From: Candidatus Nitrospinota bacterium M3_3B_026
GTDB lineage: Bacteria; Nitrospinota_A; UBA7883; JBPRGF01
Assembly: GCA_051418015.1 (NCBI GenBank)
Contig: JBPRGF010000002.1
Coordinates: 313-64,312, forward strand
Length of the DNA stretch: 64,000 nt
Direction: 5' to 3'
The notes below the pieces were generated by a model that did no database searches, was not told where the DNA came from, and saw nothing but the letters and a program-made list of their open reading frames with translations. The translations under genes were made by a program, and so were the position numbers. This document shows, piece after piece, positions 1-64,000 of this stretch (within the stretch, counting starts at the first letter, position 1; every line of letters starts with the position of its first letter).

Positions 1-1
1 C

Positions 2-307
2 ACCAGGCAGGGCGCCTATGGCTGGTCTGTGAGATGTGATGAGGACCACCCTGATAACGGGGAAGTCAGGGTTGTTGAGACGCCTCATACGGTGACTTAT
101 TCCGGAACCCACGGCAACGGAAGTTTCAGCATGGAGATAGCCAATGCGCGGAACTCAGAACTGTCCGGAACCTATGACGCTGACAGTCTCAATATCCAGG
201 ACGGTTTTGTGACCTCATCAACAAACTACAATTGCGGAGTTGTCACTTTCACCCATAGCAGATCGTTTGGAGAATTTACTCGTACGAATCCACCGGCTGC
301 GCAATGA
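2..307 (+). CDS. 3' end of a secreted/lipoprotein-family paralog (5' end outside window)
   Basis: The frame is open from nt 2, before the listed Met at 29. The C-terminal segment 'YSGTHGNGSFSM...SGTYDADSL' shares a motif with the C-termini of the 324-1742 and 2289-2795 proteins. Confidence 0.5.
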   Translation, partial: TRQGAYGWSVRCDEDHPDNGEVRVVETPHTVTYSGTHGNGSFSMEIANARNSELSGTYDADSLNIQDGFVTSSTNYNCGVVTFTHSRSFGEFTRTNPPAAQ

Positions 308-323
308 TAGAGAGGCATAAGTC

Positions 324-1742
324 GTGAGAAAGTTCATTTTCCCGAAGCTCAACGCCGTTATGGCCCTTGTCTTCCTTTTCCAGCTCGCCTCCTGCGGCGG
401 CGGTGGCGGCGGGGGAGGCTCCTCCAGCACGAAAATGGGAAGCATGTTGGAGGAGCAAAATAACAAGGCGGAAAAATATTTCAGCAAAATGAGCGAGGCC
501 GCGCAGACCGCGGCTCAGGTGGAAGAGTGGATAGCCACCGTCGACCCCTCCGACACGACCTCCACGGAAGCGATAAAACGAACCGTCGAGGACTACCTGT
601 CTCCCCTGGTGGAAGAGGCCTACACAGCAGGTCAGGGCGTTTTCCAGGCCGAGGAGGGCATCCAGGGCTCCATATCGGCAAGGCAGAGAGGTGAGGCGCC
701 CTGCGGGCCGAACCCGGAAGTCCAGGCGGCGATTACGGGCGCTGTTATATTGACGGCGTGCGTCACCGCCCTTAGCGCGGCGGCGTTTACCGTCTCATTG
801 AACGACAACATGAAAAATTTCAAGGAGGCCCTCAAAGCCTGCGGAGACCAGCACAACGCGAATCTCGACAGCATACCCGCGGGAGTTTCCGGCGAAAAAT
901 ACCAGGAGTTCGTCGATTATTATTGGCAAGTCTACAAAAGCTGCGTCGACAAGGCCAACTCCGACGCGAACTGGGAGGACGCCAAAGCAGGACTGAGCAC
1001 GCTCGTGAGCAACTTGGCGCCCGGCGCCGTGAGCTGGAGGACGGGAAAGGTCGCCGTCCAATCCACCTCCAGCGCTCTGGACGTCACCACCATTTACGTC
1101 ATCGGGACGGACGCGGACTCCAGCGGCCAGAGGGCGGACGCCCGGGACAACGGCGCTCCGCAGGTGTTCCTGGCCGAGACGGACTCCAACGGGGAGTTCT
1201 CGGCCCCTGAAGGAGACTGGAACATGGTCATGTTCAGCCCTGGCCAGGCAAGGTTCGGTACGGGCGATGGCCAGTCCGTGACCGTCGGCGGTGGCCAGAC
1301 GACGCGGGTAGACGCGAGAACGACATCGGCGAGCTCCGCCACGGGAGACGATCTCGCTACTTGTGACACGGGTGGCGGGGACAGCGGGGATGATGGAGGC
1401 GGTGATGGCGGCGGCGAAGAGGTCATCACATACCCAGCCACCTATGAAGGCACATTCAGCATAAACAGCGGGGGGTGTGTCAGCAGCGGCCCGATCAAGG
1501 TTATAATATACGGAAGCTACGAAAGCGGCTCCGCAACCGCCACCTCAAAGGCAACCAGCGACACATGCTATGAGCCGAGCAATCCGCAATGGTTCACCTG
1601 GAGTGGGTCGCATATTAACGGACATTTCACGCTAGACTTCGCGTCGGTACCCATCACCGGAACTTATAACGCGAACAGCATGAGCGGCTCCGGCTCGAAA
1701 ACCGGCTGGTCCATGACCTTCGAGGCTTCAAGAACGGACTGA
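324..1742 (+). CDS. Lipoprotein, 472 aa, with poly-Gly linker and an unassigned C-terminal module
   Basis: GTG start; signal peptide plus lipobox 'FQLASC' followed by GGGGGGGGSSS. The C-terminus 'WSGSHINGHFTL...TGTYNANSMSGSGS' is paralogous to its neighbours. Confidence 0.75.
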   Translation: MRKFIFPKLNAVMALVFLFQLASCGGGGGGGGSSSTKMGSMLEEQNNKAEKYFSKMSEAAQTAAQVEEWIATVDPSDTTSTEAIKRTVEDYLSPLVEEAYTAGQGVFQAEEGIQGSISARQRGEAPCGPNPEVQAAITGAVILTACVTALSAAAFTVSLNDNMKNFKEALKACGDQHNANLDSIPAGVSGEKYQEFVDYYWQVYKSCVDKANSDANWEDAKAGLSTLVSNLAPGAVSWRTGKVAVQSTSSALDVTTIYVIGTDADSSGQRADARDNGAPQVFLAETDSNGEFSAPEGDWNMVMFSPGQARFGTGDGQSVTVGGGQTTRVDARTTSASSATGDDLATCDTGGGDSGDDGGGDGGGEEVITYPATYEGTFSINSGGCVSSGPIKVIIYGSYESGSATATSKATSDTCYEPSNPQWFTWSGSHINGHFTLDFASVPITGTYNANSMSGSGSKTGWSMTFEASRTD

Positions 1743-1762
1743 AAAACGAAAGGGAACGCGAA

Positions 1763-2185
1763 ATGATATACAAGGCAAAGCTTCTCACCGCCCCACTTCT
1801 AACTCTGGCGCTGCTTATCGCCTCCTGCGGGCAGATCGAGGAGGCGCTGAGGCAGGAGGAGAAAACATGGCGGGGGACATGGAAGGTGAACTCGGTGACG
1901 CTGGACGGGGAAAGTTATCCCACCTACGCCGCCGTCTGGACGCTGAACGACAACGACTGGCGGCTTGTGACATCCGTCTGCCAGGCCCAGGGGCCGCTTT
2001 CGGCCGACGGGAGCAACCTGACGCTGACCGTGGAGTCGACCACCTGCCCGGAGACTCTGCCCGCGCCGGAGGGGCGCTCGGCCAGCGGGCCCGCGGACGT
2101 GAACGGCGACAGCATGACCTTCACGCTGCGGCACACCCTCGACGGCGTTGAGCACACGCTGGTCAGCGTCTGCAAGCGGCAATAA
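1763..2185 (+). CDS. Small lipoprotein, lipocalin-like
   Basis: Signal peptide plus lipobox 'LLIASC'; 'TWRGTWKVNSV' resembles bacterial lipocalin-like domains. AGGGA-type RBS lies just upstream. Confidence 0.7.
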   Translation: MIYKAKLLTAPLLTLALLIASCGQIEEALRQEEKTWRGTWKVNSVTLDGESYPTYAAVWTLNDNDWRLVTSVCQAQGPLSADGSNLTLTVESTTCPETLPAPEGRSASGPADVNGDSMTFTLRHTLDGVEHTLVSVCKRQ

Positions 2186-2288
2186 GTATCAGCCGCCAGC
2201 CTGCCCGGCCCGGAAAGCGCCGCCGAGCCCTTTTATCTGGTAAAATTCCCAGAACAAAACACGCGGCGCTATACGAACCATCGGGGAG

Positions 2289-2795
2289 GTGTCCATGAGA
2301 AGGCTGATCGTACCGATCGCGGCGCTGGGGCTGGTATTCACCATCGCGTGCGGCTCTTCCGGAGACGATGGGTCTTCGGACGGCTCCTCCGAAACCGTCT
2401 ACACCGGCGCCATCACGCAAACCTTCACCGCCGGGACGGGAGGGGCAAGGAACCAGAGCCTGACATGCGTGTTCGAAGGCGGCGCCATGACGCTCACTCT
2501 CCACGCCGACGGGACGATAACCGGCTCGAGCGGCGGAGGGGAGTCTGCTTCCGCGGCATGCCAGTACGTAAGCGAGGCGGCGGAGGCGGAATGGAGTGGG
2601 ACGTTCGAAAATGGCGAGTTCACGGTCCAGGCAAGCGGCTCCGGGGTTTACGCCGTCTTCGAGGCCTCGGCCTCGGGAACGTACGACGAGGACAGCCTCA
2701 CCGGCTCCGGAAGCGGCTCGGTCACCGTCACGACGCCTTCGGGGGCCGCGCAAAGCTTCACCGCCACATACTCTTTTACCCTGACGGCGGCGTAG
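2289..2795 (+). CDS. Lipoprotein, 168 aa, same C-terminal module family
   Basis: Lipobox 'FTIACG'; 'WSGTFENGEFTV...SGTYDEDSLTGSGS' matches the 324-1742 C-terminus. GGGGAGG RBS upstream. Confidence 0.7.
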   Translation: MSMRRLIVPIAALGLVFTIACGSSGDDGSSDGSSETVYTGAITQTFTAGTGGARNQSLTCVFEGGAMTLTLHADGTITGSSGGGESASAACQYVSEAAEAEWSGTFENGEFTVQASGSGVYAVFEASASGTYDEDSLTGSGSGSVTVTTPSGAAQSFTATYSFTLTAA

Positions 2796-2819
2796 CGCTA
2801 AAGGCCCGTTCGGGCTCGA

Positions 2820-4463
2820 TCAGTCGAGTTCGAGCTGCTTTTTAAGCTCGCGCTTCAAAACCTTGCCGATGATCGTCTTCGGGAGGCTGTCTCGAAAAAA
2901 CACCTCCTTCGGCGCCTTGTAGGAGGCGATGTTCTTCTTGACCTCGGCGATGATTTCTTTCTCGGTCAGCCTGCGCCCCGGCTCCGGGACGACCGCCGCC
3001 ACGACCTTCTCGCCGAAGTATTCGTCCCTCACGCCGACGACCGCCGCCTCCGCCACGCCTTCGATCCCGAGGATGACCTCCTCGACCTCCTTCGGATAGA
3101 CGTTGAACCCGCCGGTGATTATCATCTCCTTCTTCCGGTCCATCAGGTAGACGAACCCGTCCTCGTAGGCGTAGCCCATGTCGCCCGTGAAAAGCCATCC
3201 ACCCTTCAGCGCCGTCTCCGTCTCCTCCGGTCGGTTAAGGTATCCGCGCATCACCTGCGGGCCGCGGACGATAAGCTCCCCCACCTCCCCCGGCGCGGCC
3301 TCCTCGGCCTCCTCGCCCTTCACGATAATGCTCTGGGTCCCCGGTAGCGGCAGGCCGATGGACCCCGCCCGCGCCTCGCCGGTGAGTGGGTTGCAATGTG
3401 TGACGGGGCTGGCCTCGGTCAGCCCGTAGCCTTCCACGATCACCCCGCCGGTCATCGCCTCGAACTTTCTTTTTATCTCCGGCGACAGGCTGGACGCGCC
3501 GGAGACGCAGTACTTGATCGACGAGATGTCGCGCCGCCCGGCCCGGGGGTGGTTTATTATGGCCGCATACATGGCCGGGACGCCGGGGAATATGGTCGCC
3601 CGCTCCTTTTCGATCAGCTTCATCACCCCCACCGCGTCGAACTTGGGGACAACAACCATCTTCGCCGCAAGCGACAGCGCCAGGTTCATCCCCCCCGTCA
3701 TGCCAAAGGCGTGGAAAATCGGGAGCGCAAGGATAAAAATCTCCCTCCCCTCTTCTGCGCCGATGAACCACTCCCTGCACTGCAGCGTGTTGGCCAAAAT
3801 GGCGCCATGTGTCAGAACGACCCCCTTGGCCGTGCCGGTTGTGCCGCCGGTGTACTGGTAAAGGGCCGCGTCGCCGGGCGAAACGTCGGCCGGCTCCGCC
3901 TCTTCGGAGGCGGCGTCCATGAGAGCGCGCCAGTTCATGAAAACGTCGTCCTCGCGGGGTTTGACGTGTCTTCCCTCAAGGCGCATCTTCAGCGGGAAAA
4001 GCCACGAAAGCGGCGGCGGCATGTAGTCCTCGAGCTTTATTATGACGACCTTCTCAAGCGGGGTCGACTCCAGGATCTTCTCCACCCTCGGCGCAAAAAG
4101 GTTCAGGACAACGGCCGCCTTCACTCCGGCGTCGTTGAACTGGTGTTCGATCTCCCTCTCGACGTACATGGGGTTGGTCATCACCACGACCGCGCCGAGC
4201 CGCAGGATGGCCTGGTAGGCGATCAGCGCCTGCGGGCAATTCGGCGCCACGACGGCCACGGGGTCGCCCTTTTTAACGCCCAGCCCGCGCAGGGCGTTCA
4301 TACATTTTCTAACCTGGAGGTCGAACCGGCGGTAGGTGATCCGCGTTCCGAAAAAGACCATCGCCTCGTTGTCCGGGTATTTCTCGGCCGCCTCGATCAG
4401 GAAGGACGTGGCGGGCTTGTCGGGGACGTTAACCGTTCTCGGGATTCGCGAAAGGTCCGTCAT
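2820..4463 (-). CDS. AMP-dependent acyl-CoA synthetase (long-chain fatty acid-CoA ligase type)
   Basis: AMP-binding motif 'YQYTGGTTGTAKGVVLTH'; 'GYGLTE'; C-terminal 'TIIGKVLKREL'; 547 aa. Confidence 0.9.
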   Translation of the reverse strand: MTDLSRIPRTVNVPDKPATSFLIEAAEKYPDNEAMVFFGTRITYRRFDLQVRKCMNALRGLGVKKGDPVAVVAPNCPQALIAYQAILRLGAVVVMTNPMYVEREIEHQFNDAGVKAAVVLNLFAPRVEKILESTPLEKVVIIKLEDYMPPPLSWLFPLKMRLEGRHVKPREDDVFMNWRALMDAASEEAEPADVSPGDAALYQYTGGTTGTAKGVVLTHGAILANTLQCREWFIGAEEGREIFILALPIFHAFGMTGGMNLALSLAAKMVVVPKFDAVGVMKLIEKERATIFPGVPAMYAAIINHPRAGRRDISSIKYCVSGASSLSPEIKRKFEAMTGGVIVEGYGLTEASPVTHCNPLTGEARAGSIGLPLPGTQSIIVKGEEAEEAAPGEVGELIVRGPQVMRGYLNRPEETETALKGGWLFTGDMGYAYEDGFVYLMDRKKEMIITGGFNVYPKEVEEVILGIEGVAEAAVVGVRDEYFGEKVVAAVVPEPGRRLTEKEIIAEVKKNIASYKAPKEVFFRDSLPKTIIGKVLKRELKKQLELD

Positions 4464-4484
4464 CGGGGCCGGGCTCTGCGGACT

Positions 4485-6152
4485 TTATCCGCAGGGGTCT
4501 TCTTTGTGAACGGCGCCCTGGGCGGCGCTGGTCACGGACTTCGCGTAGCGGACGAGGTATCCCGTCCTGATCTTCGGCCTCGGTTTTCTCCACTTCTTCG
4601 CCCGCGTTGAGAGCTCTTTTTTGGAGACCTTGAGCGTGATCCTTCGTTTGGGGATGTCTATCTCTATGACATCGCCGTTTTTGACCAGCGCGATCGGTCC
4701 GCCCTCGGCCGCCTCCGGGGAGACGTGGCCGATGCAGGGGCCGCGCGTGCCGCCGGAAAAGCGCCCGTCGGTGATAAGCGCGACCGACTCCGAAAGACCC
4801 ATCCCCGCTATGGCGCTGGTGGGCGCCAGCATCTCGCGCATCCCCGGCCCGCCCTTGGGCCCCTCGTAGCGGACGACCACCACGGAGCCGGGCTTGACCT
4901 TGCCGGCCATGATCCGCTCCATCGCCGCCTCCTCGGAGTTGAAGCAGACGGCCTTTCCTTTAAACCTCATCATCTTCGGCGCCACCGCGGACTGCTTGAC
5001 GACGGCGCCATCCGGGGCGAGGCTGCCTTTCAGGACGGCGATCCCTCCCTCGGGCCTGTAGGGGCTCCTGGCTTTTCGGACCACCTCCGGGTTCATGTTG
5101 AACGCGCCCGACGCGATCTTCAGAATGGACTTTCCGTTAACCGTCGGCGTGTCGTTGAGCAGGCTTTTCAATTCCTTCATCACCGCCGGTATGCCCCCGG
5201 CGTACTCCAGGTCCTCTATAAAATCCTCGCCGCCGGGGCGGATGGAGCATATCTGCGGCGTCGTCCCTCCAAGCTTGTCGAACGTGTCCAGGGGCAGCTT
5301 CACCCCCGCGTCGTGGGCGATGGCCGGGATGTGCAGCGCCGTGTTGGTGGAGCCGCCAAGGGCGAGGTCTACCCGGATGGCGTTCTCGAACGCCTCCCTA
5401 GTCATGATATCGCGGGGTTTGACGTCCTTTCGTATAAGCTCGTTGACCAGAACGCCCGACTCGAAGGCGATCCGCCTCTTCTTCGCCGACACCGCCAGCG
5501 CCGTGGCGCACCCGGTGACGCTCATGCCGATGGACTCGGCCACGCAGGCCATCGTGTTCGCCGTGTACATCCCGGAGCACGACCCCGGCCCGGGGCAGGC
5601 TTCCTTCTCCAGCGAGGTCAGCTCCTTGAGGCTCATCGTCCCGGCCTTGTATTGCCCCACCGCCTCGAAAGTGTCGCGCACGAGCGAGCGTCTTTGCATT
5701 TTATGCATCCCCGCCGCCATCGGCCCGGCGGTGACTATCACCGTGGGGATGTTCAGCCGCGCCGCGGCCATCATCATGCCGGGGGTGATCTTGTCGCAGT
5801 TGGTCAGCATCACCATCCCGTCAAAGGCGTGCGCCTCCACGACGCACTCCACGAGGTCGGCGATAAGGTCGCGGGTGGGCAGCGAATAGTGCATCCCCTT
5901 GTGGCCCATGGCGATGCCGTCGCACACGCCGGGGACGGAGGAGAGGAAGGCCTGCCCGCCGCCTGTGTGTATCCCCCTCTCTATCGCCCGCTCCAGGTCG
6001 CGGAAACCGATATGGCCGGGGATGATGTCCGAGAAACTCGATATGACCGCCACGAACGGCCGGCCCATGGAATCCTCCGTCACGCCCGTGGCATAGAGCA
6101 ACGAGCGGCTGGGGGTGTGTTCGACGCCTTTTTTAACGCGGTCGCTTCTCAT
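4485..6152 (-). CDS. ilvD: Dihydroxy-acid dehydratase
   Basis: '[13 protein letters not shown]', '[16 protein letters not shown]', and a typical 555-aa length. Confidence 0.96.
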
Positions 6153-6339
6153 GGATAAAACCTTTCCTCGCTCTTTAACAGGGAAGGCGCCCGGCCGCCA
6201 TCGGCCGACGACAGGATGAGGTATGGTAATTCAACGCGGGACTAACGGTCAACCCGGACTTCCGGGTTCCTTGATTCTCCGATAAGGCAGGTGAAACACG
6301 AGCCGAGGCGCAATAAAACATGGTCATCACAAAAACCAT

Positions 6340-6403
6340 CCTCCCTCTTGACGGGGGAGGATTGAGGTGGGGGTGTATAATTCAATCCGGGGGAGGGGAT
6401 GGT
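6340..6403 (+). repeat. GC-rich intergenic repeat, family 1, short copy A
   Basis: 'cctccctcttgacgggggagg attgaggtgggggtg tataat' is shared with copies at 9149-9236 and 26556-26678. Confidence 0.8.
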
Positions 6404-6490
6404 AGAAACGCTTATCCGGGAATCAGGGCCGGGTTGACCGGCCTTCAAACTGGCTATAGAATTTTTTAATTCCTTGTTAGGTGTGAAACC

Positions 6491-7276
6491 ATGTCCAAAT
6501 CATTCGACCGGCTCGTCCAGATAATGGCCCGGTTGCGCGGCGAGGGCGGATGCCCCTGGGACCGCGAGCAGACCCACGAGACGCTGAAGCCATACCTCGT
6601 GGAGGAGACCTACGAGGTCCTGGACGCCATAGACTCCGGCGATCCGGAGACCATGAAAGGCGAGCTTGGCGACCTTTTGCTGCAGGTGGTCTTCCACGCC
6701 CGGATGGCCGAGGAGGATGGCGGATTCGACATCGACGGCGTGTGCAACGCCATATCCGAAAAGCTGATCCGCCGCCACCCCCACGTCTTCGCCGAGTCGG
6801 ACGCGGACACACCCCAAAAAGTCCTCGACCAATGGGAAAAGATAAAGCTGACGGAAAAAGCCCACGAATCCAGAAAATCCGTCCTCGACGGCGTGCCTAG
6901 GAGTATGCCCGCCCTGCTGCGGGCCATGCGGCTTCAGCTCAAGGCCGGCTCCGCCGGGTTCGACTGGGACAGCGCCGAGGGCGCCTTCCAGAAGGTGGAG
7001 GAGGAGCTTTCGGAGTTCTCCACCGCCTTCGCCGAAGGGAAGGCAAAAGAGATGGAGGAGGAGCTGGGGGACCTGCTTTTCGCGCTGGTGAACATGGCGC
7101 GGTTCATCGAGGTCAACCCCGAGGAGGCGCTCTCCAAGACCATAGCGAAGTTCACCGAAAGGTTCAGGCATATAGAGAGGCGGATAGAAGAATCCGGCCG
7201 GGCGATCAACGACGTGACGCTCGCGGAGATGGACAGGATGTGGGAGGAGGCGAAAACCGGCGGGGGCGGCGCGTGA
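6491..7276 (+). CDS. mazG: Nucleoside triphosphate pyrophosphohydrolase MazG
   Basis: Tandem MazG domains: 'EETYEVLDAI', 'ELGDLLLQVVFHA', and a second 'ELGDLLFALVNMAR'. Confidence 0.93.
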   Translation: MSKSFDRLVQIMARLRGEGGCPWDREQTHETLKPYLVEETYEVLDAIDSGDPETMKGELGDLLLQVVFHARMAEEDGGFDIDGVCNAISEKLIRRHPHVFAESDADTPQKVLDQWEKIKLTEKAHESRKSVLDGVPRSMPALLRAMRLQLKAGSAGFDWDSAEGAFQKVEEELSEFSTAFAEGKAKEMEEELGDLLFALVNMARFIEVNPEEALSKTIAKFTERFRHIERRIEESGRAINDVTLAEMDRMWEEAKTGGGGA

Positions 7277-7662
7277 GCGAGACGGAAGTCTACATCTATT
7301 ACGAGGATACGGACATCGGCGGGGTGGTATACTACGCCAATTACCTGCGCTATTTCGAGAGGGCGCGGACGAAAGCGATGATCGAGCGCGGCGTGGACCC
7401 GGCCGAGTGGGCGAAAAAGGGCGTGGTGTTTACCGTTGTCCGCGCCGAGGTGGACTATAAAAGCCCCGCCACCTACGGCGACACGCTGATCGTGAAAACT
7501 GGTATAAGTGATGTCAAGGGGCCGCGCCTCACGTTCACTTACGAAGTGACCGACAAAAGGGATGGGAGGCTCATCGCCCTCGGAAAAACCGGGATGGCGT
7601 GCGTCGGCGAGGGGATGCGCCCGCGCAGGATTCCGGACGAGATAGTGGAGAGGATCGCATGA
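7273..7662 (+). CDS. YbgC/4HBT-family acyl-CoA thioesterase
   Basis: 'YYEDTDIGGVVYYANYLRYFERAR' hotdog-fold motif. I prefer the GTG at 7273 (GTGA overlap with the mazG stop) over the listed Met at 7240. Confidence 0.85.
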   Translation: MSETEVYIYYEDTDIGGVVYYANYLRYFERARTKAMIERGVDPAEWAKKGVVFTVVRAEVDYKSPATYGDTLIVKTGISDVKGPRLTFTYEVTDKRDGRLIALGKTGMACVGEGMRPRRIPDEIVERIA

Positions 7663-9059
7663 AAAAAGAGGACACCGGAACACCCGGCCCGGAAATCAAC
7701 GTCGGCGGGGAGACCGGCTCCGATGACCTTGCGGAGAGGATAAGACGGCGGGTCCGGGAAAAGCTCGCCTCCGGCGTCTACAGTGAAAAAGAGGTGGAAC
7801 GGATAGCCAGCCTGCGGCCCGAGGTCCCGGAACATGACGCCACCAGGATGAGCTCCCGCCCCGCCGGGGAGGATATCCGCTCGCTGAACGAGAACTGGGA
7901 CGTGACTCTCCCCGTCGACACTGGATCCCCCCGGGGAGGACTGGCGGGGGCCATGGTCTCGCTTTACAAGAAGCTGTACAACACCCTCCTCCACCCGACC
8001 GCGAAGATCCCGCTTTCGCGGCAGGCGGAGTTCAACTCCAGCGTCACCCGCTCCATGGGCGCGCTCATGAGCGCCGTGGACGAGATCGCCGGGGACTTGG
8101 ACGACCTGCGCGCGCGCCAGGCCGGCCTGTCCAGCCGGATGACAGCCTCGGAAAAGATGGCCGACGGCGCCGCGGCGAGGATATCATCCCTGGAGGGGCG
8201 CGGCGAGACGCTCTCGGAGCGGGTGGAAAAGCTCGCCGCCTCCCTGCGCGACGTGGACAAGCAGGGAATCTTCATCAAGCGCAGGGTCGAAAAGCTTTTG
8301 GACGACATCGCCGCGCGAGCCGGGAGGGCCGGGGAAATGGCCGAGGCGGCGGCGCGAGAACGGGGGAAGCTGGAAGGGTTCGACTACACCCTCTTCGAGA
8401 ACATCCACCGTGGAACCAGGGAGGAGATAAAACGCCGCATGGGCGTCTACGCGGAATGGTTCCGCGGCGCGGACAACGTGCTGGACGCCGGATGCGGGCG
8501 GGGCGAGCTCCTTGAGATACTGCGCGAAAACGGCGTCACGGCCATGGGGGTGGATATAAACGAGGAGATGGTGGCCGAGTGCGAAAGCCGCGGGCTCGAG
8601 GTCTCGGCGGGCGACGCCATGGAATACTTAAAATCTCTGCCGGAAGGCGCCCTGGGCGGGCTCGCCGCCGTCCAGCTTATCGAACATCTGCCGATGGAGG
8701 GGATCGCGGAGTTTTTCAAGCTCGCTTACGAGAAGACGCGGCCCGGCGGCGTCGTCGCGGCGGAGACGATAAACCCGGCGTGCCTCACCACCTTCTGCGG
8801 CGCGTTCTACCTCGACATGACGCACATACGCCCCATCCACCCGCTGGCCGTACAGTTCCTGCTGGAGAGGATCGGGTTCGACGACGTGAGGATAGAGTAC
8901 CTGAACCCCTACCCCGAGGATGGCAGGCTCGCTCCTTTCCCGCTGAACCCGGCGTCGGAGATGGACCCGGAGTTCATCGTCGAATACAACAGGAACGTCG
9001 AGAAGCTAAACAACGTCCTCTACAGCCACATGGACTACGCCGTCGTGGCGAGGCGGTAG
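7659..9059 (+). CDS. Class I SAM-dependent methyltransferase with long N-terminal coiled-coil region
   Basis: SAM motif 'VLDAGCGRGELLEIL' and 'FDYTLFENIHRGTREEIKRRMGVY'. The ATG at 7659 overlaps the upstream stop (ATGA). Confidence 0.8.
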   Translation: MKKEDTGTPGPEINVGGETGSDDLAERIRRRVREKLASGVYSEKEVERIASLRPEVPEHDATRMSSRPAGEDIRSLNENWDVTLPVDTGSPRGGLAGAMVSLYKKLYNTLLHPTAKIPLSRQAEFNSSVTRSMGALMSAVDEIAGDLDDLRARQAGLSSRMTASEKMADGAAARISSLEGRGETLSERVEKLAASLRDVDKQGIFIKRRVEKLLDDIAARAGRAGEMAEAAARERGKLEGFDYTLFENIHRGTREEIKRRMGVYAEWFRGADNVLDAGCGRGELLEILRENGVTAMGVDINEEMVAECESRGLEVSAGDAMEYLKSLPEGALGGLAAVQLIEHLPMEGIAEFFKLAYEKTRPGGVVAAETINPACLTTFCGAFYLDMTHIRPIHPLAVQFLLERIGFDDVRIEYLNPYPEDGRLAPFPLNPASEMDPEFIVEYNRNVEKLNNVLYSHMDYAVVARR

Positions 9060-9148
9060 GGAGAGCCGGAAAAGACAGCGCGGCGCCTTAAGAAGCTTCC
9101 CTATTCGCCCACCGAGAACGTCCTCATCACGGGTTCGCGTTGCCCTTC

Positions 9149-9236
9149 TCCTCCCCCTTGACGGGGGAGGCTGGGTGGGGGTGTATAATATTCATACCCC
9201 ATCCCCTTAAGTCCCCTCCCTCCAGGGGAGGGGATA
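9149..9236 (+). repeat. GC-rich intergenic repeat, family 1, full copy B
   Basis: Hairpin 'cctccccc ttga cgggggagg', then 'ctgggtgggggtgtataat', then hairpin 'tcccctccc tccag gggagggga'. Confidence 0.8.
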
Positions 9237-9299
9237 CCCTTGGCGCCCTGAACTTGTTTCAGGGTCTCGCCCCTCCGGCCTTGGGACTGTCCAACAGGT

Positions 9300-10169
9300 T
9301 CAGAATGACAACGTGGGGCGGACGATGTGGGTCTTCAGTCTCAGTTCGTCCAGCGTGGCGCCGAGGGCGAGCGCGACGATCTGCGGGACGTGCAGGATGG
9401 GGACGCCGAGTTTTTCTCCCGTCCTCTTCTCGATATCGGGCTGGTAGGCGTCCATGTTCAGATGGCACAGCGGGCAGGGGGTGACGATGACGTCCGCCCC
9501 GGCCCTCTTCGCCCCGGTGACGGCGTTGCCGGAAAGGGCCAGCGAGTTGTCTTTGTTCACCATCATGATGGGAAACCCGCAGCACTTCAGCCGCTCGGGA
9601 TAGTCGACCGGCTCCGCCCCCAGCGCCTCGAATAGTTTTTCGAGATCGCGGGGGTTGTCGGGGTTTTCAAGCCCGGAATATTCGTGGGGCCGCAAGGCGT
9701 AGCAGCCGTAGAAGGCCGCCGCCTTCAGGCCGGTCAGGGGTTTTACAACCTTTTCCTTGAGCTTGTCGAGGCCGTAGTCTTCGAGCATAACCTCGAAGAA
9801 ATGCTTGATAACCACGCCGCCCTGGTACTCGCGCCCGGTCTCTTTCTTGAGCGCCTCGTTGACGCGGGCCATGTAGGCCGGGTCGCCTTCAAGGTTCGCC
9901 CTCGCCTTGCGATGCACGCCGTGGCATGTGCCGCAGATGTTCATGATGGGAAGCCCCATCTCTTCGGCGATGGCGAAGGTGCGGGCGTTTACGATGTCGG
10001 CGATCATCGGGTTATCTTCGCCGACGACCCCGGCGCCGCAGCATGCGGCCTCCTTCATCTCCACCAGCTCTATCCCCAGCCTCTCGCACGCGGCGTATGT
10101 CGCGGCCAGAAGCTCCCTGCCGGCGCCCTTGGCGACGCAGCCTGTGTAAAGCGCGTACTTCAGGCTCAT
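9300..10169 (-). CDS. CCG-domain (HdrB/SdhE-like) subunit of succinate dehydrogenase/fumarate reductase
   Basis: Two Cys-rich CCG motifs ('EAACCGAG', 'LKCCGFP'). ATGA overlap with upstream sdhB. Confidence 0.8.
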   Translation of the reverse strand: MSLKYALYTGCVAKGAGRELLAATYAACERLGIELVEMKEAACCGAGVVGEDNPMIADIVNARTFAIAEEMGLPIMNICGTCHGVHRKARANLEGDPAYMARVNEALKKETGREYQGGVVIKHFFEVMLEDYGLDKLKEKVVKPLTGLKAAAFYGCYALRPHEYSGLENPDNPRDLEKLFEALGAEPVDYPERLKCCGFPIMMVNKDNSLALSGNAVTGAKRAGADVIVTPCPLCHLNMDAYQPDIEKRTGEKLGVPILHVPQIVALALGATLDELRLKTHIVRPTLSF

Positions 10170-11125
10170 TTTCTGTACTCCTCGAACCGGGAGAATATCT
10201 TTTTCACCTCATCGGCCTTCTCAATCTTATGTGGGATGACGGGCGGGTTCTTGCGCCTCAAAAACATCCTTATCCCGACGGGCATGAGGCTTATCAGGCC
10301 CGGTATGTTGAAAAAGCCGACGCTGCGGGCGGGGACGTAGTTCTCGTCCAAGAGCCCGCGCTTGCCGACGGTCTCGCGGAAGGCCAGGGCGTGCCGCGCG
10401 CCGTTGCTTGAATGGACGCCTCGCCGCATAACCTCCTCGCGCACTTCCTCTATGCGGCCGAGGGGCTTGGACTCCGTCGGGCAGCGTGTTGAGCACTCGC
10501 CGCAATGGGTGCAGTCCCACACACCCCCGGGCCCGGCGATATCCTCCACCCTCTCCTGTGTCTTCGCGTCGCGCGAGTCGTGGATGAACCTTTGCGCCTT
10601 GGCGAGCGTGGCCGGGCCCAGGAACTTTTTATCCACCTCCATGACGTTGCAGTCCGACCAGCAGGAGGCGCAGAGGATACACGTGGTGGCGTTGTCGATT
10701 TTCAGGAATTGCTCCGGCGTCTGCTCGCGCTCCTTCTCCGTGTTGTCGCGGGTGTCCGGCATGAGCCAGGGTTTGATCGACTTGAGCGAGGCCCAGAAAG
10801 GCTCGAGGTCCACCACCAGGTCGCGGATGACTTCGAAATTGCCGATCGGGTCGACCTGTATGACGCCGTCCCTGACAAGCCCCGCAGCCTGCGTTTTGCA
10901 TGCGAGCAGCGCGTGGCCGTTGGCCCGCATGGCGCAGGAGCCGCATATGGCCGAGCCGCAGGACATGCGGTATGTCAGCGAGGCGTCCTGTTCGGCCTTG
11001 ATCCTGTTCAGGCAGTTCAGAAGCGTCGCCCCCGGCTCTATCTCGAGTTCGTAGTCCTGGTATCGCGGCGGCTCGCCCGAGGCCGGGTCGCTCCGGAAAA
11101 CCCTGAACGTGGCCCTGTCCGCCAT
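10166..11125 (-). CDS. sdhB: Succinate dehydrogenase/fumarate reductase iron-sulfur subunit (with C-terminal extension)
   Basis: Cys clusters 'CGSAICGSC', 'CILCASCWSDC', 'CTHCGECSTRCP'. At 319 aa it is longer than the classical SdhB. Confidence 0.92.
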   Translation of the reverse strand: MADRATFRVFRSDPASGEPPRYQDYELEIEPGATLLNCLNRIKAEQDASLTYRMSCGSAICGSCAMRANGHALLACKTQAAGLVRDGVIQVDPIGNFEVIRDLVVDLEPFWASLKSIKPWLMPDTRDNTEKEREQTPEQFLKIDNATTCILCASCWSDCNVMEVDKKFLGPATLAKAQRFIHDSRDAKTQERVEDIAGPGGVWDCTHCGECSTRCPTESKPLGRIEEVREEVMRRGVHSSNGARHALAFRETVGKRGLLDENYVPARSVGFFNIPGLISLMPVGIRMFLRRKNPPVIPHKIEKADEVKKIFSRFEEYRK

Positions 11126-12840
11126 CAGTACTTCCTCTCCTCCGGCTGAAACCGCGTCACCCGCACGGGGCGGTAGCGAAGCTCATAGCCGCCGTCTTCG
11201 GTCCTGAAGGCCATGGTGTGCTTCATCCAGTTCTCATCGTCGCGCTTGGGAAAATCCTCCCTCGCGTGGGCGCCGCGGCTCTCGGCCCTTACCTGGGCGC
11301 CGGCGACGATAAGCTCGGAGTACTCCAGCATGTGGGAAAGCTCCAGCGCCTCGACCAGGTTCGTGTTGAAGTTTTTGGAGGCGTCGCCCACCTTCACGTT
11401 CCCGAAGCGCGCCTGAAGCTCCTTTATCTTCTCGTGAGCCCGCTCCATCTTCTCCGAGGTTCGGTAGACGCCGACGTCGTTCGTCATCGTCTCCTTGAGC
11501 TCCTCGCGGATGGCGTCGAGGCTCTCCGCGCCGGAGCCTCCGAAAAGTTTTTCGATCTCCTCTTTCGCCGCCGCCAGCTCGCGCGCCTCGTCCACAGGCG
11601 CCCAGTCCGCCTCCTTCGTCACCTCCAGCATCTTCTTGCCCGCCCGCCTGCCGAAGACCAGCGCTTCCAGAAGCGAGTTCGTCCCCAGCCTGTTGGCGCC
11701 GTGGACGGATATGCACGAGCACTCCCCGGCGGCGAAAAATCCTTTTATCAAAGCTCCGCTCTCGTCGGCGACGACCTGGCAGTCGTTGTCCGCCGGGATT
11801 CCGCCCATGGAATAGTGCGCCGTCGGCTGTATCGGCACTGGCTCTTCTATGGCGTCCACGCCTATAAAATCCTTCGCCAGGTGATAAATCTGCGGCAGGC
11901 GCTCCATGATCTTCTCTTTGCCCAGATGCCGCAGGTCGAGCAGGACGTAGTCCTTGTCCGGCCCCGCGCCGCGCCCCTCGTTTATCTCCGTCTGCTCAGA
12001 GCGTGAGACGATGTCCCGGGGGCCGAGCTCCATCTTGCTGGGGGCGTACTTGCCCATGAACCGCTCGCCCTCGCCGTTGAGCAGATACCCCCCCTCGCCC
12101 CGGGCCGCCTCGGAGAGCAGTATCCCGTGCCGGTACAGCCCCGTGGGGTGGAACTGGACGAACTCCATGTCCTGCAGCGGAGCGCCGGCCCTGTAGGCGG
12201 CGGTTATCCCGTCGCCTGTGTTGGCGAAGGCGTTGGAGGTTATCTTGTACGCCCGGCCGTAGCCGCCGGTGGCGAAGAGGACGGTCTTCGCGTGAAACAC
12301 CTCGAAACGCCCGGTCTTTATGTCCATCGCCACGACGCCCCGGCATATCCCATCCTCGATTATGAGGCGGGTGACGTACCACTCGGAGTAGACCTGCAGG
12401 CTCGCCGCGTGTTTCATCGACTGCTCGAAGAGGGTGTGCAGCAGGGCGTGGCCGGTCCTGTCCGCCGAGTAGCAGGCGCGATTGAAGGAGTGGCCCCCGA
12501 AGGCGCGCTGGGCGATCCTGTTCTTTTCCGTGCGGGAGAAGGGGCAGCCGAAATGCTCCATCTCGATGATCGTCCTCGGCGCGTCGGAGCACATGATCTC
12601 GATGGCGTCCTGGTCGCCGAGATAGTCGGCGCCCTTCACCGTGTCGTAGATGTGCGCCTCCGGCGAGTCGCCGTCGACGTTGGCGAGCGCCGCGGCGACG
12701 CCCCCCTGTGCCGCGCCGGAGTGGCTGCGCGAGGGGTAGACCTTCGTCAGCACGGCCACGTCCAGATGGCCGACAAGCTCCATCGCCGCCCGGAGCCCCG
12801 CCAGCCCGGAGCCTACGATAACGACGTCGTGTGAGTACAT
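11125..12840 (-). CDS. sdhA: Succinate dehydrogenase/fumarate reductase flavoprotein subunit
   Basis: '[14 protein letters not shown]', 'SHSGAAQGG', 'HYSMGGIP', '[10 protein letters not shown]'. Confidence 0.95.
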
Positions 12841-13030
12841 GCGGTTTCTTTATTATTCGTCCATCGCGCTTTCGCGCCTTTGGAAGTCTAATCCGAAGTC
12901 ACAAAGGCGCTCTATTTTATACAACCGGCCATCCTCTTTCCAGTGTAAAAACAAGGGAAGAAAAACGGCGGGCCGCGCCCCCGGCGCCATGTTAAGCCAA
13001 AGCGAAGCGTCCCGCGCCAGATGGAACAAC

Positions 13031-13061
13031 GGGACTCTTCGGCTTCGCCTCAGAATGACAC
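13031..13061 (-). repeat. Short intergenic repeat, family 2 copy
   Basis: The reverse complement 'gtgtcattctgaggcgaagccgaagagtccc' matches 26680-26710 and 28705-28734. Confidence 0.6.
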
Positions 13062-13137
13062 TATCGCGGCGTATCTTGCGCAAAACGGCGGAGTGGGGTG
13101 TGGCCTTCCGCCCCGTTTTTCCCCTCGCCGCTTTTCG

Positions 13138-13668
13138 TCAATGCCTGCCGCCGCGTCCCTTGCCGCGCCCGGCCTTGCGCAGGATGTCCATGTCGAAGGA
13201 GACCCGCTGCTCCGGCGTCAGGGCCGCGCGCATGTCGATCTTGTGATCGTACTTTTTCCTCATCTTCTCCTTTTTCAGATCGGCGATCCTGTCTATCTTC
13301 TCGGTGATGGCTTTTTTGTCCGGGTTGTCCTCCGTCAGCAGCGCCGCCAGCTCCGCCTTCTCCAGCCTGATCCTGGCTTTGAGGACGCCCATCTGCTTTT
13401 TGAGGTCGCGGTGCATCCTGTCTATGGCGAGCTCCTGCTCGTCGCTGAGCGTGCTTCTCCAATGGGACCCGAAGACGTGGCCCATGCCGCCGCCTCCGCG
13501 CATACCCTGGCCCATGCCACCCATCATCATGCCTTTGGGGCCGCCCATCATGCCCTTGGGGCCGCATTTGACATCGCCGCCGCGTCCGTGATCGGCGAAC
13601 GCCGTGGCGGAAAGAGCCAGCGACGCCAGGAAAACCGACATCACCGAAAAAATTACAAGCTTTCTCAT
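13138..13668 (-). CDS. Periplasmic Spy/CpxP/ZraP-family protein (LTxxQ) with Met/Gly-rich N-region
   Basis: Signal peptide ending 'ATAFA'; 'GMMGGPKGMMMGGMGQGMRGGGGMG'; LTxxQ-type motifs 'LSDEQ' and 'LTPEQR'. Confidence 0.75.
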   Translation of the reverse strand: MRKLVIFSVMSVFLASLALSATAFADHGRGGDVKCGPKGMMGGPKGMMMGGMGQGMRGGGGMGHVFGSHWRSTLSDEQELAIDRMHRDLKKQMGVLKARIRLEKAELAALLTEDNPDKKAITEKIDRIADLKKEKMRKKYDHKIDMRAALTPEQRVSFDMDILRKAGRGKGRGGRH

Positions 13669-13704
13669 CTCACTTCCCTTTCAAGAGTGTTTCTCCTCCA
13701 AACC

Positions 13705-15387
13705 CTACTGGCGCCTCAGCGTCAGTCTTTTGTATTTCGAGCGCCTGTTCTCCTCCCGGCCGCCGAGCTCCTCTTTTCGAACCCGCTCGTATTCCGCGTA
13801 AGAGCCTTCAAACCAGCGGACTCTCCCCTCCCCCTCGAAGACGAGCAGGTGTGTGCAGACACGGTCCAGGAAGAACCGGTCGTGGCTTATGACCATGACG
13901 CAGCCCGAAAAGTCCATTATGGCGTCCTCCAGGGCGCGCAGGGTGGCCACGTCGAGATCGTTGGTCGGCTCGTCGAGCAGCAGGAGGTTGCCGCCGCTTC
14001 TCAAAAGCTTCGCCATGTGGACGCGGTTCCTCTCCCCGCCGGAAAGGTCCGCCACCCGTTTCTGCTGGTCCGGCCCGCGGAAGCCGAAGAGCGCCGCATA
14101 GGCGCGGGAGTTTATCTTTCTCCCGTCCATCTCGATGAACTCGCTCCCGCCGCTTATCTGCTCGAATACCGTCGCCGAGCCGTCGAGGGAGCCGCGTTTC
14201 TGGTCGACGTATGAAAGCTTCACCGTCTCCCCCAGCTCTATCCGCCCCTCGTCCGGCGCCTCCTCGCCGGCGATCACCCTGAAGAGGGTCGTTTTGCCCA
14301 CGCCGTTCGGCCCCATCAGGCCCACCACCGCGCCGCGGGGAACGGAGAAGCTCAATTCCTCGATCAGCGCCGCGCCGTCGTAGCCCTTGGAGACGCTCTC
14401 GAACTCCACGACCTTCTCGCCAAGCAGCGGGCCGGGGGCTATTCTTATATCCGTGGAGTCCTTCTCCATCCTCTTGCTCTCGGCGACGAGCCTTTCGTAT
14501 TCTTTTATCCTCGCCTTGTTTTTCTCTCTGCGCGCGCCGGGATTGGAGCGGATCCATTCAAGCTCTTTCAGGATGTGCTTCCTGACGCCCGGGGACGGAA
14601 TCGAACCCTTTCCCAGGCGTTCGGCCTTCTGGGCGAGCCATGCCGAATAGTTCCCCTCGAAAGGCGTCCCCCTGCCCCCGCCAAGCTCCAGTATCCACTT
14701 CGTGATGTTGTCCAGGAAATACCTGTCGTGGGTGACGACGATGACGTTGCCGGGATAGTCCCTCAGCGTCCCCTCCAGCCATTCGACCGTCTCCGCGTCG
14801 AGATGGTTCGTCGGCTCGTCGAGCAGGAGTATGTCCGGCTTCTGTATCAGCAGCCTGCAAAGGGCCACCCGCCGCGCCTCGCCCCCGGAAAGTTTTGAGA
14901 CGTCCATATCGTCCGGCGGCAGGACCAGCGCGTCCATGGCCACCTCCACGTGGCGGTCGAGCTCCCAGCCGTCGACGGCGTCTATCTCGTCCTGGAGCCT
15001 GCCCATCCTCTCCAGGGCCTTCTCCATTTCGCCGTCGTCCATCGGCGCGGACATCTTCTCCGTCAGCCCCTCGTATTCCGCGATGAGCTTCTTTATCCCG
15101 CTGAACGCATCCTCCACGTTCTCGCGGACGGTCCTGCCGCCGGAAAGCCGCGGCTCCTGGGGAAGATAGCCCACCGTCACGCCCTTTTTCGGCGCGGCGG
15201 TACCGGTGAAATCGGTGTCCAGCCCGGCCATGATCCGAAGGAGGGTGGATTTGCCGGAGCCGTTCTCTCCCACGATTCCGATCTTCGCGCCGTGGTAGAA
15301 GAAGAGGTTTATGTCCTCGAGGATCTTTTTCTGTCCATGGGCCTTGCCAAGCCCCGACATCGTGTATATGTATTCGCCTGCCATCAC
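13705..15387 (-). CDS. ettA: ABC-F ATPase, energy-dependent translational throttle EttA type
   Basis: Two ABC cassettes: 'GENGSGKST' with 'LSGGEARRVAL', and 'GPNGVGKTT' with 'LSGGERNRVHM'. 560 aa; the N-terminus resembles EttA. Confidence 0.9.
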   Translation of the reverse strand: MMAGEYIYTMSGLGKAHGQKKILEDINLFFYHGAKIGIVGENGSGKSTLLRIMAGLDTDFTGTAAPKKGVTVGYLPQEPRLSGGRTVRENVEDAFSGIKKLIAEYEGLTEKMSAPMDDGEMEKALERMGRLQDEIDAVDGWELDRHVEVAMDALVLPPDDMDVSKLSGGEARRVALCRLLIQKPDILLLDEPTNHLDAETVEWLEGTLRDYPGNVIVVTHDRYFLDNITKWILELGGGRGTPFEGNYSAWLAQKAERLGKGSIPSPGVRKHILKELEWIRSNPGARREKNKARIKEYERLVAESKRMEKDSTDIRIAPGPLLGEKVVEFESVSKGYDGAALIEELSFSVPRGAVVGLMGPNGVGKTTLFRVIAGEEAPDEGRIELGETVKLSYVDQKRGSLDGSATVFEQISGGSEFIEMDGRKINSRAYAALFGFRGPDQQKRVADLSGGERNRVHMAKLLRSGGNLLLLDEPTNDLDVATLRALEDAIMDFSGCVMVISHDRFFLDRVCTHLLVFEGEGRVRWFEGSYAEYERVRKEELGGREENRRSKYKRLTLRRQ

Positions 15388-15630
15388 GTCCTTTCCCGAT
15401 AAGCCGCCGCCGGGGCGGCCGGGGTTTGCCCCATGTTCTGAATATAGATTCTAACCGGACTCGCCGGCTTCGTAAAATATCAATCCCGGCGCGAGTCAAA
15501 CGCAAAGACGGGAGACGGCGGCAGGGGCCGCGGTTCGGCATCCCGCCAAAAGCGGCAACGCGGGCCGAAGCCCCGTTTTCCCGGAAAACCCGGCGTAACG
15601 CTCAAGCGGCCAGGCGCCGGAGCGGCGCCG

Positions 15631-15882
15631 TCAATCTTTGTCCGGGGAAGGCGCGGCTTTCTTTTCCTTTTTCTCTTTTTTGGGCTTGGGCTTGGGGTTG
15701 GCGTAGTCGGTCTTGTACCAGCCTGTGCCTTTGAGGTGGAAGGAGTTCATCGAGATCAGCCTGGTAAGCTTCCCTCCGCACTTCGAGGCGCCGTTGTGGC
15801 GCTTCAGGGGCGGGTCCGTTATCTTCTGCGTGACCTCCAGGACGTCGCCGCATTTCTGGCAGGAATACTCGTATATGGGCAT
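15631..15882 (-). CDS. FmdB-family zinc-ribbon protein with Lys-rich tail
   Basis: 'MPIYEYSCQKCG...CGGKL' (CxxC...CxxK pattern). The C-terminus is 'KPKPKKEKKEKK'. Confidence 0.8.
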   Translation of the reverse strand: MPIYEYSCQKCGDVLEVTQKITDPPLKRHNGASKCGGKLTRLISMNSFHLKGTGWYKTDYANPKPKPKKEKKEKKAAPSPDKD

Positions 15883-16004
15883 CTGGCCATCCGCTCCTTT
15901 TAAAACAAACCGCTATGCTTCCATCGGCGCGATACGCCGAACGTTATATTTATAATACGCGATTTTCGCCTGTCAAGGCGCCTTCGCGTAAGCCGCCCAA
16001 GCTC

Positions 16005-16925
16005 TCAGACGCGGCTCAGCCACTGGGGATAATCGCCGTTTTTGCCCTTCAGGACGTCGAAGAAAACATCCTGCAGCCTCCTGGTCACGGGCCCCAGGCC
16101 GTCTTTCCCTATCGTCCTGCCGTCCACGGAGCGGATAGGCGTAAGCTCGGCGGCCGTGCCTGTGAAAAAGGCCTCGTCGGCGATGTACACCTCGTCCCTC
16201 GACATGGCGATCTCCTCCACGCGCAGGCCCATGTCCCGGGCGATGGTTATCACGGAGTCCCGGGTTATCCCCTCCAGGATGGAGGGCAGGGGCGGGGTCT
16301 TGAGCTTCCCGTCCCGGACGATGAAAATGTTCTCGCCGGATCCTTCGGCGACGTAGCCATAGGGGTCCAGCAGGAGGGCCTCGTCGTAGCCTGCCTTCAC
16401 GGCCTCGAGCTTGGCCATTATGGAGTTGACATAAGCCCCGCAGACCTTCGATTTCGTCATGAAGACGTTCGGATGGTGCCGGGCGAAGCTGGAGGTTTTA
16501 ACCTCGATCCCCTTCTCCAGCGCCTCGTCGCCGAGATACGCCCCCCAGGGCCACACGGCGATGGCCACACGGACGGAGCACCCCACGCAGTTCAGCCCTC
16601 GCTTCTCGTCCCCCAGGAAGACGAGGGGCCGTATGTAGCACTCCTCCAGGCCGTTCACGCGGATGGTCTCCTTCACCGCGCCGTTTATCGTCTCCTCGGT
16701 GAAGGGGATGTCCAGCCCCAGGATCTTGGCGGAGTTGAAAAGCCTCCTTGTGTGATCCTCCAGCCTGAAGACAGCGGGGCCCCTCGAAGTCCGGTAACAG
16801 CGTATCCCCTCGAAGACGCCCAGCCCGTAATGCAGGGTGTGTGTAAGAACATGGACGTTCGCCTTGTCCCAGTCCACGAAGGCGCCGTCCATCCATATCT
16901 TCTCGGACCTTGGCCCGTCGCTCAT
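16005..16925 (-). CDS. ilvE: Branched-chain amino acid aminotransferase (class IV)
   Basis: '[20 protein letters not shown]', 'YIRPLVF', '[14 protein letters not shown]', 'ILEGITR'. Confidence 0.94.
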
Positions 16926-17032
16926 CCGCTATAAATCTCCATACGAGTCACTAAAGGTTAAAGAGAAGGAATCCTCAATTTTCAATGATTTAAGACCCGC
17001 ATGTCAAGCGTGAAGATTTCCCGGCCGAAGGC

Positions 17033-17605
17033 TCATCCCCGCCCTTCCTCGAAGACGATGGCCTCGAAGACGGAAATCCGCGCGCCGGAGCGCCATGCGC
17101 CGGGGGGGAGCCCGGCCTTGAGCGAAAGATGATCCAGGGCCGTCTCGGTGTCCCAGCCCTGTTTCGGCGCGACCTGCGGAAGGAAAAGAGCCCTGCGGCC
17201 CCATTTGCTCAGGATGATCCCGTGCCTGCCGATCTCTATCTCATCGGGGGAGGAGACCTCCTCGGGCGGGGAGAGGACTGATATCTCTATCTCTATCCGG
17301 TCAAGCTCCGAGGGGGCGACGGGCGGAAACCTGGTGTCCTCCAGCGCAGCGGCCCTGGCGGCGGAGACGACGTTTTCATAGAGCGTCCTTTCAGCCTCTG
17401 GGTAGCCCACGCAGCCCCGAAGTCCGCCCTCTTTCGTCAGGGTTACGAATACGCCGCAGGGCGCCTTGAGGGCGCCGGAGAGCGACCCTGTGTCCACGGG
17501 CGCCATCGCCTCCCCCCTCACGGCGGATTCGACGGAGCGCCGAGCCGCCTCAAGCAACGTTCCCCTGTCCTCGCTGGAAAGCTCGAAGTCCAATTTCGGC
17601 GACAT
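17033..17605 (-). CDS. AMMECR1-domain protein
   Basis: 'CGVFVTLTKEGGLRGCVGY' AMMECR1 core. I chose the Met at 17605 ('MSPKLDF'). The listed upstream extension is Arg/Pro-rich and overlaps the divergent rhodanese gene. Confidence 0.85.
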   Translation of the reverse strand: MSPKLDFELSSEDRGTLLEAARRSVESAVRGEAMAPVDTGSLSGALKAPCGVFVTLTKEGGLRGCVGYPEAERTLYENVVSAARAAALEDTRFPPVAPSELDRIEIEISVLSPPEEVSSPDEIEIGRHGIILSKWGRRALFLPQVAPKQGWDTETALDHLSLKAGLPPGAWRSGARISVFEAIVFEEGRG

Positions 17606-17717
17606 CCCTTCTCCACAGGCTATATGCTTATTGTGAACCCGCCGCCAGCCCAAAGGCAAGAGCGGAGGCGCCGGCTCTCTATGCGCAAGCGGCCGCTCGC
17701 GTTGTATAATACAAGTC

Positions 17718-18143
17718 ATGAACGGCATGGATCGGACAGATGGACTGAGGCGATCTCTTATAATCGTAGCGCTTCTCCTTTTCGGCGCGGCGCCGTGGGC
17801 CGCCGCATCGGGCGCCCCGTTCACGAGGATCAGCCCCGAGAGGGCCAATAATATGCTGAAAAGCGGTGAAATAGACCTTCTCCTCGACGTGCGCACCCTG
17901 AAGTATTACACCGGGCCTTCCGGCAGGCTGAAGGGCGCCTTCCTGGCGCCGATCGACAAGCTCCCTGAAATGCTCGATACCCTGAAGAAATTCAAGGACA
18001 AGACCATCCTCGTCTATTGCGAGGTGGGGATATGGTCGCAGGACGCCGCGCGCCTGCTGGGCGAAAGCGGGTTCGGGAAGGTGCTGGAGCTGGAGGGTGG
18101 GATCGAACGATGGACGAAGGAGGGCTACCCGGTCATCAACTAG
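17718..18143 (+). CDS. Secreted single-domain rhodanese-like protein
   Basis: Signal peptide 'ALLLFGAAPWAAA'; active-site loop 'VYCEVGIWS'; C-terminal 'GGIERW'. Confidence 0.85.
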   Translation: MNGMDRTDGLRRSLIIVALLLFGAAPWAAASGAPFTRISPERANNMLKSGEIDLLLDVRTLKYYTGPSGRLKGAFLAPIDKLPEMLDTLKKFKDKTILVYCEVGIWSQDAARLLGESGFGKVLELEGGIERWTKEGYPVIN

Positions 18144-18172
18144 CCTCCGCCCCCTCGGGGCGCCCGGAGCCC

Positions 18173-18409
18173 TTAAAACGCCACCCGCGACTCGTACTTT
18201 TCTATGGAACGGCGGCTGATCCTGTAGCACCCCCTGATCTTCAGCCCGCTAAGCTCCCCCTGCTCGATAAGCCTGATGATCGTGACCGCCGACACCCCCC
18301 ACCTCCTGGCAAGCTGCGAGGTGGTGAAATACACGCCGGGAGGGCAGACCTCGCGCCCCTTGCCGCCATCTCCGCCCGGAGCTTTTTCCGATCCGAGTTC
18401 CGGTTTCAT
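18173..18409 (-). CDS. Excisionase-family helix-turn-helix DNA-binding protein
   Basis: 'FTTSQLARRWGVSAVTIIRLIEQGELSGLKIRGCYRISRRSIEKY' fits the MerR/excisionase-type HTH pattern. Confidence 0.7.
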   Translation of the reverse strand: MKPELGSEKAPGGDGGKGREVCPPGVYFTTSQLARRWGVSAVTIIRLIEQGELSGLKIRGCYRISRRSIEKYESRVAF

Positions 18410-18498
18410 TAATTCTTGAGTCCCTGAAAACGGCTGACCACCGAAAGTATAAATATGTTATGCTTTCATTCTAGTATAGTAATAATAATTGTCAAGAT

Positions 18499-18522
18499 AA
18501 AATATTCGTATTCGAATATTTT
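18499..18522. promoter_or_regulatory. Perfect 10-bp inverted repeat (candidate operator) in AT-rich divergent promoter region
   Basis: 'aaaatattcg tatt cgaatatttt'. It ends 3 nt before the GGAAGGAG RBS of the XRE gene. Confidence 0.5.
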
Positions 18523-18538
18523 TCCGGAAGGAGCCGTC

Positions 18539-18901
18539 ATGGGCAGATCGAACAGGCTGGGCCGGATGATAAGGATGGTGCGGGGCGGGCTCACCCAGCA
18601 GCAGTTCGCAAAATCCATCAACGTAAGCCAGGGCTCGGTCGCCAAGTACGAGAAGGGTGAATCCATCCCCGGCGCCGCCACCCTGCTGCGGATAGCGGGA
18701 CTGGGGGGCGTCACCGTGGAGGAGCTTTTGGGCGGCGGGGAAGAGGCGGGCCGGAGTTTTGTCCTGTCGGAGGAGGAGCGCAGGCTGGTGGCCGCCGCCA
18801 GGGAGCTTGAGAAGAGCGATCCCGCCCTGCGCTCGTTGATCCTGGAGCTTGCGCTCGCCCTGGCCCGGCGCGGAAACAGGGATAAGGGGCGCTCCACCTG
18901 A
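18539..18901 (+). CDS. XRE-family HTH transcriptional regulator
   Basis: 'LTQQQFAKSINVSQGSVAKYEKGESIPGAATLLRIA'. The ATG at 18539 is preceded by GGAAGGAG, and the upstream part of the listed ORF is AT-rich junk. Confidence 0.8.
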   Translation: MGRSNRLGRMIRMVRGGLTQQQFAKSINVSQGSVAKYEKGESIPGAATLLRIAGLGGVTVEELLGGGEEAGRSFVLSEEERRLVAAARELEKSDPALRSLILELALALARRGNRDKGRST

Positions 18902-18937
18902 ATAGTGAAGGCGCCTTGCGGGCTCCGCAGCCCGCGG

Positions 18938-20950
18938 CTACTCGAACCCCAGCAGCCTCCCTCCCTGGTAGACCACGAGGCTTGCCGTCCAGGCGAGGAC
19001 GAGCCCCAGCGCCACCGACAGCCCGGTGATTTTCCACGAGCCGGACTCGGCCCGTATCGAGGCCAGGGTGGCTACGCAGGGGGTGTAAAGAAGGGTGAAG
19101 ACCATGAAGCTCATCCCCTGCAGGGGCGTTATGTACGAGGAGATGACAGCCGGGTCCGTCCCGCCATGGATCACGGCCAGGGCGCCTATCACCACCTCCT
19201 TGGCGACAAACCCGAAAAAGAGCGCCACGGTCTCCCGCCATGGTATCCCGATTGGGTCGAAGATGGGAGCCGCCGCCGCGCCCAGCATCCCCGCCAACGT
19301 CTTTTCCCCGGCCGGAGGGACGCCAGGGGGGAAGTGGGTAAGGAACCATACCACCACCACCCCGGCCACTATCATGGTGGACGCGCGATACAGAAACTCC
19401 CGCATCTCCTGCCAGGCCCTTATCGCCACCGTCCGGGCGAGCGGGAGCCTGTAGGGCGGCAGTTCCATGATGAAAGGCTCCGGCGTCCCGAAGGAGAAGG
19501 GCCTCAGCGCGATTCCCACCAGGATTATCATGGCGAAACTCAGGATATAAAGAGAGAAGACCGCCCACGGCGCCGCCCACGGGGCGAACAGCAGCCCCGC
19601 CAGGAACAAAAAGACCTGCAGCCGAGCGGAGCAGAGAGTGAGCGGTATCAAAAGCATGGTCAGCAGCCTGTTATGCTGGCTCGATAGCACCCGCGTGCCC
19701 ATGACGGCCGGGACGTTGCATCCGTATCCAAGCAGCAGGCTTATGAACGCCTTCCCGTCCAGCCGGAGCATATGCATCAGCCTGTCCATCAGGAAGGCCA
19801 CCCTCGCCATGTAGCCTGTGTCCTCGATCAGCGACAGGAACACGAAAAACAGGGCGATGATGGGGAAAAAGCTTACCACCACCCCCACCCCCTCGATCAG
19901 GCCGTCCACCAGGAAATCCTTCAGCATCCCCGGCGCGCCGATGGCCTCAAGAGCCGATCCGGCCCAGCCCTGAACAACCCCCACGCCCGCGGCCGTCCAC
20001 TCCTGCAACGGCGTCCCCATGGTGAATACGCCATGGAAGATCGCGAACATGATGATGAAAAAGAGCGGCAGACCCAGCCATCCGCCCATCAACACGTTGT
20101 CGATCTTCTCCGTGACCGAGGCGGGGATCCTGGCTGGGCTCCTGGTCGTCTCCATCAGCAGGCCGCGGGCGGAATTGAACCTGCATCTTGCGCAGGTGGT
20201 GACGAGGTCCTGTCCCAGGGCTTTCTCCACACTGCCGCGCTCTTCCGCCGCCAGGGACGCCGCTTCGGCGAGCCGCGGGTCCTTTTCCACCAGCCTTGCG
20301 CCGCCCTCCTCGTCCTCCAGCAGGCTGACGGCGACGAACCCGCTATCCAGCCCCGCCCCGCCGCCGCCCGACTCCACGCTCCTCGCTATCCGCGCCACCG
20401 CCTCCTCCAGCGCGGGGGGGAAGGATATGTGGGTGGGGCGCGCCGTTCTTTGCCCTTCGAGGGTCTTGAGGATCGTTTTCTTCAGCTCGTCCAGCCCCTC
20501 CCCCGTCCGCGCCACGATGGGGACGGCGGGCGCGCCGAGGTGCTGGGAGAAGGCTTCCATGTCTATCTCGATTCCCTTTTTCCGGGCCTCGTCCATCATG
20601 TTCACGGCCACCACCATGGGGATGTCCATCGACGCGAGCTGCAGGGTCAGCCCCAGTCCGCGGTAGAGGTTGCCCGCGTCGACCACGTTCAGGATCAGGT
20701 CGGGAGGGCTTTCCAGAAAATAGTCGCGGACAACCCTCTCCTCCAGGGTGCTGGGGGTTATGGAATACGCCCCGGGAAGGTCCACAAGCTCCGCCTCGAC
20801 GCCGTCGAGCCGGAAGGCGCCCACCTTCTTTTCCACGGTGACGCCCGGCCAGTTGCCAACCCGCTGGCTGGCGCCGGTGAGGCGGTTGAAGAGGGTGGTC
20901 TTGCCGCTGTTGGGGATGGCGCTTATCGCTACGGTGACCTTACGAGTCAT
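18938..20950 (-). CDS. feoB: Ferrous iron transporter FeoB
   Basis: N-terminal G-domain 'AIPNSGKTTLFNRLTG' and 'DLPGAYS', followed by a polytopic membrane domain; 670 aa. Confidence 0.96.
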   Translation of the reverse strand: MTRKVTVAISAIPNSGKTTLFNRLTGASQRVGNWPGVTVEKKVGAFRLDGVEAELVDLPGAYSITPSTLEERVVRDYFLESPPDLILNVVDAGNLYRGLGLTLQLASMDIPMVVAVNMMDEARKKGIEIDMEAFSQHLGAPAVPIVARTGEGLDELKKTILKTLEGQRTARPTHISFPPALEEAVARIARSVESGGGGAGLDSGFVAVSLLEDEEGGARLVEKDPRLAEAASLAAEERGSVEKALGQDLVTTCARCRFNSARGLLMETTRSPARIPASVTEKIDNVLMGGWLGLPLFFIIMFAIFHGVFTMGTPLQEWTAAGVGVVQGWAGSALEAIGAPGMLKDFLVDGLIEGVGVVVSFFPIIALFFVFLSLIEDTGYMARVAFLMDRLMHMLRLDGKAFISLLLGYGCNVPAVMGTRVLSSQHNRLLTMLLIPLTLCSARLQVFLFLAGLLFAPWAAPWAVFSLYILSFAMIILVGIALRPFSFGTPEPFIMELPPYRLPLARTVAIRAWQEMREFLYRASTMIVAGVVVVWFLTHFPPGVPPAGEKTLAGMLGAAAAPIFDPIGIPWRETVALFFGFVAKEVVIGALAVIHGGTDPAVISSYITPLQGMSFMVFTLLYTPCVATLASIRAESGSWKITGLSVALGLVLAWTASLVVYQGGRLLGFE

Positions 20951-21467
20951 CGCCGCCTTCCGGCTCCACCACGACCTTGTCCGCCTCCCCTCTGCCGAGG
21001 ATCACAAGCCCTCCCCCGGGAGAAAGGCGGACAGTGTAAGGCGCGGTTTTCAAGAGCGTGACCCTGGCGCCCTCCGTCACGCCCCGGCTCTCCGTTTTTC
21101 TTTTGAACCCCTCGCCTCCTACGAGTTCGCGCACTCTGTAGACCCTGTCCACGGCCTTCGCGCTGGAGAGGGGAAACGCGATGACATCAAGCTCCAGCGC
21201 GGCCGCCTCCTCCTCGCGCAGGGCCACCGCCTGTCCCGACTCGGCGCCGAGAGCCAGCGGTCCCCCCAGGGCTCCGGCCCGCAGGACGGTCACCTCCACG
21301 CCGGGCAACATCCCCATCTTGGCAAGGCGCCGCGAGACGGCGGTGTTGTCCCCCAGCGAGACAATGCGGCAGATGGTGTTCGGTCTTAACGGTATCTTCT
21401 CTTTCACTTTCGTCACGGCGGATAAACGGTCCCCGCGGGCCGGTCGAAAATTGACAATAATTCTCAT
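20940..21467 (-). CDS. feoA: FeoA-domain protein (apparent tandem FeoA domains)
   Basis: Two SH3-like FeoA segments ('RIVSLGDNTAVSRRLAKMGMLPGVEVTVL' and 'RVRELVGGEGFKRKTESRGVTEGARVTLL'). Overlaps the feoB start by 11 nt. The start codon is uncertain. Confidence 0.78.
   Translation of the reverse strand: MRIIVNFRPARGDRLSAVTKVKEKIPLRPNTICRIVSLGDNTAVSRRLAKMGMLPGVEVTVLRAGALGGPLALGAESGQAVALREEEAAALELDVIAFPLSSAKAVDRVYRVRELVGGEGFKRKTESRGVTEGARVTLLKTAPYTVRLSPGGGLVILGRGEADKVVVEPEGGDDS
21452..21466 (-). promoter_or_regulatory. Candidate Fur box
   Basis: The minus-strand sequence 'TGAGAATTATTGTCA' matches the 7-1-7 consensus TGATAATnATTATCA at 12 of 14 positions. It overlaps the listed feoA start codon. 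Confidence 0.5.
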
Positions 21468-21546
21468 TTTAGCCTAGCCGAGGGGCGGAGCGCAGGAGGA
21501 TTTCGCGCCGCGGCGACAGGGGGGGAAGCCGCCGGGGAGCGCGGCG

Positions 21547-22968
<1,422 letters not shown>

Positions 22969-23141
22969 TTTTCAATATATCACATAAATTTTATCAACCG
23001 CCACAGCCGCGCTTGCCAAACACCGTTACAAACAATAGAATGCCAGAGTCCACGCGGAAAAAGCGCTCCGCCCGAGATGCGCGGACCCGGCGCGGCGGCG
23101 TTTTCATAATATCTTCTACAAAGCAGGGAGGGTGACGTCAG

Positions 23142-24539
23142 ATGCCGATCCAGGAAAGGTACCTTCTTAACACCGCGGATATACCGAAAAAGTGGTACAA
23201 CATAATGGCGGACATGCCGAACCCGCCGCAGCCTCCCCTCCATCCCGGCACTGGGAATCCCGTGGGGCCGGACGACCTGGCGCCGCTTTTCCCGATGTCC
23301 CTGATCGAGCAGGAGGTGAGCGCCGAACGCTGGATCGACATACCGGAAGACATACTGAACATCCTGGCCATGTGGCGGCCCACGCCGTTGCACAGGGCGC
23401 GCAACCTGGAAAAAGAGCTGGGAACGCCCGCCAAAATTTTTTACAAGTACGAGGGCGTCTCCCCCGCCGGAAGCCACAAGCCGAACACCGCCGTGGCCCA
23501 GGCATACTACAACAAACAGGCGGGGATAAAGAAGATATCCACGGAGACCGGCGCGGGCCAGTGGGGCAGCGCCATGACCTTCGCCTGCCGCATGTTCGGG
23601 CTGGAGACTCTTGTCTACATGGTCAAGGTCAGCTACCAGCAAAAGCCCTACCGGCGCTCCATGATAAAGCTCTGGGGCGGCGACGTCATCCCCAGCCCGT
23701 CGGACACCACCGAGGCCGGGCGAGGGATACTGGCCCAGAACCCGGACTCCACCGGCAGCCTGGGGATCGCCATCTCCGAGGCGGTGGAGGTCGCCGCGCA
23801 AAGCTCCGATACCAACTACTCCCTCGGCTCGGTGCTGAACCATGTATTGACTCATCAGACGATAATAGGCATCGAGGCGGAGAAACAGATGAAGATGGCG
23901 GGCGCCTACCCGGACGTTGTCATAGGCTGCTGCGGCGGCGGGTCGAACTTCGCTGGCATAAGCAACGTCTTCATAAAGAACAAGATCGAAGGCAAAGAGG
24001 CGAAGGTCGTGGCCGTGGAGCCCGCAAGCTGCCCCACGCTGACCAAGGGGGTCTACTCCTACGACTTCGGCGACACGGCCCAGATGACACCGCTGATCGC
24101 CACGCACACCCTGGGGCATGACTTCGTCCCCCCAGGCATCCACGCGGGCGGCCTGCGCTACCATGCCGTGGCCCCCATCACCAGCCAGCTTCTAAACGAC
24201 GGGCTTATCGAGGCGGCGGCCTACCCGCAGCTGGAATGCTTCGAGGCGGCGGTGACTTTTGCGCGGACGGAGGGGATCATCCCCGCGCCGGAGACCTCCC
24301 ACGCCATCCGCCACGCCATCGTGGAGGCTTTGAAGGCGAAGGAGGAAGGGAAGGAGAAGACGATCCTGTTCAACCTGAGCGGCCACGGCCACTTCGACAT
24401 GGGCGCCTACGACAACTATTTCGCGGGCGAGCTGGTGGACGACCGCATGGACGAGGCTGGCATCGACAGCGCCCTGAAGGCGATAGAGAGCCTGCCCAAA
24501 CCGCCGGGCTACACGGGCAAATCCGGCGCGGCGGCGTAA
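23142..24539 (+). CDS. TrpB-like PLP-dependent enzyme (tryptophan synthase beta, TrpB2 type)
   Basis: '[15 protein letters not shown]' (PLP lysine), 'GAGQWGSA', '[11 protein letters not shown]'. The long N-terminal extension is typical of TrpB2. Confidence 0.88.
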
Positions 24540-24573
24540 AGGCGCGGCCGCGCGTCCTCGCGTGTCATCCTCG

Positions 24574-26454
24574 TCACGGGTTCGTGCAGTTCACGCCGTC
24601 CGTCGGGTCGTCAATAGCGCCTGTTCCATCGTTGTTGATGTCGACGGCGGTTCCAAGGCCGCCAAAGCCGTTGGGAAGGCATACGCCGCCGACCACCGAG
24701 TTGCCGGGGCCGCAGATCAAAGTGTCCGCCTCCGCGCAGGACATGGTGGTGGGGAGGGGTTGGTAGAGCAACAGTGAGTTCACGTTAACCAGAGTAGTCA
24801 GGCTGTCCACGTTGCCAACCCCCTGCACGCCGATGTTGTTGTTGTTAAGTCTAAGGTTCGTCAGGCTGGTCAGACCGGACAGCGGCGACACGTCCACGAT
24901 CTGGTTGTCGTAAAGGTACAGCATCGTCAGGTTCGTGAGGCCGGACAGCGGCGACACGTCCACGATCTGGTTGCTGCGAAGGTACAGCGTCGTCAGGCCG
25001 GTGAGGCCGGACAGCGGGGACAAGTCCGCGATCTGGTTGCTGCTAAGGTACAGCCACGTCAGATTGGTCAAGCCGGACAGCGGCGACACGTCCACGATCT
25101 GGTTGCCGTAAAGGGAGAGCGACGTCAGGCCGGTGAGGCCCGACAACGGCGACACGTCCACGATCTGGTTGCTACTAAGGTACAGCTTCGTCAGGCTGGT
25201 AAGGCCGGACAGCGGCGACACGTCCACGATCTGGTTGGTGAAAAGGTACAACTCCGTCAGGCTGGTGAGGCCGGACAGCGGCGACACGTCCGCGATCTGG
25301 TTTTCCTGAAGGTGTAACGTCGTCAGATTGGTCAAGCCGGACAGCGGCGACACGTCCACGATCAGGTGGTGTCGCAGGTCCAGCCACGTCAGGCTGGTGA
25401 AGCTCTCCAGTCCGGAAAGATCGGCGATAATGCCCCCGCCGCCGCAATCCAAATTCTGCGCGTCGCTGGCGCAGGTCCAGCCATTGTTGCTGGCGGCCAG
25501 GTTCACGCAGGTTCCAAGGTTGATGTCCGGGAAGGTTATATCCGCGATGGTGACGCAGGCGTCACATGCGTCGCCCGTCCCGTCGCTGTCCGCGTCGGCC
25601 TGGTCGGGGTTGGCGGTGTTCGGGCAGTTGTCGACGCCGTCCTCTATCCCGTCGCCGTCGCTGTCCACGATACCCGACGCGGGAGTGGCGCACATCTGAT
25701 CGCCCATCCGGCTCTCGCGGGTGACCTTCCTCCACCCCGTCAGGCCGAAACAGTACTCGGCGCCGTTGGTCAGCCCCGTGACGGTGTATCCGGTCAAGCC
25801 GCGCCAGACGTCGATGCGCGGGGAGTCGTACGCCGCCGGGCCGCCCTGTTGGTAGTAGAGGAAATAGTTCTGTAGCTCGTTGTCCGGGGCGCCGGAGTCC
25901 GACGGCGTGTTCCATGTCACCGTCACCTGCCCGTCGCCCGCCGCCGCGCTTGTCACGTGTGTCAGCTTCGGCTCCGGCAGGGAGCCGCCGGAGTCATCGC
26001 CATCGCCGTCGTCATCGCCAGAGCCGCCGTTCGGCGTGATGGGATCTTCGGGCGTCCACAGAACCGTCTCGCCGTCCGGGCAGTACTGGGTGAGCATGAG
26101 GTAGTAGCCCACGCCGTTTTCGAGTCCGTTTATCGTGTAAGGGCTGGTGACCTTCTCGAACATCGCCCCGTGCGGCAGGGTGTCCCAGTTATCCGGCGAG
26201 ATGGAAGGATCCGAGGCTACGTAAAGATTGTACCAGCAGCCATCCTCCAGGGCTTGGACCCTCGCCTGGGCCTGCTCCTCCCATGACACGACCACCTGCC
26301 CGTCGCCGGGCTCCACCACGACGTTGACCGCGGCGCCCGGATTTTCCGTATCACCGCCATCGCCCGGCGATGACGACGAGCCGCAGGAGGCGAGCTGGAG
26401 CATCGCGGGGATGACGAGGATCAGCAGTGCGGAAAGTATATGTTTGCGTGTCAT
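24574..26454 (-). CDS. Surface lipoprotein with FN3-like domains, thrombospondin type-3 Ca-binding repeats and about 10 internalin-type LRRs
   Basis: Lipobox 'LQLASCGSS'; 'DSDGDGIEDGVDNCPNTANPDQADADSDGTGDACD'; 22-aa repeats 'LTxLxLxxNQIVDVSPLSGLTx'. The Met at 26454 is preceded by AGGAGA. Confidence 0.85.
   Translation of the reverse strand: MTRKHILSALLILVIPAMLQLASCGSSSSPGDGGDTENPGAAVNVVVEPGDGQVVVSWEEQAQARVQALEDGCWYNLYVASDPSISPDNWDTLPHGAMFEKVTSPYTINGLENGVGYYLMLTQYCPDGETVLWTPEDPITPNGGSGDDDGDGDDSGGSLPEPKLTHVTSAAAGDGQVTVTWNTPSDSGAPDNELQNYFLYYQQGGPAAYDSPRIDVWRGLTGYTVTGLTNGAEYCFGLTGWRKVTRESRMGDQMCATPASGIVDSDGDGIEDGVDNCPNTANPDQADADSDGTGDACDACVTIADITFPDINLGTCVNLAASNNGWTCASDAQNLDCGGGGIIADLSGLESFTSLTWLDLRHHLIVDVSPLSGLTNLTTLHLQENQIADVSPLSGLTSLTELYLFTNQIVDVSPLSGLTSLTKLYLSSNQIVDVSPLSGLTGLTSLSLYGNQIVDVSPLSGLTNLTWLYLSSNQIADLSPLSGLTGLTTLYLRSNQIVDVSPLSGLTNLTMLYLYDNQIVDVSPLSGLTSLTNLRLNNNNIGVQGVGNVDSLTTLVNVNSLLLYQPLPTTMSCAEADTLICGPGNSVVGGVCLPNGFGGLGTAVDINNDGTGAIDDPTDGVNCTNP
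24875..25402. repeat. Eight tandem 66-bp units (the coding LRR repeats)
   Basis: The unit 'ccggacagcggcgacacgtccacgatctggtt...gtcaggc(t/c)ggtgagg' recurs every 66 nt with few substitutions. Confidence 0.9.
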
Positions 26455-26555
26455 GTTTTTTTCTCCTGGTGGCGCGGTTGTTAATTGTCTGATCGTCATT
26501 CCAAGGCCCTTCGGCGCCGCATGAGGTAAACTCCGCCGAAGAATTCCGCTCCATT

Positions 26556-26678
26556 CCCTCCCCCTCGACGGGGGAGCTTTTAACCTCCTCCCCCTTAGAC
26601 GGGGGAGGATCGAGGTGGGGGTGATGTGATTTATTCATACACCCTCCCCTTATGTCCCCTCCCGTCAAGGGAGGGGAA
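26556..26678 (+). repeat. GC-rich intergenic repeat, family 1, copy C (first hairpin duplicated)
   Basis: 'cctccccctcgacgggggag' and 'cctcccccttagacgggggagg', then 'atcgaggtgggggtg', then 'tcccctcccgtcaagggagggga'. Confidence 0.8.
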
Positions 26679-26679
26679 T

Positions 26680-26710
26680 TGTTATTCCGAGGCGTAAGCC
26701 GAAGAATCCC
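26680..26710 (+). repeat. Short intergenic repeat, family 2 copy (abuts family 1 copy C)
   Basis: 'tgttattccgaggcgtaagccgaagaatccc'. Confidence 0.6.
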
Positions 26711-26979
26711 TCTTTGTGTCCGGCGCGAGACCCCTCGCTGGCCCCATTTAAATGAATATCCCCACGGCTCGCGAAAAACCACCCTACGAAAGTAGGATTT
26801 TTCGAGAACGCCTCCGGCGGCGGGGAGCGGCGGTAAGCGACGGTAAATCTTGCGCATACAAACAGATAGCGCCAACGGGAGGCTCGGGACGGGAAAAATG
26901 TCTTGCCCTCCGTTCCTCAAAGGTGTAAGAAAAATGATTGAGAGTGGCCCATTCCCAGGAAACTTCAGGGGCAAGCAAA

Positions 26980-27777
26980 ATGGGGAACGCGGACGGGGTT
27001 TCCGCCTCGTCGCTGAAAAAAGTTTTAAGTCTGCTCGAAGCGCTGTACGCCGCCGGGGACACAGCAAGCGCCGTCAACTTGTTTTTCGACGAGATCGGCG
27101 CGCTCGTGCCGCACGAGACGGCGGTCTACTTTCCACTGGATCTCAAGAGAGGCGGTCTGCCGTCCTGCGGCGGGCATGTCTGTAAAAACATGGACGACGG
27201 CGGCAAATCCTCCGTGTTGTACGGAGCGCGCTACGGCGCCATGGACCCCCTTGTAAAATTAGGCGCGCAATCCTTGAACTGCGCGCTCAAGAACACCGAC
27301 ATAACGCCCATGAGCAGGATCATGGACGGAGAGCTCTATTGCGACTTTTTAAAACCCCTCGGGTTAGCCTACGTCATCGCCGCGGCGTTGAGCTCCAACG
27401 GCATGCCGATAGGCGGAATCAGCCTGCACAGGCCGCCCGGCTCGAAGGATTTCACGGACTCCGAGAAGGCCGTCCTGACCCTCCTTGCGCCCCACCTGGC
27501 CCGCGCCATACACAACCATGAGAGCCGTGAGATCGGGCTGGATATCACCGCGCGCCTTGGGTTGGGGGAAGAGAACGGGGCGGCGGGCGCTTCCGGCCTC
27601 ATCACCCGGCGCGAGGCGGAGGTGGCCGCCCTTGCGGCGCGGGGGCTGAAAAACCGCGAGATCGCGGAAACGCTTTTCATCGCCGAGCAGACCGTCAAGG
27701 ACCACCTGCTGTCCATATACAGGAAGACCGGAGTCAACAGCCGCTCCGCCCTCGTGGCGAGACTTTTTTCGCGTTAG
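26980..27777 (+). CDS. LuxR-family transcriptional regulator with N-terminal sensor-like domain
   Basis: C-terminal HTH 'LITRREAEVAALAARGLKNREIAETLFIAEQTVKDHLLSIYRKTGV'. The start is uncertain (TTG 26938 or ATG 26980). Confidence 0.8.
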   Translation: MGNADGVSASSLKKVLSLLEALYAAGDTASAVNLFFDEIGALVPHETAVYFPLDLKRGGLPSCGGHVCKNMDDGGKSSVLYGARYGAMDPLVKLGAQSLNCALKNTDITPMSRIMDGELYCDFLKPLGLAYVIAAALSSNGMPIGGISLHRPPGSKDFTDSEKAVLTLLAPHLARAIHNHESREIGLDITARLGLGEENGAAGASGLITRREAEVAALAARGLKNREIAETLFIAEQTVKDHLLSIYRKTGVNSRSALVARLFSR

Positions 27778-27785
27778 AGGCCACC

Positions 27786-28586
27786 TCAGCCCAGGCCAAC
27801 GTCGAGGGTCATCATGACGGTAAAACCTGTCATCAGGCCAGCCGTGGCGAGGTGTGAATTGCCGTTTCGCTGCGATTCGGGGATGACCTCCTCGGCGACG
27901 ACGAAGATCATCGCCCCCGCCGCGAAGGCCAGCGCGTAAGGCAGGACCGGCTCGGACAGGAACACGACGGCGGCCCCGATAACCCCCGCCGCAGGCTCCA
28001 CGGCGCCGGACAGCTGGCCGTACCAGAAGCTTTTCGCTTTAGAGAGCCCCTCGCGGCGCAACGGGACGGAGACGGCCATCCCCTCGGGAAAATTCTGTAT
28101 CCCGATGCCGAAAGCAAGCGCCACAGCCGCCGCGAAGGTCGCCTCCGGCATACCCGCCGCCGCGGCACCGAAGGCCACGCCCACGGCCAGCCCCTCGGGG
28201 ATGTTGTGCAGCGTGATGGCCAGGATCAGCAGGGTACTCCGCCGCCAGGGGGTTTTGACCCCTTCGATCTCCGTGGCGGGCGCGCCGGGATGCAGGTGAG
28301 GGAGCGTCCAATCCACGAGCCTTAAAAAGACCCCCCCGGCCATAAACCCGACCGCCGCAGGAAACCAGGCGGGGACGCTCCCGTCGCCGGACATCTCGAT
28401 CGCCGGGGCGAGCAACGACCAGTAGCTGGCCGCTATCATCACGCCCCCGGCGAACCCGAGCATGAGGTCCAGCGTCCTGCGGCTCATCTCCCTTCCCAGG
28501 AAGACCGCCGCCGCGCCCAGGGCGGTCAGCCCCCACGTGAAAAGCGTCGCGATGAGCGCCTGCCAGACGGGATGAAGGCTTTCCAT
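27786..28586 (-). CDS. zupT: ZIP-family divalent metal transporter (ZupT-like)
   Basis: 'LAITLHNIPEGLAVG', 'GIGIQNFPEGMAV'; 8-TM-like hydrophobic profile; 266 aa. Confidence 0.88.
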   Translation of the reverse strand: MESLHPVWQALIATLFTWGLTALGAAAVFLGREMSRRTLDLMLGFAGGVMIAASYWSLLAPAIEMSGDGSVPAWFPAAVGFMAGGVFLRLVDWTLPHLHPGAPATEIEGVKTPWRRSTLLILAITLHNIPEGLAVGVAFGAAAAGMPEATFAAAVALAFGIGIQNFPEGMAVSVPLRREGLSKAKSFWYGQLSGAVEPAAGVIGAAVVFLSEPVLPYALAFAAGAMIFVVAEEVIPESQRNGNSHLATAGLMTGFTVMMTLDVGLG

Positions 28587-28704
28587 GGGAAAATCGCCGG
28601 GATTAAAAAGACGCTGTCACCGCAAGGCCGCTTTCAAAAAGTCGCCCCAAGCCGAACTACTGCGCGCAAGGGGCTCTGAAAAATCCCGCGCCCGCCGCAA
28701 AAAA

Positions 28705-28734
28705 TGTCACCCTGAGCCGGAGGCGAAGGATCCC
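28705..28734 (+). repeat. Short intergenic repeat, family 2 copy
   Basis: 'tgtcaccctgagccggaggcgaaggatccc'. Confidence 0.6.
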
Positions 28735-28758
28735 GCGCGCCTTTGCCGGGACTGGCGG

Positions 28759-29178
28759 CTACTCGATGACTGTATTCAGGTCCCGCTCGTGCTCCTCTTC
28801 CTGGATCAGGATATCCTCGAGGGTCCTTCTAAGGCCGTACTCACGCAGGCTCTCGGCCTCGGCTATCCTCTCCTTGTAATCGGAGATGGCTCGCAACTCG
28901 CCTTTCAGGTCCTGCTTGAGCATCTCGAGGCTGTTCGTCGAGGTCTCGATATCCTCCACCTTCACCGTCGGCGTCCCCCCCAGGTAGTCGATCTGCTCCG
29001 AGAGCATGATGGCGTGCTGAATCTCCTCGTTGGCGTGGATCAAAAGCTCCTTCTGGATCGACTCGTACTGGGCGCCGGTGATGACCGAGGCGTGCTGTAT
29101 GTACTGGATGGCCGCGGCGTACTCCCACTCCACGTCCTTGTTGAGCTTGGCTATCAGCTCTTCCTTCGTTATGCTCAT
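28759..29178 (-). CDS. Ferritin-like four-helix-bundle protein (bacterioferritin/Dps superfamily)
   Basis: Di-iron-type ligand spacing: 'EWEYAAAIQY', 'EEIQHAIML', 'ELRAISDY', 'EEEHERDL'. Confidence 0.78.
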   Translation of the reverse strand: MSITKEELIAKLNKDVEWEYAAAIQYIQHASVITGAQYESIQKELLIHANEEIQHAIMLSEQIDYLGGTPTVKVEDIETSTNSLEMLKQDLKGELRAISDYKERIAEAESLREYGLRRTLEDILIQEEEHERDLNTVIE

Positions 29179-29280
29179 GCTCCCTCCTCATGGTGAAGAC
29201 TCGTGGTTCGGTTAAGTATGATATATCATCTCCATGATGTATATAACCGAAAAGGGATTCCTTAAAGCGCGGAAGCCGGT

Positions 29281-29919
29281 TTGAAGAAAGCGACAGTCCT
29301 GGAGAACATCCCCTTCACCATCGAGCAGGTCCGCGTCCTGCGGGAGATGAAGATCCCCCACGTAAAAAGCCTGGACGAAATCGAGGAAAAGCCGCTGGCC
29401 GGCGCCATAGGAAAGGCGATAGACAAAGCCTACACCCTGATCCACGGCCGCGGCGTGTTCAAGACCTGCAGGCTGACCGGCGTCGAGGCCGGCGCCGTGC
29501 GCGGGGAGGGCGTGGGGGATGTCTTTTCCGGCCCGGCGATGGTTAAGCTTCTCGGCGGATGCGATTTCGCCACGCTGCTGGCCTGCACCATCGGCCCGGA
29601 GCTGGAGGCGGAGGTGGAGCGGCTGGAGGAGGCGCAGGATATGACCGGCGCCTACATCCTGGACATGATCGGCGGCTGGATGGCCGACTACATGGCCGAC
29701 CGCGTGGACGAGCGGGTGGAGCGGGAGATCAGGCGCGCGGGCTACGAGAGGACAATGCGCTACTCCCCCGGCTACGGCGACTGGACGCTGGAGCGCCAGC
29801 CGGACGTCTTGCGGCTCGCCGAGGCGGAGAGGATAGGGATACGCCTGACCGAGACGAACATAATGATCCCCAGAAAATCCGTCTCCGCCGTGATCGGCTG
29901 GAAGCCTAAGACGGGTTGA
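29281..29919 (+). CDS. Stand-alone methionine synthase activation (AdoMet-binding) domain protein
   Basis: TTG start; 'RYSPGYGDW' and 'MIPRKSVSAVIGW' resemble the MetH C-terminal reactivation module. It sits directly upstream of a metH gene that lacks that module. Confidence 0.72.
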   Translation: MKKATVLENIPFTIEQVRVLREMKIPHVKSLDEIEEKPLAGAIGKAIDKAYTLIHGRGVFKTCRLTGVEAGAVRGEGVGDVFSGPAMVKLLGGCDFATLLACTIGPELEAEVERLEEAQDMTGAYILDMIGGWMADYMADRVDERVEREIRRAGYERTMRYSPGYGDWTLERQPDVLRLAEAERIGIRLTETNIMIPRKSVSAVIGWKPKTG

Positions 29920-30042
29920 CGCGCCCATGGCCGGGCCGGGAAAATGTTTGCGCTTATCCAAAAGTTCTTTTAACGTATACGCCGTGCCCGATGATTGAGC
30001 GTATGCCTGTTGAATATTGTTTTTTAACCTGAAAATCAAACG

Positions 30043-32463
30043 TTGCATATGTCTTTCCTTTCCGATCTTGAAGAGAGGATACTGATCCTCGACGGCTCCA
30101 TGGGGGCGCTGTTGCAGAGCCGCGGCCTGCCGCCCGGCCATGCGCCGGACCTTTGGAACATCGAGAACCCTTCGAGGGTGAAAGAGGCCCACCGCCAGTA
30201 CGCCGAAGCGGGGGCGGACATCATCATCACGAACACCTTCGGCGCCTCCCGCCTGCGTCTTTCCGAGTACGGCGCGGAGGGCAAGCTGAGACAGATCAAC
30301 CACGCCGCCGTCAGGATCGCCCGGGAGGCGGCGCCGGGCCGGTATATCGCAGGCAACGTCGGCCCCCTGGGGGGGATCATGGCCCCGGCGGGGGACATCT
30401 CCTTCGATGACGGCGTCGCCATCTTCCGGGAGCAGATAGAGGCGTTGCTCGACGCTGGGGTGGACCTTATCGCCGTGGAGACGCTGTTCGACCTGATGGA
30501 GGCCCGCGCCGCCGCCATCGCCGCCAACGAGGTCCGCGGCCGCGTCCCCCTGCTCGTCTCGATGACATACAACGCCGACGGGATCACCGACACCGGCACC
30601 GACCCCGTCACCGCCTCGGCCGTCCTGGAGAGCCTGGGGGTGGACATCATCGGCGTGAACTGCTCCACCGGCCCGGAGCCGATGACCGCCACGGTGGAGA
30701 GGCTCGCCGCCGCCACGTCCCTGCCCGTCTCAGTGGAGCCGAACGCGGGCCTGCCGGTGAACCGCGGCGGGGTGACGGTCTTCGAGATGCCGATGGAGAA
30801 GCTGGCCTCCTACGCTAAACCCTTCGCCGAGGCCGGGGCGAACATCGTCGGCGGCTGCTGCGGCTCCACGCCGGACTATATAAGCATGATCGCCTCCAGC
30901 CTGAATGGCCTCAGGCCCAGGAAGAGAGACAACCCGAAGATATTCTCCTTCACCAGCAGGATGATGACCCTCCAGGCGGGCGACGGGCTGCCCTTCGTGA
31001 AGATCGGGGAGAAGATAAACCCCACCGGCCGGAAAAAGTTCGCCGAGTCCATCAAGGATGGGAAGATGGACATGGCGCTGGCCGACGCGCGAGGACAGCT
31101 CGACGCGGGCGCGATGGCGCTGGACGTGAACGTGGGCGTGCCCCTGATCGACGAGGCGGCGATGATGGAGAAGGCCGTGACGGCCATCCAGAACGTGGCG
31201 CCCCTGCCGCTTGTCATAGACAGCTCGAGCGCGGAGGCCATCGAGGCGGGGCTGAAGGTCTACCCCGGCAAGGCGCTGGTCAACTCCATCAACGGCGAGG
31301 AAGAGAAGCTGGAGGCTATCACACCCATCATCAAAAAACACGGCGCGTCGGTCATCGCCCTGCTGGCCGGGGATGAGATACCGGAGAAGGCGGCGGACAG
31401 GCTGAAGATCGCCGAGAAGATACTCAGATACCTGGAGGATCACGGTGTGCCGCCGGAGAGGGTGATGTTCGACTGCCTGGCCCTGGTGGTATCCGCCATG
31501 CAAGAGGGCTCGCGGCAGACGCTGGAGACGATCCGGGAGGTCAAGCGCCAGTTCGGCTGTCCAACGATAGCGGGGGTGTCCAACGTCTCCTTCGGCCTGC
31601 CGGAGAGAAAGACGATAAACAACGCCTTCCTGGCCATGGCCATGGGCGCCGGGCTGGACGCGGCGATAGTGAACCCCTACGACGAACAGATGAACAGGAC
31701 AGCCGCCGCCGCCTCGCTCTTTAGCGGCAGGGACCCCGGATGCCGGGCCTACATGGAGACGATTGAGGAGGCCGAAGGCACACCGGAAAAAAAAGAGAAG
31801 GCGGGGCCGAAGACACCAAGGGAAAAGGTCTACGACGCCGTTCTGGAGGGCGACAGGGACTCCATAGAGGATCTGACCAGGGAGGCCCTGGAAGCGGGGG
31901 AGGACGCCATGGCCCTTTTCGTGGATGTCATGACCCCCGCCATCCGCCGCCTGGGCGATCTTTTCGGCCAGCGCAAGAAGTTCATACCCCATCTCGTCGC
32001 CGCCGCGGAGGCCATGAAAAAGGGCGTGGCGGTGCTGGATCCCATCCTGAAGAAAGGCGGCGGAGCGAAGGAGAAAGGGGTTATCGTCTTCGCCACGGTG
32101 AAAGGGGACATCCACGACATCGGCAAAAACGTCTGCTCCATCATGCTGTCGAACTTCGGCTACAGGGTGGTGGACCTCGGCAAGAACGTCCCGGCGGAGG
32201 ACATCCTGAAAGCAGCTGATGACAACGGCGCGCATATCATCGCGCTGTCGGCGCTCATGACGACCACCATGACGCAGATGAAGATAATCGTGGACGAGGT
32301 GAAGCGGAACGGCCTGCCGTACAAGGTGATGGTCGGCGGCGCGGTGGTCACGAAATCCTTCGCCGACGAGATCGGCGCGGACGCCTACGGCAAAGACGTC
32401 GGGGAAGTGACACCCGTGGCGGACTCGCTGATGAAGAAACTCGCCGGGGAGCGCCGGGCGTGA
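30043..32463 (+). CDS. metH: Cobalamin-dependent methionine synthase core (Hcy, folate and B12 modules)
   Basis: 'GGCCGSTP' (Zn-binding Cys), a pterin-binding region, and the B12 motif 'GDIHDIGKN' plus 'SALMTTT'. At 806 aa there is no reactivation domain. Confidence 0.94.
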   Translation: MHMSFLSDLEERILILDGSMGALLQSRGLPPGHAPDLWNIENPSRVKEAHRQYAEAGADIIITNTFGASRLRLSEYGAEGKLRQINHAAVRIAREAAPGRYIAGNVGPLGGIMAPAGDISFDDGVAIFREQIEALLDAGVDLIAVETLFDLMEARAAAIAANEVRGRVPLLVSMTYNADGITDTGTDPVTASAVLESLGVDIIGVNCSTGPEPMTATVERLAAATSLPVSVEPNAGLPVNRGGVTVFEMPMEKLASYAKPFAEAGANIVGGCCGSTPDYISMIASSLNGLRPRKRDNPKIFSFTSRMMTLQAGDGLPFVKIGEKINPTGRKKFAESIKDGKMDMALADARGQLDAGAMALDVNVGVPLIDEAAMMEKAVTAIQNVAPLPLVIDSSSAEAIEAGLKVYPGKALVNSINGEEEKLEAITPIIKKHGASVIALLAGDEIPEKAADRLKIAEKILRYLEDHGVPPERVMFDCLALVVSAMQEGSRQTLETIREVKRQFGCPTIAGVSNVSFGLPERKTINNAFLAMAMGAGLDAAIVNPYDEQMNRTAAAASLFSGRDPGCRAYMETIEEAEGTPEKKEKAGPKTPREKVYDAVLEGDRDSIEDLTREALEAGEDAMALFVDVMTPAIRRLGDLFGQRKKFIPHLVAAAEAMKKGVAVLDPILKKGGGAKEKGVIVFATVKGDIHDIGKNVCSIMLSNFGYRVVDLGKNVPAEDILKAADDNGAHIIALSALMTTTMTQMKIIVDEVKRNGLPYKVMVGGAVVTKSFADEIGADAYGKDVGEVTPVADSLMKKLAGERRA

Positions 32464-33026
32464 GCCGCTCCCTGCCCCTCCTCGGCCTCGCGCTGTCGGC
32501 GCTTCTCGCCGCGGCCTGCGCCAAGCCGATCGCATACAGGTACTGGAACGTCTATTCCATGGTCGAGCCGGTAACCGCGAGCGACAAGACCTACCGGGAC
32601 GAGAACATCGCCGTCAGGTTCTGGATAGACGAGAAAAAGATACACCTGTGGCTTGAGAACCTCACCGGCGAGCCCATGGTCATAGACTGGGCTGGCGGAG
32701 AGTTCGTCAACGTGGACGGGGTGGAGTACTCCATAGCGAATATCGACTCCATCTTCACCGGCGGCAGGGGCGGCCCCGCCCCCACCACCATCCCGCCCGG
32801 CGGAAAGATCGCCGATCTGGTGGCCCCTGTGGCCAACGTGGAAAAGCTCGAGGAGTGGACATGGTACGTCTACCCGTTGTTCAACCTCGTAGACAAGTCC
32901 GCCTACGACAACAAAGGGAAAATCTTCGGCCTGAACCTCCCCATCAGGGCAAAAGGGGAGTGGAAGACCTACTCCTTCAGGTTCGAGGTGACGAACGTCG
33001 TACCCATAGTGAGACGGGCGGGCTGA
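32460..33026 (+). CDS. Hypothetical lipoprotein
   Basis: GTG start overlapping the metH stop (GTGA); lipobox 'LLAAAC'. No family recognised. Confidence 0.6.
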   Translation: MSRSLPLLGLALSALLAAACAKPIAYRYWNVYSMVEPVTASDKTYRDENIAVRFWIDEKKIHLWLENLTGEPMVIDWAGGEFVNVDGVEYSIANIDSIFTGGRGGPAPTTIPPGGKIADLVAPVANVEKLEEWTWYVYPLFNLVDKSAYDNKGKIFGLNLPIRAKGEWKTYSFRFEVTNVVPIVRRAG

Positions 33027-33042
33027 CGGAGACGGGGACGGC

Positions 33043-33735
33043 ATGAGAGCGCTTGTCCTTCAGCATGTCCCCTTCGAGGACGCGGCCGATATCGGCGCAT
33101 GGCTTGCCGCGATGAGGGCGCGGATCAAGACCGTCCGCCTGTACGAAGGCGCGCCTCTGCCCGGCCCTGACCAGTTCGACCTGCTGGTCGTCATGGGCGG
33201 GCCGATGAGCGTCAACGACGAAAAGATATACCCGTGGCTCGCGGACGAGAAAAGGCTGATCGAAAAGTCATTGCGCGCCGGGAAAAAGATACTCGGCGTC
33301 TGCCTTGGCGCGCAGCTGCTGGCAAGCGCGCTGGGGGCGAGGGTGTACAAGAACAGGGAGAAGGAGATAGGCTGGTTCCCCGTCGAGCTTGCGCCTCAGG
33401 CCGCCGGGTCGGCGCTTTTTGCGGGGGTACCGGAGCGGTTCATGGCTTTCCACTGGCACGGGGAGACCTTCGACATCCCGTCCGGCGCGGCGTGGCTCGC
33501 CAGGTCCGCCGCCTGCGAGCGGCAGGCTTTTGAATATGGCGGCGCGGCGCTGGGGCTGCAGTTTCACCTGGAGTCGACGCGGGGAAGCGTGGAGAAGCTT
33601 GTCAAAAATCTCTCTTCCGATATCACACCGGGAAAATACGTTCAGGATGCCCGGACGATGCTGGAGGCGCGGGAGAATTTCGAAAGCGCCGCGAAGACGC
33701 TTGATGTGATCCTGTCCAACCTCGTCTCGCCCTGA
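33043..33735 (+). CDS. Class I glutamine amidotransferase-like protein
   Basis: 'ILGVCLGAQLLA' nucleophile elbow, 'FHWHGETF'. Confidence 0.85.
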   Translation: MRALVLQHVPFEDAADIGAWLAAMRARIKTVRLYEGAPLPGPDQFDLLVVMGGPMSVNDEKIYPWLADEKRLIEKSLRAGKKILGVCLGAQLLASALGARVYKNREKEIGWFPVELAPQAAGSALFAGVPERFMAFHWHGETFDIPSGAAWLARSAACERQAFEYGGAALGLQFHLESTRGSVEKLVKNLSSDITPGKYVQDARTMLEARENFESAAKTLDVILSNLVSP

Positions 33736-33752
33736 CGGCGCCAGCGCGGCGG

Positions 33753-34361
33753 TCAGACGGAGATGTTGACGGTGCCGCCGATCTCCTGTTCGGCGATCGG
33801 CCTGTTCCGGGCCTGGGCGGCGGCCTGCTCTTCCTGGACCCTTCTCTCCCCCTCGCCGGGCGGCGGGCCTTCCTCCTCCACGGGCGCCGGGGCGGGCGGC
33901 TCGGCTTCTTCCAGGGCTTGTTCCGTCCGGCGGGTCACGGCTTCCCTCATCTCTTCCTCGCCAAGCGCCGGTGGACCCGGCCTGGTCTGTGGGGGCTCCG
34001 TTTCGGCCTCTCGGGCCGCCGCTTCCACCGGATGGACGGGCGCCTGCTCCTCCCGCCTCTGGGGAGCGGGACGGGCTCTTTCCGGGGTCTCGGCCCTCTC
34101 GGGCCGCGGCTCAGGAGCCCGAGGGGCGGCCTGCTCGGGCTCGGGCTGGGCGGCCTGACGGTCCGGCGCTTCCACTGGGGGACGGTTGCGGATGTCCGTT
34201 ATCACCGCCTCGTCCTGCGTCCGCTCGACGGCGCGCGCGGCGGTGTTATTCCCGGCGCGCGGCTCGCCCCCTCCCCCGGCGCGGCCTGCTTCGTGGCCGG
34301 CGTAAGGGTTTGCCGGGCGTTGCGGCTCTCCCGCGTTGTTTATCCCTGGTGTTATCGCCAT
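33753..34361 (-). CDS. Pro/Glu/Ala-rich low-complexity protein, function unknown
   Basis: Third codon positions are mostly G/C in this frame, and the overlapping plus-strand ORFs are Arg/Gly junk. No motif recognised. Confidence 0.5.
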   Translation of the reverse strand: MAITPGINNAGEPQRPANPYAGHEAGRAGGGGEPRAGNNTAARAVERTQDEAVITDIRNRPPVEAPDRQAAQPEPEQAAPRAPEPRPERAETPERARPAPQRREEQAPVHPVEAAAREAETEPPQTRPGPPALGEEEMREAVTRRTEQALEEAEPPAPAPVEEEGPPPGEGERRVQEEQAAAQARNRPIAEQEIGGTVNISV

Positions 34362-34839
34362 GACAGCTTGCCTTATAACTCTCCCGCTAATTACAAATCT
34401 ATTACCGCCGGGCCTTGAAAGTCAAGGACTAATGTCCACTCCGCCGCCAGGGCGAGGCTGTGGAAAAATTACGAGGACTAAAAAGGCGGCCATGTCGGGG
34501 CCGACCTCTCCGTATTACGCAACTGCATGACTATCAACAAGATAAACTTTAATGCTGTCACTGTTCGTTACTTTTCCCGTAACAGCGGTTCACGAGGCTG
34601 ACAATTTTGGTTTTTTTGGTCGTAACGGCTCCGGGAAATATGTTCTTTTAATACAAGGAAATACGTCCAAAAAGGATGTTCCGCCCCGCGGCTTTGACAA
34701 TTATCGTCACGCAATGGCCGTATCTGAGTACACAAACGTTTACACTCCGCGGTCATGGTTTGGTGGGCCTTGGGGACTTGCCATCCCAACGTTTTGAATT
34801 TTCGAGGCGTATTTATTTATCCGGCCAGCGCGCCGCAAA

Positions 34840-34855
34840 CGGCACAGTCATTGTA
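34840..34855 (+). promoter_or_regulatory. Candidate sigma-54 (-24/-12) promoter for the pilin gene
   Basis: 'cGGCACagtcaTTGTa' compared with TGGCAC-N5-TTGCW. The -24 GG is present, but the -12 GC is replaced by GT. About 65 nt upstream of the pilin start. Confidence 0.3.
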
Positions 34856-34917
34856 TCGTTCAGGGGCAAAGGGTCATAGCGGATCGAAGTATCGATCTTT
34901 AACTCTCAAGGAGGTCA

Positions 34918-35301
34918 ATGATTATGTTGAGATCCATGAAGAACAGGGAAGGTTTTACACTGGTCGAGTTGCTGATCGTCGTGGCGATTATCGGCATCCT
35001 GGCCGCCATCGCGATCCCGCAGTTCGCGGCTTATCGTGAAAAGGCCTACTGCTCGTCCATCGAGTCCGACCTGGCGAACTTCGCCATTGCTGAAGAGGCG
35101 TACTACACAGACCACGACATTTACGCCAGCGCCACAGTCGATCTCACCGGCTTCAGCAGCACCTCTGGAGTCGCACTGACGATCAACACGGCCACCACCG
35201 ACAGCTTCACGGCCACGGCCACGCACGCCAACTGTGACCAGGATGACGACGGCTCTGCCGACGTGTACACTTGGGATTCCACTGCTGGCGGGCTGCAGTA
35301 A
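34918..35301 (+). CDS. pilA: Type IV pilin (prepilin N-terminal cleavage/methylation domain)
   Basis: 'GFTLVELLIVVAIIGILAAIAIPQF'. AAGGAGG RBS at 34908-34914, and the ATG at 34924 has the better spacing. The C-terminal half is Ser/Thr-rich. Confidence 0.9.
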   Translation: MIMLRSMKNREGFTLVELLIVVAIIGILAAIAIPQFAAYREKAYCSSIESDLANFAIAEEAYYTDHDIYASATVDLTGFSSTSGVALTINTATTDSFTATATHANCDQDDDGSADVYTWDSTAGGLQ

Positions 35302-35333
35302 TCCCCGTTTGAGCATCCCAACGCGGTTTTAAA

Positions 35334-35367
35334 GCATGGCGCTCTTCGGAGCGCCATGCTTTTTTTT
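35334..35367 (+). terminator. Rho-independent terminator after pilA
   Basis: The perfect 11-bp stem 'gcatggcgctc ttcg gagcgccatgc' is followed by T8. Confidence 0.85.
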
Positions 35368-35450
35368 ATTCCTTTCGTTATATATGATGAGGTTTTTCTC
35401 CGGAACTCTGCGCTCCGGGCCGCCGGGCGCGATTTCCTGACACTCTGAGC

Positions 35451-37259
35451 ATGGGACACGAGAAAAAGACCGAAAACTCCCGCGCCGCGTTTCGCCGCGT
35501 CCTGCCCGCGGCGGCGCTTTTCGCCGTCGTGCTCGCCGGATACAGCGGCACATTTCATCACCCCTTCCAGTTCGACGACAACCCGGCGATAGAATCCAAC
35601 GAGTCCATACGCGACCTGTCCGGCATAAAGCGGATCTGGGACTTCAACCCGGCGAGGTTTCTGACCTTTTTGAGCCTGGCGGTGAACTATCACCTTGGCG
35701 GGCTGGACGTGTTCGGCTATCACGTTTTCAACGTCGCCGTCCATTTCCTGGCGTCGCTTTGCGTTTACTGGCTTGTCCTCCTGCTCATCTCGACAAAGGC
35801 CGGGGCGGAGAGCCTCGGCGGCGCAAAGGAGCTCGGCGGCCTGTTCGCCCTTTTCGTGGCCGTCGTGTTCGCGGCGCACCCTCTGCAGACAGAGGCCGTG
35901 ACGTATATATGGCAGAGGAACACCTCGATGATGGCGCTTTTCTACATTCTTTCCCTCGCGCTCTACCTGAAGGGGGCCATGGCCCCGGGCTTTTCGCGGC
36001 GGCCTCTCGCCGGGGCTTTCATTTTCGCCGTGGCGGCGATGTTCACGAAACAGAACGCCGTGACGCTGCCGATAGCGATATTGATGATCGAGTTTTTTTT
36101 CATTAGCGAAAGCTTCGCCAGGATGAAAGAGCGCGTGGCGGCTTTCGCCCCCTTCGTTCCCACGATACTGATAATCCCCATATTGACGGCTCTTGACATG
36201 AGCCAGGAGACGGGGCACATCGGGGGAAGGTATGAGAATATCCTCACCCCTTACGAGTATCTGCTGACGCAGTTCAACGTCATAGTCAAAGTCTACCTGA
36301 AGTTGCTCGTCTATCCCGTGGGGCAGGTCCTGGACTACGATTTTCCCCCGGCAAGGTCTTTCGCCGACTCGGCGGGGTCTTTCGCGTTTCTCATCCTCAT
36401 CGCGGCTTCAGCCGCCTGGCTCTACAGCAGGAACAGGCTGGCCTCTTTCGGGATATTCTTTTTCTTTCTCACGCTGTCGGTGGAGTCCTCCTTTTTCCCT
36501 TTGGAGGACCTCGTTTTCGAGCACAGGATGTACCTGCCGTCGGCCGGCCTTTTTCTGGCGGTGTCCGCGCTCCTGTTCCAGGCGGCGGGCAGGCTGAACC
36601 CCGCCGCGGCGGGGCGGGCGCTCGGTGTTTTGCTTGTTATCCTCGCCGTGGCGCTGACAGCTGGCGCCAGGAGCCGCAACGAAGTCTGGGCGGGCGAAAG
36701 GGCGATGTGGCTGGACGTTATCGAGAAATCTCCCGGCAAAGACCGTGGTTACAAGAGTCTTGCATGGATGGATTACAAGCGCGGCGACATGGAGGGCGCC
36801 AAAAAATGGTTCGAGGAAGCGCTCAAGGTGAACCCAACGTCAGAATCTTCATTGCTGATACTGGCGAAAATCCACCTGGACGAGGGCAACCTGGCGGCGG
36901 GCAGGGAGCGCCTTGAAAGACTGCTTGAGGTTGACCCGTCCAATGTCAAAGGCCGTTACGCCCTGGGCAACCTGTACATGGAGAAGGAGGATTACGTCCA
37001 GGCGGCGAACCAGTACCGCATCGCCCTGGAAATTGAAGAATACCGGAACCCGGAGGGGCTTATGGCCCTGGGCACGGCGCTTTTCAACATGGGGCTGGTG
37101 GACCAGTCCATCACGGCGTACAAGAGAATCCTGAAGCTCAACCCGCGCCACGAGACAGCCCTGAACAACCTCTCGGTTCTTTACAACATCAAGGGCGACA
37201 AGGAAAAATCAGAGCTTTACGCGAAAAAGAGGGACGAGGCGAAGGCTTCGCGGCCATAA
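35451..37259 (+). CDS. Polytopic membrane protein with C-terminal TPR repeats (GT-C / TMTC-like glycosyltransferase architecture)
   Basis: About 400 aa of hydrophobic TM segments, an early loop motif 'HHPFQFDDNP', then roughly 190 aa of TPR ('YALGNLYMEKEDYVQAANQYRIALEI...'). Confidence 0.72.
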   Translation: MGHEKKTENSRAAFRRVLPAAALFAVVLAGYSGTFHHPFQFDDNPAIESNESIRDLSGIKRIWDFNPARFLTFLSLAVNYHLGGLDVFGYHVFNVAVHFLASLCVYWLVLLLISTKAGAESLGGAKELGGLFALFVAVVFAAHPLQTEAVTYIWQRNTSMMALFYILSLALYLKGAMAPGFSRRPLAGAFIFAVAAMFTKQNAVTLPIAILMIEFFFISESFARMKERVAAFAPFVPTILIIPILTALDMSQETGHIGGRYENILTPYEYLLTQFNVIVKVYLKLLVYPVGQVLDYDFPPARSFADSAGSFAFLILIAASAAWLYSRNRLASFGIFFFFLTLSVESSFFPLEDLVFEHRMYLPSAGLFLAVSALLFQAAGRLNPAAAGRALGVLLVILAVALTAGARSRNEVWAGERAMWLDVIEKSPGKDRGYKSLAWMDYKRGDMEGAKKWFEEALKVNPTSESSLLILAKIHLDEGNLAAGRERLERLLEVDPSNVKGRYALGNLYMEKEDYVQAANQYRIALEIEEYRNPEGLMALGTALFNMGLVDQSITAYKRILKLNPRHETALNNLSVLYNIKGDKEKSELYAKKRDEAKASRP

Positions 37260-37264
37260 GAAAA

Positions 37265-37297
37265 GGGAGGCCCTTTCCCCGTGAAAAAGGGCCTCCC
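37265..37297. terminator. Bidirectional hairpin between convergent genes
   Basis: 'gggaggcccttt ccccgtgaa aaagggcctccc'. Confidence 0.6.
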
Positions 37298-37323
37298 GGC
37301 AAGGTCCAGCGTGTTTTTTTACG

Positions 37324-37815
37324 CTAGAACCTGTTTCCGCAGACTCCTCCCCTGCACGCTCCGTCGTAGCTCGCGTGGCAGTCGGCGCAGGTTTGCGGGT
37401 TCAAGGGATGCCCCGGCTCCTTCGAGGCTACGGACGATCCGTCCTCGATCTTGACCACGTCGTAGATCGGCTTGCCGTTCTTGTGATCGGTGGTGAAGGC
37501 GACGCCGATTTTCTTGAAAACCAGGACGCCCGTCTTTCCGTCGGGATACTTCTTGCCGCGGATGTTGTACATCTTCATCTTCTTCGGGTTGATGTACGAC
37601 TTGTACGAGCCAGGCTTCAAGCCGCAGTACAAGTCCACGGTGGCCTGCAGGATATCGTCGCCCCCAAGCGGCAGGACGTTGACCCCGCAATCGGGCATGG
37701 GCCCTTGCGCCCTCCCCTCTTCCCAGCCATTCCAGTAGTTTCCGGCGGCGGCGGAGCCGGCGAAGATCAGAAAAGATACGGCCAGGGCCGCGGCTGCGAG
37801 CAGAGCTTTTCTCAT
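37324..37815 (-). CDS. Periplasmic mono-haem c-type cytochrome (possibly cytochrome P460-like)
   Basis: Signal peptide 'FLIFAGSAAA' and a single C-terminal CxxCH ('CADCH'). The family call is tentative. Confidence 0.6.
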   Translation of the reverse strand: MRKALLAAAALAVSFLIFAGSAAAGNYWNGWEEGRAQGPMPDCGVNVLPLGGDDILQATVDLYCGLKPGSYKSYINPKKMKMYNIRGKKYPDGKTGVLVFKKIGVAFTTDHKNGKPIYDVVKIEDGSSVASKEPGHPLNPQTCADCHASYDGACRGGVCGNRF

Positions 37816-38012
37816 AATTCCCCCCCAAACAGTTCGTTAACAGTTCCGCAACCTTAGCAAATCGAACCATACGGGAGGTATGACCTTTGTCACATTCCGC
37901 CGGACGATTCGCGGACGGCGCCTGAAAAAAAACCCGCTTTTTTCGCCGGGGAACATGGGGCGAAAGGCGGCTTTCGTCAAAGCGTTGTTTTTGATATAAT
38001 TAACGTGACCGC

Positions 38013-38594
38013 ATGGATCGGCGGTCCGGCAATCAACCCTGGGGCGTCAAGTTGAACAGCGTGGACGAGCGAAAAGGCGAGGGGCAGACCCCTGTCGTGT
38101 ACATCTACACCACAGCCACGCTCCACCTGAAATGCCCCTCCTGCGGCGCCGAGTCCACCGTCGCGCTGAAAAAGCCGCTCACCCAGTCCGCCAAGGTGAC
38201 CTGCAACAGGTGCCGGACGCTCTTCATCGTCCAGCCCACGGAAAGAGAGCAATATAGAAAGCCGCTGGACACCTACGCCGACATGGATAGAAAACCCATC
38301 GGCGAGCCGAAAAAACGGTCCGTCATCGAGGTGAAGGCAACCGACATAAGCCGCGGGGGGATGGGGATCATAATCCCCCGGAACGGCATGAGCGGCCACA
38401 GCTTCGAGGTGGAAGAGATGGTCCACCTGCGCTTCGCCCTCCCGAAGAAAAGCAAGGAGGTGACGGTAAACGTCAAGGCCGTTATCCGGAACCTGATCCC
38501 CATCGGCGGGTCCGGCGCGAGCAAGGCCGGGCTGGAGTTTTCCGACCTGGACGAGCACGCCACGAAGGAGATAGGTTTTTTCCTCTGGAACTGA
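38013..38594 (+). CDS. Zinc-ribbon plus PilZ domain protein (c-di-GMP receptor candidate)
   Basis: 'CPSCGAE...CNRC' zinc ribbon. PilZ motifs are 'REQYR' (RxxxR) and 'DISRGGMG' (DxSxxG). Confidence 0.8.
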   Translation: MDRRSGNQPWGVKLNSVDERKGEGQTPVVYIYTTATLHLKCPSCGAESTVALKKPLTQSAKVTCNRCRTLFIVQPTEREQYRKPLDTYADMDRKPIGEPKKRSVIEVKATDISRGGMGIIIPRNGMSGHSFEVEEMVHLRFALPKKSKEVTVNVKAVIRNLIPIGGSGASKAGLEFSDLDEHATKEIGFFLWN

Positions 38595-38729
38595 AAAGCG
38601 CGGGCGCTTTTCGTGTGTTTGGTTATCGCCCGGCGTATGGTATAAAATCAACAGCGGCTGAAACAACCTGTTTAATATCGTGGACCGCGGCCCTCGCGCC
38701 GCCATCGACCCGAGGGGGGACAAGGACTT

Positions 38730-39770
38730 ATGCCCGAACGTCTTGGAACCACCATCACCAAGCACATAATAGAGCAACAGCGCCGTTTCCCCCGCGCCAG
38801 CGGGGAGTTCACCGGGCTCTTGAACGAGCTGGTGGTGGCGGCGAAGGTCATCGCCCGCGAGGTGAACAAGGCCGGGCTGGTGGACATCCTGGGGGAGACC
38901 GGCGAGACCAACATCCAGGGCGAGACGGTGCAAAAGCTCGACGAGTTCGCCAACTCCGCGATCATCCAGAAGATGGACCACACGGGCTACCTTTGCGCCA
39001 TGGCCTCCGAGGAGATGGCGGGGATCATAAACATCCCCGACAAGTATCCCCAGACCGGCAAGTACACCCTCGCCTTCGACCCGCTGGACGGCTCCTCCAA
39101 CATAGACGTCAACGTCTCCATAGGCACCATCTTCTCCATCCACAGGAAGGTGTCCGGCGCGCCTAAGGGCGTGGAGGAGGACTTCCTGCAGGAAGGGTCA
39201 AAGCAACTTGCGGCCGGATACATCATCTACGGCTCCTCCACCATGCTGGTCTTCTCCGCCGGGGCGGGGGTGCACGGCTTCACGCTGGACCCTTCCATAG
39301 GCGAGTTTCTCCTGAGCCATCCGAACATCACCACGCCGCCCAGGGGGAACATATATTCCGTCAACGAGGGCAACTCCCACAAGTGGGACGGCAACGTAAA
39401 ACGCATGGTCGAATACTTCAAGACGCCGGACAAGGAAACCGGCAGGCCGTACACATCGCGGTATATAGGCTCGCTGGTGGCCGATTTCCACAGGAACCTG
39501 CTGAAAGGCGGGATATTCATGTATCCCCACGACAGCAAAAACCCCAACGGCAAACTCCGGCTGCTCTACGAAGCCGCGCCGCTGGCCTACGTCTGTGAAC
39601 AGGCGGGCGGCGGCGCCATATCTCACCATGAGAACATCCTGGACATAAAGCCCGTGGAGCTGCACCAGCGCGTGCCCCTGTTCATCGGCAGCAAGGAGGA
39701 TGTCGAAACCTGCCGGATGTTCCTGAAAGGCGAAGACGCCGGGAAAAAGGCGTCGCTTTCAGCGCGTTAA
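38730..39770 (+). CDS. fbp: Fructose-1,6-bisphosphatase class 1
   Basis: '[11 protein letters not shown]', 'GSSTMLV', '[22 protein letters not shown]'. Confidence 0.95.
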
Positions 39771-39947
39771 GCGCCGGCCGCTATCTCCGGACGGCGCGAC
39801 GGCGGACGTAAACTCCATTTGCGCCTCGCCTGCCCTGGACATATATTACCTCCATCAAAGGCTATCGGCGCCGCAGATCCTGGCCGCGCTGGGGCGCGAA
39901 ACAGGCCGTGGGCCGGCCAAACACTCAAGAGCAGAGGGGGGCATGAG

Positions 39948-40559
39948 ATGAAAAAAACGTTGATATTCCTTTGGCTGATGATTTTCCTGTCACTGGCCGC
40001 CATCCCTGCCGCGTGGGCCGGCAAACCAGGATCATGCGCCGCCATCAAGGACGGCGTGTTGCAAAGCAGCGACGGCGCCACGCTCACGCTGGGATACGAC
40101 CAGTGGGGTTACAACTACCAGGCGCATATTTTCAACGGCGGCTATTGTGACGCCTATCGCGACGCCGCGTGGTGCCAGCCTTACAAGGATGTGGAACTCA
40201 TAATGAAGTGGAACGACGCATGGCTTTCCAACAAGGATTGCGACGGCGACGGAATGCTGGACAGGCATTACGGCCATTCAACATATATAGGCTCCGGAGC
40301 GTGGCTCACCAACCACCAGAGCGGCATTTACGAGATGGACGGGGAGGCGTGCCAGTGGGAATACTTCGTCAAGATCGTCGCCGCGCCAGCGGACGCAGAC
40401 GTCGACGAGGGATATTGGTATTCAGCCGATGGCTCCGAGATAGGGCCCGTCGAATGGGTCGATTTCGCCGTGATACAGCGCATATACAACGATCCGTGCG
40501 CGGGCGAGCACGGCGTGGAGTACCTGAGCCCCGTCGGACCCGGCGTCGGAAAGTTCTAG
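39948..40559 (+). CDS. Secreted hypothetical protein
   Basis: The Met at 39948 starts the signal peptide 'MKKTLIFLWLMIFLSLAAIPAAWA'. Trp/Tyr/Asp-rich; no family recognised. Confidence 0.6.
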   Translation: MKKTLIFLWLMIFLSLAAIPAAWAGKPGSCAAIKDGVLQSSDGATLTLGYDQWGYNYQAHIFNGGYCDAYRDAAWCQPYKDVELIMKWNDAWLSNKDCDGDGMLDRHYGHSTYIGSGAWLTNHQSGIYEMDGEACQWEYFVKIVAAPADADVDEGYWYSADGSEIGPVEWVDFAVIQRIYNDPCAGEHGVEYLSPVGPGVGKF

Positions 40560-40570
40560 AGCGCTAAAAC

Positions 40571-40609
40571 GCGGCCCCGCTCGCGCGCAGGGCGGGGCCG
40601 CTCTGTTTT
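40571..40609 (+). terminator. Rho-independent terminator
   Basis: The stem 'gcggccccgc'/'gcggggccgc' is followed by 'tctgtttt'. Confidence 0.7.
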
Positions 40610-40639
40610 CCACCCCCCCCCCGAAGTTTCGGCCCGCGT

Positions 40640-40667
40640 TTGACAGCGCGTGTTGTGTTATTATATA
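40640..40667 (+). promoter_or_regulatory. Sigma-70-type promoter for tRNA-Ala
   Basis: TTGACA (40640-40645), a 16-nt spacer, then TATATA (40662-40667). The tRNA starts at 40683. Confidence 0.5.
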
Positions 40668-40682
40668 CAACGTTTCTCAAGG

Positions 40683-40758
40683 GGGGCAGTAGCTCAGCTG
40701 GGAGAGCGCAGCGTTCGCAACGCTGAGGTCACGGGTTCGATCCCCGTCTGCTCCACCA
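40683..40758 (+). tRNA. tRNA-Ala (anticodon CGC), CCA encoded
   Basis: Hand-folded cloverleaf. Acceptor stem ggggcag/ctgctcc with the G3:U70 alanine identity pair; D-stem gctc/gagc; anticodon stem cagcg/cgctg with loop ttCGCaa; T-arm acggg-ttcgatc-cccgt. Confidence 0.92.
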
Positions 40759-40778
40759 TTCATTCAACGGGTTACGCC
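40722..40778 (+). repeat. attL-type direct repeat (tRNA 3' half plus 20 nt)
   Basis: 50 of 57 nt are identical to 45415-45471. The longest perfect block is 'cgggttcgatccccgtc'. Confidence 0.8.
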
Positions 40779-41873
40779 GCAAGGCGCGCCCTCGACCCCC
40801 GCGAAATCCCCGGATTGTGACAAAATTGTGACAAAATCCCTCTCCGGCCTGTCCAATCCGTCCAGAATCTCCACTCCGGGCCTTAAGCTTTCGATGCAAT
40901 GATGGGCGTATCTCTGGGTCATCCTGATGTCCTTGTGGCCGAGAAGCTTCGCCACGGAGTACAGGTCAACCCCCGCCCTCACGAGCCTGGTGGCGAACGT
41001 ATGCCTCAGGTCATGAAAACGGAACTTCTCCACTCCGGCTTTCCTGACGGCTTTCTTGAAGTCTCTCTGAAGATTGGTCCTGTCAAGCCTGCCTCCGGCG
41101 CCGCAACAAAAGATGAAACCATCCATGAAGCCTTTAAATCGTCTTCTGGACATAACGGCTCCCAAAGCATTCTTGTTCAGGGGCACGCTCCTTCTCTCCC
41201 CGTTCTTGGACTTCATGATCACCGCCGTCCTTCTCTTCAAATCCACGTAAGGCCATCTCAGATCCAGAATCTCAGCCTGCCTCATCCCTGTGTTCAGGGC
41301 GAAAACAATGATGTCCCTGAGCCTCTCGGGACACACCGCCAGAAGCCTCTTCTCCTCGTCGAAGGATAGCCATCGGTCGACCTGGTTGTTGAACCGGATT
41401 TTCGAGACCCGGGAAGCGGGATTTTTTTCAACCCACTCCCATTCCATGACGGCGAGGTTGTAAGCCCGCCTCATGATGCTCACCTCCCGCTCGATCGTCG
41501 CCGGCTTTCTGCCGAGCTTTCTCCTCGCGGACTTGTACTCGACAATCATCGCGGAGGTGATCTCACCGACAAGGCGGCCTTTGAAAAATCTCAGAAGACT
41601 CTTCGAGGCGCTCGCCTCTCTCAGCCGGCTGTCCTTGGTTTTGAAGACAGCATACTCATCGAGGTATTTGCCCATCATCTCCTCAAAGGTCTTTTTACTC
41701 CCAGGATTCTCGGAAGCGATGTCAAGCCACCTGCCTTCCGCGATCCCTGTCGTGACCTTCGCGAAAATTTTCATTGCCAGCTTCTTGTCAGCGGTTTCGG
41801 TTGACCTTCTTATCCGGCCGTGTTCCGTGGAGAAGCTCATCCACCAGACCCTGCCTCTTTTATACAGCGCCAT
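40764..41873 (-). CDS. int: Tyrosine-type site-specific integrase
   Basis: 'RFHDLRHTFATRLV', 'LLGHKDIRMTQRYAH'. The ATG at 41873 is preceded by AGGAGG, and the stop lies 5 nt from the tRNA end. Confidence 0.92.
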   Translation of the reverse strand: MALYKRGRVWWMSFSTEHGRIRRSTETADKKLAMKIFAKVTTGIAEGRWLDIASENPGSKKTFEEMMGKYLDEYAVFKTKDSRLREASASKSLLRFFKGRLVGEITSAMIVEYKSARRKLGRKPATIEREVSIMRRAYNLAVMEWEWVEKNPASRVSKIRFNNQVDRWLSFDEEKRLLAVCPERLRDIIVFALNTGMRQAEILDLRWPYVDLKRRTAVIMKSKNGERRSVPLNKNALGAVMSRRRFKGFMDGFIFCCGAGGRLDRTNLQRDFKKAVRKAGVEKFRFHDLRHTFATRLVRAGVDLYSVAKLLGHKDIRMTQRYAHHCIESLRPGVEILDGLDRPERDFVTILSQSGDFAGVEGAPCGVTR

Positions 41874-42204
41874 ATCCACCTCCTTTCCGGGCAGACTTGG
41901 CCTGGCTTCCCCTATCAGGGGAATGATAGCCCCGGCTTTTGGACGAATCAATGGCTTCTCGAATAATATTTTCCATCCTGCTGGAAGCGATCGGCTTGGG
42001 CTTTGAAATTTTTGGCGCGCGTTCCACCGAGTTTTTGGAGGATTCTATCCAGTTTTCAATATCAGCGAGGTCAAAACGCAACAAGCCATAAAACCTGAGG
42101 CACGGAATTTTTCCCTGGCTCGCCCAGGCGTACAGAGTCGAGCTTTTCACATTCAAAAGCTCGGAAAGCTCCTTGATCGTAAGATATCGCTTTTTTGTGC
42201 TCAT
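41860..42204 (-). CDS. AlpA/excisionase-type HTH protein
   Basis: 'LTIKELSELLNVKSSTLYAWASQGKIPCLRF'. I chose the ATG at 42204. Overlaps the integrase start by 14 nt. Confidence 0.75.
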   Translation of the reverse strand: MSTKKRYLTIKELSELLNVKSSTLYAWASQGKIPCLRFYGLLRFDLADIENWIESSKNSVERAPKISKPKPIASSRMENIIREAIDSSKSRGYHSPDRGSQAKSARKGGGYGAV

Positions 42205-42250
42205 GGTTTCAGAAAACGTCCGCGTTTGATGGCTTGTTGGAACATCCTTT

Positions 42251-43132
42251 TTACCTTCTCGCTCCGAGATATTGTGAGCTGATGTATTTACGGGAATGGC
42301 CAAGCTGGTCGGCGATGTACCAGTAGGCGCGATCAGCGCTCTCTTTTTGCTCCATGGTCATCTCTTTAACGCCCGGGCCGCCGCAGACCCTCGGCTCCAT
42401 GCCGGTCATCTCGCGATACGTCTTGTGCGCCCAACCGTGGCGGAGGTCGTGGCTTCTTATGCCGAGGACTTTTCGGAGCGTGTCGTGGTAGTTGCGCAGC
42501 CAGTTTTCGAGAGTTTTGTCCTTCGGGATGAGGCTTTTGTTCCTCGTCCGGTCCGCGTATTCATGGACGCGCCTTATCCAGCCGCGTTGAGCCTCGTTGT
42601 TGACGTCGAGATTACGCGGCCGGCCGCCCTTACACCAGCTGCCGAGCATGGCAAGATAGTTTTCACGGTCGGCGAATTTTACCCGGAACTTCAACGCCTC
42701 CTGCGCCCTGACGCCGAACAGCATCTGGGCCTCGACGGCCAGGCGGTACTCCTCTTTCGGTATCCGCTGGATCTCTTCCGGCGCCGGATAGGCAGCCCTG
42801 TCCCGTGTGGCGTAGTATCTGCGCGAGCCGATCCCGTACTCAGCGTTCGTCCTGTGGACGATGTTCGGCTTGCCGATGCCCTTTGCAAGAGAGCGCAAGT
42901 AGGACAGATTGTTCTTGAGCGATCCCGTGGACAGCCCCAGGCCTTTCAGGTGTTCGACGTAGGCTTCGATGATCCTCGGCTTCAGGGAGGAAAGTTTCGA
43001 CAATGACCTGTAATTCTCCATCAGCCAGCCGCCGAACCTGTGCAGACCGACTTCGAGGTCACGCCTGCCGGCGTAGCTCCGCCGGCCGCTCCCACGGATG
43101 ACTTTCTGGATGTCGGCTTTTAGTCTTCGCAT
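42251..43132 (-). CDS. Second, divergent tyrosine recombinase-like protein
   Basis: Catalytic-type residues: 'GVRAQEAL' (R), 'RSHDLRHGWAH' (HxxR), 'LGHSRKYISSQYLG' (H...Y). The ATG at 43132 is preceded by AGGAG. Confidence 0.72.
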   Translation of the reverse strand: MRRLKADIQKVIRGSGRRSYAGRRDLEVGLHRFGGWLMENYRSLSKLSSLKPRIIEAYVEHLKGLGLSTGSLKNNLSYLRSLAKGIGKPNIVHRTNAEYGIGSRRYYATRDRAAYPAPEEIQRIPKEEYRLAVEAQMLFGVRAQEALKFRVKFADRENYLAMLGSWCKGGRPRNLDVNNEAQRGWIRRVHEYADRTRNKSLIPKDKTLENWLRNYHDTLRKVLGIRSHDLRHGWAHKTYREMTGMEPRVCGGPGVKEMTMEQKESADRAYWYIADQLGHSRKYISSQYLGARR

Positions 43133-43887
43133 AATCGACTCCTTTCTTTTTGGCTTTGTTGATAAAAGTTCAGTGTTACTGCCGACCGTCAAAAACGGTC
43201 ACAGCCAGAGCCGCGCGGACGTACCGTCGCGGTTGACTGTCGTCCGGCCCCTTAGTGTCCGGACGGGCCTTGAGCCTGGCCAAAAACAGGCCTCCGGGAC
43301 ATGCCCGGATTCCAGCCCACAAGCGCTGGCAGGTTAAAAAGATCGGGTAGCCGCTATCCCGATCGCCGCTTTTCCTGGCGCGGCGGCCCGCGCATAAAAG
43401 GGAAACAAAACGGTGTGGAGCAGACACACCTTGTCTTTTCTACGGATGACCGTCATGGAGGACGGTGATTCGCGCCGCCCGCCGCGAGCTTGTGGAATCA
43501 CGCGGACAGAGCAGCGCCAGGTTCTCTAAGGAAAGCGCGGCTATGAAACTGCGAAGGCTTGCGCGAAACAGACGCTCCGCAAGAGCCTTCGCAGGTGACA
43601 GGGATTCAGCGAAGGTTGATTAAAACCCTCACCGCGGCCGCGATGGGCCGATTCCATGAGCTCCGCGAACGCGCAAAAACGCCGATGAGGCGAGAAAGCG
43701 CGCACGGAGAGTGTGGTGGATTCGCGCCGGGATTGGCGCGCGTGTGGCGGACCCGCCGGTCCGCTGTCTGGAAGGGCCCGGGGCTAAAACCCAGGTCCTT
43801 TAGGTCCCCGAAGGGAGTGCTTCACGAAGAAGCGGAAAATGAAAAACTATGGTTGAATTATACTGGAGTCCCGGCCCCCCAGTCAAT

Positions 43888-43934
43888 AAAAAAGGCGACA
43901 CCCGGCGCCCCTGTGGGGCGCGCCGGATATCGCC
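43888..43934 (-). terminator. Rho-independent terminator after the DUF1640 gene
   Basis: Minus-strand RNA 'ggcgauauccggcgcgcccc aca ggggcgccgggugucgcc uuuuuu'. Confidence 0.7.
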
Positions 43935-43960
43935 TTGTCCTTCCTCCGGCCGGGCCGGAG

Positions 43961-44287
43961 TCACCTTATCATCGAAATAACCAGGCCGAATCCGGCTATC
44001 ATGATGGCGAATTGACCCAGGGTCAATCCCACCATCCATTTGATAAGCCGGTTCTCGGTATCCCTCAGTTCGGTTCTGAGCCGGTGCTCTAGCTCCTTCA
44101 TCTCGCCCCTGAGAGCGCCCATATCGCTCCTGAGGGCGGTTTCCAGGTTCTTCAGATCGCCTTTTGTGGCGACCTGCTCTTCGGCGAACCTCACGAGGGC
44201 GCGGGCCTGTACTTCCGCCTGCGCCTCGGGAACGCCGGCCTCCTTCAGCTCCTTGGCGTAAGCCAAAGTATCGAAAACCATGCTCAT
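43961..44287 (-). CDS. DUF1640-like coiled-coil protein with C-terminal TM helix
   Basis: 'FDTLAYAKELKEAGVPEAQAEVQARAL' with a hydrophobic tail 'MVGLTLGQFAIMIAGFGLVI'. AGGAGA RBS upstream. Confidence 0.7.
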   Translation of the reverse strand: MSMVFDTLAYAKELKEAGVPEAQAEVQARALVRFAEEQVATKGDLKNLETALRSDMGALRGEMKELEHRLRTELRDTENRLIKWMVGLTLGQFAIMIAGFGLVISMIR

Positions 44288-44678
44288 ATCCTTTCTCCTA
44301 ATTTATACCACATCCTGCAAGGCCGAGTCCTGCCAGAACCACCATTTTTCATTCCCGCGGCATCACCTCGAACGCCGGAACGAAAGAGAGTGGTCTGAAT
44401 AATTCCTCTGTGAAAGTCCGTGAAAAACGCCGTCACGAACGATGATGTTATCCAAGGCGCTGAAACAGCGAGCCGCCGCGCCGTTTTGTTCTTTCGTCAC
44501 TCTACGCTTCGGCGCTGATTTTTTTTCGCTCGCTCCCGGCATTGGAAGGCGCAGGAGGCGGCGAATCGCTACCCAGGCTCGCCTTCAGGCGCCTTCATGC
44601 CGTCCGCATCGCTCGCGAACCGCGCCTTCGCCAGAGTGACGAAAGCGGACGGGGGAGGATGTTTGTTGAGCGCGCGAC

Positions 44679-44868
44679 TTACAAATTTTTACGTAAATCT
44701 TTGATAGCCATATCGCAGTCGCGCAATATTTTAGACAAAAGGCCGGGGCCTAACGTTTCGCGGGAATGAACAGGAAAAGGGTGGCTTCCTCTTATTCTAA
44801 AGACTTTAAAACCCGCGCGTTGAAGGGCGAATCAGTCGCTTGCCGGTGAGGCGGGGTTTTCTGCTCAC
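44679..44868 (-). pseudogene. hicA: hicA-type toxin gene disrupted by a frameshift
   Basis: A GTG overlapping the hicB stop gives 'VSRKPRLTGKRLIR', then a stop. The +1 frame continues 'ALQRAGFKVFRIRGSHPFPVHSRETLGPGLLSKILRDCDMAIKDLRKNL*'. This is my own hand translation; the ORF is not in the track. Confidence 0.6.
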
Positions 44869-45074
44869 GCCGGAACATGGAGCCGCTGGACACCTATGAA
44901 ATCGAGCTTTTCAACTTTATCTCCCCTCACCTCGAGGCAAAGCTCTATCGCCTCTTTTACTCGCTCCATGAGAACGTCCAGCGATTTCGCCTGGGTATGA
45001 CAACCAGGCAAGGCGGGCACAGAGGCCACATAATACCCCTCCTCGTCCCGCTCGATGATGACGTCGTATTCCAT
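44865..45074 (-). CDS. hicB: HicB-family antitoxin (N-terminal HicB fold only)
   Basis: 'MEYDVIIERDEEGYYVASVPALPGCHTQAKSLDVLMERVKEAIELCLE'. The ATG at 45074 is preceded by GGAGAAGG. Confidence 0.85.
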   Translation of the reverse strand: MEYDVIIERDEEGYYVASVPALPGCHTQAKSLDVLMERVKEAIELCLEVRGDKVEKLDFIGVQRLHVPA

Positions 45075-45414
45075 GTTATTACCTTCTCCAAGCGGCCCTT
45101 TCACTGACTCCATTAAAATTATATCACTAGATCATGACAGAACATATTCGAAACGATTCGAGCCGCTTACCACAAATCAGCGACAGGCACGAAAAGTCAA
45201 TTTACCCCCTTCTCAGAGCATCCAAAAGTCGTTTTACCCCCGCCTCACGGGAGACTAAAGTTAATTTGAATCCAATGAGCGGATTAAAAAAGCTCTGTCG
45301 TTCCTGCGTTTCATAGTGATCCAAATTCAGAACCTTTGGTTCGAAGATACCAAACAATCCACAGTCCCGGCTTATCGGAATCAAGCCCTTGAAAAATCGT
45401 CATTATTCCCAGCC

Positions 45415-45471
45415 GCTGAGGTCGCGGGTTCGATCCCCGTCAGCTTTACAATCCATTCAACGGGTTGCGCC
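45415..45471 (+). repeat. attR-type direct repeat (tRNA-Ala 3' fragment plus 20 nt)
   Basis: 'gctgaggtcgcgggttcgatccccgtcagctttacaatccattcaacgggttgcgcc'. There is no 5' half of a tRNA upstream. Confidence 0.8.
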
Positions 45472-45580
45472 TCCAGCGCCACCTTCGCCTTGAACTCGGC
45501 TGAAAAATTCCTTCGTTTGGACATAGAACAAGATTCCTCCTTCATCTCGCGGAATCCACTTTAGCATCCTGTCCAAACAT
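45457..45580 (-). pseudogene. Possible relic of an integrase 3' end
   Basis: The minus-strand reading ends '...GGATR*', compared with '...CGVTR*' for the intact integrase. Beyond the repeat the similarity is weak. Confidence 0.25.
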
Positions 45581-45717
45581 CGGGGAGCACCCCTGAATGC
45601 CGGCGGGATCACCCTTCCCGGCTCTTCCATTCGCTCCGCAGGGATATCCTTTATCTGATAACATGACATCGCGGCGGAGCAGGAGAAAATTAGCATGTTT
45701 CATATCCGTTCGGAACA

Positions 45718-46953
45718 ATGACATCAAAGTCATACGATTTCGTGGTGGCCGGGGCCGGGATAATCGGCCTCGCCACAGCCCGCGCGCTGAAGAGAAAATA
45801 CCCCGGCGCGAGCGTCCTTGTGCTCGAGAAAGAGCCGCGGCCGGGGCTTCACGCCAGCGGCCGTAACAGCGGCGTCCTTCACAGCGGGATTTATTACGCC
45901 CCCGGCACATTCAAGGCGAGGCTGTGCGTCCGTGGCGCGCAAATGATGATGTCCTTCGCCGGGGAGCGCGGGATACCCTTCGAGAAAACAGGCAAGGTGA
46001 TCGTGGCCGCCAGGGAGGAGGACCTGCCGGTGATCGACAGGCTGATGGCCAACGCGAGGGCGAACAGCGTGCTCGCCGAAAAACTGTCCGCCGATGACAT
46101 AAGAAAGATCGAGCCTGCCACGGAGCCATACGAAACGGGCGTATATTGCCCGGATACAGCCGTCATCGACAGCGCGCGGGTAGTAAAAGAGCTTTCCGAA
46201 GTCATCCGGTCCTCCGGCGTCGAGATACTTTTCGGAGAGAGAGTCTTGAGCGCGGACTCGGGGCGGGGCGAGTTGACGGCCACCGGCGGCGAATTCTCAT
46301 TCGGCTGGTTCTATAACTGCGCCGGAGCCTACGCGGACATTATAGCGGCGCGGTTCGGCGCCGGCCGGGGATACGAGCTGACCCCTTTCAAGGGAATCTA
46401 CTTCAAGCTCGCGCCGGACAAGGCGCGGCTTGTCCGGGGGAATATATATCCCGTTCCCGACCTGGATTTCCCTTTCCTCGGGGTACATTTCACGCGGGCG
46501 ATCGGCGGCGATGTCTACGCGGGGCCGACGGCGATTCCGGCCCTGGGGCGGGAGAACTACGCGATGATAAAGGACATGAACCCCGCCGAGGCGTTTGGCG
46601 TGGCAAGGCGCATGCTGAGCGTTTACATCGCCGACAGGGACAATTTCCGGCGCCTGGTGAAAGGAGAGACAAGGAAATATTTCAAGGGCGGTTTTCTGGC
46701 GGCGGCTAGGCGCCTCATGCCGTCGATCACGGCCGAAGACCTGATCCGGTCGGATAAGGTGGGCATCAGGCCCCAGTTGGTCAACGTCCGGGAAAAGAGG
46801 CTTGAGCTCGATTACGTGGTGGAGCGCGCGGACCGGTCCACGCACGTGCTGAACGCCATTTCGCCAGCCTTCACCAGCTCCCTGGCTTTCGCCGAATTTA
46901 TCGTGGAGAATGATTATAATCTTCATTCAGAAGAAAGCGCCGAAGAAGCGTGA
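45718..46953 (+). CDS. lhgO: FAD-dependent L-2-hydroxyglutarate oxidase/dehydrogenase-like protein
   Basis: 'YDFVVAGAGIIGLATA' and 'HASGRNSGVLHSGIYY'; about 400 aa. The symbol reflects family resemblance only. Confidence 0.78.
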   Translation: MTSKSYDFVVAGAGIIGLATARALKRKYPGASVLVLEKEPRPGLHASGRNSGVLHSGIYYAPGTFKARLCVRGAQMMMSFAGERGIPFEKTGKVIVAAREEDLPVIDRLMANARANSVLAEKLSADDIRKIEPATEPYETGVYCPDTAVIDSARVVKELSEVIRSSGVEILFGERVLSADSGRGELTATGGEFSFGWFYNCAGAYADIIAARFGAGRGYELTPFKGIYFKLAPDKARLVRGNIYPVPDLDFPFLGVHFTRAIGGDVYAGPTAIPALGRENYAMIKDMNPAEAFGVARRMLSVYIADRDNFRRLVKGETRKYFKGGFLAAARRLMPSITAEDLIRSDKVGIRPQLVNVREKRLELDYVVERADRSTHVLNAISPAFTSSLAFAEFIVENDYNLHSEESAEEA

Positions 46954-47107
46954 GGGAGGCCCGCGGGCGCATCCAGAACATCGCGCGGATGGTCATAACC
47001 TGCCGTCGCGTATAGAATCATGGAGAGATGATTATGGCTGTCAGTAAAGAATCGCCATGCGATCCGCTGGAAAGCCCCGGCGGGCGCGAAGGCCGGGGAT
47101 GCCCGCG

Positions 47108-48109
47108 ATGAGCCGCGCGCGGACGCTCGCTGTCGCGGGAGCGGGATACTGGGGCAGGAACATCATAAGGAACCTTGTGGAGCTTGGCGCTCTCAGGTCC
47201 ATCGTCGAGAACCATTCCGGAGCCCAGGAGGAGGCCGCCCGGCGTAACCCCGATATCGACATGAAGGGATCGCTGTCCGAGGCTCTGGCAGACCCGGGCG
47301 TGGAGGGGGTGGTGGTCGTCACCCCCGCGGCGACCCACGCCGCACTTGTGCGCGAATCCCTGATGGCGGGCAAACACGTGTTCGTGGAAAAACCGCTCTG
47401 CCTCGACCCCGAAGAGGGCCGCCGCCTGGTGGACCTCGCCCGGGAGAAACGCCGGATACTGATGGTGGGGCACCTGCTCCATTACCATCCCGCGGTGGTC
47501 GCCCTCAAGAGCATGATCGCCGGCGGCGAGCTGGGGCCGTTGCAGTACATATATTCCAACCGGCTCAACCTCGGCAAAATAAGGACAGAGGAAAACATCC
47601 TCTGGTCCTTCGCCCCGCACGACATTTCGGTGCTTCTGGCGCTGCTGGGGGAGGCGCCGACGGCCGTCTCCTGCCACGCGTCCCATATCCTGAGCAAGGA
47701 CGTCGCCGACGTCACCGTGAGCGCTTTCACATTCGCTTCGGGGATACGGGCGCACATTTTCGTAAGCTGGCTGCATCCCTTCAAAGAACAGAAGCTGGTG
47801 GTGGTCGGCGAAAAAAAGATGGCTGTCTTCGACGACCGGGAACGGGAGAACAAGCTGGTGGTATATCCCCACGTCATAAAATGGGATGGGGATGTTCCGG
47901 TCCCGGACCGGAGGCAGGCCGAGCCGGTGGCGCTCAATGGCGTGGAGCCGCTCCGCGCGGAGATGGAAGCGTTCCTTGAGGCGATCCGCACAGGCGTCCC
48001 TCCCATCACCGACGGCGAGGAGGGGCTCCGGGTGCTGGCGACGCTGGCAACCTGCCAGCTTTCAATGGCCCGTGACGGGGCGCCGGTCTCATGGACGATG
48101 CCTGGCTAG
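47108..48109 (+). CDS. Gfo/Idh/MocA-family sugar-nucleotide oxidoreductase (WbpB/WlbA-like)
   Basis: 'LAVAGAGYWGRNIIRNL' Rossmann fold, 'VFVEKPLCL'. The Met at 47108 was chosen. Confidence 0.85.
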   Translation: MSRARTLAVAGAGYWGRNIIRNLVELGALRSIVENHSGAQEEAARRNPDIDMKGSLSEALADPGVEGVVVVTPAATHAALVRESLMAGKHVFVEKPLCLDPEEGRRLVDLAREKRRILMVGHLLHYHPAVVALKSMIAGGELGPLQYIYSNRLNLGKIRTEENILWSFAPHDISVLLALLGEAPTAVSCHASHILSKDVADVTVSAFTFASGIRAHIFVSWLHPFKEQKLVVVGEKKMAVFDDRERENKLVVYPHVIKWDGDVPVPDRRQAEPVALNGVEPLRAEMEAFLEAIRTGVPPITDGEEGLRVLATLATCQLSMARDGAPVSWTMPG

Positions 48110-48127
48110 ATCGGGAGACCGGCGGAG

Positions 48128-48700
48128 ATGATTCACGAAACGGCGATAATAGATGAGGGAGTGACGATCGGCGAGGGCACGAGGATATGGCACTTTTCCC
48201 ATGTGTTGGGGGGTAGCGTCATCGGCGAGCGCTGTAATATAGGGCAAAATGTCGTTATCGGCCCGCGCGTCACCATCGGCGACGGCTGCAAGATACAGAA
48301 CAACGTGTCGGTATACGAGGGAGTCACGCTGGAGGAGGATGTGTTCTGCGGCCCCTCCATGGTCTTCACCAACGTCATCAACCCGCGGGCCCACATAGTC
48401 CGGAAAGACCAGTATCTGCCCACCGTGGCGCGAAAAGGCGCAACCATCGGCGCGAACGCCACCATACTGTGCGGCGTCACGCTCGGGCGCTACTGCCTTG
48501 TCGGCGCGGGCGCGGTTGTGACAAAGGATGTGCCGGACTACGGGCTGATGGTGGGCGCTCCTGCCCGAAGGCGGGGATGGGTCTGCGCATGCGGCGTCTC
48601 GCTGACCCTGGACGGCGGCCGCGCCGAATGCTCTGAATGCGGCGGCGTCTACCGGCTTGTAAACGATCTCCTTCAACCAGCCATGGCGGACCAGGGGTGA
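48128..48700 (+). CDS. Left-handed beta-helix N-acetyltransferase (WbpD/WlbB-like)
   Basis: Hexapeptide repeats: 'IDEGVTIGEGTRIWHFSHV', 'IGQNVVIGPRVTIGDGCKIQNNVSVY', 'ATIGANATILCGVTLG'. Confidence 0.85.
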   Translation: MIHETAIIDEGVTIGEGTRIWHFSHVLGGSVIGERCNIGQNVVIGPRVTIGDGCKIQNNVSVYEGVTLEEDVFCGPSMVFTNVINPRAHIVRKDQYLPTVARKGATIGANATILCGVTLGRYCLVGAGAVVTKDVPDYGLMVGAPARRRGWVCACGVSLTLDGGRAECSECGGVYRLVNDLLQPAMADQG

Positions 48701-49998
48701 TCGCTTCTCCATCGAAAAGCGGCGCCGGGACGCCCATCCGGTTCCATATCGTCTCCTACCACTACGCCGACCCGGATTCCCCCGCCTGGCCGCGCGTCGA
48801 TTTCCTGGCCGCGGATCTGGCCGGCCGCGGCCATTCCGTGACCATATGGACGCGCCCGTTTGACGGGGACAGGACCGGCGGCGGGATCCAGGCGCGTGGC
48901 GTCGCCGACCCGTTGCGGCCATCCCGGGTGAAGGCGAGCGGCGCGGCGGCGCCATCCTCCTCCGCCCCGTGGAAAACGCGAATGCGCGGCATCGCCCGAA
49001 AATGGATACGCGCCGCGACATTTCCAGACCCCCAGTCTTTCTGGGCCAGGCGCGTCGCCCGCAGGGTCGCGGCGGAGAAGGAGCGTCCAGCCATGGCAGT
49101 GACGTTCGCCGCGCCGGAGAGCGCCGGGCTCGTCGGCGAAGCCTTGCGGCGCAGGGGCGGAAAGTGGTGGTTTGACCTGGCGGACGGATGGACGTTTCAA
49201 GGGTTGCGATACGAGGCCCTCGCCAGCCCGTCCCGCAAGGCCCGGGAAGCGGCTCTGGAAAAACGCTGGATCGCGTCCGCGGACGGCGTTTCCACCGTCA
49301 ACGCGGCTCTCCGGGACTACTTCAACAGCCTTCGTCCATCACCGGACGTCCACGTCTTCCCCAACGTCATTCCGCGGGAGATGGACCTCGGCGGCGCCTC
49401 CGCCGTCTGCATGGGCGGCGATTTTCTCACCGCCCTCTACTTCGGCAGACTCAGAAAGAGTGACGCCGCCCGATCACTCGCTCCGTTGCTCAACCAGCTC
49501 GCGGCGGACCCTGCGCAGGCCTCCCGCGTCCGGCTCCTGTTCGTGGGCGATTTCGACAAGGATGACCTGCGTGAGATCGAGCTTGCGGGGACCTTGTGCG
49601 GCGGGGTCGAGACAATACCGCCGATTCCGCGAGGGCGCCTGCCCGAATTGATCAGGGAAAAACAGGCCGGCGCCATGCTGGTGATAAACAGCCCCGGCTT
49701 GAAGGGCAGCACCAGCAAACTGCTTGACGCAGTCGGGCTGGGGATGCCTGTATGGTTGTTCGGCGACGATGACTCCGAAGCGGCTAAAATAACAAGGGAG
49801 GGGAGAATGGGAGTGGTGGTCCGCAACGACGCGGCGCCGATAGGCCTGGCCGAAACGGAGTCCACCCTGCGCCGGGCGGCGGCGGAAGGTTTCGGCGGGC
49901 GCGTCCGCTCGTTGTGGAGCGGCCCGGCGCGGGCGGCGGAGCTTGGCGACCTGCTGGAGGCCGCCGCCGTGAGAGATACAATCGGAGACGGCGGATGA
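48697..49998 (+). CDS. Hypothetical protein, possibly a GT-B glycosyltransferase
   Basis: The GTG at 48697 overlaps the upstream stop (GTGA). The C-terminal half 'LLFVGDFD...STSKLLDAVGLGMPVWLF' resembles GT-B C-domains. Weak call. Confidence 0.45.
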   Translation: MIASPSKSGAGTPIRFHIVSYHYADPDSPAWPRVDFLAADLAGRGHSVTIWTRPFDGDRTGGGIQARGVADPLRPSRVKASGAAAPSSSAPWKTRMRGIARKWIRAATFPDPQSFWARRVARRVAAEKERPAMAVTFAAPESAGLVGEALRRRGGKWWFDLADGWTFQGLRYEALASPSRKAREAALEKRWIASADGVSTVNAALRDYFNSLRPSPDVHVFPNVIPREMDLGGASAVCMGGDFLTALYFGRLRKSDAARSLAPLLNQLAADPAQASRVRLLFVGDFDKDDLREIELAGTLCGGVETIPPIPRGRLPELIREKQAGAMLVINSPGLKGSTSKLLDAVGLGMPVWLFGDDDSEAAKITREGRMGVVVRNDAAPIGLAETESTLRRAAAEGFGGRVRSLWSGPARAAELGDLLEAAAVRDTIGDGG

Positions 49999-51062
49999 AA
50001 CTGGCTCACGTGGTTGGGGCGCGGCCCCAGTTCATGCAAGCGGCGCCGCTGCGGCGTGAGCTGGAGGCGCGGGGCCATCGGGAAATCCTGATCCACACAG
50101 GCCAGCATTATGACTATGAGATGAGCCGGGTGTTTTTCGAAGAGCTGGGCATCCCGGCTCCGGACGTGAACCTGGAAGTGGGCTCCGCGGGCCACGGCGC
50201 CATGACGGGGAGGATCATCGAAGCGGTGGAACGCGCTCTCCTGGAAACACGCCCGGACGTGGTTATAGTGGACGGCGACACCAATTCCACGCTGGGGGGC
50301 GCTCTGGCCGCCGCGAAACTGCCCCTGCCCCTTGTCCACGTTGAATCGGGACTGAGAAGCGGCGACCGGCGCATGCCCGAGGAAGTGAACCGGATCGTTA
50401 CCGATCATGTGAGCGGCCTGCTGCTGGCGCCAACGGCCACGGCCATAGAGAACCTCGAGCGGGAAGGGCTCTCGGACCGGGCGACGCTGACGGGTGACCT
50501 GATGTGCGACTGCTACATCTCCTTCCGGGAAAAGGCCCGCCGCGCGGTGGTGGGCGAGCTTGGGCTCGGGGAGGGAGCTTACGCGCTGATAACGCTTCAC
50601 CGGGCCGAGAACACAAACGATCCGGAGCGCTTCACCGGCTTCATGAAAGGACTGGCGGCCCTGCCACTGCCGTCGATTTTTCCCGTCCATCCCCGCGCCC
50701 GGGCCATGGTCGACCTGTACCGGCGCAAGGGCGGCCCCATGGGCCAGATCAGGCTCACCGGGCCCAGGAGCTACCTCGAAATGATAGCCCTGGAGGAAGC
50801 GGCGGAGGTGGTGTTCACGGACTCCGGAGGGGTGCAGCGGGAAGCGTACCACGCAGGCGCGCCGTCCGTTGTGCTTCGTGATAACACCGAATGGCGCGAG
50901 CAGGTGGAGGCCGGCTGGACATATCTGGCCATGCCCAGCGAGGAATCCATATTGAGCGCCTACGAAAAAAGCCGCCGCCGCCCGGAAGAGCGCCCCGACA
51001 TTTACGGCGGCGGCGAAGCGGCAAAACGGATGGTCGACGCCATCGAGGCCCGCTTCGGTTGA
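49995..51062 (+). CDS. wecB: UDP-N-acetylglucosamine 2-epimerase (non-hydrolysing)
   Basis: 'VVGARPQFMQ', 'IHTGQHYDYEMS', 'GDTNSTLGGALAA', 'HVESGLRS'. ATGA overlap with the upstream gene. Confidence 0.92.
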   Translation: MKLAHVVGARPQFMQAAPLRRELEARGHREILIHTGQHYDYEMSRVFFEELGIPAPDVNLEVGSAGHGAMTGRIIEAVERALLETRPDVVIVDGDTNSTLGGALAAAKLPLPLVHVESGLRSGDRRMPEEVNRIVTDHVSGLLLAPTATAIENLEREGLSDRATLTGDLMCDCYISFREKARRAVVGELGLGEGAYALITLHRAENTNDPERFTGFMKGLAALPLPSIFPVHPRARAMVDLYRRKGGPMGQIRLTGPRSYLEMIALEEAAEVVFTDSGGVQREAYHAGAPSVVLRDNTEWREQVEAGWTYLAMPSEESILSAYEKSRRRPEERPDIYGGGEAAKRMVDAIEARFG

Positions 51063-51090
51063 CCGGCGAAGCCCCCCTCCCGCCGCGGCT

Positions 51091-52197
51091 TCACGACCGG
51101 TCCTTCCGCCTCTCCATCGCCTCCTCGTACCTGCCCACCACGTGACGGGCGATTTTTTCTGGATCGTGCCACTTGTGTACAAACGCCCTGGCCGCCTCGC
51201 TCTTGACGGCAATGGTCTCCCGGTTTTCAAGTATCGTCAGCAACGCCTCCTCCAGCGTCTGGGGGGTGGCGATGGTGACGGCTTCGGCCAGGTCATCGGC
51301 CATCCCGGCCGGAAGGAACGAGAAATCGCTTCGCCGGAGGTAGCATATAACCGGAACGCCCATCCGCATCGCCTCCACCGACAGGGCGCCATACCATCCA
51401 ATCAGCAGCTGATCCACCACCACGTCCGCCGCGGCGTATCGGGCCAGCGCCTCGTGATGCGGAACCCCTTCCACCAGATCAAGCTGAATTTTTCCGGGAT
51501 GGCTGCGCTCTATGCGCGAAACCGCCTCCAGCAGACAGGAGGTTCCCTTCACGGCTCTGTTCGAAGGGGCGTGGACGACCACCAGCGGGCCGGAACGGCG
51601 GGCGGGGAGCCGCGGGGGTGAGTCGTCCCACGAGGCTATGGTGTAAGGGAGAAACTCGGCGCGCCCGGGAAGAAACCGCAGAAGGTCGGGATTGAGGGCG
51701 AAGATGTGATCCACCTTCGCGTCCATTTTAGCGATCATTATGTCGCGAAACCTGTCAAGGTCGCCGTCCCGGCACATCCGGTGGTCACAGTGCCCGTCCT
51801 GGCAGGCGGAAAGCTCGGTCTCCGCCAATATGCGTTTACGCATCCTGGCGTCGCATCCCTGGTAGGTGACGACTTTCACCGCCCGCTCAGGATACCAGCC
51901 CAGGTCCAGCAAGGGAGCGCCAAGCGTGGGGAAGCTTATCAGGGAAGTCCCGAAATTGAAGTGGAAAACATCGTAGGCTTTCCGCAGCCTCATGAAGGCC
52001 CGCAGCCGGGCCAGCGTGGCGGTGACCCGGGAGCCGCCGCCGACCCTGATGTCGGCCGGATAGTCAAAGGAGTTCCGGTCGGCCACGAGACAGTCCGAGC
52101 GATGGCCTAGCGCGCGCTCGGCGCATCGCAGACCCCAGGCGGCTCCGCCAACAGCGGTTGGCAGGTGAAGAATGGACAGGGGCGTGCGCGTCATCAT
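51091..52197 (-). CDS. Hypothetical protein, possibly a glycosyltransferase-like Rossmann protein
   Basis: N-terminus 'ILHLPTAVGGAAWG' and C-terminal 'YGALSVEAMRMGVPVICY' are GT-B-like. No firm motif. Confidence 0.45.
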   Translation of the reverse strand: MMTRTPLSILHLPTAVGGAAWGLRCAERALGHRSDCLVADRNSFDYPADIRVGGGSRVTATLARLRAFMRLRKAYDVFHFNFGTSLISFPTLGAPLLDLGWYPERAVKVVTYQGCDARMRKRILAETELSACQDGHCDHRMCRDGDLDRFRDIMIAKMDAKVDHIFALNPDLLRFLPGRAEFLPYTIASWDDSPPRLPARRSGPLVVVHAPSNRAVKGTSCLLEAVSRIERSHPGKIQLDLVEGVPHHEALARYAAADVVVDQLLIGWYGALSVEAMRMGVPVICYLRRSDFSFLPAGMADDLAEAVTIATPQTLEEALLTILENRETIAVKSEAARAFVHKWHDPEKIARHVVGRYEEAMERRKDRS

Positions 52198-52564
52198 CGT
52201 CCGCCGCGGCAGCGGGCCCGGCCGGCCGCCGCAGGGTAAGACCTTATTGCCACCATAAGCCGAAATAAGATATCATTCCCCAGGTTGAAAACGCGGCGCG
52301 CGGCAAAGACAAGCGGCGGCCGCGAACTCGATGATGATAACATGCGCCCTTTCGCTTATGATCTCTATCGGCATATGCTCTCCTCGTTCAAGAAGGAAAG
52401 GTACGTAGTCACCTCGCTCGAGAAGCACGCCCCCTCCCATCCTGGAACTTCGCCGCCGTTCTCCAATAGCGGGAGCGCTGAAAAGCTGTGCGCAGGGAGG
52501 CGATTCTCCCTGCCGGAGAGCCGGGGCTGATTCCGTGCACCCTTACATCACGTTGCGGTAGCCC

Positions 52565-54433
52565 ATGTGCGGTATATTCGGCGTCATCGATCTTGCCGGA
52601 CGCCAGGGCGGCGAGCAGGCCAGAACGGTCGAGACAGGGGTCGGCCTGCTTCATCACCGCGGGCCGGACTCTAATGGGGTGGCGTGGGCCGGGCCGGTCT
52701 GCTTTGGCCACACTCGTCTTTCCATCATCGACCTGGACGGCGGAGCGCAGCCCATGGCCGACACAGAGGGCGCCGGGCTTCTCACTTACAACGGCGAGGT
52801 CTATAACTTCCTGGAACTGCGCGATCAGCTGGCCCGGGAGGGACGCCGTTTCACGACACGCTCCGATTCCGAAGTGGTTCTGGCCGCGTACCTTGCGTGG
52901 GGCGCCCAGGCGGTGGAGCGTTTCCGCGGGATGTTCGCCTTCGCGGCTATCGACCATCGCAGGAAAAAGGCCATGATCGCCCGCGACAGGGTCGGCAAGA
53001 AACCTCTTTTTTACACGGTGGCGGGGAGCCGCCTCTGGTTCTCGAGCGAATTGGAGCCGCTCTACCGCGCCGTCGGCCCGTTCCCGCTCGATGAGGAGGG
53101 GCTTGACGACTACCTTGCGTGGCAATATATCCCTGCGCCGAAGACCATCTATAAAGGCGTGCGTTGCCTGCCCCCCGCCTGCCTGCTCGATGTCGACCTG
53201 GAGACCGGCGAAATAAAGGAGCGGCGATACTGGACGCTGACGTTCAGCGAGGATCGCTCCATGTCGGAGAGGGACTGGGAGGAAGAGATAGACCGGAACA
53301 TAAGGGATGCGGTCGCGGCGCGGCTGGTGAGCGATGTTCCATACGGCGTGTTCCTGAGCGGCGGGGTCGACTCCAGCATCGTGACGTGGCACATGGCCGA
53401 TATCCTGAAAAGCCCCGTCCGCTCTTTCTCCATAGGCTTCGAGGAGGCGCGTTACGATGAGATGGAACACGCCCGGGAAGTGGCGCGGCTGTGCGGCGCC
53501 AGGCATCACGCCGAAACGGTCCGGGCGGACTCCATGGGAATATTGCCGAGACTGGTCCGCCATTACGGTCAGCCCTTCGCGGATTCGTCCGCGATTCCGA
53601 CATGGTATGTCTCGGCCATGGCGGCCCGCCATGTAAAGATGGCGCTTTCCGGCGACGGGGGGGACGAGTCGTTCGCCGGCTACAACACCTACGAGGCGAT
53701 CATGCGTCTCGTCTCCGGCGATCCGCCGCCCGGCGCTCGCGGGGCGCTGCGGCTGGCGTTGCTCAAACTGCGCGGATGGCTGCGGCGGGGCGAGATCATG
53801 GAAAGAGCTTATGAGGGCCATTGCGGAGTGTACCGCCACTTTTCCCCCGAGGAGCGCCGATCGTTGCTGAGACCGCGGTTCCGCGGTATGGTAAGGGAAA
53901 TCCAGCCCGACCGGCGCCGGTGGTTTGACGCCGGCAGCGTCCCGCTGTTAACGCGGCTGCAGAGGCTTGATATAATGACATACTTACCATACGACATTCT
54001 GACGAAGGTCGACATCGCCTCCATGGCGCATTCGCTGGAAGTGCGGGCTCCATTGCTCGACCACCACCTGCTGGAGACGGTGGCCCGGATGCCGGTGGAG
54101 CTGAAGTTGAAAAAAATAGAAACAAATGAGGGGACGCTTTACGGAAAGAAGCATATGCTCCGGCAGGTGGCCAGGCGGCGGTTCGACTCCCGGATCATCG
54201 ATCGCCCCAAACAGGGGTTCGGCGTTCCCCTCGGGCCATGGTTCGCCGGCCCTTTGCGCGAGGAGGTTCGCCGGCGCCTTGTCAATTCCGCTCCGATGGC
54301 GCGTTATTTCGACACCGGAGCGCTCGAGTCGCTGGTGAACCGCCACACGGAGGCCGCCGACCTTTCGTCCAGGCTCTGGAACCTTCTTTTTCTGGGCGAA
54401 TGGATGGAGACACATCCAGAATCGCTGGCATGA
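52565..54433 (+). CDS. Asparagine synthase-family glutamine amidotransferase (AsnB/WbpS-like), copy 1
   Basis: N-terminal 'MCGIFG' (Cys2 nucleophile), 'HRGPD', PP-loop 'FLSGGVDSS'. Confidence 0.9.
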   Translation: MCGIFGVIDLAGRQGGEQARTVETGVGLLHHRGPDSNGVAWAGPVCFGHTRLSIIDLDGGAQPMADTEGAGLLTYNGEVYNFLELRDQLAREGRRFTTRSDSEVVLAAYLAWGAQAVERFRGMFAFAAIDHRRKKAMIARDRVGKKPLFYTVAGSRLWFSSELEPLYRAVGPFPLDEEGLDDYLAWQYIPAPKTIYKGVRCLPPACLLDVDLETGEIKERRYWTLTFSEDRSMSERDWEEEIDRNIRDAVAARLVSDVPYGVFLSGGVDSSIVTWHMADILKSPVRSFSIGFEEARYDEMEHAREVARLCGARHHAETVRADSMGILPRLVRHYGQPFADSSAIPTWYVSAMAARHVKMALSGDGGDESFAGYNTYEAIMRLVSGDPPPGARGALRLALLKLRGWLRRGEIMERAYEGHCGVYRHFSPEERRSLLRPRFRGMVREIQPDRRRWFDAGSVPLLTRLQRLDIMTYLPYDILTKVDIASMAHSLEVRAPLLDHHLLETVARMPVELKLKKIETNEGTLYGKKHMLRQVARRRFDSRIIDRPKQGFGVPLGPWFAGPLREEVRRRLVNSAPMARYFDTGALESLVNRHTEAADLSSRLWNLLFLGEWMETHPESLA

Positions 54434-54496
54434 GAGCGCATATACCGGCGCCACGCGGGGCGTGGGCTTTTCTCGATCAAAAGGAGACCTGACCAA

Positions 54497-55489
54497 ATGC
54501 CGTCACTAAAAGACAAAAAAATTCTCGTCATAGGGGGGGCCGGATTTATCGGCTCGCACGTTGTTGAAGAGCTGCTCAAGGAGCCGGTGGGACAGGTGAC
54601 AGTGTTCGACAACTTCAGCCGCGGCGCGGAGGAAAACCTCGCCGACGCGGCCCCTAACAGCCGATTCCGGGTGTTCGACCTGGGGGGCGACATTCTGCAG
54701 GCTGACATCCTGGACGAGGCCATCAAGGGACAGGACATGGTGGTACATCTGGCCGCGTTGTGGCTGCTGCATTGCCATGAGTACCCCCAATCGGCGTTCG
54801 AGGTGAACATCCGCGGCTTTTTCAACGTGCTGGAGTCATGCCGCCGTCACAACATAGAAAAGCTGGTCTTTTCAAGCTCCGCCTCGGTGTACGGCGACGC
54901 CGTGGAGGAGCCGATGACCGAGGACCATCCCTATAACAATTGGACGTTTTACGGCGCCAGCAAGATAGCCGGCGAACACATGATGAAGGCGTACCACAGG
55001 CGCTACGGCCTGAGCGGTGTGGGGCTCCGCTACATGAACGTCTACGGCCCCCGCCAGGACTACCGCGGAGCCTACATCGCCGTTATGATGAAGATACTCG
55101 ACAACATCGACCAGGGCGCCAGCCCCACGGTCTATGGCGACGGCTCCCAGGCTTATGACTTCATCCATGTCCGGGACGCCGCGCGGGCCAACGTCCTCGC
55201 CCTGAAGGCGGATGTCCCACACGGTTTTTATAATGTCGGCCGGGGGATCAAAACCTCGATCAAGGAGCTTGCGGAGCTTTTGATCTCGCTGACGGGGTCC
55301 GGCCTGCCGGTGGAATACAAGGACGCCGGGCCGACCTTTGTGAAAAACCGCGTGGGGGACCCGACGCGGGCTTCCGAGGACCTGGGCTTCAAATGGACCA
55401 TTGGCCTGGAGGAGGGGATGCGCTCGCTCATAGAGTGGCGCAAAAGCCACATGGAGGAGGTGGAGAAGCGCCGTCGCGCCGTTCGCTGA
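54497..55489 (+). CDS. NAD-dependent sugar-nucleotide epimerase/dehydratase (extended SDR)
   Basis: 'VIGGAGFIGSHVV' and 'YGASK' (YxxxK). Confidence 0.9.
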   Translation: MPSLKDKKILVIGGAGFIGSHVVEELLKEPVGQVTVFDNFSRGAEENLADAAPNSRFRVFDLGGDILQADILDEAIKGQDMVVHLAALWLLHCHEYPQSAFEVNIRGFFNVLESCRRHNIEKLVFSSSASVYGDAVEEPMTEDHPYNNWTFYGASKIAGEHMMKAYHRRYGLSGVGLRYMNVYGPRQDYRGAYIAVMMKILDNIDQGASPTVYGDGSQAYDFIHVRDAARANVLALKADVPHGFYNVGRGIKTSIKELAELLISLTGSGLPVEYKDAGPTFVKNRVGDPTRASEDLGFKWTIGLEEGMRSLIEWRKSHMEEVEKRRRAVR

Positions 55490-55501
55490 CGGCGCCCCTG
55501 G

Positions 55502-56386
55502 CTATTCCAGCAGGGTTTTCACCCCCTGGGCGAAGGTGATCGATGGGCCGCCGAGCAGCGCGCGCATTCGGCTGATATCCGCCACCATTCGGGGGGCGGG
55601 GCCGCTTTCGTCCACGGAAAAAACAGGAGGCCTGCCCGCGCGTTCGCCGATGATCTCACACATTCGGCGCAGGGTGATGGCCTCGGGGCCCGCCACGTTG
55701 ATGACGTTCACGCCGTCCCCCTCGAGGCGCAGGCTGCTTTCGACGGCGTTGACGGCGTCGTCTACATGGACCGGGTTTATCACCAGCCCGCCGGGCCCTT
55801 GCAGGGTGATTGGCCGGCCCTCTCTCACCGACGCCGCCAGCCGCGGCGCGAGCATATCCCGCCGCTGGCCCGGCCCGTAAATGAAAAAGAAGCGCAGGAT
55901 AACCACCTTCATGATCCCGGCGTATCCCGCCGCCAATATCTCGGCCGCCAGCTTGGAGCGCGCGTAATAGCCGTTGATTTTCTCCACGTCAAGCCGGTTT
56001 TCCTCCCGCAACGGCTCCGGGCTCGCCGGATAAACTCCCCCCGTGGAGGCGAGTATGAGCCGGCTGACGCCAGCCCGCCTGCCGAATTCCAGCAAGCGCT
56101 GGGTGGAAGCGACGTTCACAGCGTAGATATCGTCGGCCTGCTCGGGAAACCGGCGGAATGCAAGAGACTGGGCCAGGTGAACGATGGCGTCGGCGTTGGC
56201 GGGTAACAGGCCGGCAAAACCGGGATCCGCGAGGTCGGCGATGGTGGGGACCACTCCCTCGGGCAGGTGGCCTGGCTCTTTTCTGTAGATAGGCGCAAGC
56301 CGGCGGCGGCCAGTCAATCGGCGCACAAGCTGAGCCCCGACGAGCCCCGAGGCCCCGGTGATGATGATCGGTTTTTCTTCGCTCAC
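55502..56386 (-). CDS. NAD-dependent epimerase/dehydratase-family SDR
   Basis: 'ITGASGLVGAQLV' and 'YARSK'. Confidence 0.85.
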   Translation of the reverse strand: MSEEKPIIITGASGLVGAQLVRRLTGRRRLAPIYRKEPGHLPEGVVPTIADLADPGFAGLLPANADAIVHLAQSLAFRRFPEQADDIYAVNVASTQRLLEFGRRAGVSRLILASTGGVYPASPEPLREENRLDVEKINGYYARSKLAAEILAAGYAGIMKVVILRFFFIYGPGQRRDMLAPRLAASVREGRPITLQGPGGLVINPVHVDDAVNAVESSLRLEGDGVNVINVAGPEAITLRRMCEIIGERAGRPPVFSVDESGPAPRMVADISRMRALLGGPSITFAQGVKTLLE

Positions 56387-56504
56387 GCGGTGAGTCCCTT
56401 ATAGAAAAACATGCAGTTTTATTGACGAATTATTGGATCAGGCCGCTCCAGTTGTCTACCTTGGCGTGATATAATACCCCAATTTTGCTTTGTAAAATAT
56501 CGCT

Positions 56505-58505
56505 ATGTGTGGCATTTGCGGCCTTGTTTCGCTGGGGGGCGGGCCAATCGACCCCGCGCGAGCCAAACCCATGCTTGACACGCTGACCCACCGGGGGCGG
56601 GACGACGCGGGATACGCCTTTTTCCGTTTGGGGGAGTATAAACAGACCGAGGGCAGCTACTGGATCAGCATGGTGGAGCCCGAGTTCCATCACCTCAACG
56701 AGCGCCTTGCCGTCTACGGGGGATCTCTCGCCAGCGAGGAGTTCGCGAGGACTCCGTTTTCGCTTGCGCTGGGGCATCGCCGCCTCTCGATCATCGACCT
56801 GAGCCACAAGGGCCACCAGCCCATGCACACCTCGGACCGGCGTTACTGGATCATCCTGAACGGGGAGATATACAACTATGTCGAGCTGAGGGAGGCGCTG
56901 GAGAGCCGCGGGCACATCTTCCGCTCCAACACCGACACCGAGACGATACTCCACCTGTGGGAGGAGAAGGGCGCCGCCTGCCTAGCCGAGCTGGACGGCA
57001 TGTTCGCCTTCGCGCTCTACGACCGGGTTGAGAACACGCTGACCCTGGCCCGCGACCGGTTCGGCGTTAAGCCGCTCTACTACGCCGAGGCGGGACCTTA
57101 TTTTCTGTTCGCCTCCGAGATCAAGGCCATCCTCGCGTCCGGCCTGGCCCCTCGCGGAATAGACCCCGCCGCTCTGGGCGAGTACTTCACCTTCCAGAAC
57201 ATAGTGAGCGACCACACACTCTTCGAGGGCGTGCGGATGCTTCCACCTGGTGAAAAGATCACAGTAAAACCCGGTTCCGGCGGCGGCGCGCGCAAGGAGC
57301 GCTATATAGACCCACTCGGCGAGGCTGACGAAAACACGCCGGATCCGGCGGCCGTCGCCGCCACCCTGGCCGACTCGTTCCAGGGCGCGGTCAGGCGGCA
57401 GCTACGCAGCGACGTGGAGATCGGGGCGTATCTCTCCGGTGGCATGGACAGCGGCTCCATCGTGGCCGTGTGCGGCAAGACCATGCCGCGGCTGCTTACA
57501 TTTACCGCCGGGTTCGACCTGACAAACGTGGACGGGATCGAGCAGGGTTTCGATGAGCGGCGGCTGGCCGAGAGGCTCTCGTACCTGTACCAGACCGAGC
57601 ACTACGACGTGGTTCTGCACGCGGGCGACATGCCGGCGGTCATGGACAAGCTGACCTGGCACGTAGACGACCCCCGCGTCGGCATGTGCCACCAGAACTG
57701 GTACGCCGCCAAGCTGGCCAGCAGGTTTGTGAAGGTCTGCCTCTCCGGCGCCGGCGGCGACGAAATGTTCGGCGGATACCCGTGGCGCTATCGGGGCATA
57801 GTCAGGTTGATGAACGAGGGAAAGATGCCGTATGAAGACGCCGTGTTCCGCTTCTGGCACAGGCTCCTGAACCCCGAGGAGCTGCCGCGTCTTTTTCACA
57901 CGGATTATCGTGAGAGCCTGACCGCCGCCCGCGAGCGGCTCGGCAGTGTCATACAATCATTGCCTGCGGGAAATCCCAGGCTGGGAGAGCTGGACGGCGT
58001 TATCCATCGCACGCTGGCGTTCGAGTTCAAGACATTCCTGCACGGTCTTCTTGTCATCGAGGACAGAGTCAGCATGGCTCATAATATGGAGGTCCGCGTT
58101 CCTTTTCTGGATAACGCCCTGGCGGCCCTGGCGTGGCGGCTTCCCCCATCCCTTAAGATGGATATGGCCCAGATCGGCGGCGGTAAAGGCGCGGCCGAAG
58201 AGGCGGGAGGGAAGAAGATTCTCCGCCGGGCGATGACCTCGCTGCTGCCTAAGGAGTACGTAAATCAGCGGAAGCAGGGGTTTTCGCCCCCCGATGGGAG
58301 CTGGTATCGCGGGCCCTCGGTCGATTATCTCAAGGAGATACTTTTCGATCAGCGGACGCTCTCCCGTCCATGGTTCGACCAGCGGTTCGTAGAGCAAAAG
58401 CTTTCGGAACATTTCACCGGCATGAGCAACCATCGGCTTCTGATCTGGTCCTTGTTGTCCTTCGAGCTGCTGCAACGGCACTTTATTGACGGGGGGCATA
58501 AATGA
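56505..58505 (+). CDS. Asparagine synthase-family glutamine amidotransferase, copy 2
   Basis: 'MCGICG', 'HRGRDD', PP-loop 'YLSGGMDSGS'; 666 aa. Confidence 0.9.
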   Translation: MCGICGLVSLGGGPIDPARAKPMLDTLTHRGRDDAGYAFFRLGEYKQTEGSYWISMVEPEFHHLNERLAVYGGSLASEEFARTPFSLALGHRRLSIIDLSHKGHQPMHTSDRRYWIILNGEIYNYVELREALESRGHIFRSNTDTETILHLWEEKGAACLAELDGMFAFALYDRVENTLTLARDRFGVKPLYYAEAGPYFLFASEIKAILASGLAPRGIDPAALGEYFTFQNIVSDHTLFEGVRMLPPGEKITVKPGSGGGARKERYIDPLGEADENTPDPAAVAATLADSFQGAVRRQLRSDVEIGAYLSGGMDSGSIVAVCGKTMPRLLTFTAGFDLTNVDGIEQGFDERRLAERLSYLYQTEHYDVVLHAGDMPAVMDKLTWHVDDPRVGMCHQNWYAAKLASRFVKVCLSGAGGDEMFGGYPWRYRGIVRLMNEGKMPYEDAVFRFWHRLLNPEELPRLFHTDYRESLTAARERLGSVIQSLPAGNPRLGELDGVIHRTLAFEFKTFLHGLLVIEDRVSMAHNMEVRVPFLDNALAALAWRLPPSLKMDMAQIGGGKGAAEEAGGKKILRRAMTSLLPKEYVNQRKQGFSPPDGSWYRGPSVDYLKEILFDQRTLSRPWFDQRFVEQKLSEHFTGMSNHRLLIWSLLSFELLQRHFIDGGHK

Positions 58506-59338
58506 GGGCGTTACTCGACCCTGGAGCCCATTGGCGGGCCACCAGGGAGATCATAGCTCTTTTGACCCACCATCGGCAACTGACCTGGGAGATGGCCAAG
58601 CGGGAGTTGCAGGACCGCTACGCCGGTCAGGTGATGGGCCTGATGTGGGCGGTGATCCATCCGGTGGCGATCATTCTCGTGTACCTTTTCCTGTTCATAA
58701 TCGTGTTCAAGGTCCGGTTTCCCCCGATGGAGGGGGTTACCATGGACTACGCCTCGTACATCCTGGCAGGCCTGATTCCGTGGTTCTACTTCCAGGAATC
58801 CATGATAAAAGGGTGCACGGCCATATCCAGCAACGCCCCCCTGGTAAAGCAGGTGGTGTTTCCCATAGAGGTGCTGCCGGTGAAGGGGGTGCTGGTATCG
58901 CTTCTAAGCCAGGCCGTGGCCACCGCCATCCTCCTTTGCTATATGCTTCTGCGCCACGGCGGCGTTCCATGGACCATCGTGTTTTTCCCGGCGGCGCTCC
59001 TGCTGGAGGGTCTCCTGATGACCGGTTTGAGCTATATCCTTTCGGCCGTCGGCGCCTACATCCGCGACGTGAAAGACATCGTGCAGGTGCTGCTCCTGAT
59101 GAGCATGTACCTTACCCCCACGTTCTACCTTCCCGCCATGGTACCCGCAACGTTCAAGTACGTGATCTACTTGAATCCCTTCAGTTACATGATCTGGGTG
59201 TTCCAGGATATATTTTTCTTCGGATGGTTTCAGCACCCGTGGGCGTGGGTGATATTCACGGGCGAGGCGCTGCTGGTTTTCTACGGAGGCTACCGAGTCT
59301 TCCGCAAGGCTAAAATGTTTTTCGGGAACGTGCTGTGA
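58502..59338 (+). CDS. wzm: ABC-2-type polysaccharide export permease
   Basis: ATGA overlap with the upstream gene; six hydrophobic segments; N-terminus 'ELQDRYAGQVMGLMWAVIHP' is typical of Wzm/TagG. Confidence 0.88.
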   Translation: MRALLDPGAHWRATREIIALLTHHRQLTWEMAKRELQDRYAGQVMGLMWAVIHPVAIILVYLFLFIIVFKVRFPPMEGVTMDYASYILAGLIPWFYFQESMIKGCTAISSNAPLVKQVVFPIEVLPVKGVLVSLLSQAVATAILLCYMLLRHGGVPWTIVFFPAALLLEGLLMTGLSYILSAVGAYIRDVKDIVQVLLLMSMYLTPTFYLPAMVPATFKYVIYLNPFSYMIWVFQDIFFFGWFQHPWAWVIFTGEALLVFYGGYRVFRKAKMFFGNVL

Positions 59339-60558
59339 GCGATAATGAAACCCCGGCCATCCGGGTCAGCGGCCTGTCGAAGATGTTCAGGGTCTACCAG
59401 CGGCCCGTCGACCTGGTAAAAGAGCTGATAACGGGCCGCCCCTATCACAGCGAGTTCTGGGCGCTCAAGGACGTTTCGTTCACCGTGGAGCGCGGCCAGG
59501 TGGTGGGCGTCATCGGCAGGAACGGCGCCGGCAAGAGCACTCTTCTGAAGATCATCGCCGGGACCCTGGACGCGACCGGCGGCGAGGTGAAGGCCAATGG
59601 CCGCGTATCGGCGCTTTTGGAGCTGGGGACGGGGTTCAACGTCGAACACACCGGCCATGACAACATCCTCATGGGCGGGATGTGCCTGGGGATGAGCAAG
59701 GAGGAGGTCGAACGCAAGTATGACTGGATCGTCGACTTCTCCGAGCTGAAGGATTTCATTCACCAGCCGGTTAAGACCTACTCGTCGGGGATGCTCTCCC
59801 GGCTGGCCTTCTCCGTCGCCATTTGCGTGGAGCCGGAGATATTCATCGTGGACGAGGCGCTGGCCACGGGGGATATCCGCTTCCAGGACAAATGCCTGCG
59901 CCAGATCAAAAGAATCGTCCAGAGCGGCGCGACGGTCCTTTTCGTGTCGCACAGCCTGCAGACGATTTACGACCTTTGCGACAGGACTATTCTCCTTGCT
60001 CATGGAGAAATCGCGAAAGATGGGGATCCCCGCGCTGTCGGAGACGCGTATGAGTTGATGCTTGCCCGGAGCGATGACGAGGACTATGCTCAGGCTCCGC
60101 TGGAAACAATAGTCAATCAAAAGGTCCACACCGGAAACAGCGCATATATAGAAAGTGTATGCGTCAAGAACGACAATGGTGTCCGTGTTGCGACGTTGAC
60201 CTACAGGGAGTGGTACACTGTCGAGGTTGTGGTTCACTGCAACGAGGATATGGAATCACTCGGCGTTGGATTCATGATCCAACTTCCATCCGGCATGAAA
60301 ATATACAACAAAAACACCAACAGTAATAATTTGCTTTTCACGTGCGAAAAAGGAGAAAAGCTCACGGTGAAATTCAGGTTTCAATGTCTGGTTATGGATG
60401 GTCCGTATTTCATTGGCGGAGGGCTTGGAAAGATTCACCGGGACGGCTCGTTCACGTTGCTGCATATGATGCGAAGCGCCATCACGGTCACGGTGACAGG
60501 CGGAAGCACAAAATTTCGGGGTATCGTTGATTTGCAGGCTGATATCTTATGCGAATGA
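59335..60558 (+). CDS. wzt: Polysaccharide export ABC ATPase with C-terminal carbohydrate-binding-type domain
   Basis: Walker A 'GRNGAGKST', signature 'YSSGMLSRLAF', Walker B 'IFIVDEAL'. There is an extra beta-rich C-terminal domain of about 150 aa. GTGA overlap with wzm. Confidence 0.9.
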   Translation: MSDNETPAIRVSGLSKMFRVYQRPVDLVKELITGRPYHSEFWALKDVSFTVERGQVVGVIGRNGAGKSTLLKIIAGTLDATGGEVKANGRVSALLELGTGFNVEHTGHDNILMGGMCLGMSKEEVERKYDWIVDFSELKDFIHQPVKTYSSGMLSRLAFSVAICVEPEIFIVDEALATGDIRFQDKCLRQIKRIVQSGATVLFVSHSLQTIYDLCDRTILLAHGEIAKDGDPRAVGDAYELMLARSDDEDYAQAPLETIVNQKVHTGNSAYIESVCVKNDNGVRVATLTYREWYTVEVVVHCNEDMESLGVGFMIQLPSGMKIYNKNTNSNNLLFTCEKGEKLTVKFRFQCLVMDGPYFIGGGLGKIHRDGSFTLLHMMRSAITVTVTGGSTKFRGIVDLQADILCE

Positions 60559-60617
60559 GAGGTTGCGCGGCTCCATCTTCGCGAGCATGGGCGCAAAGCG
60601 CGTATCGAAGATAAGCA

Positions 60618-61430
60618 ATGTGGTTTCTACCAAGATACAAGGCCCGGAACAGCGCGGCAAACTCCACGCGGCAGGTAAATCATCCTGATTTTATCGGGGT
60701 GGGGGCGGCCAAGTGCGGGACAACGTGGTGGCACAACCTCATTACGGCGCATCCTCAAGTGAGCGCTCTTCGTGGGGGTATCAAGCAGGCCAGTTTTTTT
60801 TGCGAATACATAGACAACATTCCTGACGAGCGCTTGCGGGAATATCAAGCCTTGTTTCTCCGGCCCGCCGGGATGATCGCGGGGGAATGGACTCCGCGCT
60901 ATATGTACGACAAGCACTCCGTGGATCTGATTAAAAAATACTTTCCCGACACAAAGATACTTGTGATTTTACGCGATCCGCTGGAACGCTTCCGAAGCGG
61001 GGTCAACTGGCATCTTGTGGAATCCGGGCCTGGGAAATACGCGTCGTTAGATGACTATTTGGATGGCCAATATTGCCATTGGTGGCCGCATAACATCGCG
61101 GACGCCCTGGCGCGCTCGATGTACTGGTATCAAATGCGGCATCTGGAGCAAGTATATAACCGCGCGAACATTCTTCTGTTGCAATATGAGAAATGCGTGC
61201 GCTGCCCAGAAACGGAACTCAAAAAGACCTATTCATTTCTGGGTCTTGATGCGGATTTCCTTCCCGACAATCTGGACGGGTCTATTAACGCTTCCACTTA
61301 CGTATATGATGTATTCACCTCAAACAACCTGCTGAAGGGAGTTCGTGGCATCCTGAAGGATGATGTCACACGGCTTGCGCGTGAATGGCCGGAAATCGAT
61401 ATCACGCTATGGCCCGGTTTCTCGGGATGA
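60618..61430 (+). CDS. PAPS-dependent sulfotransferase-family protein
   Basis: 5'-PSB-like 'GVGAAKCGTTWW' and 3'-PB-like 'ILRDPLERFRSGV'. Confidence 0.8.
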   Translation: MWFLPRYKARNSAANSTRQVNHPDFIGVGAAKCGTTWWHNLITAHPQVSALRGGIKQASFFCEYIDNIPDERLREYQALFLRPAGMIAGEWTPRYMYDKHSVDLIKKYFPDTKILVILRDPLERFRSGVNWHLVESGPGKYASLDDYLDGQYCHWWPHNIADALARSMYWYQMRHLEQVYNRANILLLQYEKCVRCPETELKKTYSFLGLDADFLPDNLDGSINASTYVYDVFTSNNLLKGVRGILKDDVTRLAREWPEIDITLWPGFSG

Positions 61431-64000
61431 AGCTCAAGACGCTGGGAGCAATGCGGCGCCGGATATACCAAATCATTGAACGCTTGACGAACAAGAACGC
61501 TCGCACAGCGATTAACCAATCTTCCGCCTCATGGAATATGGAATCCCGCGGCGATCCCATTATTCCGGTTATTCGTGAAAGAGCGCGCCGCAAGGGAGCC
61601 ATAGCGCGAGACGATCTTGAACAGGTGCTGTCCGCGTGCGGAGAGAGGGAATGGCGCCCTTACCACATGACGCCTGACCCGGATGGCGGGGCAAGAGGCT
61701 ATTTCAGGATGGATTGCAGCGGAGAGTTGTCCGCGGAATCCGAGTCATGCCTTGCAATGGCTCGCGAATACGGCATGATTCCCCTGGCGCTCCTGCCTGT
61801 CGCCGCAGGGAATGACGCGGGTGTCGCTTGTGAGGGCAGATTGCTGATGAGTGATGAATATCTCGCCTCGCTCGTTTCTCTTCATCGAGAATATGGTTGC
61901 GGGTACGGGTTCCTGGCCGATCCCCTGGCGGTGATAACCCGGTTGTTGTCCAACCCCCTGATGATCTGGACGAACACGAGGGAAAAGATAACCCAAGAGG
62001 GGCTGACCATCCACGGATATGGATGCTCCTTCCATAATGACCGAGCATCCTTGTTAAACATGATCTGGGTGTATCGCGTCGCCCAGAAGCTTATCACCGG
62101 CAACTACATGGACTTGCTGTCACGCCTGGGCTTCGATTGCCGCGAATGGACCTACGTCAAAAGCGGCGACCCCATGTGGCTGCGCCCTCTGGACGGGCTG
62201 TCCGACATATCCTTCACCGTCGCCAGGGATGAGCGCGTTTATCTCAGGGACGCCCAGATCACCACCGATCTCGCGCCAGAACTGACGCGGCGGCCTTTCC
62301 TGGACACCATACTTTACACCGACCGTGCGGGCTGGCGAAAGATTGACCGCGGCGGCGATGAGGGCGCTATCGAGCTTGACGATGTCCTTGCGGCCGTTGC
62401 GAACGGAGAAGCGCTTAAGAACATAGGTCTCATTATCGACCCTTCCGACATCGCATGGGAACGGGGCGCGAAACACGCCCGGACGAATACCGCTGACACG
62501 CCGGTGGTGAGAACATTGCCATATCCGTACCACTATTACCTGGCCATTTGCAGCGACATTGACTGGTCAACGCATTCCCATTTCACCGGGGCCGTAGACG
62601 TCATTTGCGACGAGCTCGGCATGCGCTATTCCGGCAGCGCATACTTGTGCTCCCGTGATCCGAAATGGCCCTCATTGTGCGGGGACGCAAACACCGCCAA
62701 TGGCATGGAGCGCCTGGACCCCGGCAACCCCGTGCTGCATTGGGCCGGGGAAGGTCTTATTGATACCATACACGGCGTTGCGTACTCTTATGATTCACTG
62801 ACACTCGGCCGGAATGTCGGCTGCTCAGCGGGGGAGGCCGTGATCGAGCTGCGTCCATCCATCGACATGAGCGGTTATGACGGCGTCATGATCGCGACTT
62901 CATCCATCGTTGATCCCTCGCGCCCCCCCCGCATCGCCTTGCTGGGCCAGAGCGGCCGGAAAATCCACATGACCATGAACGGCTCATATACAGCCGGCAG
63001 GCCGCGCAGCCAGCACATCACTTATCACCCCAACGAAACGCTCGATGAAGCAATAAAGGGCATCGTGTTGTCCAATTGCCCGGATGGCTTTGTCGCGAGA
63101 GAGATTACCACGCTCTACGCTGGAGAGCCAAGCGTCTCCGCCATGTTACGGTTACTTGGCTCATATAACCTGACGATGCCTGTGTTCACCACCCATGGCG
63201 GAGGCTCGGACAGAAAATTCGCCTCACTTGGAACGGCGCAGTATTGCGCCATCAATGACATTGACACCAGCATGGCGATGGATAATCCCGGCTCGCCCTT
63301 TTACTTGCTGCCGGCGCTCAAGTCGTTTGGGGCGCGCTTCTTCAATCCGGAGGGATTATTTTCCGATGATGCGCTACGAGACATAGATACACTCGTGGAG
63401 CCCATGACTACAATAAGCGGTGAGCGGATATACGCCTTTTGCCGTTACTACAGCAGCCGTGATTATAAGTTAAGTTATGGAAAACATAACGCGACCGCCC
63501 AGGGTATCGCCGTGACGCTGGACGAGATTATTCATAGGCTGCGCCGCGCGGAGCCTGGAAAGGGTTGCGTCGTGTATACCCACTTGGGGCATCGAGTGGG
63601 GAACAACATAACCAGCCGGCTTGGCTGGAACGAAGAAGTATTCGCTTCATTAGGCCGGGTGGCCGAGTATTCCCAAGGGAAGGACAGGGACAATACCGTG
63701 CCTTATAGAATATGGTTTGCGCCAACATCCGCGATATTAACGTACTCGGCGGTCATGAAAGGTATCAGAAGCGCAATACGATACGAAAACGGTGATATAC
63801 ATATAACATCATGGCATGACCCGGCTCTGGGACATTCTATCCCAAACCCCACCGAGTTCGGGGAAAGCTGGCTGCACGGCGTGACCATTGCCATTCCAGA
63901 AAACGCAAGCGGACGGGTCTATGTGGATGGGACGGAATGTCTTTACTATACTACCAACCCTCCTGACGCCTTGAGCGGGAAAAGTGTAACGATCGTGGAC
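61427..64000 (+). CDS. Large hypothetical protein, 858 codons or more, 3' end outside window
   Basis: I translated every codon from the ATG at 61427 (ATGA overlap with the sulfotransferase stop) to nt 64000 and found no in-frame stop. It is absent from the supplied ORF track because it has no stop in the window. No family recognised. Confidence 0.85.
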   Translation, partial: MKLKTLGAMRRRIYQIIERLTNKNARTAINQSSASWNMESRGDPIIPVIRERARRKGAIARDDLEQVLSACGEREWRPYHMTPDPDGGARGYFRMDCSGELSAESESCLAMAREYGMIPLALLPVAAGNDAGVACEGRLLMSDEYLASLVSLHREYGCGYGFLADPLAVITRLLSNPLMIWTNTREKITQEGLTIHGYGCSFHNDRASLLNMIWVYRVAQKLITGNYMDLLSRLGFDCREWTYVKSGDPMWLRPLDGLSDISFTVARDERVYLRDAQITTDLAPELTRRPFLDTILYTDRAGWRKIDRGGDEGAIELDDVLAAVANGEALKNIGLIIDPSDIAWERGAKHARTNTADTPVVRTLPYPYHYYLAICSDIDWSTHSHFTGAVDVICDELGMRYSGSAYLCSRDPKWPSLCGDANTANGMERLDPGNPVLHWAGEGLIDTIHGVAYSYDSLTLGRNVGCSAGEAVIELRPSIDMSGYDGVMIATSSIVDPSRPPRIALLGQSGRKIHMTMNGSYTAGRPRSQHITYHPNETLDEAIKGIVLSNCPDGFVAREITTLYAGEPSVSAMLRLLGSYNLTMPVFTTHGGGSDRKFASLGTAQYCAINDIDTSMAMDNPGSPFYLLPALKSFGARFFNPEGLFSDDALRDIDTLVEPMTTISGERIYAFCRYYSSRDYKLSYGKHNATAQGIAVTLDEIIHRLRRAEPGKGCVVYTHLGHRVGNNITSRLGWNEEVFASLGRVAEYSQGKDRDNTVPYRIWFAPTSAILTYSAVMKGIRSAIRYENGDIHITSWHDPALGHSIPNPTEFGESWLHGVTIAIPENASGRVYVDGTECLYYTTNPPDALSGKSVTIVD

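What the first reader, a model, noticed from the sequence alone, without database searches (positions are those of the whole stretch)
45718..48109. 2-hydroxyglutarate oxidase-like gene placed at the head of a WbpB/WbpD-type sugar-nucleotide pathway
From memory of biochemical work on P. aeruginosa WbpB and Bordetella WlbA, the UDP-GlcNAcA 3-oxidase regenerates its bound NAD+ by reducing 2-oxoglutarate to 2-hydroxyglutarate. Here an LhgO-like FAD enzyme sits immediately upstream of the WbpB-like oxidoreductase, the WbpD-like acetyltransferase and a WecB/WbpI-like epimerase. A dedicated oxidase would recycle the 2-HG by-product back to 2-oxoglutarate and close the cofactor loop. I am not aware of such a link being described. 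The aminotransferase (WbpE-like) and UDP-GlcNAc dehydrogenase (WbpA-like) steps are not in this window.
Basis: inference. Interest (0 to 1): 0.55.

Follow-up and report, generated by a model that had tools for sequence, protein, structure and literature searches.

The report
L-2-hydroxyglutarate oxidase heading a surface-sugar locus

Summary
The genes are there as described: an LhgO-like FAD enzyme (45718-46953), then a GFO/IDH/MocA oxidoreductase, a WlbB/WbpD-type N-acetyltransferase, a GT4 and a WecB-type 2-epimerase.

The flavoenzyme passes NCBI's LhgO cut-off and keeps all five L-2-hydroxyglutarate-binding residues.

Its relatives are often wired into sugar-nucleotide operons:
- 55 of 81 loci carry glycan markers within 5 kb.
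- 37 have an extended SDR within 400 nt.
- 20 of these SDRs are orthologues of Cj1427, the 2-oxoglutarate-dependent dehydrogenase reported to make L-2-HG.

So "a by-product recycler for a sugar dehydrogenase" is well supported as a general idea. The proposed partner is not:
- The adjacent oxidoreductase belongs to neither the WbpB nor the WlbA sequence class.
- P. aeruginosa WbpB makes D-2-HG, and its recycling by D2HGDH was published in 2021.
- None of 80 WlbB/GFO loci carries LhgO.
- Genome-wide, LhgO is no more frequent in genomes that have WlbB but lack an orthologue of the SDR at 54497-55489 (3/34) than in genomes without WlbB (39/356).

That SDR is the element shared by all ten such loci. 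Its orthologues lie directly after LhgO in seven of them. One locus encodes a WbpE::LhgO fusion.

This scan noted the same LhgO-in-glycan-operon pattern at least eight times on other genomes. All activities remain untested.

The parts
45718..46953 (+). LhgO/L2HGDH-family FAD enzyme (411 aa). It is the only family member in the genome.
   Evidence: NF008726 scores 351.7 bits against a cut-off of 299. PF01266 E 6e-58. 8w75 E 4e-65. Substrate residues S51, H55, Y244, H257 and R351 are invariant in alignment A1 (mapped from the alignment and PMC10726252). Single copy in G000.
47057..48109 (+). GFO/IDH/MocA oxidoreductase, a probable UDP-GlcNAc(A) 3-dehydrogenase of the 3c1a/7bvj-like class. It is not in the WbpB or WlbA class.
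   Evidence: Pfam hits. PDB ranking. Nearest homologues (55-62% identity) are mostly ~530-aa fusions with a WlbB-type acetyltransferase domain. Only 25% identity over 76 aa to a WbpB-class enzyme.
48128..48700 (+). WlbB/WbpD-type 3-N-acetyltransferase
   Evidence: 3mqg E 2.9e-67 over residues 2-179.
48637..49998 (+). GT4 glycosyltransferase. The true start is probably downstream of the listed ORF start.
   Evidence: PF13579 and PF13439.
49914..51062 (+). Non-hydrolysing UDP-HexNAc 2-epimerase (WecB/WbpI-like)
   Evidence: PF02350 E 2e-90. TIGR00236 scores 267 bits against a cut-off of 210.
52565..54433 (+). AsnB-family glutamine amidotransferase 1
   Evidence: PF00733, PF13537 and TIGR01536.
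54497..55489 (+). Extended SDR ('SDR330') that resembles a 4-epimerase. It is the best candidate producer of L-2-HG in this locus.
   Evidence: PDB 6dnt 1e-56, then WbgU and WbpP. S130/Y152/K156 are present and there is no dehydratase D-E pair. Orthologues (54-63% identity) lie directly after LhgO in L047, L052, L055, L056, L070, L072 and L187.
55502..56386 (-). Second extended SDR ('SDR294')
   Evidence: PF01370. Orthologues at 40-41% identity occupy the same module in L070 and L187.
56505..58505 (+). AsnB-family amidotransferase 2
   Evidence: 44% identical to the AsnB of the L187 module.
58502..60558 (+). Wzm/Wzt ABC exporter pair. It marks the locus as an ABC-transporter-dependent glycan locus.
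   Evidence: PF01061; PF00005 plus PF14524.
45427..45444 (+). Core of the copy of the tRNA-Ala 3' end (right boundary of a 4.7-kb integrative islet). LhgO starts about 270 nt beyond it, so it lies outside the islet.
   Evidence: tRNA-Ala at 40683-40758. The repeat is found at 40734-40751 and 45427-45444, with 0 matches expected by chance. Integrases at 40764-43192.

Best explanation
The 411-aa protein is a true L-2-hydroxyglutarate-oxidising flavoenzyme of the LhgO/L2HGDH family. It belongs to a part of that family that is often carried inside nucleotide-sugar gene clusters.

Its likely job is to re-oxidise L-2-HG to 2-oxoglutarate. The L-2-HG would come from a sugar-nucleotide dehydrogenase that holds its NAD(H) tightly and uses 2-oxoglutarate as oxidant, as Cj1427 does. 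The electrons would go to quinone or O2. This would let a net sugar oxidation, and the amino-sugar synthesis that follows it, proceed without 2-HG building up.

In this locus the most probable L-2-HG producer is the extended SDR at 54497-55489, not the adjacent GFO/IDH/MocA 3-dehydrogenase.

Shown: family membership, conserved substrate residues and gene-neighbourhood patterns.
Inferred: the substrate, that the SDR depends on 2-oxoglutarate, and the coupling itself.
For: Family membership
- NF008726 is over its cut-off.
- All five L2HGDH substrate-binding side chains are kept and are invariant in 36 relatives (PMC10726252).

Not a housekeeping pattern
- There is one copy in the genome.
- No CsiD/GlaH gene was found in a genome that is 97% complete.
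- A homologue is found in only 5 of 40 related genomes. In three of those five it lies beside heptose genes; the other two sit on short contigs with no marker.

Neighbourhoods of 81 LhgO-centred loci
- 55 carry glycan markers within 5 kb, and 37 have an SDR within 400 nt.
- 20 of those SDRs are 72-96% identical to (or, in one case, identical with) the L029 SDR, which matches PDB 6vo6 at E 4e-113. I take 6vo6 to be Cj1427 from memory.
- Cj1427 reduces 2-oxoglutarate to L-2-HG (PMC10680097).

The SDR330 type
- SDR330 orthologues lie directly after LhgO in seven loci from different phyla.
- They are present in all ten UDP-HexNAc-type loci that carry LhgO. The GFO enzyme is absent from L052 and L056 and not seen on the short L047 contig, and it belongs to three different classes elsewhere.
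- In L052, L055, L056 and L072 the SDR330 orthologue is followed by a DegT aminotransferase. That implies it delivers a keto-sugar.
- It lacks the dehydratase acid/base pair.

Phyletic test
- LhgO is over its cut-off in 7/10 SDR330-positive genomes, 3/34 WlbB-positive SDR330-negative genomes and 39/356 other genomes.

Fusions
- DegT::LhgO and GT2::LhgO fusion proteins exist.
Against: - In this window LhgO is 7.5 kb from the SDR and directly beside the GFO gene.
- SDR330 is only 28-29% identical to Cj1427 orthologues. Its closest solved relatives are 4-epimerases, which need no external oxidant.
- No DegT follows SDR330 here.
- Nine of ten SDR330 modules sampled without regard to LhgO have no LhgO within 10 kb.
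- Of the seven LhgO-positive genomes in the phyletic test, two pair LhgO with another SDR type, one with GlaH, and two show no glycan context.
- Related genomes are not independent, so the Fisher p-values overstate the case.
- No enzyme here has been assayed.
Confidence: 0.45

Rival explanations
1. The adjacent GFO/IDH/MocA 3-dehydrogenase regenerates its NAD+ by reducing 2-oxoglutarate, and LhgO oxidises that 2-HG back.
For: - The two genes are adjacent on the same strand, 104-154 nt apart, with no terminator-like site between them.
- The sister LhgO in L013 lies in a locus with the same GFO class.
- LhgO sits in operons with a WbpB-class enzyme (L072, L187) or a WlbA-class enzyme (L070, L055).
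- In L187 LhgO is fused to the WbpE-position aminotransferase.
- WbpB-class enzymes do use 2-oxoglutarate as oxidant (PMC10622841, PMC8651671).
Against: - The window's GFO is in neither the WbpB nor the WlbA class. Nothing shows that it binds NAD(H) tightly.
- The one WbpB tested for chirality makes D-2-HG, which D2HGDH recycles.
- WlbA-class enzymes are reported to be sequential.
- None of 80 WlbB-centred loci, 59 with a GFO domain and 34 apparently fused to WlbB, carries LhgO.
- LhgO is at background frequency in WlbB-positive, SDR330-negative genomes.
- Every LhgO locus that has a GFO also has an SDR330 orthologue.
Confidence: 0.2
2. LhgO is a general metabolite-repair enzyme that clears L-2-HG made by side reactions of malate or lactate dehydrogenases. 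Its position at the edge of the glycan locus, next to a tRNA gene and an integrative islet, is fortuitous.
For: - It is the only LhgO in the genome.
- It is the first gene of the locus, just outside the islet boundary.
- A promoter-like site separates it from the next gene.
- A 22-member branch of the family (Desulfovibrionaceae, Nitrospirota and others) mostly shows none of the glycan markers tested. In Maridesulfovibrio the gene lies between a helicase-nuclease pair and an NMO-family gene.
Against: - The gene is found in only 5 of 40 relatives, which does not fit a housekeeping function.
- The nearest relatives on the tree, including the sister L013, lie in glycan loci.
- Every other component of this locus recurs together with LhgO in L070, L072 and L187.
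Confidence: 0.2
3. The flavoenzyme does not act on free L-2-HG. Instead it oxidises a sugar-linked or other 2-hydroxy acid, as a tailoring step of the glycan.
For: - It lies consistently inside glycan operons.
- A fusion to a GT2 glycosyltransferase exists.
- It scores in a lower band on the LhgO model (about 303-362 bits) than E. coli-like proteins (at least 478 bits).
- It is only 33% identical to E. coli LhgD.
Against: All five residues that bind the C1 carboxyl, C2 hydroxyl and C5 carboxyl of the substrate in L2HGDH are invariant, including the arginine for the distal carboxylate. No such tailoring chemistry is known for this family.
Confidence: 0.07

Closest known systems
E. coli LhgO/LhgD (YgaF) and eukaryotic L2HGDH (Drosophila structure 8w75)
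   Same: Same DAO-fold FAD enzyme family. It is over the NCBIfam equivalog cut-off, and the Ser/His/Tyr/His/Arg substrate-binding set is identical.
   Different: It is only 33% identical to E. coli LhgD and sits on a separate, distant branch. The genome has no GlaH/CsiD partner. The gene lies in a glycan locus instead of the glaH-lhgD-gabDTP operon.
D2HGDH (PA0317) coupled to WbpB and SerA in Pseudomonas aeruginosa (Nat Commun 2021, PMC8651671)
   Same: The logic is the same. A 2-oxoglutarate-reducing dehydrogenase of O-antigen sugar synthesis makes 2-HG, and a flavoenzyme returns it to 2-oxoglutarate. Loss of that flavoenzyme lowers LPS.
   Different: That case uses the D enantiomer, an unrelated FAD-linked oxidase family, and a dehydrogenase gene that the paper treats with a separate D-2-HG catabolism operon, not with the wbp genes. 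Here the enzyme is of the L-specific family and is built into the glycan locus.
[quoted passage not shown]
   Same: It is an extended SDR with tightly bound NADH that is re-oxidised by 2-oxoglutarate, giving L-2-HG (PMC10680097). Its orthologues are the commonest direct neighbours of this LhgO clade (20 of 81 loci).
   Different: This genome has no Cj1427 orthologue; the best match is 29% identical. The candidate here, SDR330, is a different subfamily that resembles 4-epimerases, and it lies in a UDP-HexNAc-type locus rather than a heptose locus.
WbpA/B/E/D/I (WlbA-D) pathway to UDP-ManNAc3NAcA
   Same: A WlbB-type acetyltransferase (3mqg, 3e-67), a WecB-type 2-epimerase and a GFO-fold dehydrogenase lie side by side. 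WbpE-like and WbpA-like genes lie elsewhere in the genome.
   Different: The dehydrogenase is a third sequence class, whose relatives are usually fused to the acetyltransferase. The pathway genes are dispersed, and the locus adds two AsnB amidotransferases, two SDRs and LhgO.

Membership tests
LhgO / L2HGDH (L-2-hydroxyglutarate oxidase or dehydrogenase) | Score over the curated equivalog cut-off of NCBIfam NF008726 | tested here: met
   351.7 bits against a cut-off of 299, covering residues 6-397 and model positions 1-389.
LhgO / L2HGDH (L-2-hydroxyglutarate oxidase or dehydrogenase) | DAO-type FAD-binding fold with a GxGxxG motif | tested here: met
   PF01266 E 6e-58. G12, G14 and G17 are invariant.
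LhgO / L2HGDH (L-2-hydroxyglutarate oxidase or dehydrogenase) | Substrate-binding residues Ser88, His92, Tyr289, His302 and Arg393 of Drosophila L2HGDH | tested here: met
   They map to S51, H55, Y244, H257 and R351 through the alignment. All five are invariant in 36 clade members. The residue list comes from PMC10726252.
LhgO / L2HGDH (L-2-hydroxyglutarate oxidase or dehydrogenase) | Stereospecific oxidation of L-2-HG to 2-oxoglutarate | not testable with these tools
   This needs an enzyme assay.
LhgO / L2HGDH (L-2-hydroxyglutarate oxidase or dehydrogenase) | Canonical bacterial context: glutarate hydroxylase GlaH/CsiD beside it or elsewhere in the genome | tested here: not met
   No PF08943 match in the genome, which is 97% complete. 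E. coli has glaH-lhgD-gabDTP. This is a context feature and does not define the enzyme.
WbpB / WlbA UDP-GlcNAcA 3-dehydrogenases (for the gene at 47057-48109) | GFO/IDH/MocA two-domain fold | tested here: met
   PF01408, PF22725 and PF02894.
WbpB / WlbA UDP-GlcNAcA 3-dehydrogenases (for the gene at 47057-48109) | Sequence membership of the WbpB class (3oa2, 3o9z) or the WlbA class (3q2k, 3q2i) | tested here: not met
   3q2k scores 2e-10 and 3q2i 3.5e-7. 3oa2 and 3o9z are not among the 60 best chains; the top hits are 3c1a and 7bvj. Identity to a WbpB-class protein is 25% over 76 aa. True members score 1e-110 to 1e-167.
WbpB / WlbA UDP-GlcNAcA 3-dehydrogenases (for the gene at 47057-48109) | Works together with a WbpD/WlbB-type 3-N-acetyltransferase | tested here: met
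   It is adjacent to a WlbB homologue. Most of its closest homologues are fused to one.
WbpB / WlbA UDP-GlcNAcA 3-dehydrogenases (for the gene at 47057-48109) | Tightly bound NAD(H) re-oxidised by 2-oxoglutarate (ping-pong mechanism, WbpB class) | not testable with these tools
   This needs purified protein. According to PMC10622841, only the WbpB class is reported to do this.
WlbB / WbpD N-acetyltransferases (48128-48700) | Left-handed beta-helix acetyltransferase closely similar to solved WlbB | tested here: met
   3mqg E 2.9e-67 over 178 residues.
Cj1427-type ping-pong C4-dehydrogenases (for the SDR at 54497-55489) | Extended SDR with a Ser/Thr-Tyr-Lys triad and without the 4,6-dehydratase Asp-Glu pair | tested here: met
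   S130, Y152 and K156 are conserved. The motif reads SSSASVYGD, with no D-E after the Ser.
Cj1427-type ping-pong C4-dehydrogenases (for the SDR at 54497-55489) | Orthology to Cj1427 (PDB 6vo6) | tested here: not met
   It is 28-29% identical to Cj1427 orthologues. Its best solved relatives are UDP-HexNAc 4-epimerases. It may still work like Cj1427, but it is not a member of that subfamily.
Cj1427-type ping-pong C4-dehydrogenases (for the SDR at 54497-55489) | 2-oxoglutarate-dependent turnover that yields L-2-HG | not testable with these tools
   This needs an assay with chiral analysis of 2-HG.

The most novel reading that the evidence does not exclude
Several unrelated subfamilies of extended SDRs, not only Cj1427, would be ping-pong dehydrogenases that oxidise nucleotide sugars at the expense of 2-oxoglutarate. 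These include the 4-epimerase-like SDR330 type found in 2,3-diacetamido-uronamide loci. A dedicated branch of LhgO would turn the resulting L-2-HG back into 2-oxoglutarate while passing the electrons to the respiratory chain. A 2-oxoglutarate/L-2-HG shuttle would then link surface-glycan amino-sugar synthesis to respiration, built into operons across many phyla and in at least one case fused to the aminotransferase.
Probability: 0.3. Interest if true: 0.65.

Novelty: new variant of a known kind. Interest (0 to 1): 0.5.

Why it matters
Net oxidation of a nucleotide sugar without 6-deoxygenation needs an external oxidant. Two enzyme types are known to use 2-oxoglutarate for this. How cells dispose of the 2-HG is described only for D-2-HG in Pseudomonas.

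A clustered L-specific recycler would have three uses:
- It would give a genomic marker for finding further 2-oxoglutarate-dependent sugar dehydrogenases. These are inactive as isolated and easily misannotated as epimerases.
- It would explain a recurrent 'out-of-place' annotation in glycan loci.
- It would suggest that L-2-HG, an inhibitor of 2-oxoglutarate-dependent enzymes, is a routine by-product of surface-glycan synthesis in many bacteria.

I found no paper in the searchable library that links LhgO to glycan operons.

Tried and rejected
- WbpB/WlbA membership of the adjacent oxidoreductase was rejected on sequence.
- A general LhgO-WbpB/WbpD association was rejected. None of 80 WlbB-centred metagenome loci (606 kb) carries LhgO; the best LhgO-model hit there has E 0.013.
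- I asked whether SDR330 modules always carry LhgO. They do not: 9 of 10 sampled have none within 10 kb.
- I looked for a Cj1427 orthologue in this genome and found none.
- I looked for LhgO fused to an SDR or a GFO enzyme. None was found among six long homologues. The informative fusions were to DegT and GT2. The tool warns that this search is weak evidence of absence.
- The related genomes were too few to be informative: LhgO in 5 of 40, SDR330 in 0 of 40, Cj1427-like in 2 of 40, one of them without LhgO.
- The primary papers on Cj1427, WlbA and WbpB (PMC7509852, PMC7500870, PMC3050068, PMC2694220, PMC4241754) are not held. That 6vo6 is Cj1427 rests on my memory and on the deposited molecule name. 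That WlbA is sequential rests on PMC10622841.
- A literature search on GnnA and 2-oxoglutarate gave nothing useful.
- The careful tree did not finish. The quick IQ-TREE result is used, and E. coli LhgD lies on a very long branch.
- No structure was predicted. Folds would not separate an epimerase from a ping-pong dehydrogenase.
Full report
**1. What is there**

Gene calling by third-position G+C and family scans give a + strand series that begins just after a 4.7-kb integrative islet at tRNA-Ala. The tRNA lies at 40683-40758, the integrases at 40764-43192, and a copy of the tRNA 3' end at 45427-45444.

| Coordinates | Gene |
|---|---|
| 45718-46953 | LhgO-like enzyme |
| 47057-48109 | GFO/IDH/MocA oxidoreductase |
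| 48128-48700 | hexapeptide acetyltransferase |
| 48637-49998 | GT4 |
| 49914-51062 | WecB-type 2-epimerase |
| 51091-52197 (- strand) | 368-aa ORF with no family hit |
| 52565-54433 | AsnB-type amidotransferase |
| 54497-55489 | extended SDR ('SDR330') |
| 55502-56386 (- strand) | second SDR ('SDR294') |
| 56505-58505 | second AsnB-type amidotransferase |
| 58502-60558 | Wzm/Wzt exporter |
| 60618-61430 | sulfotransferase |

**2. The flavoenzyme**

- It scores 351.7 bits on NCBIfam NF008726 (cut-off 299).
- It aligns end to end with Drosophila L2HGDH (8w75, E 4e-65).
- The structure paper names Ser88, His92, Tyr289, His302 and Arg393 as the side chains that hold 2-oxoglutarate. Mutating them abolishes or impairs activity (PMC10726252).
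- Through the alignment these map to S51, H55, Y244, H257 and R351. All five are invariant in an alignment of 36 relatives.
- The protein is 33% identical to E. coli LhgD.

I conclude that it very probably oxidises L-2-HG. This is an inference from conserved residues.

**3. The neighbours**

- The acetyltransferase is a close relative of Bordetella WlbB (3mqg, 3e-67).
- The oxidoreductase has the right fold, but its best solved relatives are 3c1a and 7bvj. WlbA 3q2k reaches only 2e-10, and WbpB 3oa2/3o9z are not among the 60 chains listed.
- True class members score far higher. The Legionella erythra enzyme matches 3q2k at 1e-167, and a Vibrio enzyme matches 3oa2 at 2e-110. The window's enzyme shares 25% identity over 76 residues with the Vibrio enzyme.
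- Its nearest homologues (55-62% identity) are mostly ~530-aa fusions of this dehydrogenase with a WlbB-type domain. So it surely works with the acetyltransferase, as a third class of 3-dehydrogenase.

**4. Literature**

- P. aeruginosa WbpB binds NADH tightly and reduces 2-oxoglutarate to D-2-HG. D2HGDH (PA0317) recycles it, and its loss lowers O-antigen (PMC8651671). A 2-HG recycling link for WbpB is therefore already described, but for the other enantiomer and another enzyme family.
- The WbpB class is ping-pong with 2-oxoglutarate, whereas B. pertussis and C. violaceum WlbA are sequential (PMC10622841).
- Cj1427, an extended SDR, is a ping-pong C4-dehydrogenase whose bound NADH is re-oxidised by 2-oxoglutarate, giving L-2-HG (PMC10680097).
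- Searches for LhgO or L-2-HG together with heptose or O-antigen found no paper that links them.

**5. LhgO-centred comparison**

A scan of species-representative genomes gave 80 loci with relatives of 40-57% identity. I annotated the flanks with home-made HMMs. Counting the window, there are 81 loci:

- 55 have a sugar-nucleotide marker within 5 kb.
- 25 have heptose genes (GmhA, GmhB or HldE).
- 37 have an extended SDR within 400 nt.
- 25 have none of the markers tested within 10 kb. These are mainly Desulfovibrionaceae and Nitrospirota. In Maridesulfovibrio the gene lies between a helicase-nuclease pair and an NMO-family gene.

Typing the adjacent SDRs:

| Type | Loci |
|---|---|
| Cj1427-like: the L029 SDR itself and 19 others 72-96% identical to it; it matches PDB 6vo6 at 4e-113 (6vo6 = Cj1427 from memory) | 20 |
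| SDR330 orthologues (54-63% identity) | 6 |
| A third type | 4 |
| Others | 7 |

A common arrangement is DegT (RfbH-like) - GmhA - Cj1427-like - LhgO - GmhB.

On a quick tree the window's protein is sister to L013 (support 88). L013 is another locus with the same GFO class, an SDR330 orthologue and AsnB. The pair is nested in a 38-member group that is almost entirely next to SDR or heptose genes.

Direct LhgO-to-GFO adjacency occurs only in the window.

**6. The UDP-HexNAc-type loci**

Ten loci carry LhgO with this gene set: the window, L013, L047, L052, L055, L056, L070, L072, L187 and, 22 kb apart on one contig, G133.

- Legionella erythra has UDP-sugar 6-dehydrogenase - WlbA - WlbB - WecB - LhgO - SDR330 - methyltransferase - AsnB - SDR294, with overlapping genes.
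- A Vibrio MAG has dehydrogenase - SDR - WbpB - WbpD - DegT - LhgO - SDR330 - DegT ... AsnB.
- L187 has WbpB - WbpD - a 772-aa DegT::LhgO fusion - SDR330 - methyltransferase - AsnB - SDR294.

The window holds the same components in a different order. So the association is not unique to this genome.

SDR330 is present in all ten loci and lies directly after LhgO in seven. The GFO enzyme is absent within 10 kb in L052 and L056 and is not seen on the short L047 contig. Where present it belongs to three different classes, one of them reported not to be ping-pong.

**7. Reverse tests**

- Eighty metagenomic loci centred on WlbB (56-69% identity, 606 kb in all, 38 of at least 7 kb, 59 with a GFO domain, 34 apparently fused) contain no LhgO.
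- In 400 genomes of the class of L. erythra, ten carry an SDR330 orthologue. All ten also have WlbB. The nine new ones mostly show GFO - WlbB - DegT - SDR330 - (DegT) - AsnB, and none has LhgO within 10 kb.

Genome-wide frequency of LhgO over its cut-off:

| Genome group | LhgO-positive |
|---|---|
| SDR330-positive | 7 of 10 |
| WlbB-positive, SDR330-negative | 3 of 34 |
| The rest | 39 of 356 |

Fisher p = 3e-4 and 2.5e-5; with the seed genome excluded, 9e-4 and 1.4e-4.

Caveats:
- Related genomes are not independent.
- There are only ten positives.
- Of the seven LhgO-positive genomes, three carry the E. coli-like type (one beside GlaH), two pair LhgO with yet another SDR type, one has AsnB neighbours on the same contig, and one is the seed.
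- The baseline count includes four unpublished genomes (G352, G185, G340, G083). They are only counted; no sequence from them is used.

**8. This genome**

- It has one LhgO, no CsiD/GlaH and no Cj1427 orthologue.
- It has one GlcD-like FAD-linked oxidase that could handle D-2-HG.
- It has four DegT genes elsewhere. One of them (C33) is 53% identical to the WbpE-position aminotransferase of the Vibrio locus.
- Among 40 relatives, LhgO is found in five and SDR330 in none. The locus looks acquired, and LhgO looks accessory.

**9. Reading**

The pattern that holds across phyla is 'glycan-clade LhgO next to an extended SDR'. For the commonest SDR partner the production of L-2-HG is published. The chemistry makes sense: oxidation of a sugar hydroxyl followed by transamination is a net oxidation. 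An enzyme with non-exchanging NAD needs an oxidant, and the aminotransferase supplies 2-oxoglutarate from glutamate.

In this locus I therefore take LhgO to be a recycler for the glycan pathway (about 0.65 in all). SDR330 is the more likely producer (0.45) and the adjacent GFO enzyme less likely (0.2). A fortuitous housekeeping role remains possible (0.2).

SDR330 lacks the dehydratase acid/base pair and is followed by an aminotransferase in four other loci. This suggests a C4-dehydrogenase. From memory, 2,3,4-triamino-2,3,4-trideoxy-galacturonamide caps on Bordetella O-antigens would need such a step. However, the closest solved relatives of SDR330 are true 4-epimerases, and here no aminotransferase follows it.

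**10. Earlier notes of this scan**

After forming this reading I found that the scan had recorded LhgO inside glycan operons at least eight times on other genomes, with the same proposed role. These are unchecked AI notes and I do not count them as evidence. My analysis reached the same conclusion independently and adds three things: the reverse tests, the comparison of GFO classes and the fusion protein.

Noticed in passing
L187:8001-10319 (protein P0242); L188:1332-3569 (protein P0244): Two natural fusion proteins. One is a 772-aa WbpE-position DegT aminotransferase fused to LhgO, inside a WbpB-WbpD-[fusion]-SDR330-MT-AsnB-SDR294 operon. The other is a 745-aa GT2 glycosyltransferase fused to LhgO. 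Each is a single database entry, so an assembly or frameshift artefact is not excluded.
   Followed up: partly
window 47057-48700; proteins P0123-P0240: The window's separate dehydrogenase and acetyltransferase genes correspond to a single ~530-aa bifunctional protein in most of the closest homologues (55-62% identity). In 34 of 80 WlbB-centred loci, GFO and WlbB hits fell in one ORF. This fused 3-dehydrogenase/N-acetyltransferase class appears unstudied.
   Followed up: partly
L016, L023, L028, L029, L032, L033, L035, L043 (about 6.5-12 kb in each): A conserved heptose module recurs in several lineages of Pseudomonadota: RfbH-like DegT (a probable C3-dehydratase) - GmhA - Cj1427 orthologue - LhgO - GmhB. 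It probably makes a 3-deoxy or amino heptose.
   Followed up: partly
L199-L206 (genomes G289, G133, G271, G252, G226, G248, G441): The module GFO - WlbB - DegT - SDR330 - (DegT) - AsnB is conserved in gene order in most of the nine SDR330-positive genomes sampled in the class of Legionella erythra. It may lead to a 2,3-diacetamido-4-amino uronamide (a guess from memory of Bordetella O-antigen caps).
   Followed up: no
L209:7925-10191; L210:6953-9208; also L044, L046, L074: LhgO is paired with at least five different extended-SDR subfamilies: Cj1427 type, SDR330 type, the L017 type, the L044/L046/L074 group, and the L209/L210 type. These are 25-33% identical to one another.
   Followed up: partly
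window 51091-52197 (- strand): A 368-aa ORF with coding-like G+C3 lies in the middle of the glycan locus. It has no Pfam or NCBIfam hit.
   Followed up: no
window 40683-45471: A compact integrative islet sits at tRNA-Ala(CGC), with two tyrosine recombinases. The core of the tRNA 3'-end copy is at 45427-45444. The glycan locus begins directly outside its right end.
   Followed up: partly
G000:C23:119879-121300 (L012:838-2259): This is the genome's only FAD-oxidase_C family protein. It is GlcD-like (511 bits, below the GlcD cut-off of 568), with a weaker match to D-2-HG dehydrogenase YdiJ. It is a candidate for D-2-HG oxidation if the GFO enzyme makes that enantiomer.
   Followed up: no
G018:C9:41522-42448: A relative in the same class (98% complete) has a Cj1427 orthologue (56% identity), but no LhgO was found with the window protein as query. 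So Cj1427-type enzymes do not always come with LhgO.
   Followed up: no

Follow-up and report, generated by a model that had tools for sequence, protein, structure and literature searches.

In ABC-transporter-dependent O-antigen-type pathways, a cap at the chain terminus sets chain length and serves as the quality check for export (PMC9445017, PMC11231755). The terminal groups named for these systems are methyl, methyl-phosphate, and Kdo, and sulfate is not among them (PMC9445017, PMC11231755); in all studied systems, the terminator is carried by coiled-coil proteins (PMC11231755). The WbdD systems of Escherichia coli O9a and Klebsiella pneumoniae O3 and of E. coli O8 and K. pneumoniae O5 have the gene order wzm, wzt, and modifying enzyme, and their Wzt proteins end in a jelly-roll carbohydrate-binding domain (CBD) that is specific to the serotype (PMC9445017, PMC11231755). 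The Wzt of Aquifex aeolicus (WzmWzt structures 7k2t, 8dku, and 8dky) reads 3-O-methyl-mannose or -rhamnose in a hydrophobic pocket with Trp362 as its lid (PMC9445017). In WbbB of K. pneumoniae O12 and Raoultella terrigena and in ORF6 of K. pneumoniae O7, the terminator, a coiled coil, and glycosyltransferase (GT) modules are combined in one protein. The O-antigen cluster of Aeromonas salmonicida A450 encodes, in this order, Wzt (438 aa), a sulfotransferase-domain protein of 216 aa, and WbbB (1122 aa); no sulfate was reported in its O-antigen, and the sulfotransferase gene was left unexplained (PMC4483657). We found no Wzt linked to a sulfate cap in the literature searched.

Here, we analyzed a 64,000-nucleotide stretch of a genome of Candidatus Nitrospinota bacterium M3_3B_026 (the window), in which the exporter and sulfotransferase genes wzm, wzt, and ST1 occupy positions 58502-61430. 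The locus is best explained as the part of an ABC-transporter-dependent glycan pathway that confers specificity. Its features, in window positions and, for the last two, in positions of the cluster (L002), are as follows.

58502..59338, + strand: wzm, ABC-2 permease of the glycan exporter (ABC2_membrane, E 1.7e-12; NCBIfam Wzm/RfbD-like match)
59335-60558, + strand: wzt, whole gene, 407 aa
59335..60069, + strand: wzt nucleotide-binding domain (NBD), residues 1-245 (ABC_tran, PF00005, E 2.7e-22)
60070..60558, + strand: wzt C-terminal CBD, rare subtype (Wzt_C, 75 bits)
60618..61430, + strand: ST1, predicted PAPS-dependent carbohydrate sulfotransferase, heparan sulfate 3-OST-like, 270 aa (Sulfotransfer_3, Sulfotransfer_1)
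61385..64000, + strand: 5' part of a 1134-aa cytoplasmic open reading frame (ORF) that runs to C2:65101 (L002:5698-9102)
L002:9153-10640: STMT, sulfotransferase-methyltransferase fusion (Sulfotransfer_3 N-domain and SAM methyltransferase C-domain)
L002:11877-13049: MT390, coiled-coil methyltransferase (Trm112-type zinc ribbon and SAM methyltransferase domain)

The partner permease is encoded alongside Wzt, with the wzm stop overlapping the wzt start, and this wzm is 40 to 48% identical to that of the related loci L013, L039, L041, and L051. The ATPase domain of Wzt is of the Wzt/TagH type, and the best whole-protein match is the A. aeolicus Wzt (8dku/7k2t, E about 1e-81 over residues 9-366; 3.5e-81 for 8dku), which has the same two-domain build. 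The C-terminal binding module named in a preliminary description of this DNA proved to be a genuine CBD by both profile and fold: Wzt_C (PF14524) matches residues 268-400 (E 6.6e-21; 75 bits, with the cut-off at 30.4), an AlphaFold2 model of the domain is a confident jelly roll (pLDDT 91.8), and the top Foldseek matches of that model are all Wzt CBDs (2r5o, which is the E. coli O9a Wzt-C, TM 0.82; 5hno, 0.77; 8dky, 0.74). The CBD is only 20% identical to 2r5o, and its identity to all three CBDs whose specificity is known (2r5o, 8dky, and 5hno; methyl, methyl-phosphate, and Kdo) is 16 to 21%. Searching PDB sequences with the CBD alone (phmmer) gave chance matches only, and a separate homologous-protein search returned just the query; among 1.84 billion representative proteins, two relatives exceeded 40% identity. 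P0006 is a third member of this CBD subtype, to which P0087 also belongs. From its sequence, we predict a cap-reading CBD of a rare subtype that binds the non-reducing end.

The enzyme encoded after wzt is where the locus departs from the WbdD systems, being a PAPS sulfotransferase instead of a methyltransferase or kinase-methyltransferase and having neither a coiled-coil ruler nor a membrane helix. As had been described, the sulfotransferase gene follows wzt directly, as a separate gene in another reading frame after a 59-nt gap. ST1 matches Sulfotransfer_3 (E 8.7e-16) and Sulfotransfer_1 (E 1.3e-12), both above cut-off, and the two PAPS-binding-type motifs already pointed out in it are the 5'-PSB loop (AAKCGTTWW) and the 3'-PB motif (RDPLERFRS). 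In alignments with the uncharacterized bacterial protein 3rnl (E 7e-12) and heparan sulfate 3-O-sulfotransferase 1 (HS3ST1; E 1e-6), which share its PAPS-binding loops and catalytic-Glu motif at low identity, the PSB and PB motifs coincide and GEWTP of ST1 falls on the catalytic-Glu motif EKTPAY of HS3ST1; pairing with an ABC exporter is a bacterial feature. PAPS supply is accounted for by an APS kinase (PF01583, 223 bits) encoded on contig C33. With 270 aa, ST1 is a bare catalytic domain that has no coiled coil, unlike the terminators of studied systems. About seven sulfotransferase-like genes are present in the genome.

The order of protein sizes in the A. salmonicida cluster (438, 216, and 1122 aa) is mirrored here (407, 270, and 1134 aa), but the tools used detected no WbbB similarity in the 1134-aa ORF. 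Searches of this ORF gave no match in Pfam, NCBIfam, or the PDB and no usable Atlas match, and we found no transmembrane segment and no recognizable GT or coiled-coil domain in it; ST1 itself lies outside a fusion of the WbbB/ORF6 kind. The ORF aligns over 1000 aa, at 27% identity, with an ORF of locus L037 located just upstream of a sulfotransferase-methyltransferase gene.

We assign ST1 to this exporter as its dedicated PAPS-dependent sulfotransferase, because its ortholog is fused to Wzt in a related cluster, it shares a low-GC block with the CBD, the CBD is replaced where ST1 is lacking, and sulfotransferases recur next to wzt. The fusion is P0005, a single polypeptide of 685 aa (Wzt, Wzt_C, and sulfotransferase) that is one of the two close CBD relatives; it is 56% identical to this Wzt, with a C-terminal domain 53% identical to ST1. 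It is encoded in L013, a syntenic cluster in a Thermodesulfobacteriota MAG and the only orthologous cluster, where the ST1 ortholog is joined in frame to the CBD; a search for ST1 homologs among longer proteins recovered only P0005. A second polypeptide, P0037 (910 aa), combines Wzt and Wzt_C with a homolog of STMT, the other sulfotransferase protein of the cluster (35% identity over 493 aa). Sulfotransferases therefore do accompany wzt elsewhere, up to in-frame fusion, and the CBD does not cluster with modules known to read methyl, methyl-phosphate, or Kdo; on both points, the earlier suggestion that a sulfate cap acts as the export signal withstood scrutiny. The NBD of this Wzt is 53 to 61% identical to those of six related Wzt proteins (53 to 65% among all seven), whereas the CBDs are conserved (45 to 53%) only within G000, L013, and P0006; in the others, all without ST1, they are 22 to 31% identical or cannot be aligned. 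Related clusters without ST1 thus keep a similar ATPase domain with a replaced CBD, matching the serotype-specific CBDs of the WbdD systems.

Base composition marks the same junction. The ATPase part of wzt has 60.5% GC (GC3 0.82) and the CBD-coding part 47.4% (GC3 0.57), in a genome of 61.6% GC in which only 1.4% of 500-bp windows are at or below 48%. GC3 is 0.60 in ST1 and 0.65 in the 1134-aa ORF, which lies in the same low-GC block; the block formed by CBD and ST1 starts at the ATPase/CBD junction both here and in L013, where the CBD, ST1, and next ORF are likewise lowest in GC3. Hand counts of G+C in the preliminary description were correct (46.7% at 60241-60300, 31.7% at 60301-60360, and 71.7% at 50041-50100), but its statement that the Wzt extension is the most AT-rich part of the window was not, since 45101-45400, in a tRNA-Ala islet, is marginally lower (42.7% versus 43.7% in 300-bp windows). 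CBD and ST1 look like one co-transferred cassette; such a cassette would be transferred from genome to genome by recombination at the ATPase/CBD junction of wzt.

ST1 very probably sulfates the exported polymer in some position. As to the position, the reading developed here, that sulfate, alone or with methyl on the same terminal sugar, is the chain-ending cap and export ticket, is possible but falls somewhat short of probable. Wzm and Wzt would export an undecaprenyl-linked polymer, and ST1, acting in the cytoplasm at the exporter, would add sulfate at the non-reducing end of the chain or adjacent to it. Before export, the CBD would have to bind an epitope that includes this sulfate, possibly with a methyl group; like the methyl, methyl-phosphate, and Kdo groups of studied systems, the sulfate would both stop elongation and license export. 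The cap would thus be written by a sulfotransferase located at, or fused to, the exporter and read by a CBD subtype whose pocket is predicted to be lined with His and Arg.

We placed the residues of that pocket by profile-based sequence alignment with the cap site of Aquifex (PMC9445017) and not from coordinates. In this CBD, Met takes the position of the methyl-stacking Trp362, R395 stands where Aquifex has Val380, and H368 and R369 lie in the trap loop, while hydrophobic residues F313, M314, and M378 are retained. Among 62 aligned sequences, the combination of Met, H368/R369, and R395 is common only to the fused ortholog. On the basic, anion-binding pocket that had been put forward for structural checking, the analysis covered the confident CBD model and this sequence mapping.

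Several observations weigh against a sulfate cap. The evidence that CBD and ST1 co-vary comes from two genomes, which are the closest relatives overall as well, and MT390 and the 1134-aa ORF co-vary with the CBD too. The nearest characterized relatives of ST1 sulfate internal residues of polymers, and 13 Acidimicrobiales loci encode homologs of 30 to 35% identity without a wzm or wzt inside 10 kb. In locus L114, an ST1-family gene directly follows wzt, yet the lid of the CBD is Trp and its pocket contains no basic residue. The scatter of sulfotransferase-linked CBDs over the sampled Wzt proteins, given below, likewise counts against this reading or is neutral to it.

Backbone sulfation combined with a methyl cap is about as likely as a sulfate cap, and we regard it with the same reserve. 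MT390 would then terminate the chain, the CBD would read the methylated end in the manner of E. coli O8 or Aquifex, and ST1 would decorate internal residues, its place by the exporter meaning only that the chain is sulfated during or just before threading into the channel. MT390 is a candidate for a conventional terminator: its C-terminal region has a heptad stretch, seen by eye and then checked (8/8 hydrophobic residues at a/d positions), and a basic amphipathic end, its ortholog in L013 gave weak matches to coiled-coil families, and a coiled coil is the marker of terminators (PMC11231755). Within this cluster, such a stretch was noticed only in MT390. The likeness of ST1 to enzymes acting on internal residues, the existence of ST1-like genes without wzt or beside a Trp-lid CBD (L114), and the retained F313, M314, and M378 also fit a methyl cap, and the two sulfotransferase and three methyltransferase domains held by the cluster suggest heavy decoration of the polymer. 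On the other side, the lid residue in this CBD subtype is Met or Ile and not the Trp or Tyr of 74/131 sampled CBDs, the composition of MT390 (GC3 0.73) is closer to that of the host than are those of the CBD and ST1, and a methyl cap leaves the co-inheritance and in-frame fusion of CBD and ST1 without a reason.

It is improbable that STMT and the adjacent CE4-type deacetylase make the cap, for example an N-deacetylated, N-methylated, or N-sulfated terminal amino sugar, with ST1 in an accessory role. STMT would be a two-activity terminator in the manner of WbdD: it joins a SAM methyltransferase domain to a sulfotransferase domain in which 5'-PSB and 3'-PB-like motifs occur. Its gene comes directly after wzt in L039 and L041; in L051, the protein encoded after wzt is a fusion of STMT and a radical-SAM domain, and P0037 joins STMT to Wzt. 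A protein of CE4 deacetylase fold follows STMT in every locus for which downstream sequence is available; its RHDVD, HND, AHNS, and HPEY motifs are invariant, and it reaches VIA Z scores of 10.8 to PplD and 10.2 to 10.4 to IcaB, PgaB, and WbmS. However, STMT is 40 to 55% conserved across loci whose Wzt CBDs are mutually unrelated (16 to 31%), so its product cannot set CBD specificity, and in L035 and L036 the neighbor of the STMT-deacetylase module is not Wzm/Wzt but a Wzx-type flippase, whose pathway does not require a cap; on these two grounds, we rejected STMT as the setter of CBD type. STMT also has no coiled coil. We did not find it in 32 further genomes from the phylum to which the window belongs, and in 401 genomes of the phylum of the L013 MAG the only strong full-length match was in that MAG itself, five other genomes giving weak partial ones; a search among longer proteins gave no homologs but missed even P0037. 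It is very improbable that adjacency is fortuitous and that ST1 acts on a lipid, protein, or small molecule within a horizontally acquired island, as the several other sulfotransferase-like genes and the compositionally foreign region might suggest, given the in-frame fusion of its ortholog to Wzt, the syntenic counterpart of the entire cluster in a different phylum, and the recurrence of sulfotransferases directly after wzt (12/131 sampled loci).

A sulfate cap, if real, would be a new chemistry at the control point for chain length and export, would tie sulfur (PAPS) metabolism to envelope assembly, and could account for orphan sulfotransferase genes located next to wzt, that of A. salmonicida among them. 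If the cap reading is wrong, an exporter-tethered sulfotransferase would still couple decoration to export, an arrangement undescribed in the literature searched. Fusions of Wzt and CBD to a sulfotransferase or to a sulfotransferase-methyltransferase, and of a sulfotransferase to a CBD, offer simple test constructs.

The recurrence was surveyed in the same 401 Thermodesulfobacteriota genomes, which hold 131 CBD-bearing wzt genes, 12 of them with a Pfam-verified sulfotransferase directly downstream or fused. Fusions of Sulfotransfer_2 and Wzt_C occur in four genomes. Among the relatives sampled, the wzt-linked sulfotransferase of L156 has a coiled coil, and L142 encodes a 1511-aa protein in which a sulfotransferase-like N-terminal module, matched only by a custom profile, precedes WbsX, GT1, and GT2; in both, the sulfotransferase domain takes the N-terminal “terminator” place of WbbB/ORF6-type proteins. 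Open frames of 650 to 790 aa with Wzt_C were rejected as further fusions, being stop-to-stop frames, and only L013 among them has a real post-CBD extension together with an NBD. We also rejected a universal “sulfate-type” CBD clade, since sulfotransferase-linked CBDs share 22.0% mean identity against 21.6% for all pairs; nearest-neighbor concordance for sulfotransferase linkage among the 131 Wzt proteins was 7/18 by CBD and 9/18 by NBD. The co-variation of CBD type with sulfotransferases, proposed earlier as a check, is seen for the two genomes with ST1 and does not extend to a common clade among the 131.

Across these CBDs, the sulfotransferase-linked group showed no significant overall enrichment in basic pocket residues (Lys+Arg 1.28 versus 0.94, p 0.21), and this idea was set aside, while acidic pocket residues were fewer (1.28 versus 1.88, p 0.009). 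The Trp362 position is Arg in 9/12 directly sulfotransferase-linked CBDs and in 16/119 others, an association with p 1.3e-5 by sequence count that is not significant by CBD cluster (p 0.12-0.19), and we treat Arg at the lid as a lead only. Separately, several Arg-lid Wzt proteins without a sulfotransferase precede large proteins that begin with a methyltransferase domain and in two cases have GT2 modules, an arrangement consistent with other anionic caps.

The pairing reported in the preliminary description, a Wzt with a C-terminal carbohydrate-binding domain (CBD) and a sulfotransferase encoded next to it, is confirmed by domain matches and by a model of the CBD. The sulfotransferase (ST1) has both of the motifs that had been named, and its gene belongs to a cluster that runs past the window end on contig C2, of which the window is 313-64312 (L002 is the stretch of this contig read to extend the cluster):

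56505-58505, + strand: AsnB-type amidotransferase
58502-59338, + strand: wzm
59335-60558, + strand: wzt
60618-61430, + strand: ST1, 270-aa sulfotransferase, 59 nt after wzt and in another frame
61385-64000, + strand, continuing to C2:65101: 1134-aa cytoplasmic ORF, directly after ST1
L002:9153-11854 (C2:65152-67853), just beyond the window end and after the 1134-aa ORF: STMT, 495 aa, with N-terminal Sulfotransfer_3 and C-terminal SAM methyltransferase domains, followed by a 401-aa protein with no Pfam hit
L002:11877-13049 (C2:67876-69048): MT390, 390-aa methyltransferase
After MT390: GT1-type and GT4-type glycosyltransferases

The genome can make PAPS and contains about seven sulfotransferase-like genes. 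Searches of Pfam, NCBIfam, PDB sequences, and the ESM Atlas returned nothing for the 1134-aa ORF, in which no membrane segment is predicted; in metagenome locus L037, a homolog of 979 aa with 27% identity to it immediately precedes STMT.

Residues 268 to 400 of Wzt match Wzt_C far over the Pfam threshold, and the CBD model (AlphaFold2, alignment of 62 sequences) has a pLDDT of 91.8. The three solved Wzt carbohydrate-binding domains are precisely the structures it matches best: those from Escherichia coli O9a (2r5o; TM 0.82), Raoultella/Klebsiella O12, a Kdo reader (5hno; TM 0.77), and Aquifex aeolicus, a 3-O-methyl sugar reader (8dky; TM 0.74). These matches, at only 16 to 21% identity, indicate that the modeled domain is a true CBD whose specificity is not inferable from any relative. 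HMMER, run in full against 1.84 billion cluster representatives, returned 82 CBD relatives, just two of them above 40% identity, and a word-based search of 5.8 billion proteins with the CBD gave no match besides the query itself.

The closest relative, P0005, is a 685-aa protein comprising ABC_tran, Wzt_C, an acidic linker of ~30 residues, and a sulfotransferase; identity is 56% between its Wzt part and the window Wzt and 53% between its final 250 residues and ST1. It is encoded on a 471-kb contig of an uncultured Thermodesulfobacteriota MAG (locus L013) within a cluster syntenic with that of the window (STMT, 55% identity; 401-aa protein, 50%; MT390, 38%), in the order epimerase, AsnB, wzm, wzt::ST1, an ORF of no assigned function (465 aa, in the position of the 1134-aa ORF), STMT, 401-aa protein, MT390, GT1, and AsnB. 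A more distant relative, P0037 (910 aa), joins Wzt and Wzt_C to a complete STMT homolog, with 35% identity over 493 aa. As these two fusions show, ST1 and STMT each have a homolog covalently joined to the exporter CBD in other organisms. Four genomes encode, 5 to 6 kb downstream of wzt, a Sulfotransfer_2 domain with its own Wzt_C, so that the reader domain of the exporter is duplicated on the sulfotransferase; the two are fused in proteins of ~550 to 570 aa at L057:12556-14199, L139:6206-7906, and L153:6188-7885 and split at L080:12897-14341. The upstream wzt in these genomes encodes a CBD with a Trp at the position of Aquifex Trp362 (the lid). At one metagenome locus, the gene after wzt (L051:2896-5232) encodes a radical-SAM domain fused to the N terminus of an STMT homolog.

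The proposal had called for a check of whether the Wzt C-domain type co-varies with the presence of a sulfotransferase across genomes, and co-occurrence of sulfotransferase genes with wzt was found elsewhere. We sampled 401 genomes from the phylum of the Thermodesulfobacteriota MAG, took 7 kb on each side of the 150 Wzt_C matches listed, and identified sulfotransferases among called ORFs with our own profiles and motifs, followed by Pfam confirmation. The sample comprised 131 distinct two-domain Wzt proteins; a sulfotransferase is encoded within 7 kb of 19 of them, and in 12 of the 19 cases it is either fused or encoded by the gene that comes next. One of the 12, L156, has a sulfotransferase with a coiled-coil tail, with weaker matches of the same kind at L146; another, L142, has a 1511-aa protein whose N terminus matches only our own sulfotransferase profile and is followed by Pfam WbsX, GT1, and GT2. 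The layout of L156 and L142 is the one by which terminators are defined in the Klebsiella and E. coli models (PMC11231755). A published parallel for a sulfotransferase gene after wzt is the Aeromonas salmonicida cluster (Wzt, sulfotransferase-domain protein, WbbB), where the authors left the gene unexplained (PMC4483657). The literature searched yielded no description of a sulfate cap or of a sulfotransferase working with Wzt; new from this locus are the orthologous Wzt-CBD-sulfotransferase fusion, a cassette boundary inside wzt, and the sampled frequency. We consider it highly probable that ST1 is a sulfotransferase dedicated to the exporter.

Where ST1 places its sulfate is less certain. The preliminary description had proposed a terminal sulfate recognized by Wzt and suggested looking for a basic anion-binding pocket. 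We placed the window sequence on the Aquifex cap site (PMC9445017) via HMMER alignments rather than coordinates. The methyl-pocket residues Leu300, Thr346, and Ala348 are here M314, G361, and G363; the lid Trp362, which stacks on the methyl group, is M378; the trap loop (352 to 356) is I-H368-R369-D-G; and Val380, a cap contact from the partner subunit, is R395. The combination of H368, R/K369, and R395 is common only to the window CBD and its fused ortholog among 62 aligned sequences. Basic residue counts in the pocket do not differ significantly between sulfotransferase-linked and other CBDs, and the sulfotransferase-linked CBDs form no clade among the 131 Wzt proteins. Acidic pocket residues are fewer in the linked group. 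An Arg lid occurs in 9 of the 12 directly linked CBDs versus 16 of 119 others (p 1.3e-5, among sequences related to each other), an association that is not significant when counted by CBD cluster (p 0.12 to 0.19). The pocket evidence for an anion-reading CBD is thus suggestive, not decisive. Five of 10 Arg-lid Wzt proteins checked that lack a sulfotransferase precede proteins that begin with a methyltransferase domain, and two of these proteins also have GT2 modules; their products may be methyl-phosphate caps, consistent with an Arg that reads an anion. Directly after another Arg-lid, CBD-bearing wzt, L143:7576-9027 encodes a sulfatase/alkaline-phosphatase superfamily protein (PF00884, E 4e-40), a candidate phospho-group transferase or sulfatase for the same polymer.

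A terminal sulfate read by the CBD is a tentative proposal, to which we give somewhat less than even chances, and we rate it level with a more ordinary arrangement, backbone sulfation combined with a methyl cap. In MT390, a SAM methyltransferase domain is accompanied by a Trm112-like zinc ribbon, by a heptad stretch at ~residues 329 to 360, and by a C terminus that is basic and amphipathic; by the field's rule that the coiled-coil protein is the terminator, MT390 is a candidate WbdD(O8)-like terminator and the main rival to a sulfate cap. ST1 is without a coiled-coil tail, and its characterized relatives sulfate internal residues. Homologs of ST1 at 30 to 35% identity, in 13 Acidimicrobiales loci, have no wzm/wzt within 10 kb, and at L114, an ST1-family gene directly follows a wzt whose CBD has a Trp lid. 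A tethered sulfotransferase could also sulfate the chain during its passage into the channel.

The ST1 gene appears to travel with the CBD. Among seven related Wzt proteins, the ATPase domains (NBDs) are uniformly 53 to 65% identical and the CBDs fall into unrelated groups; only the window Wzt, that of L013, and P0006 have a common CBD subtype (45 to 53%), the others being 22 to 31% identical or unalignable. STMT as the determinant of CBD type is ruled out by these unrelated CBDs across STMT loci. Three genes track the window CBD subtype, namely ST1, the following ORF, and MT390, and composition separates them a little: the GC3 series is 0.82 (NBD), 0.57 (CBD), 0.60 (ST1), 0.65 (1134-aa ORF), 0.73 (MT390), and 0.81 (GT1), and in L013 it is again lowest in the CBD, ST1, and the next ORF. 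The G+C values first counted by hand were reproduced, although the Wzt extension is not quite the most AT-rich part of the window, since one spot within the tRNA-Ala islet, at about 45.1 kb, exceeds it slightly. The simplest reading is that CBD-ST1 is one cassette recombining where the NBD and CBD parts of wzt meet. As a whole, the system is foreign to its host: STMT was not found in the 32 other species genomes of the phylum (33 in total), where the best Wzt matches do not extend through the CBD, ending ahead of it or inside it, and reach no more than 52% identity, in the ATPase part, versus 61% to the Thermodesulfobacteriota MAG. This closeness, together with the host-like codon composition of the ATPase domain, points to an older transfer of wzm-wzt, with the CBD-ST1 part exchanged afterward.

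Scanning metagenomes with STMT yielded 19 loci, all of which lack ST1. A homolog of the 401-aa protein follows STMT wherever downstream sequence is present, usually with GT1 next. The fold of this protein is that of a CE4 polysaccharide deacetylase (VIA Z 10.8 to PplD and 10.2 to 10.4 to IcaB, PgaB, and the O-antigen protein WbmS), and its RHDVD, HND, AHNS, and HPEY motifs are invariant. The pair occurs in the 19 loci with either Wzm/Wzt, directly upstream of STMT in L039, L041, and L051, or a Wzx-type flippase, which takes the wzm/wzt position in L035 and L036. The presence of a deacetylase beside a sulfotransferase-methyltransferase suggests that an amino sugar is de-N-acetylated and then N- or O-substituted, the same logic, with no homology, as in eukaryotic N-deacetylase/N-sulfotransferases; the pair may represent a bacterial module that deacetylates amino sugars and then sulfates or methylates them.

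The organism probably exports two capped glycans, since its genome encodes a second CBD-bearing Wzt on contig C29 (G000:C29:110688-111770; 449-aa frame, 38% identical to the window Wzt, Wzt_C 109 bits).
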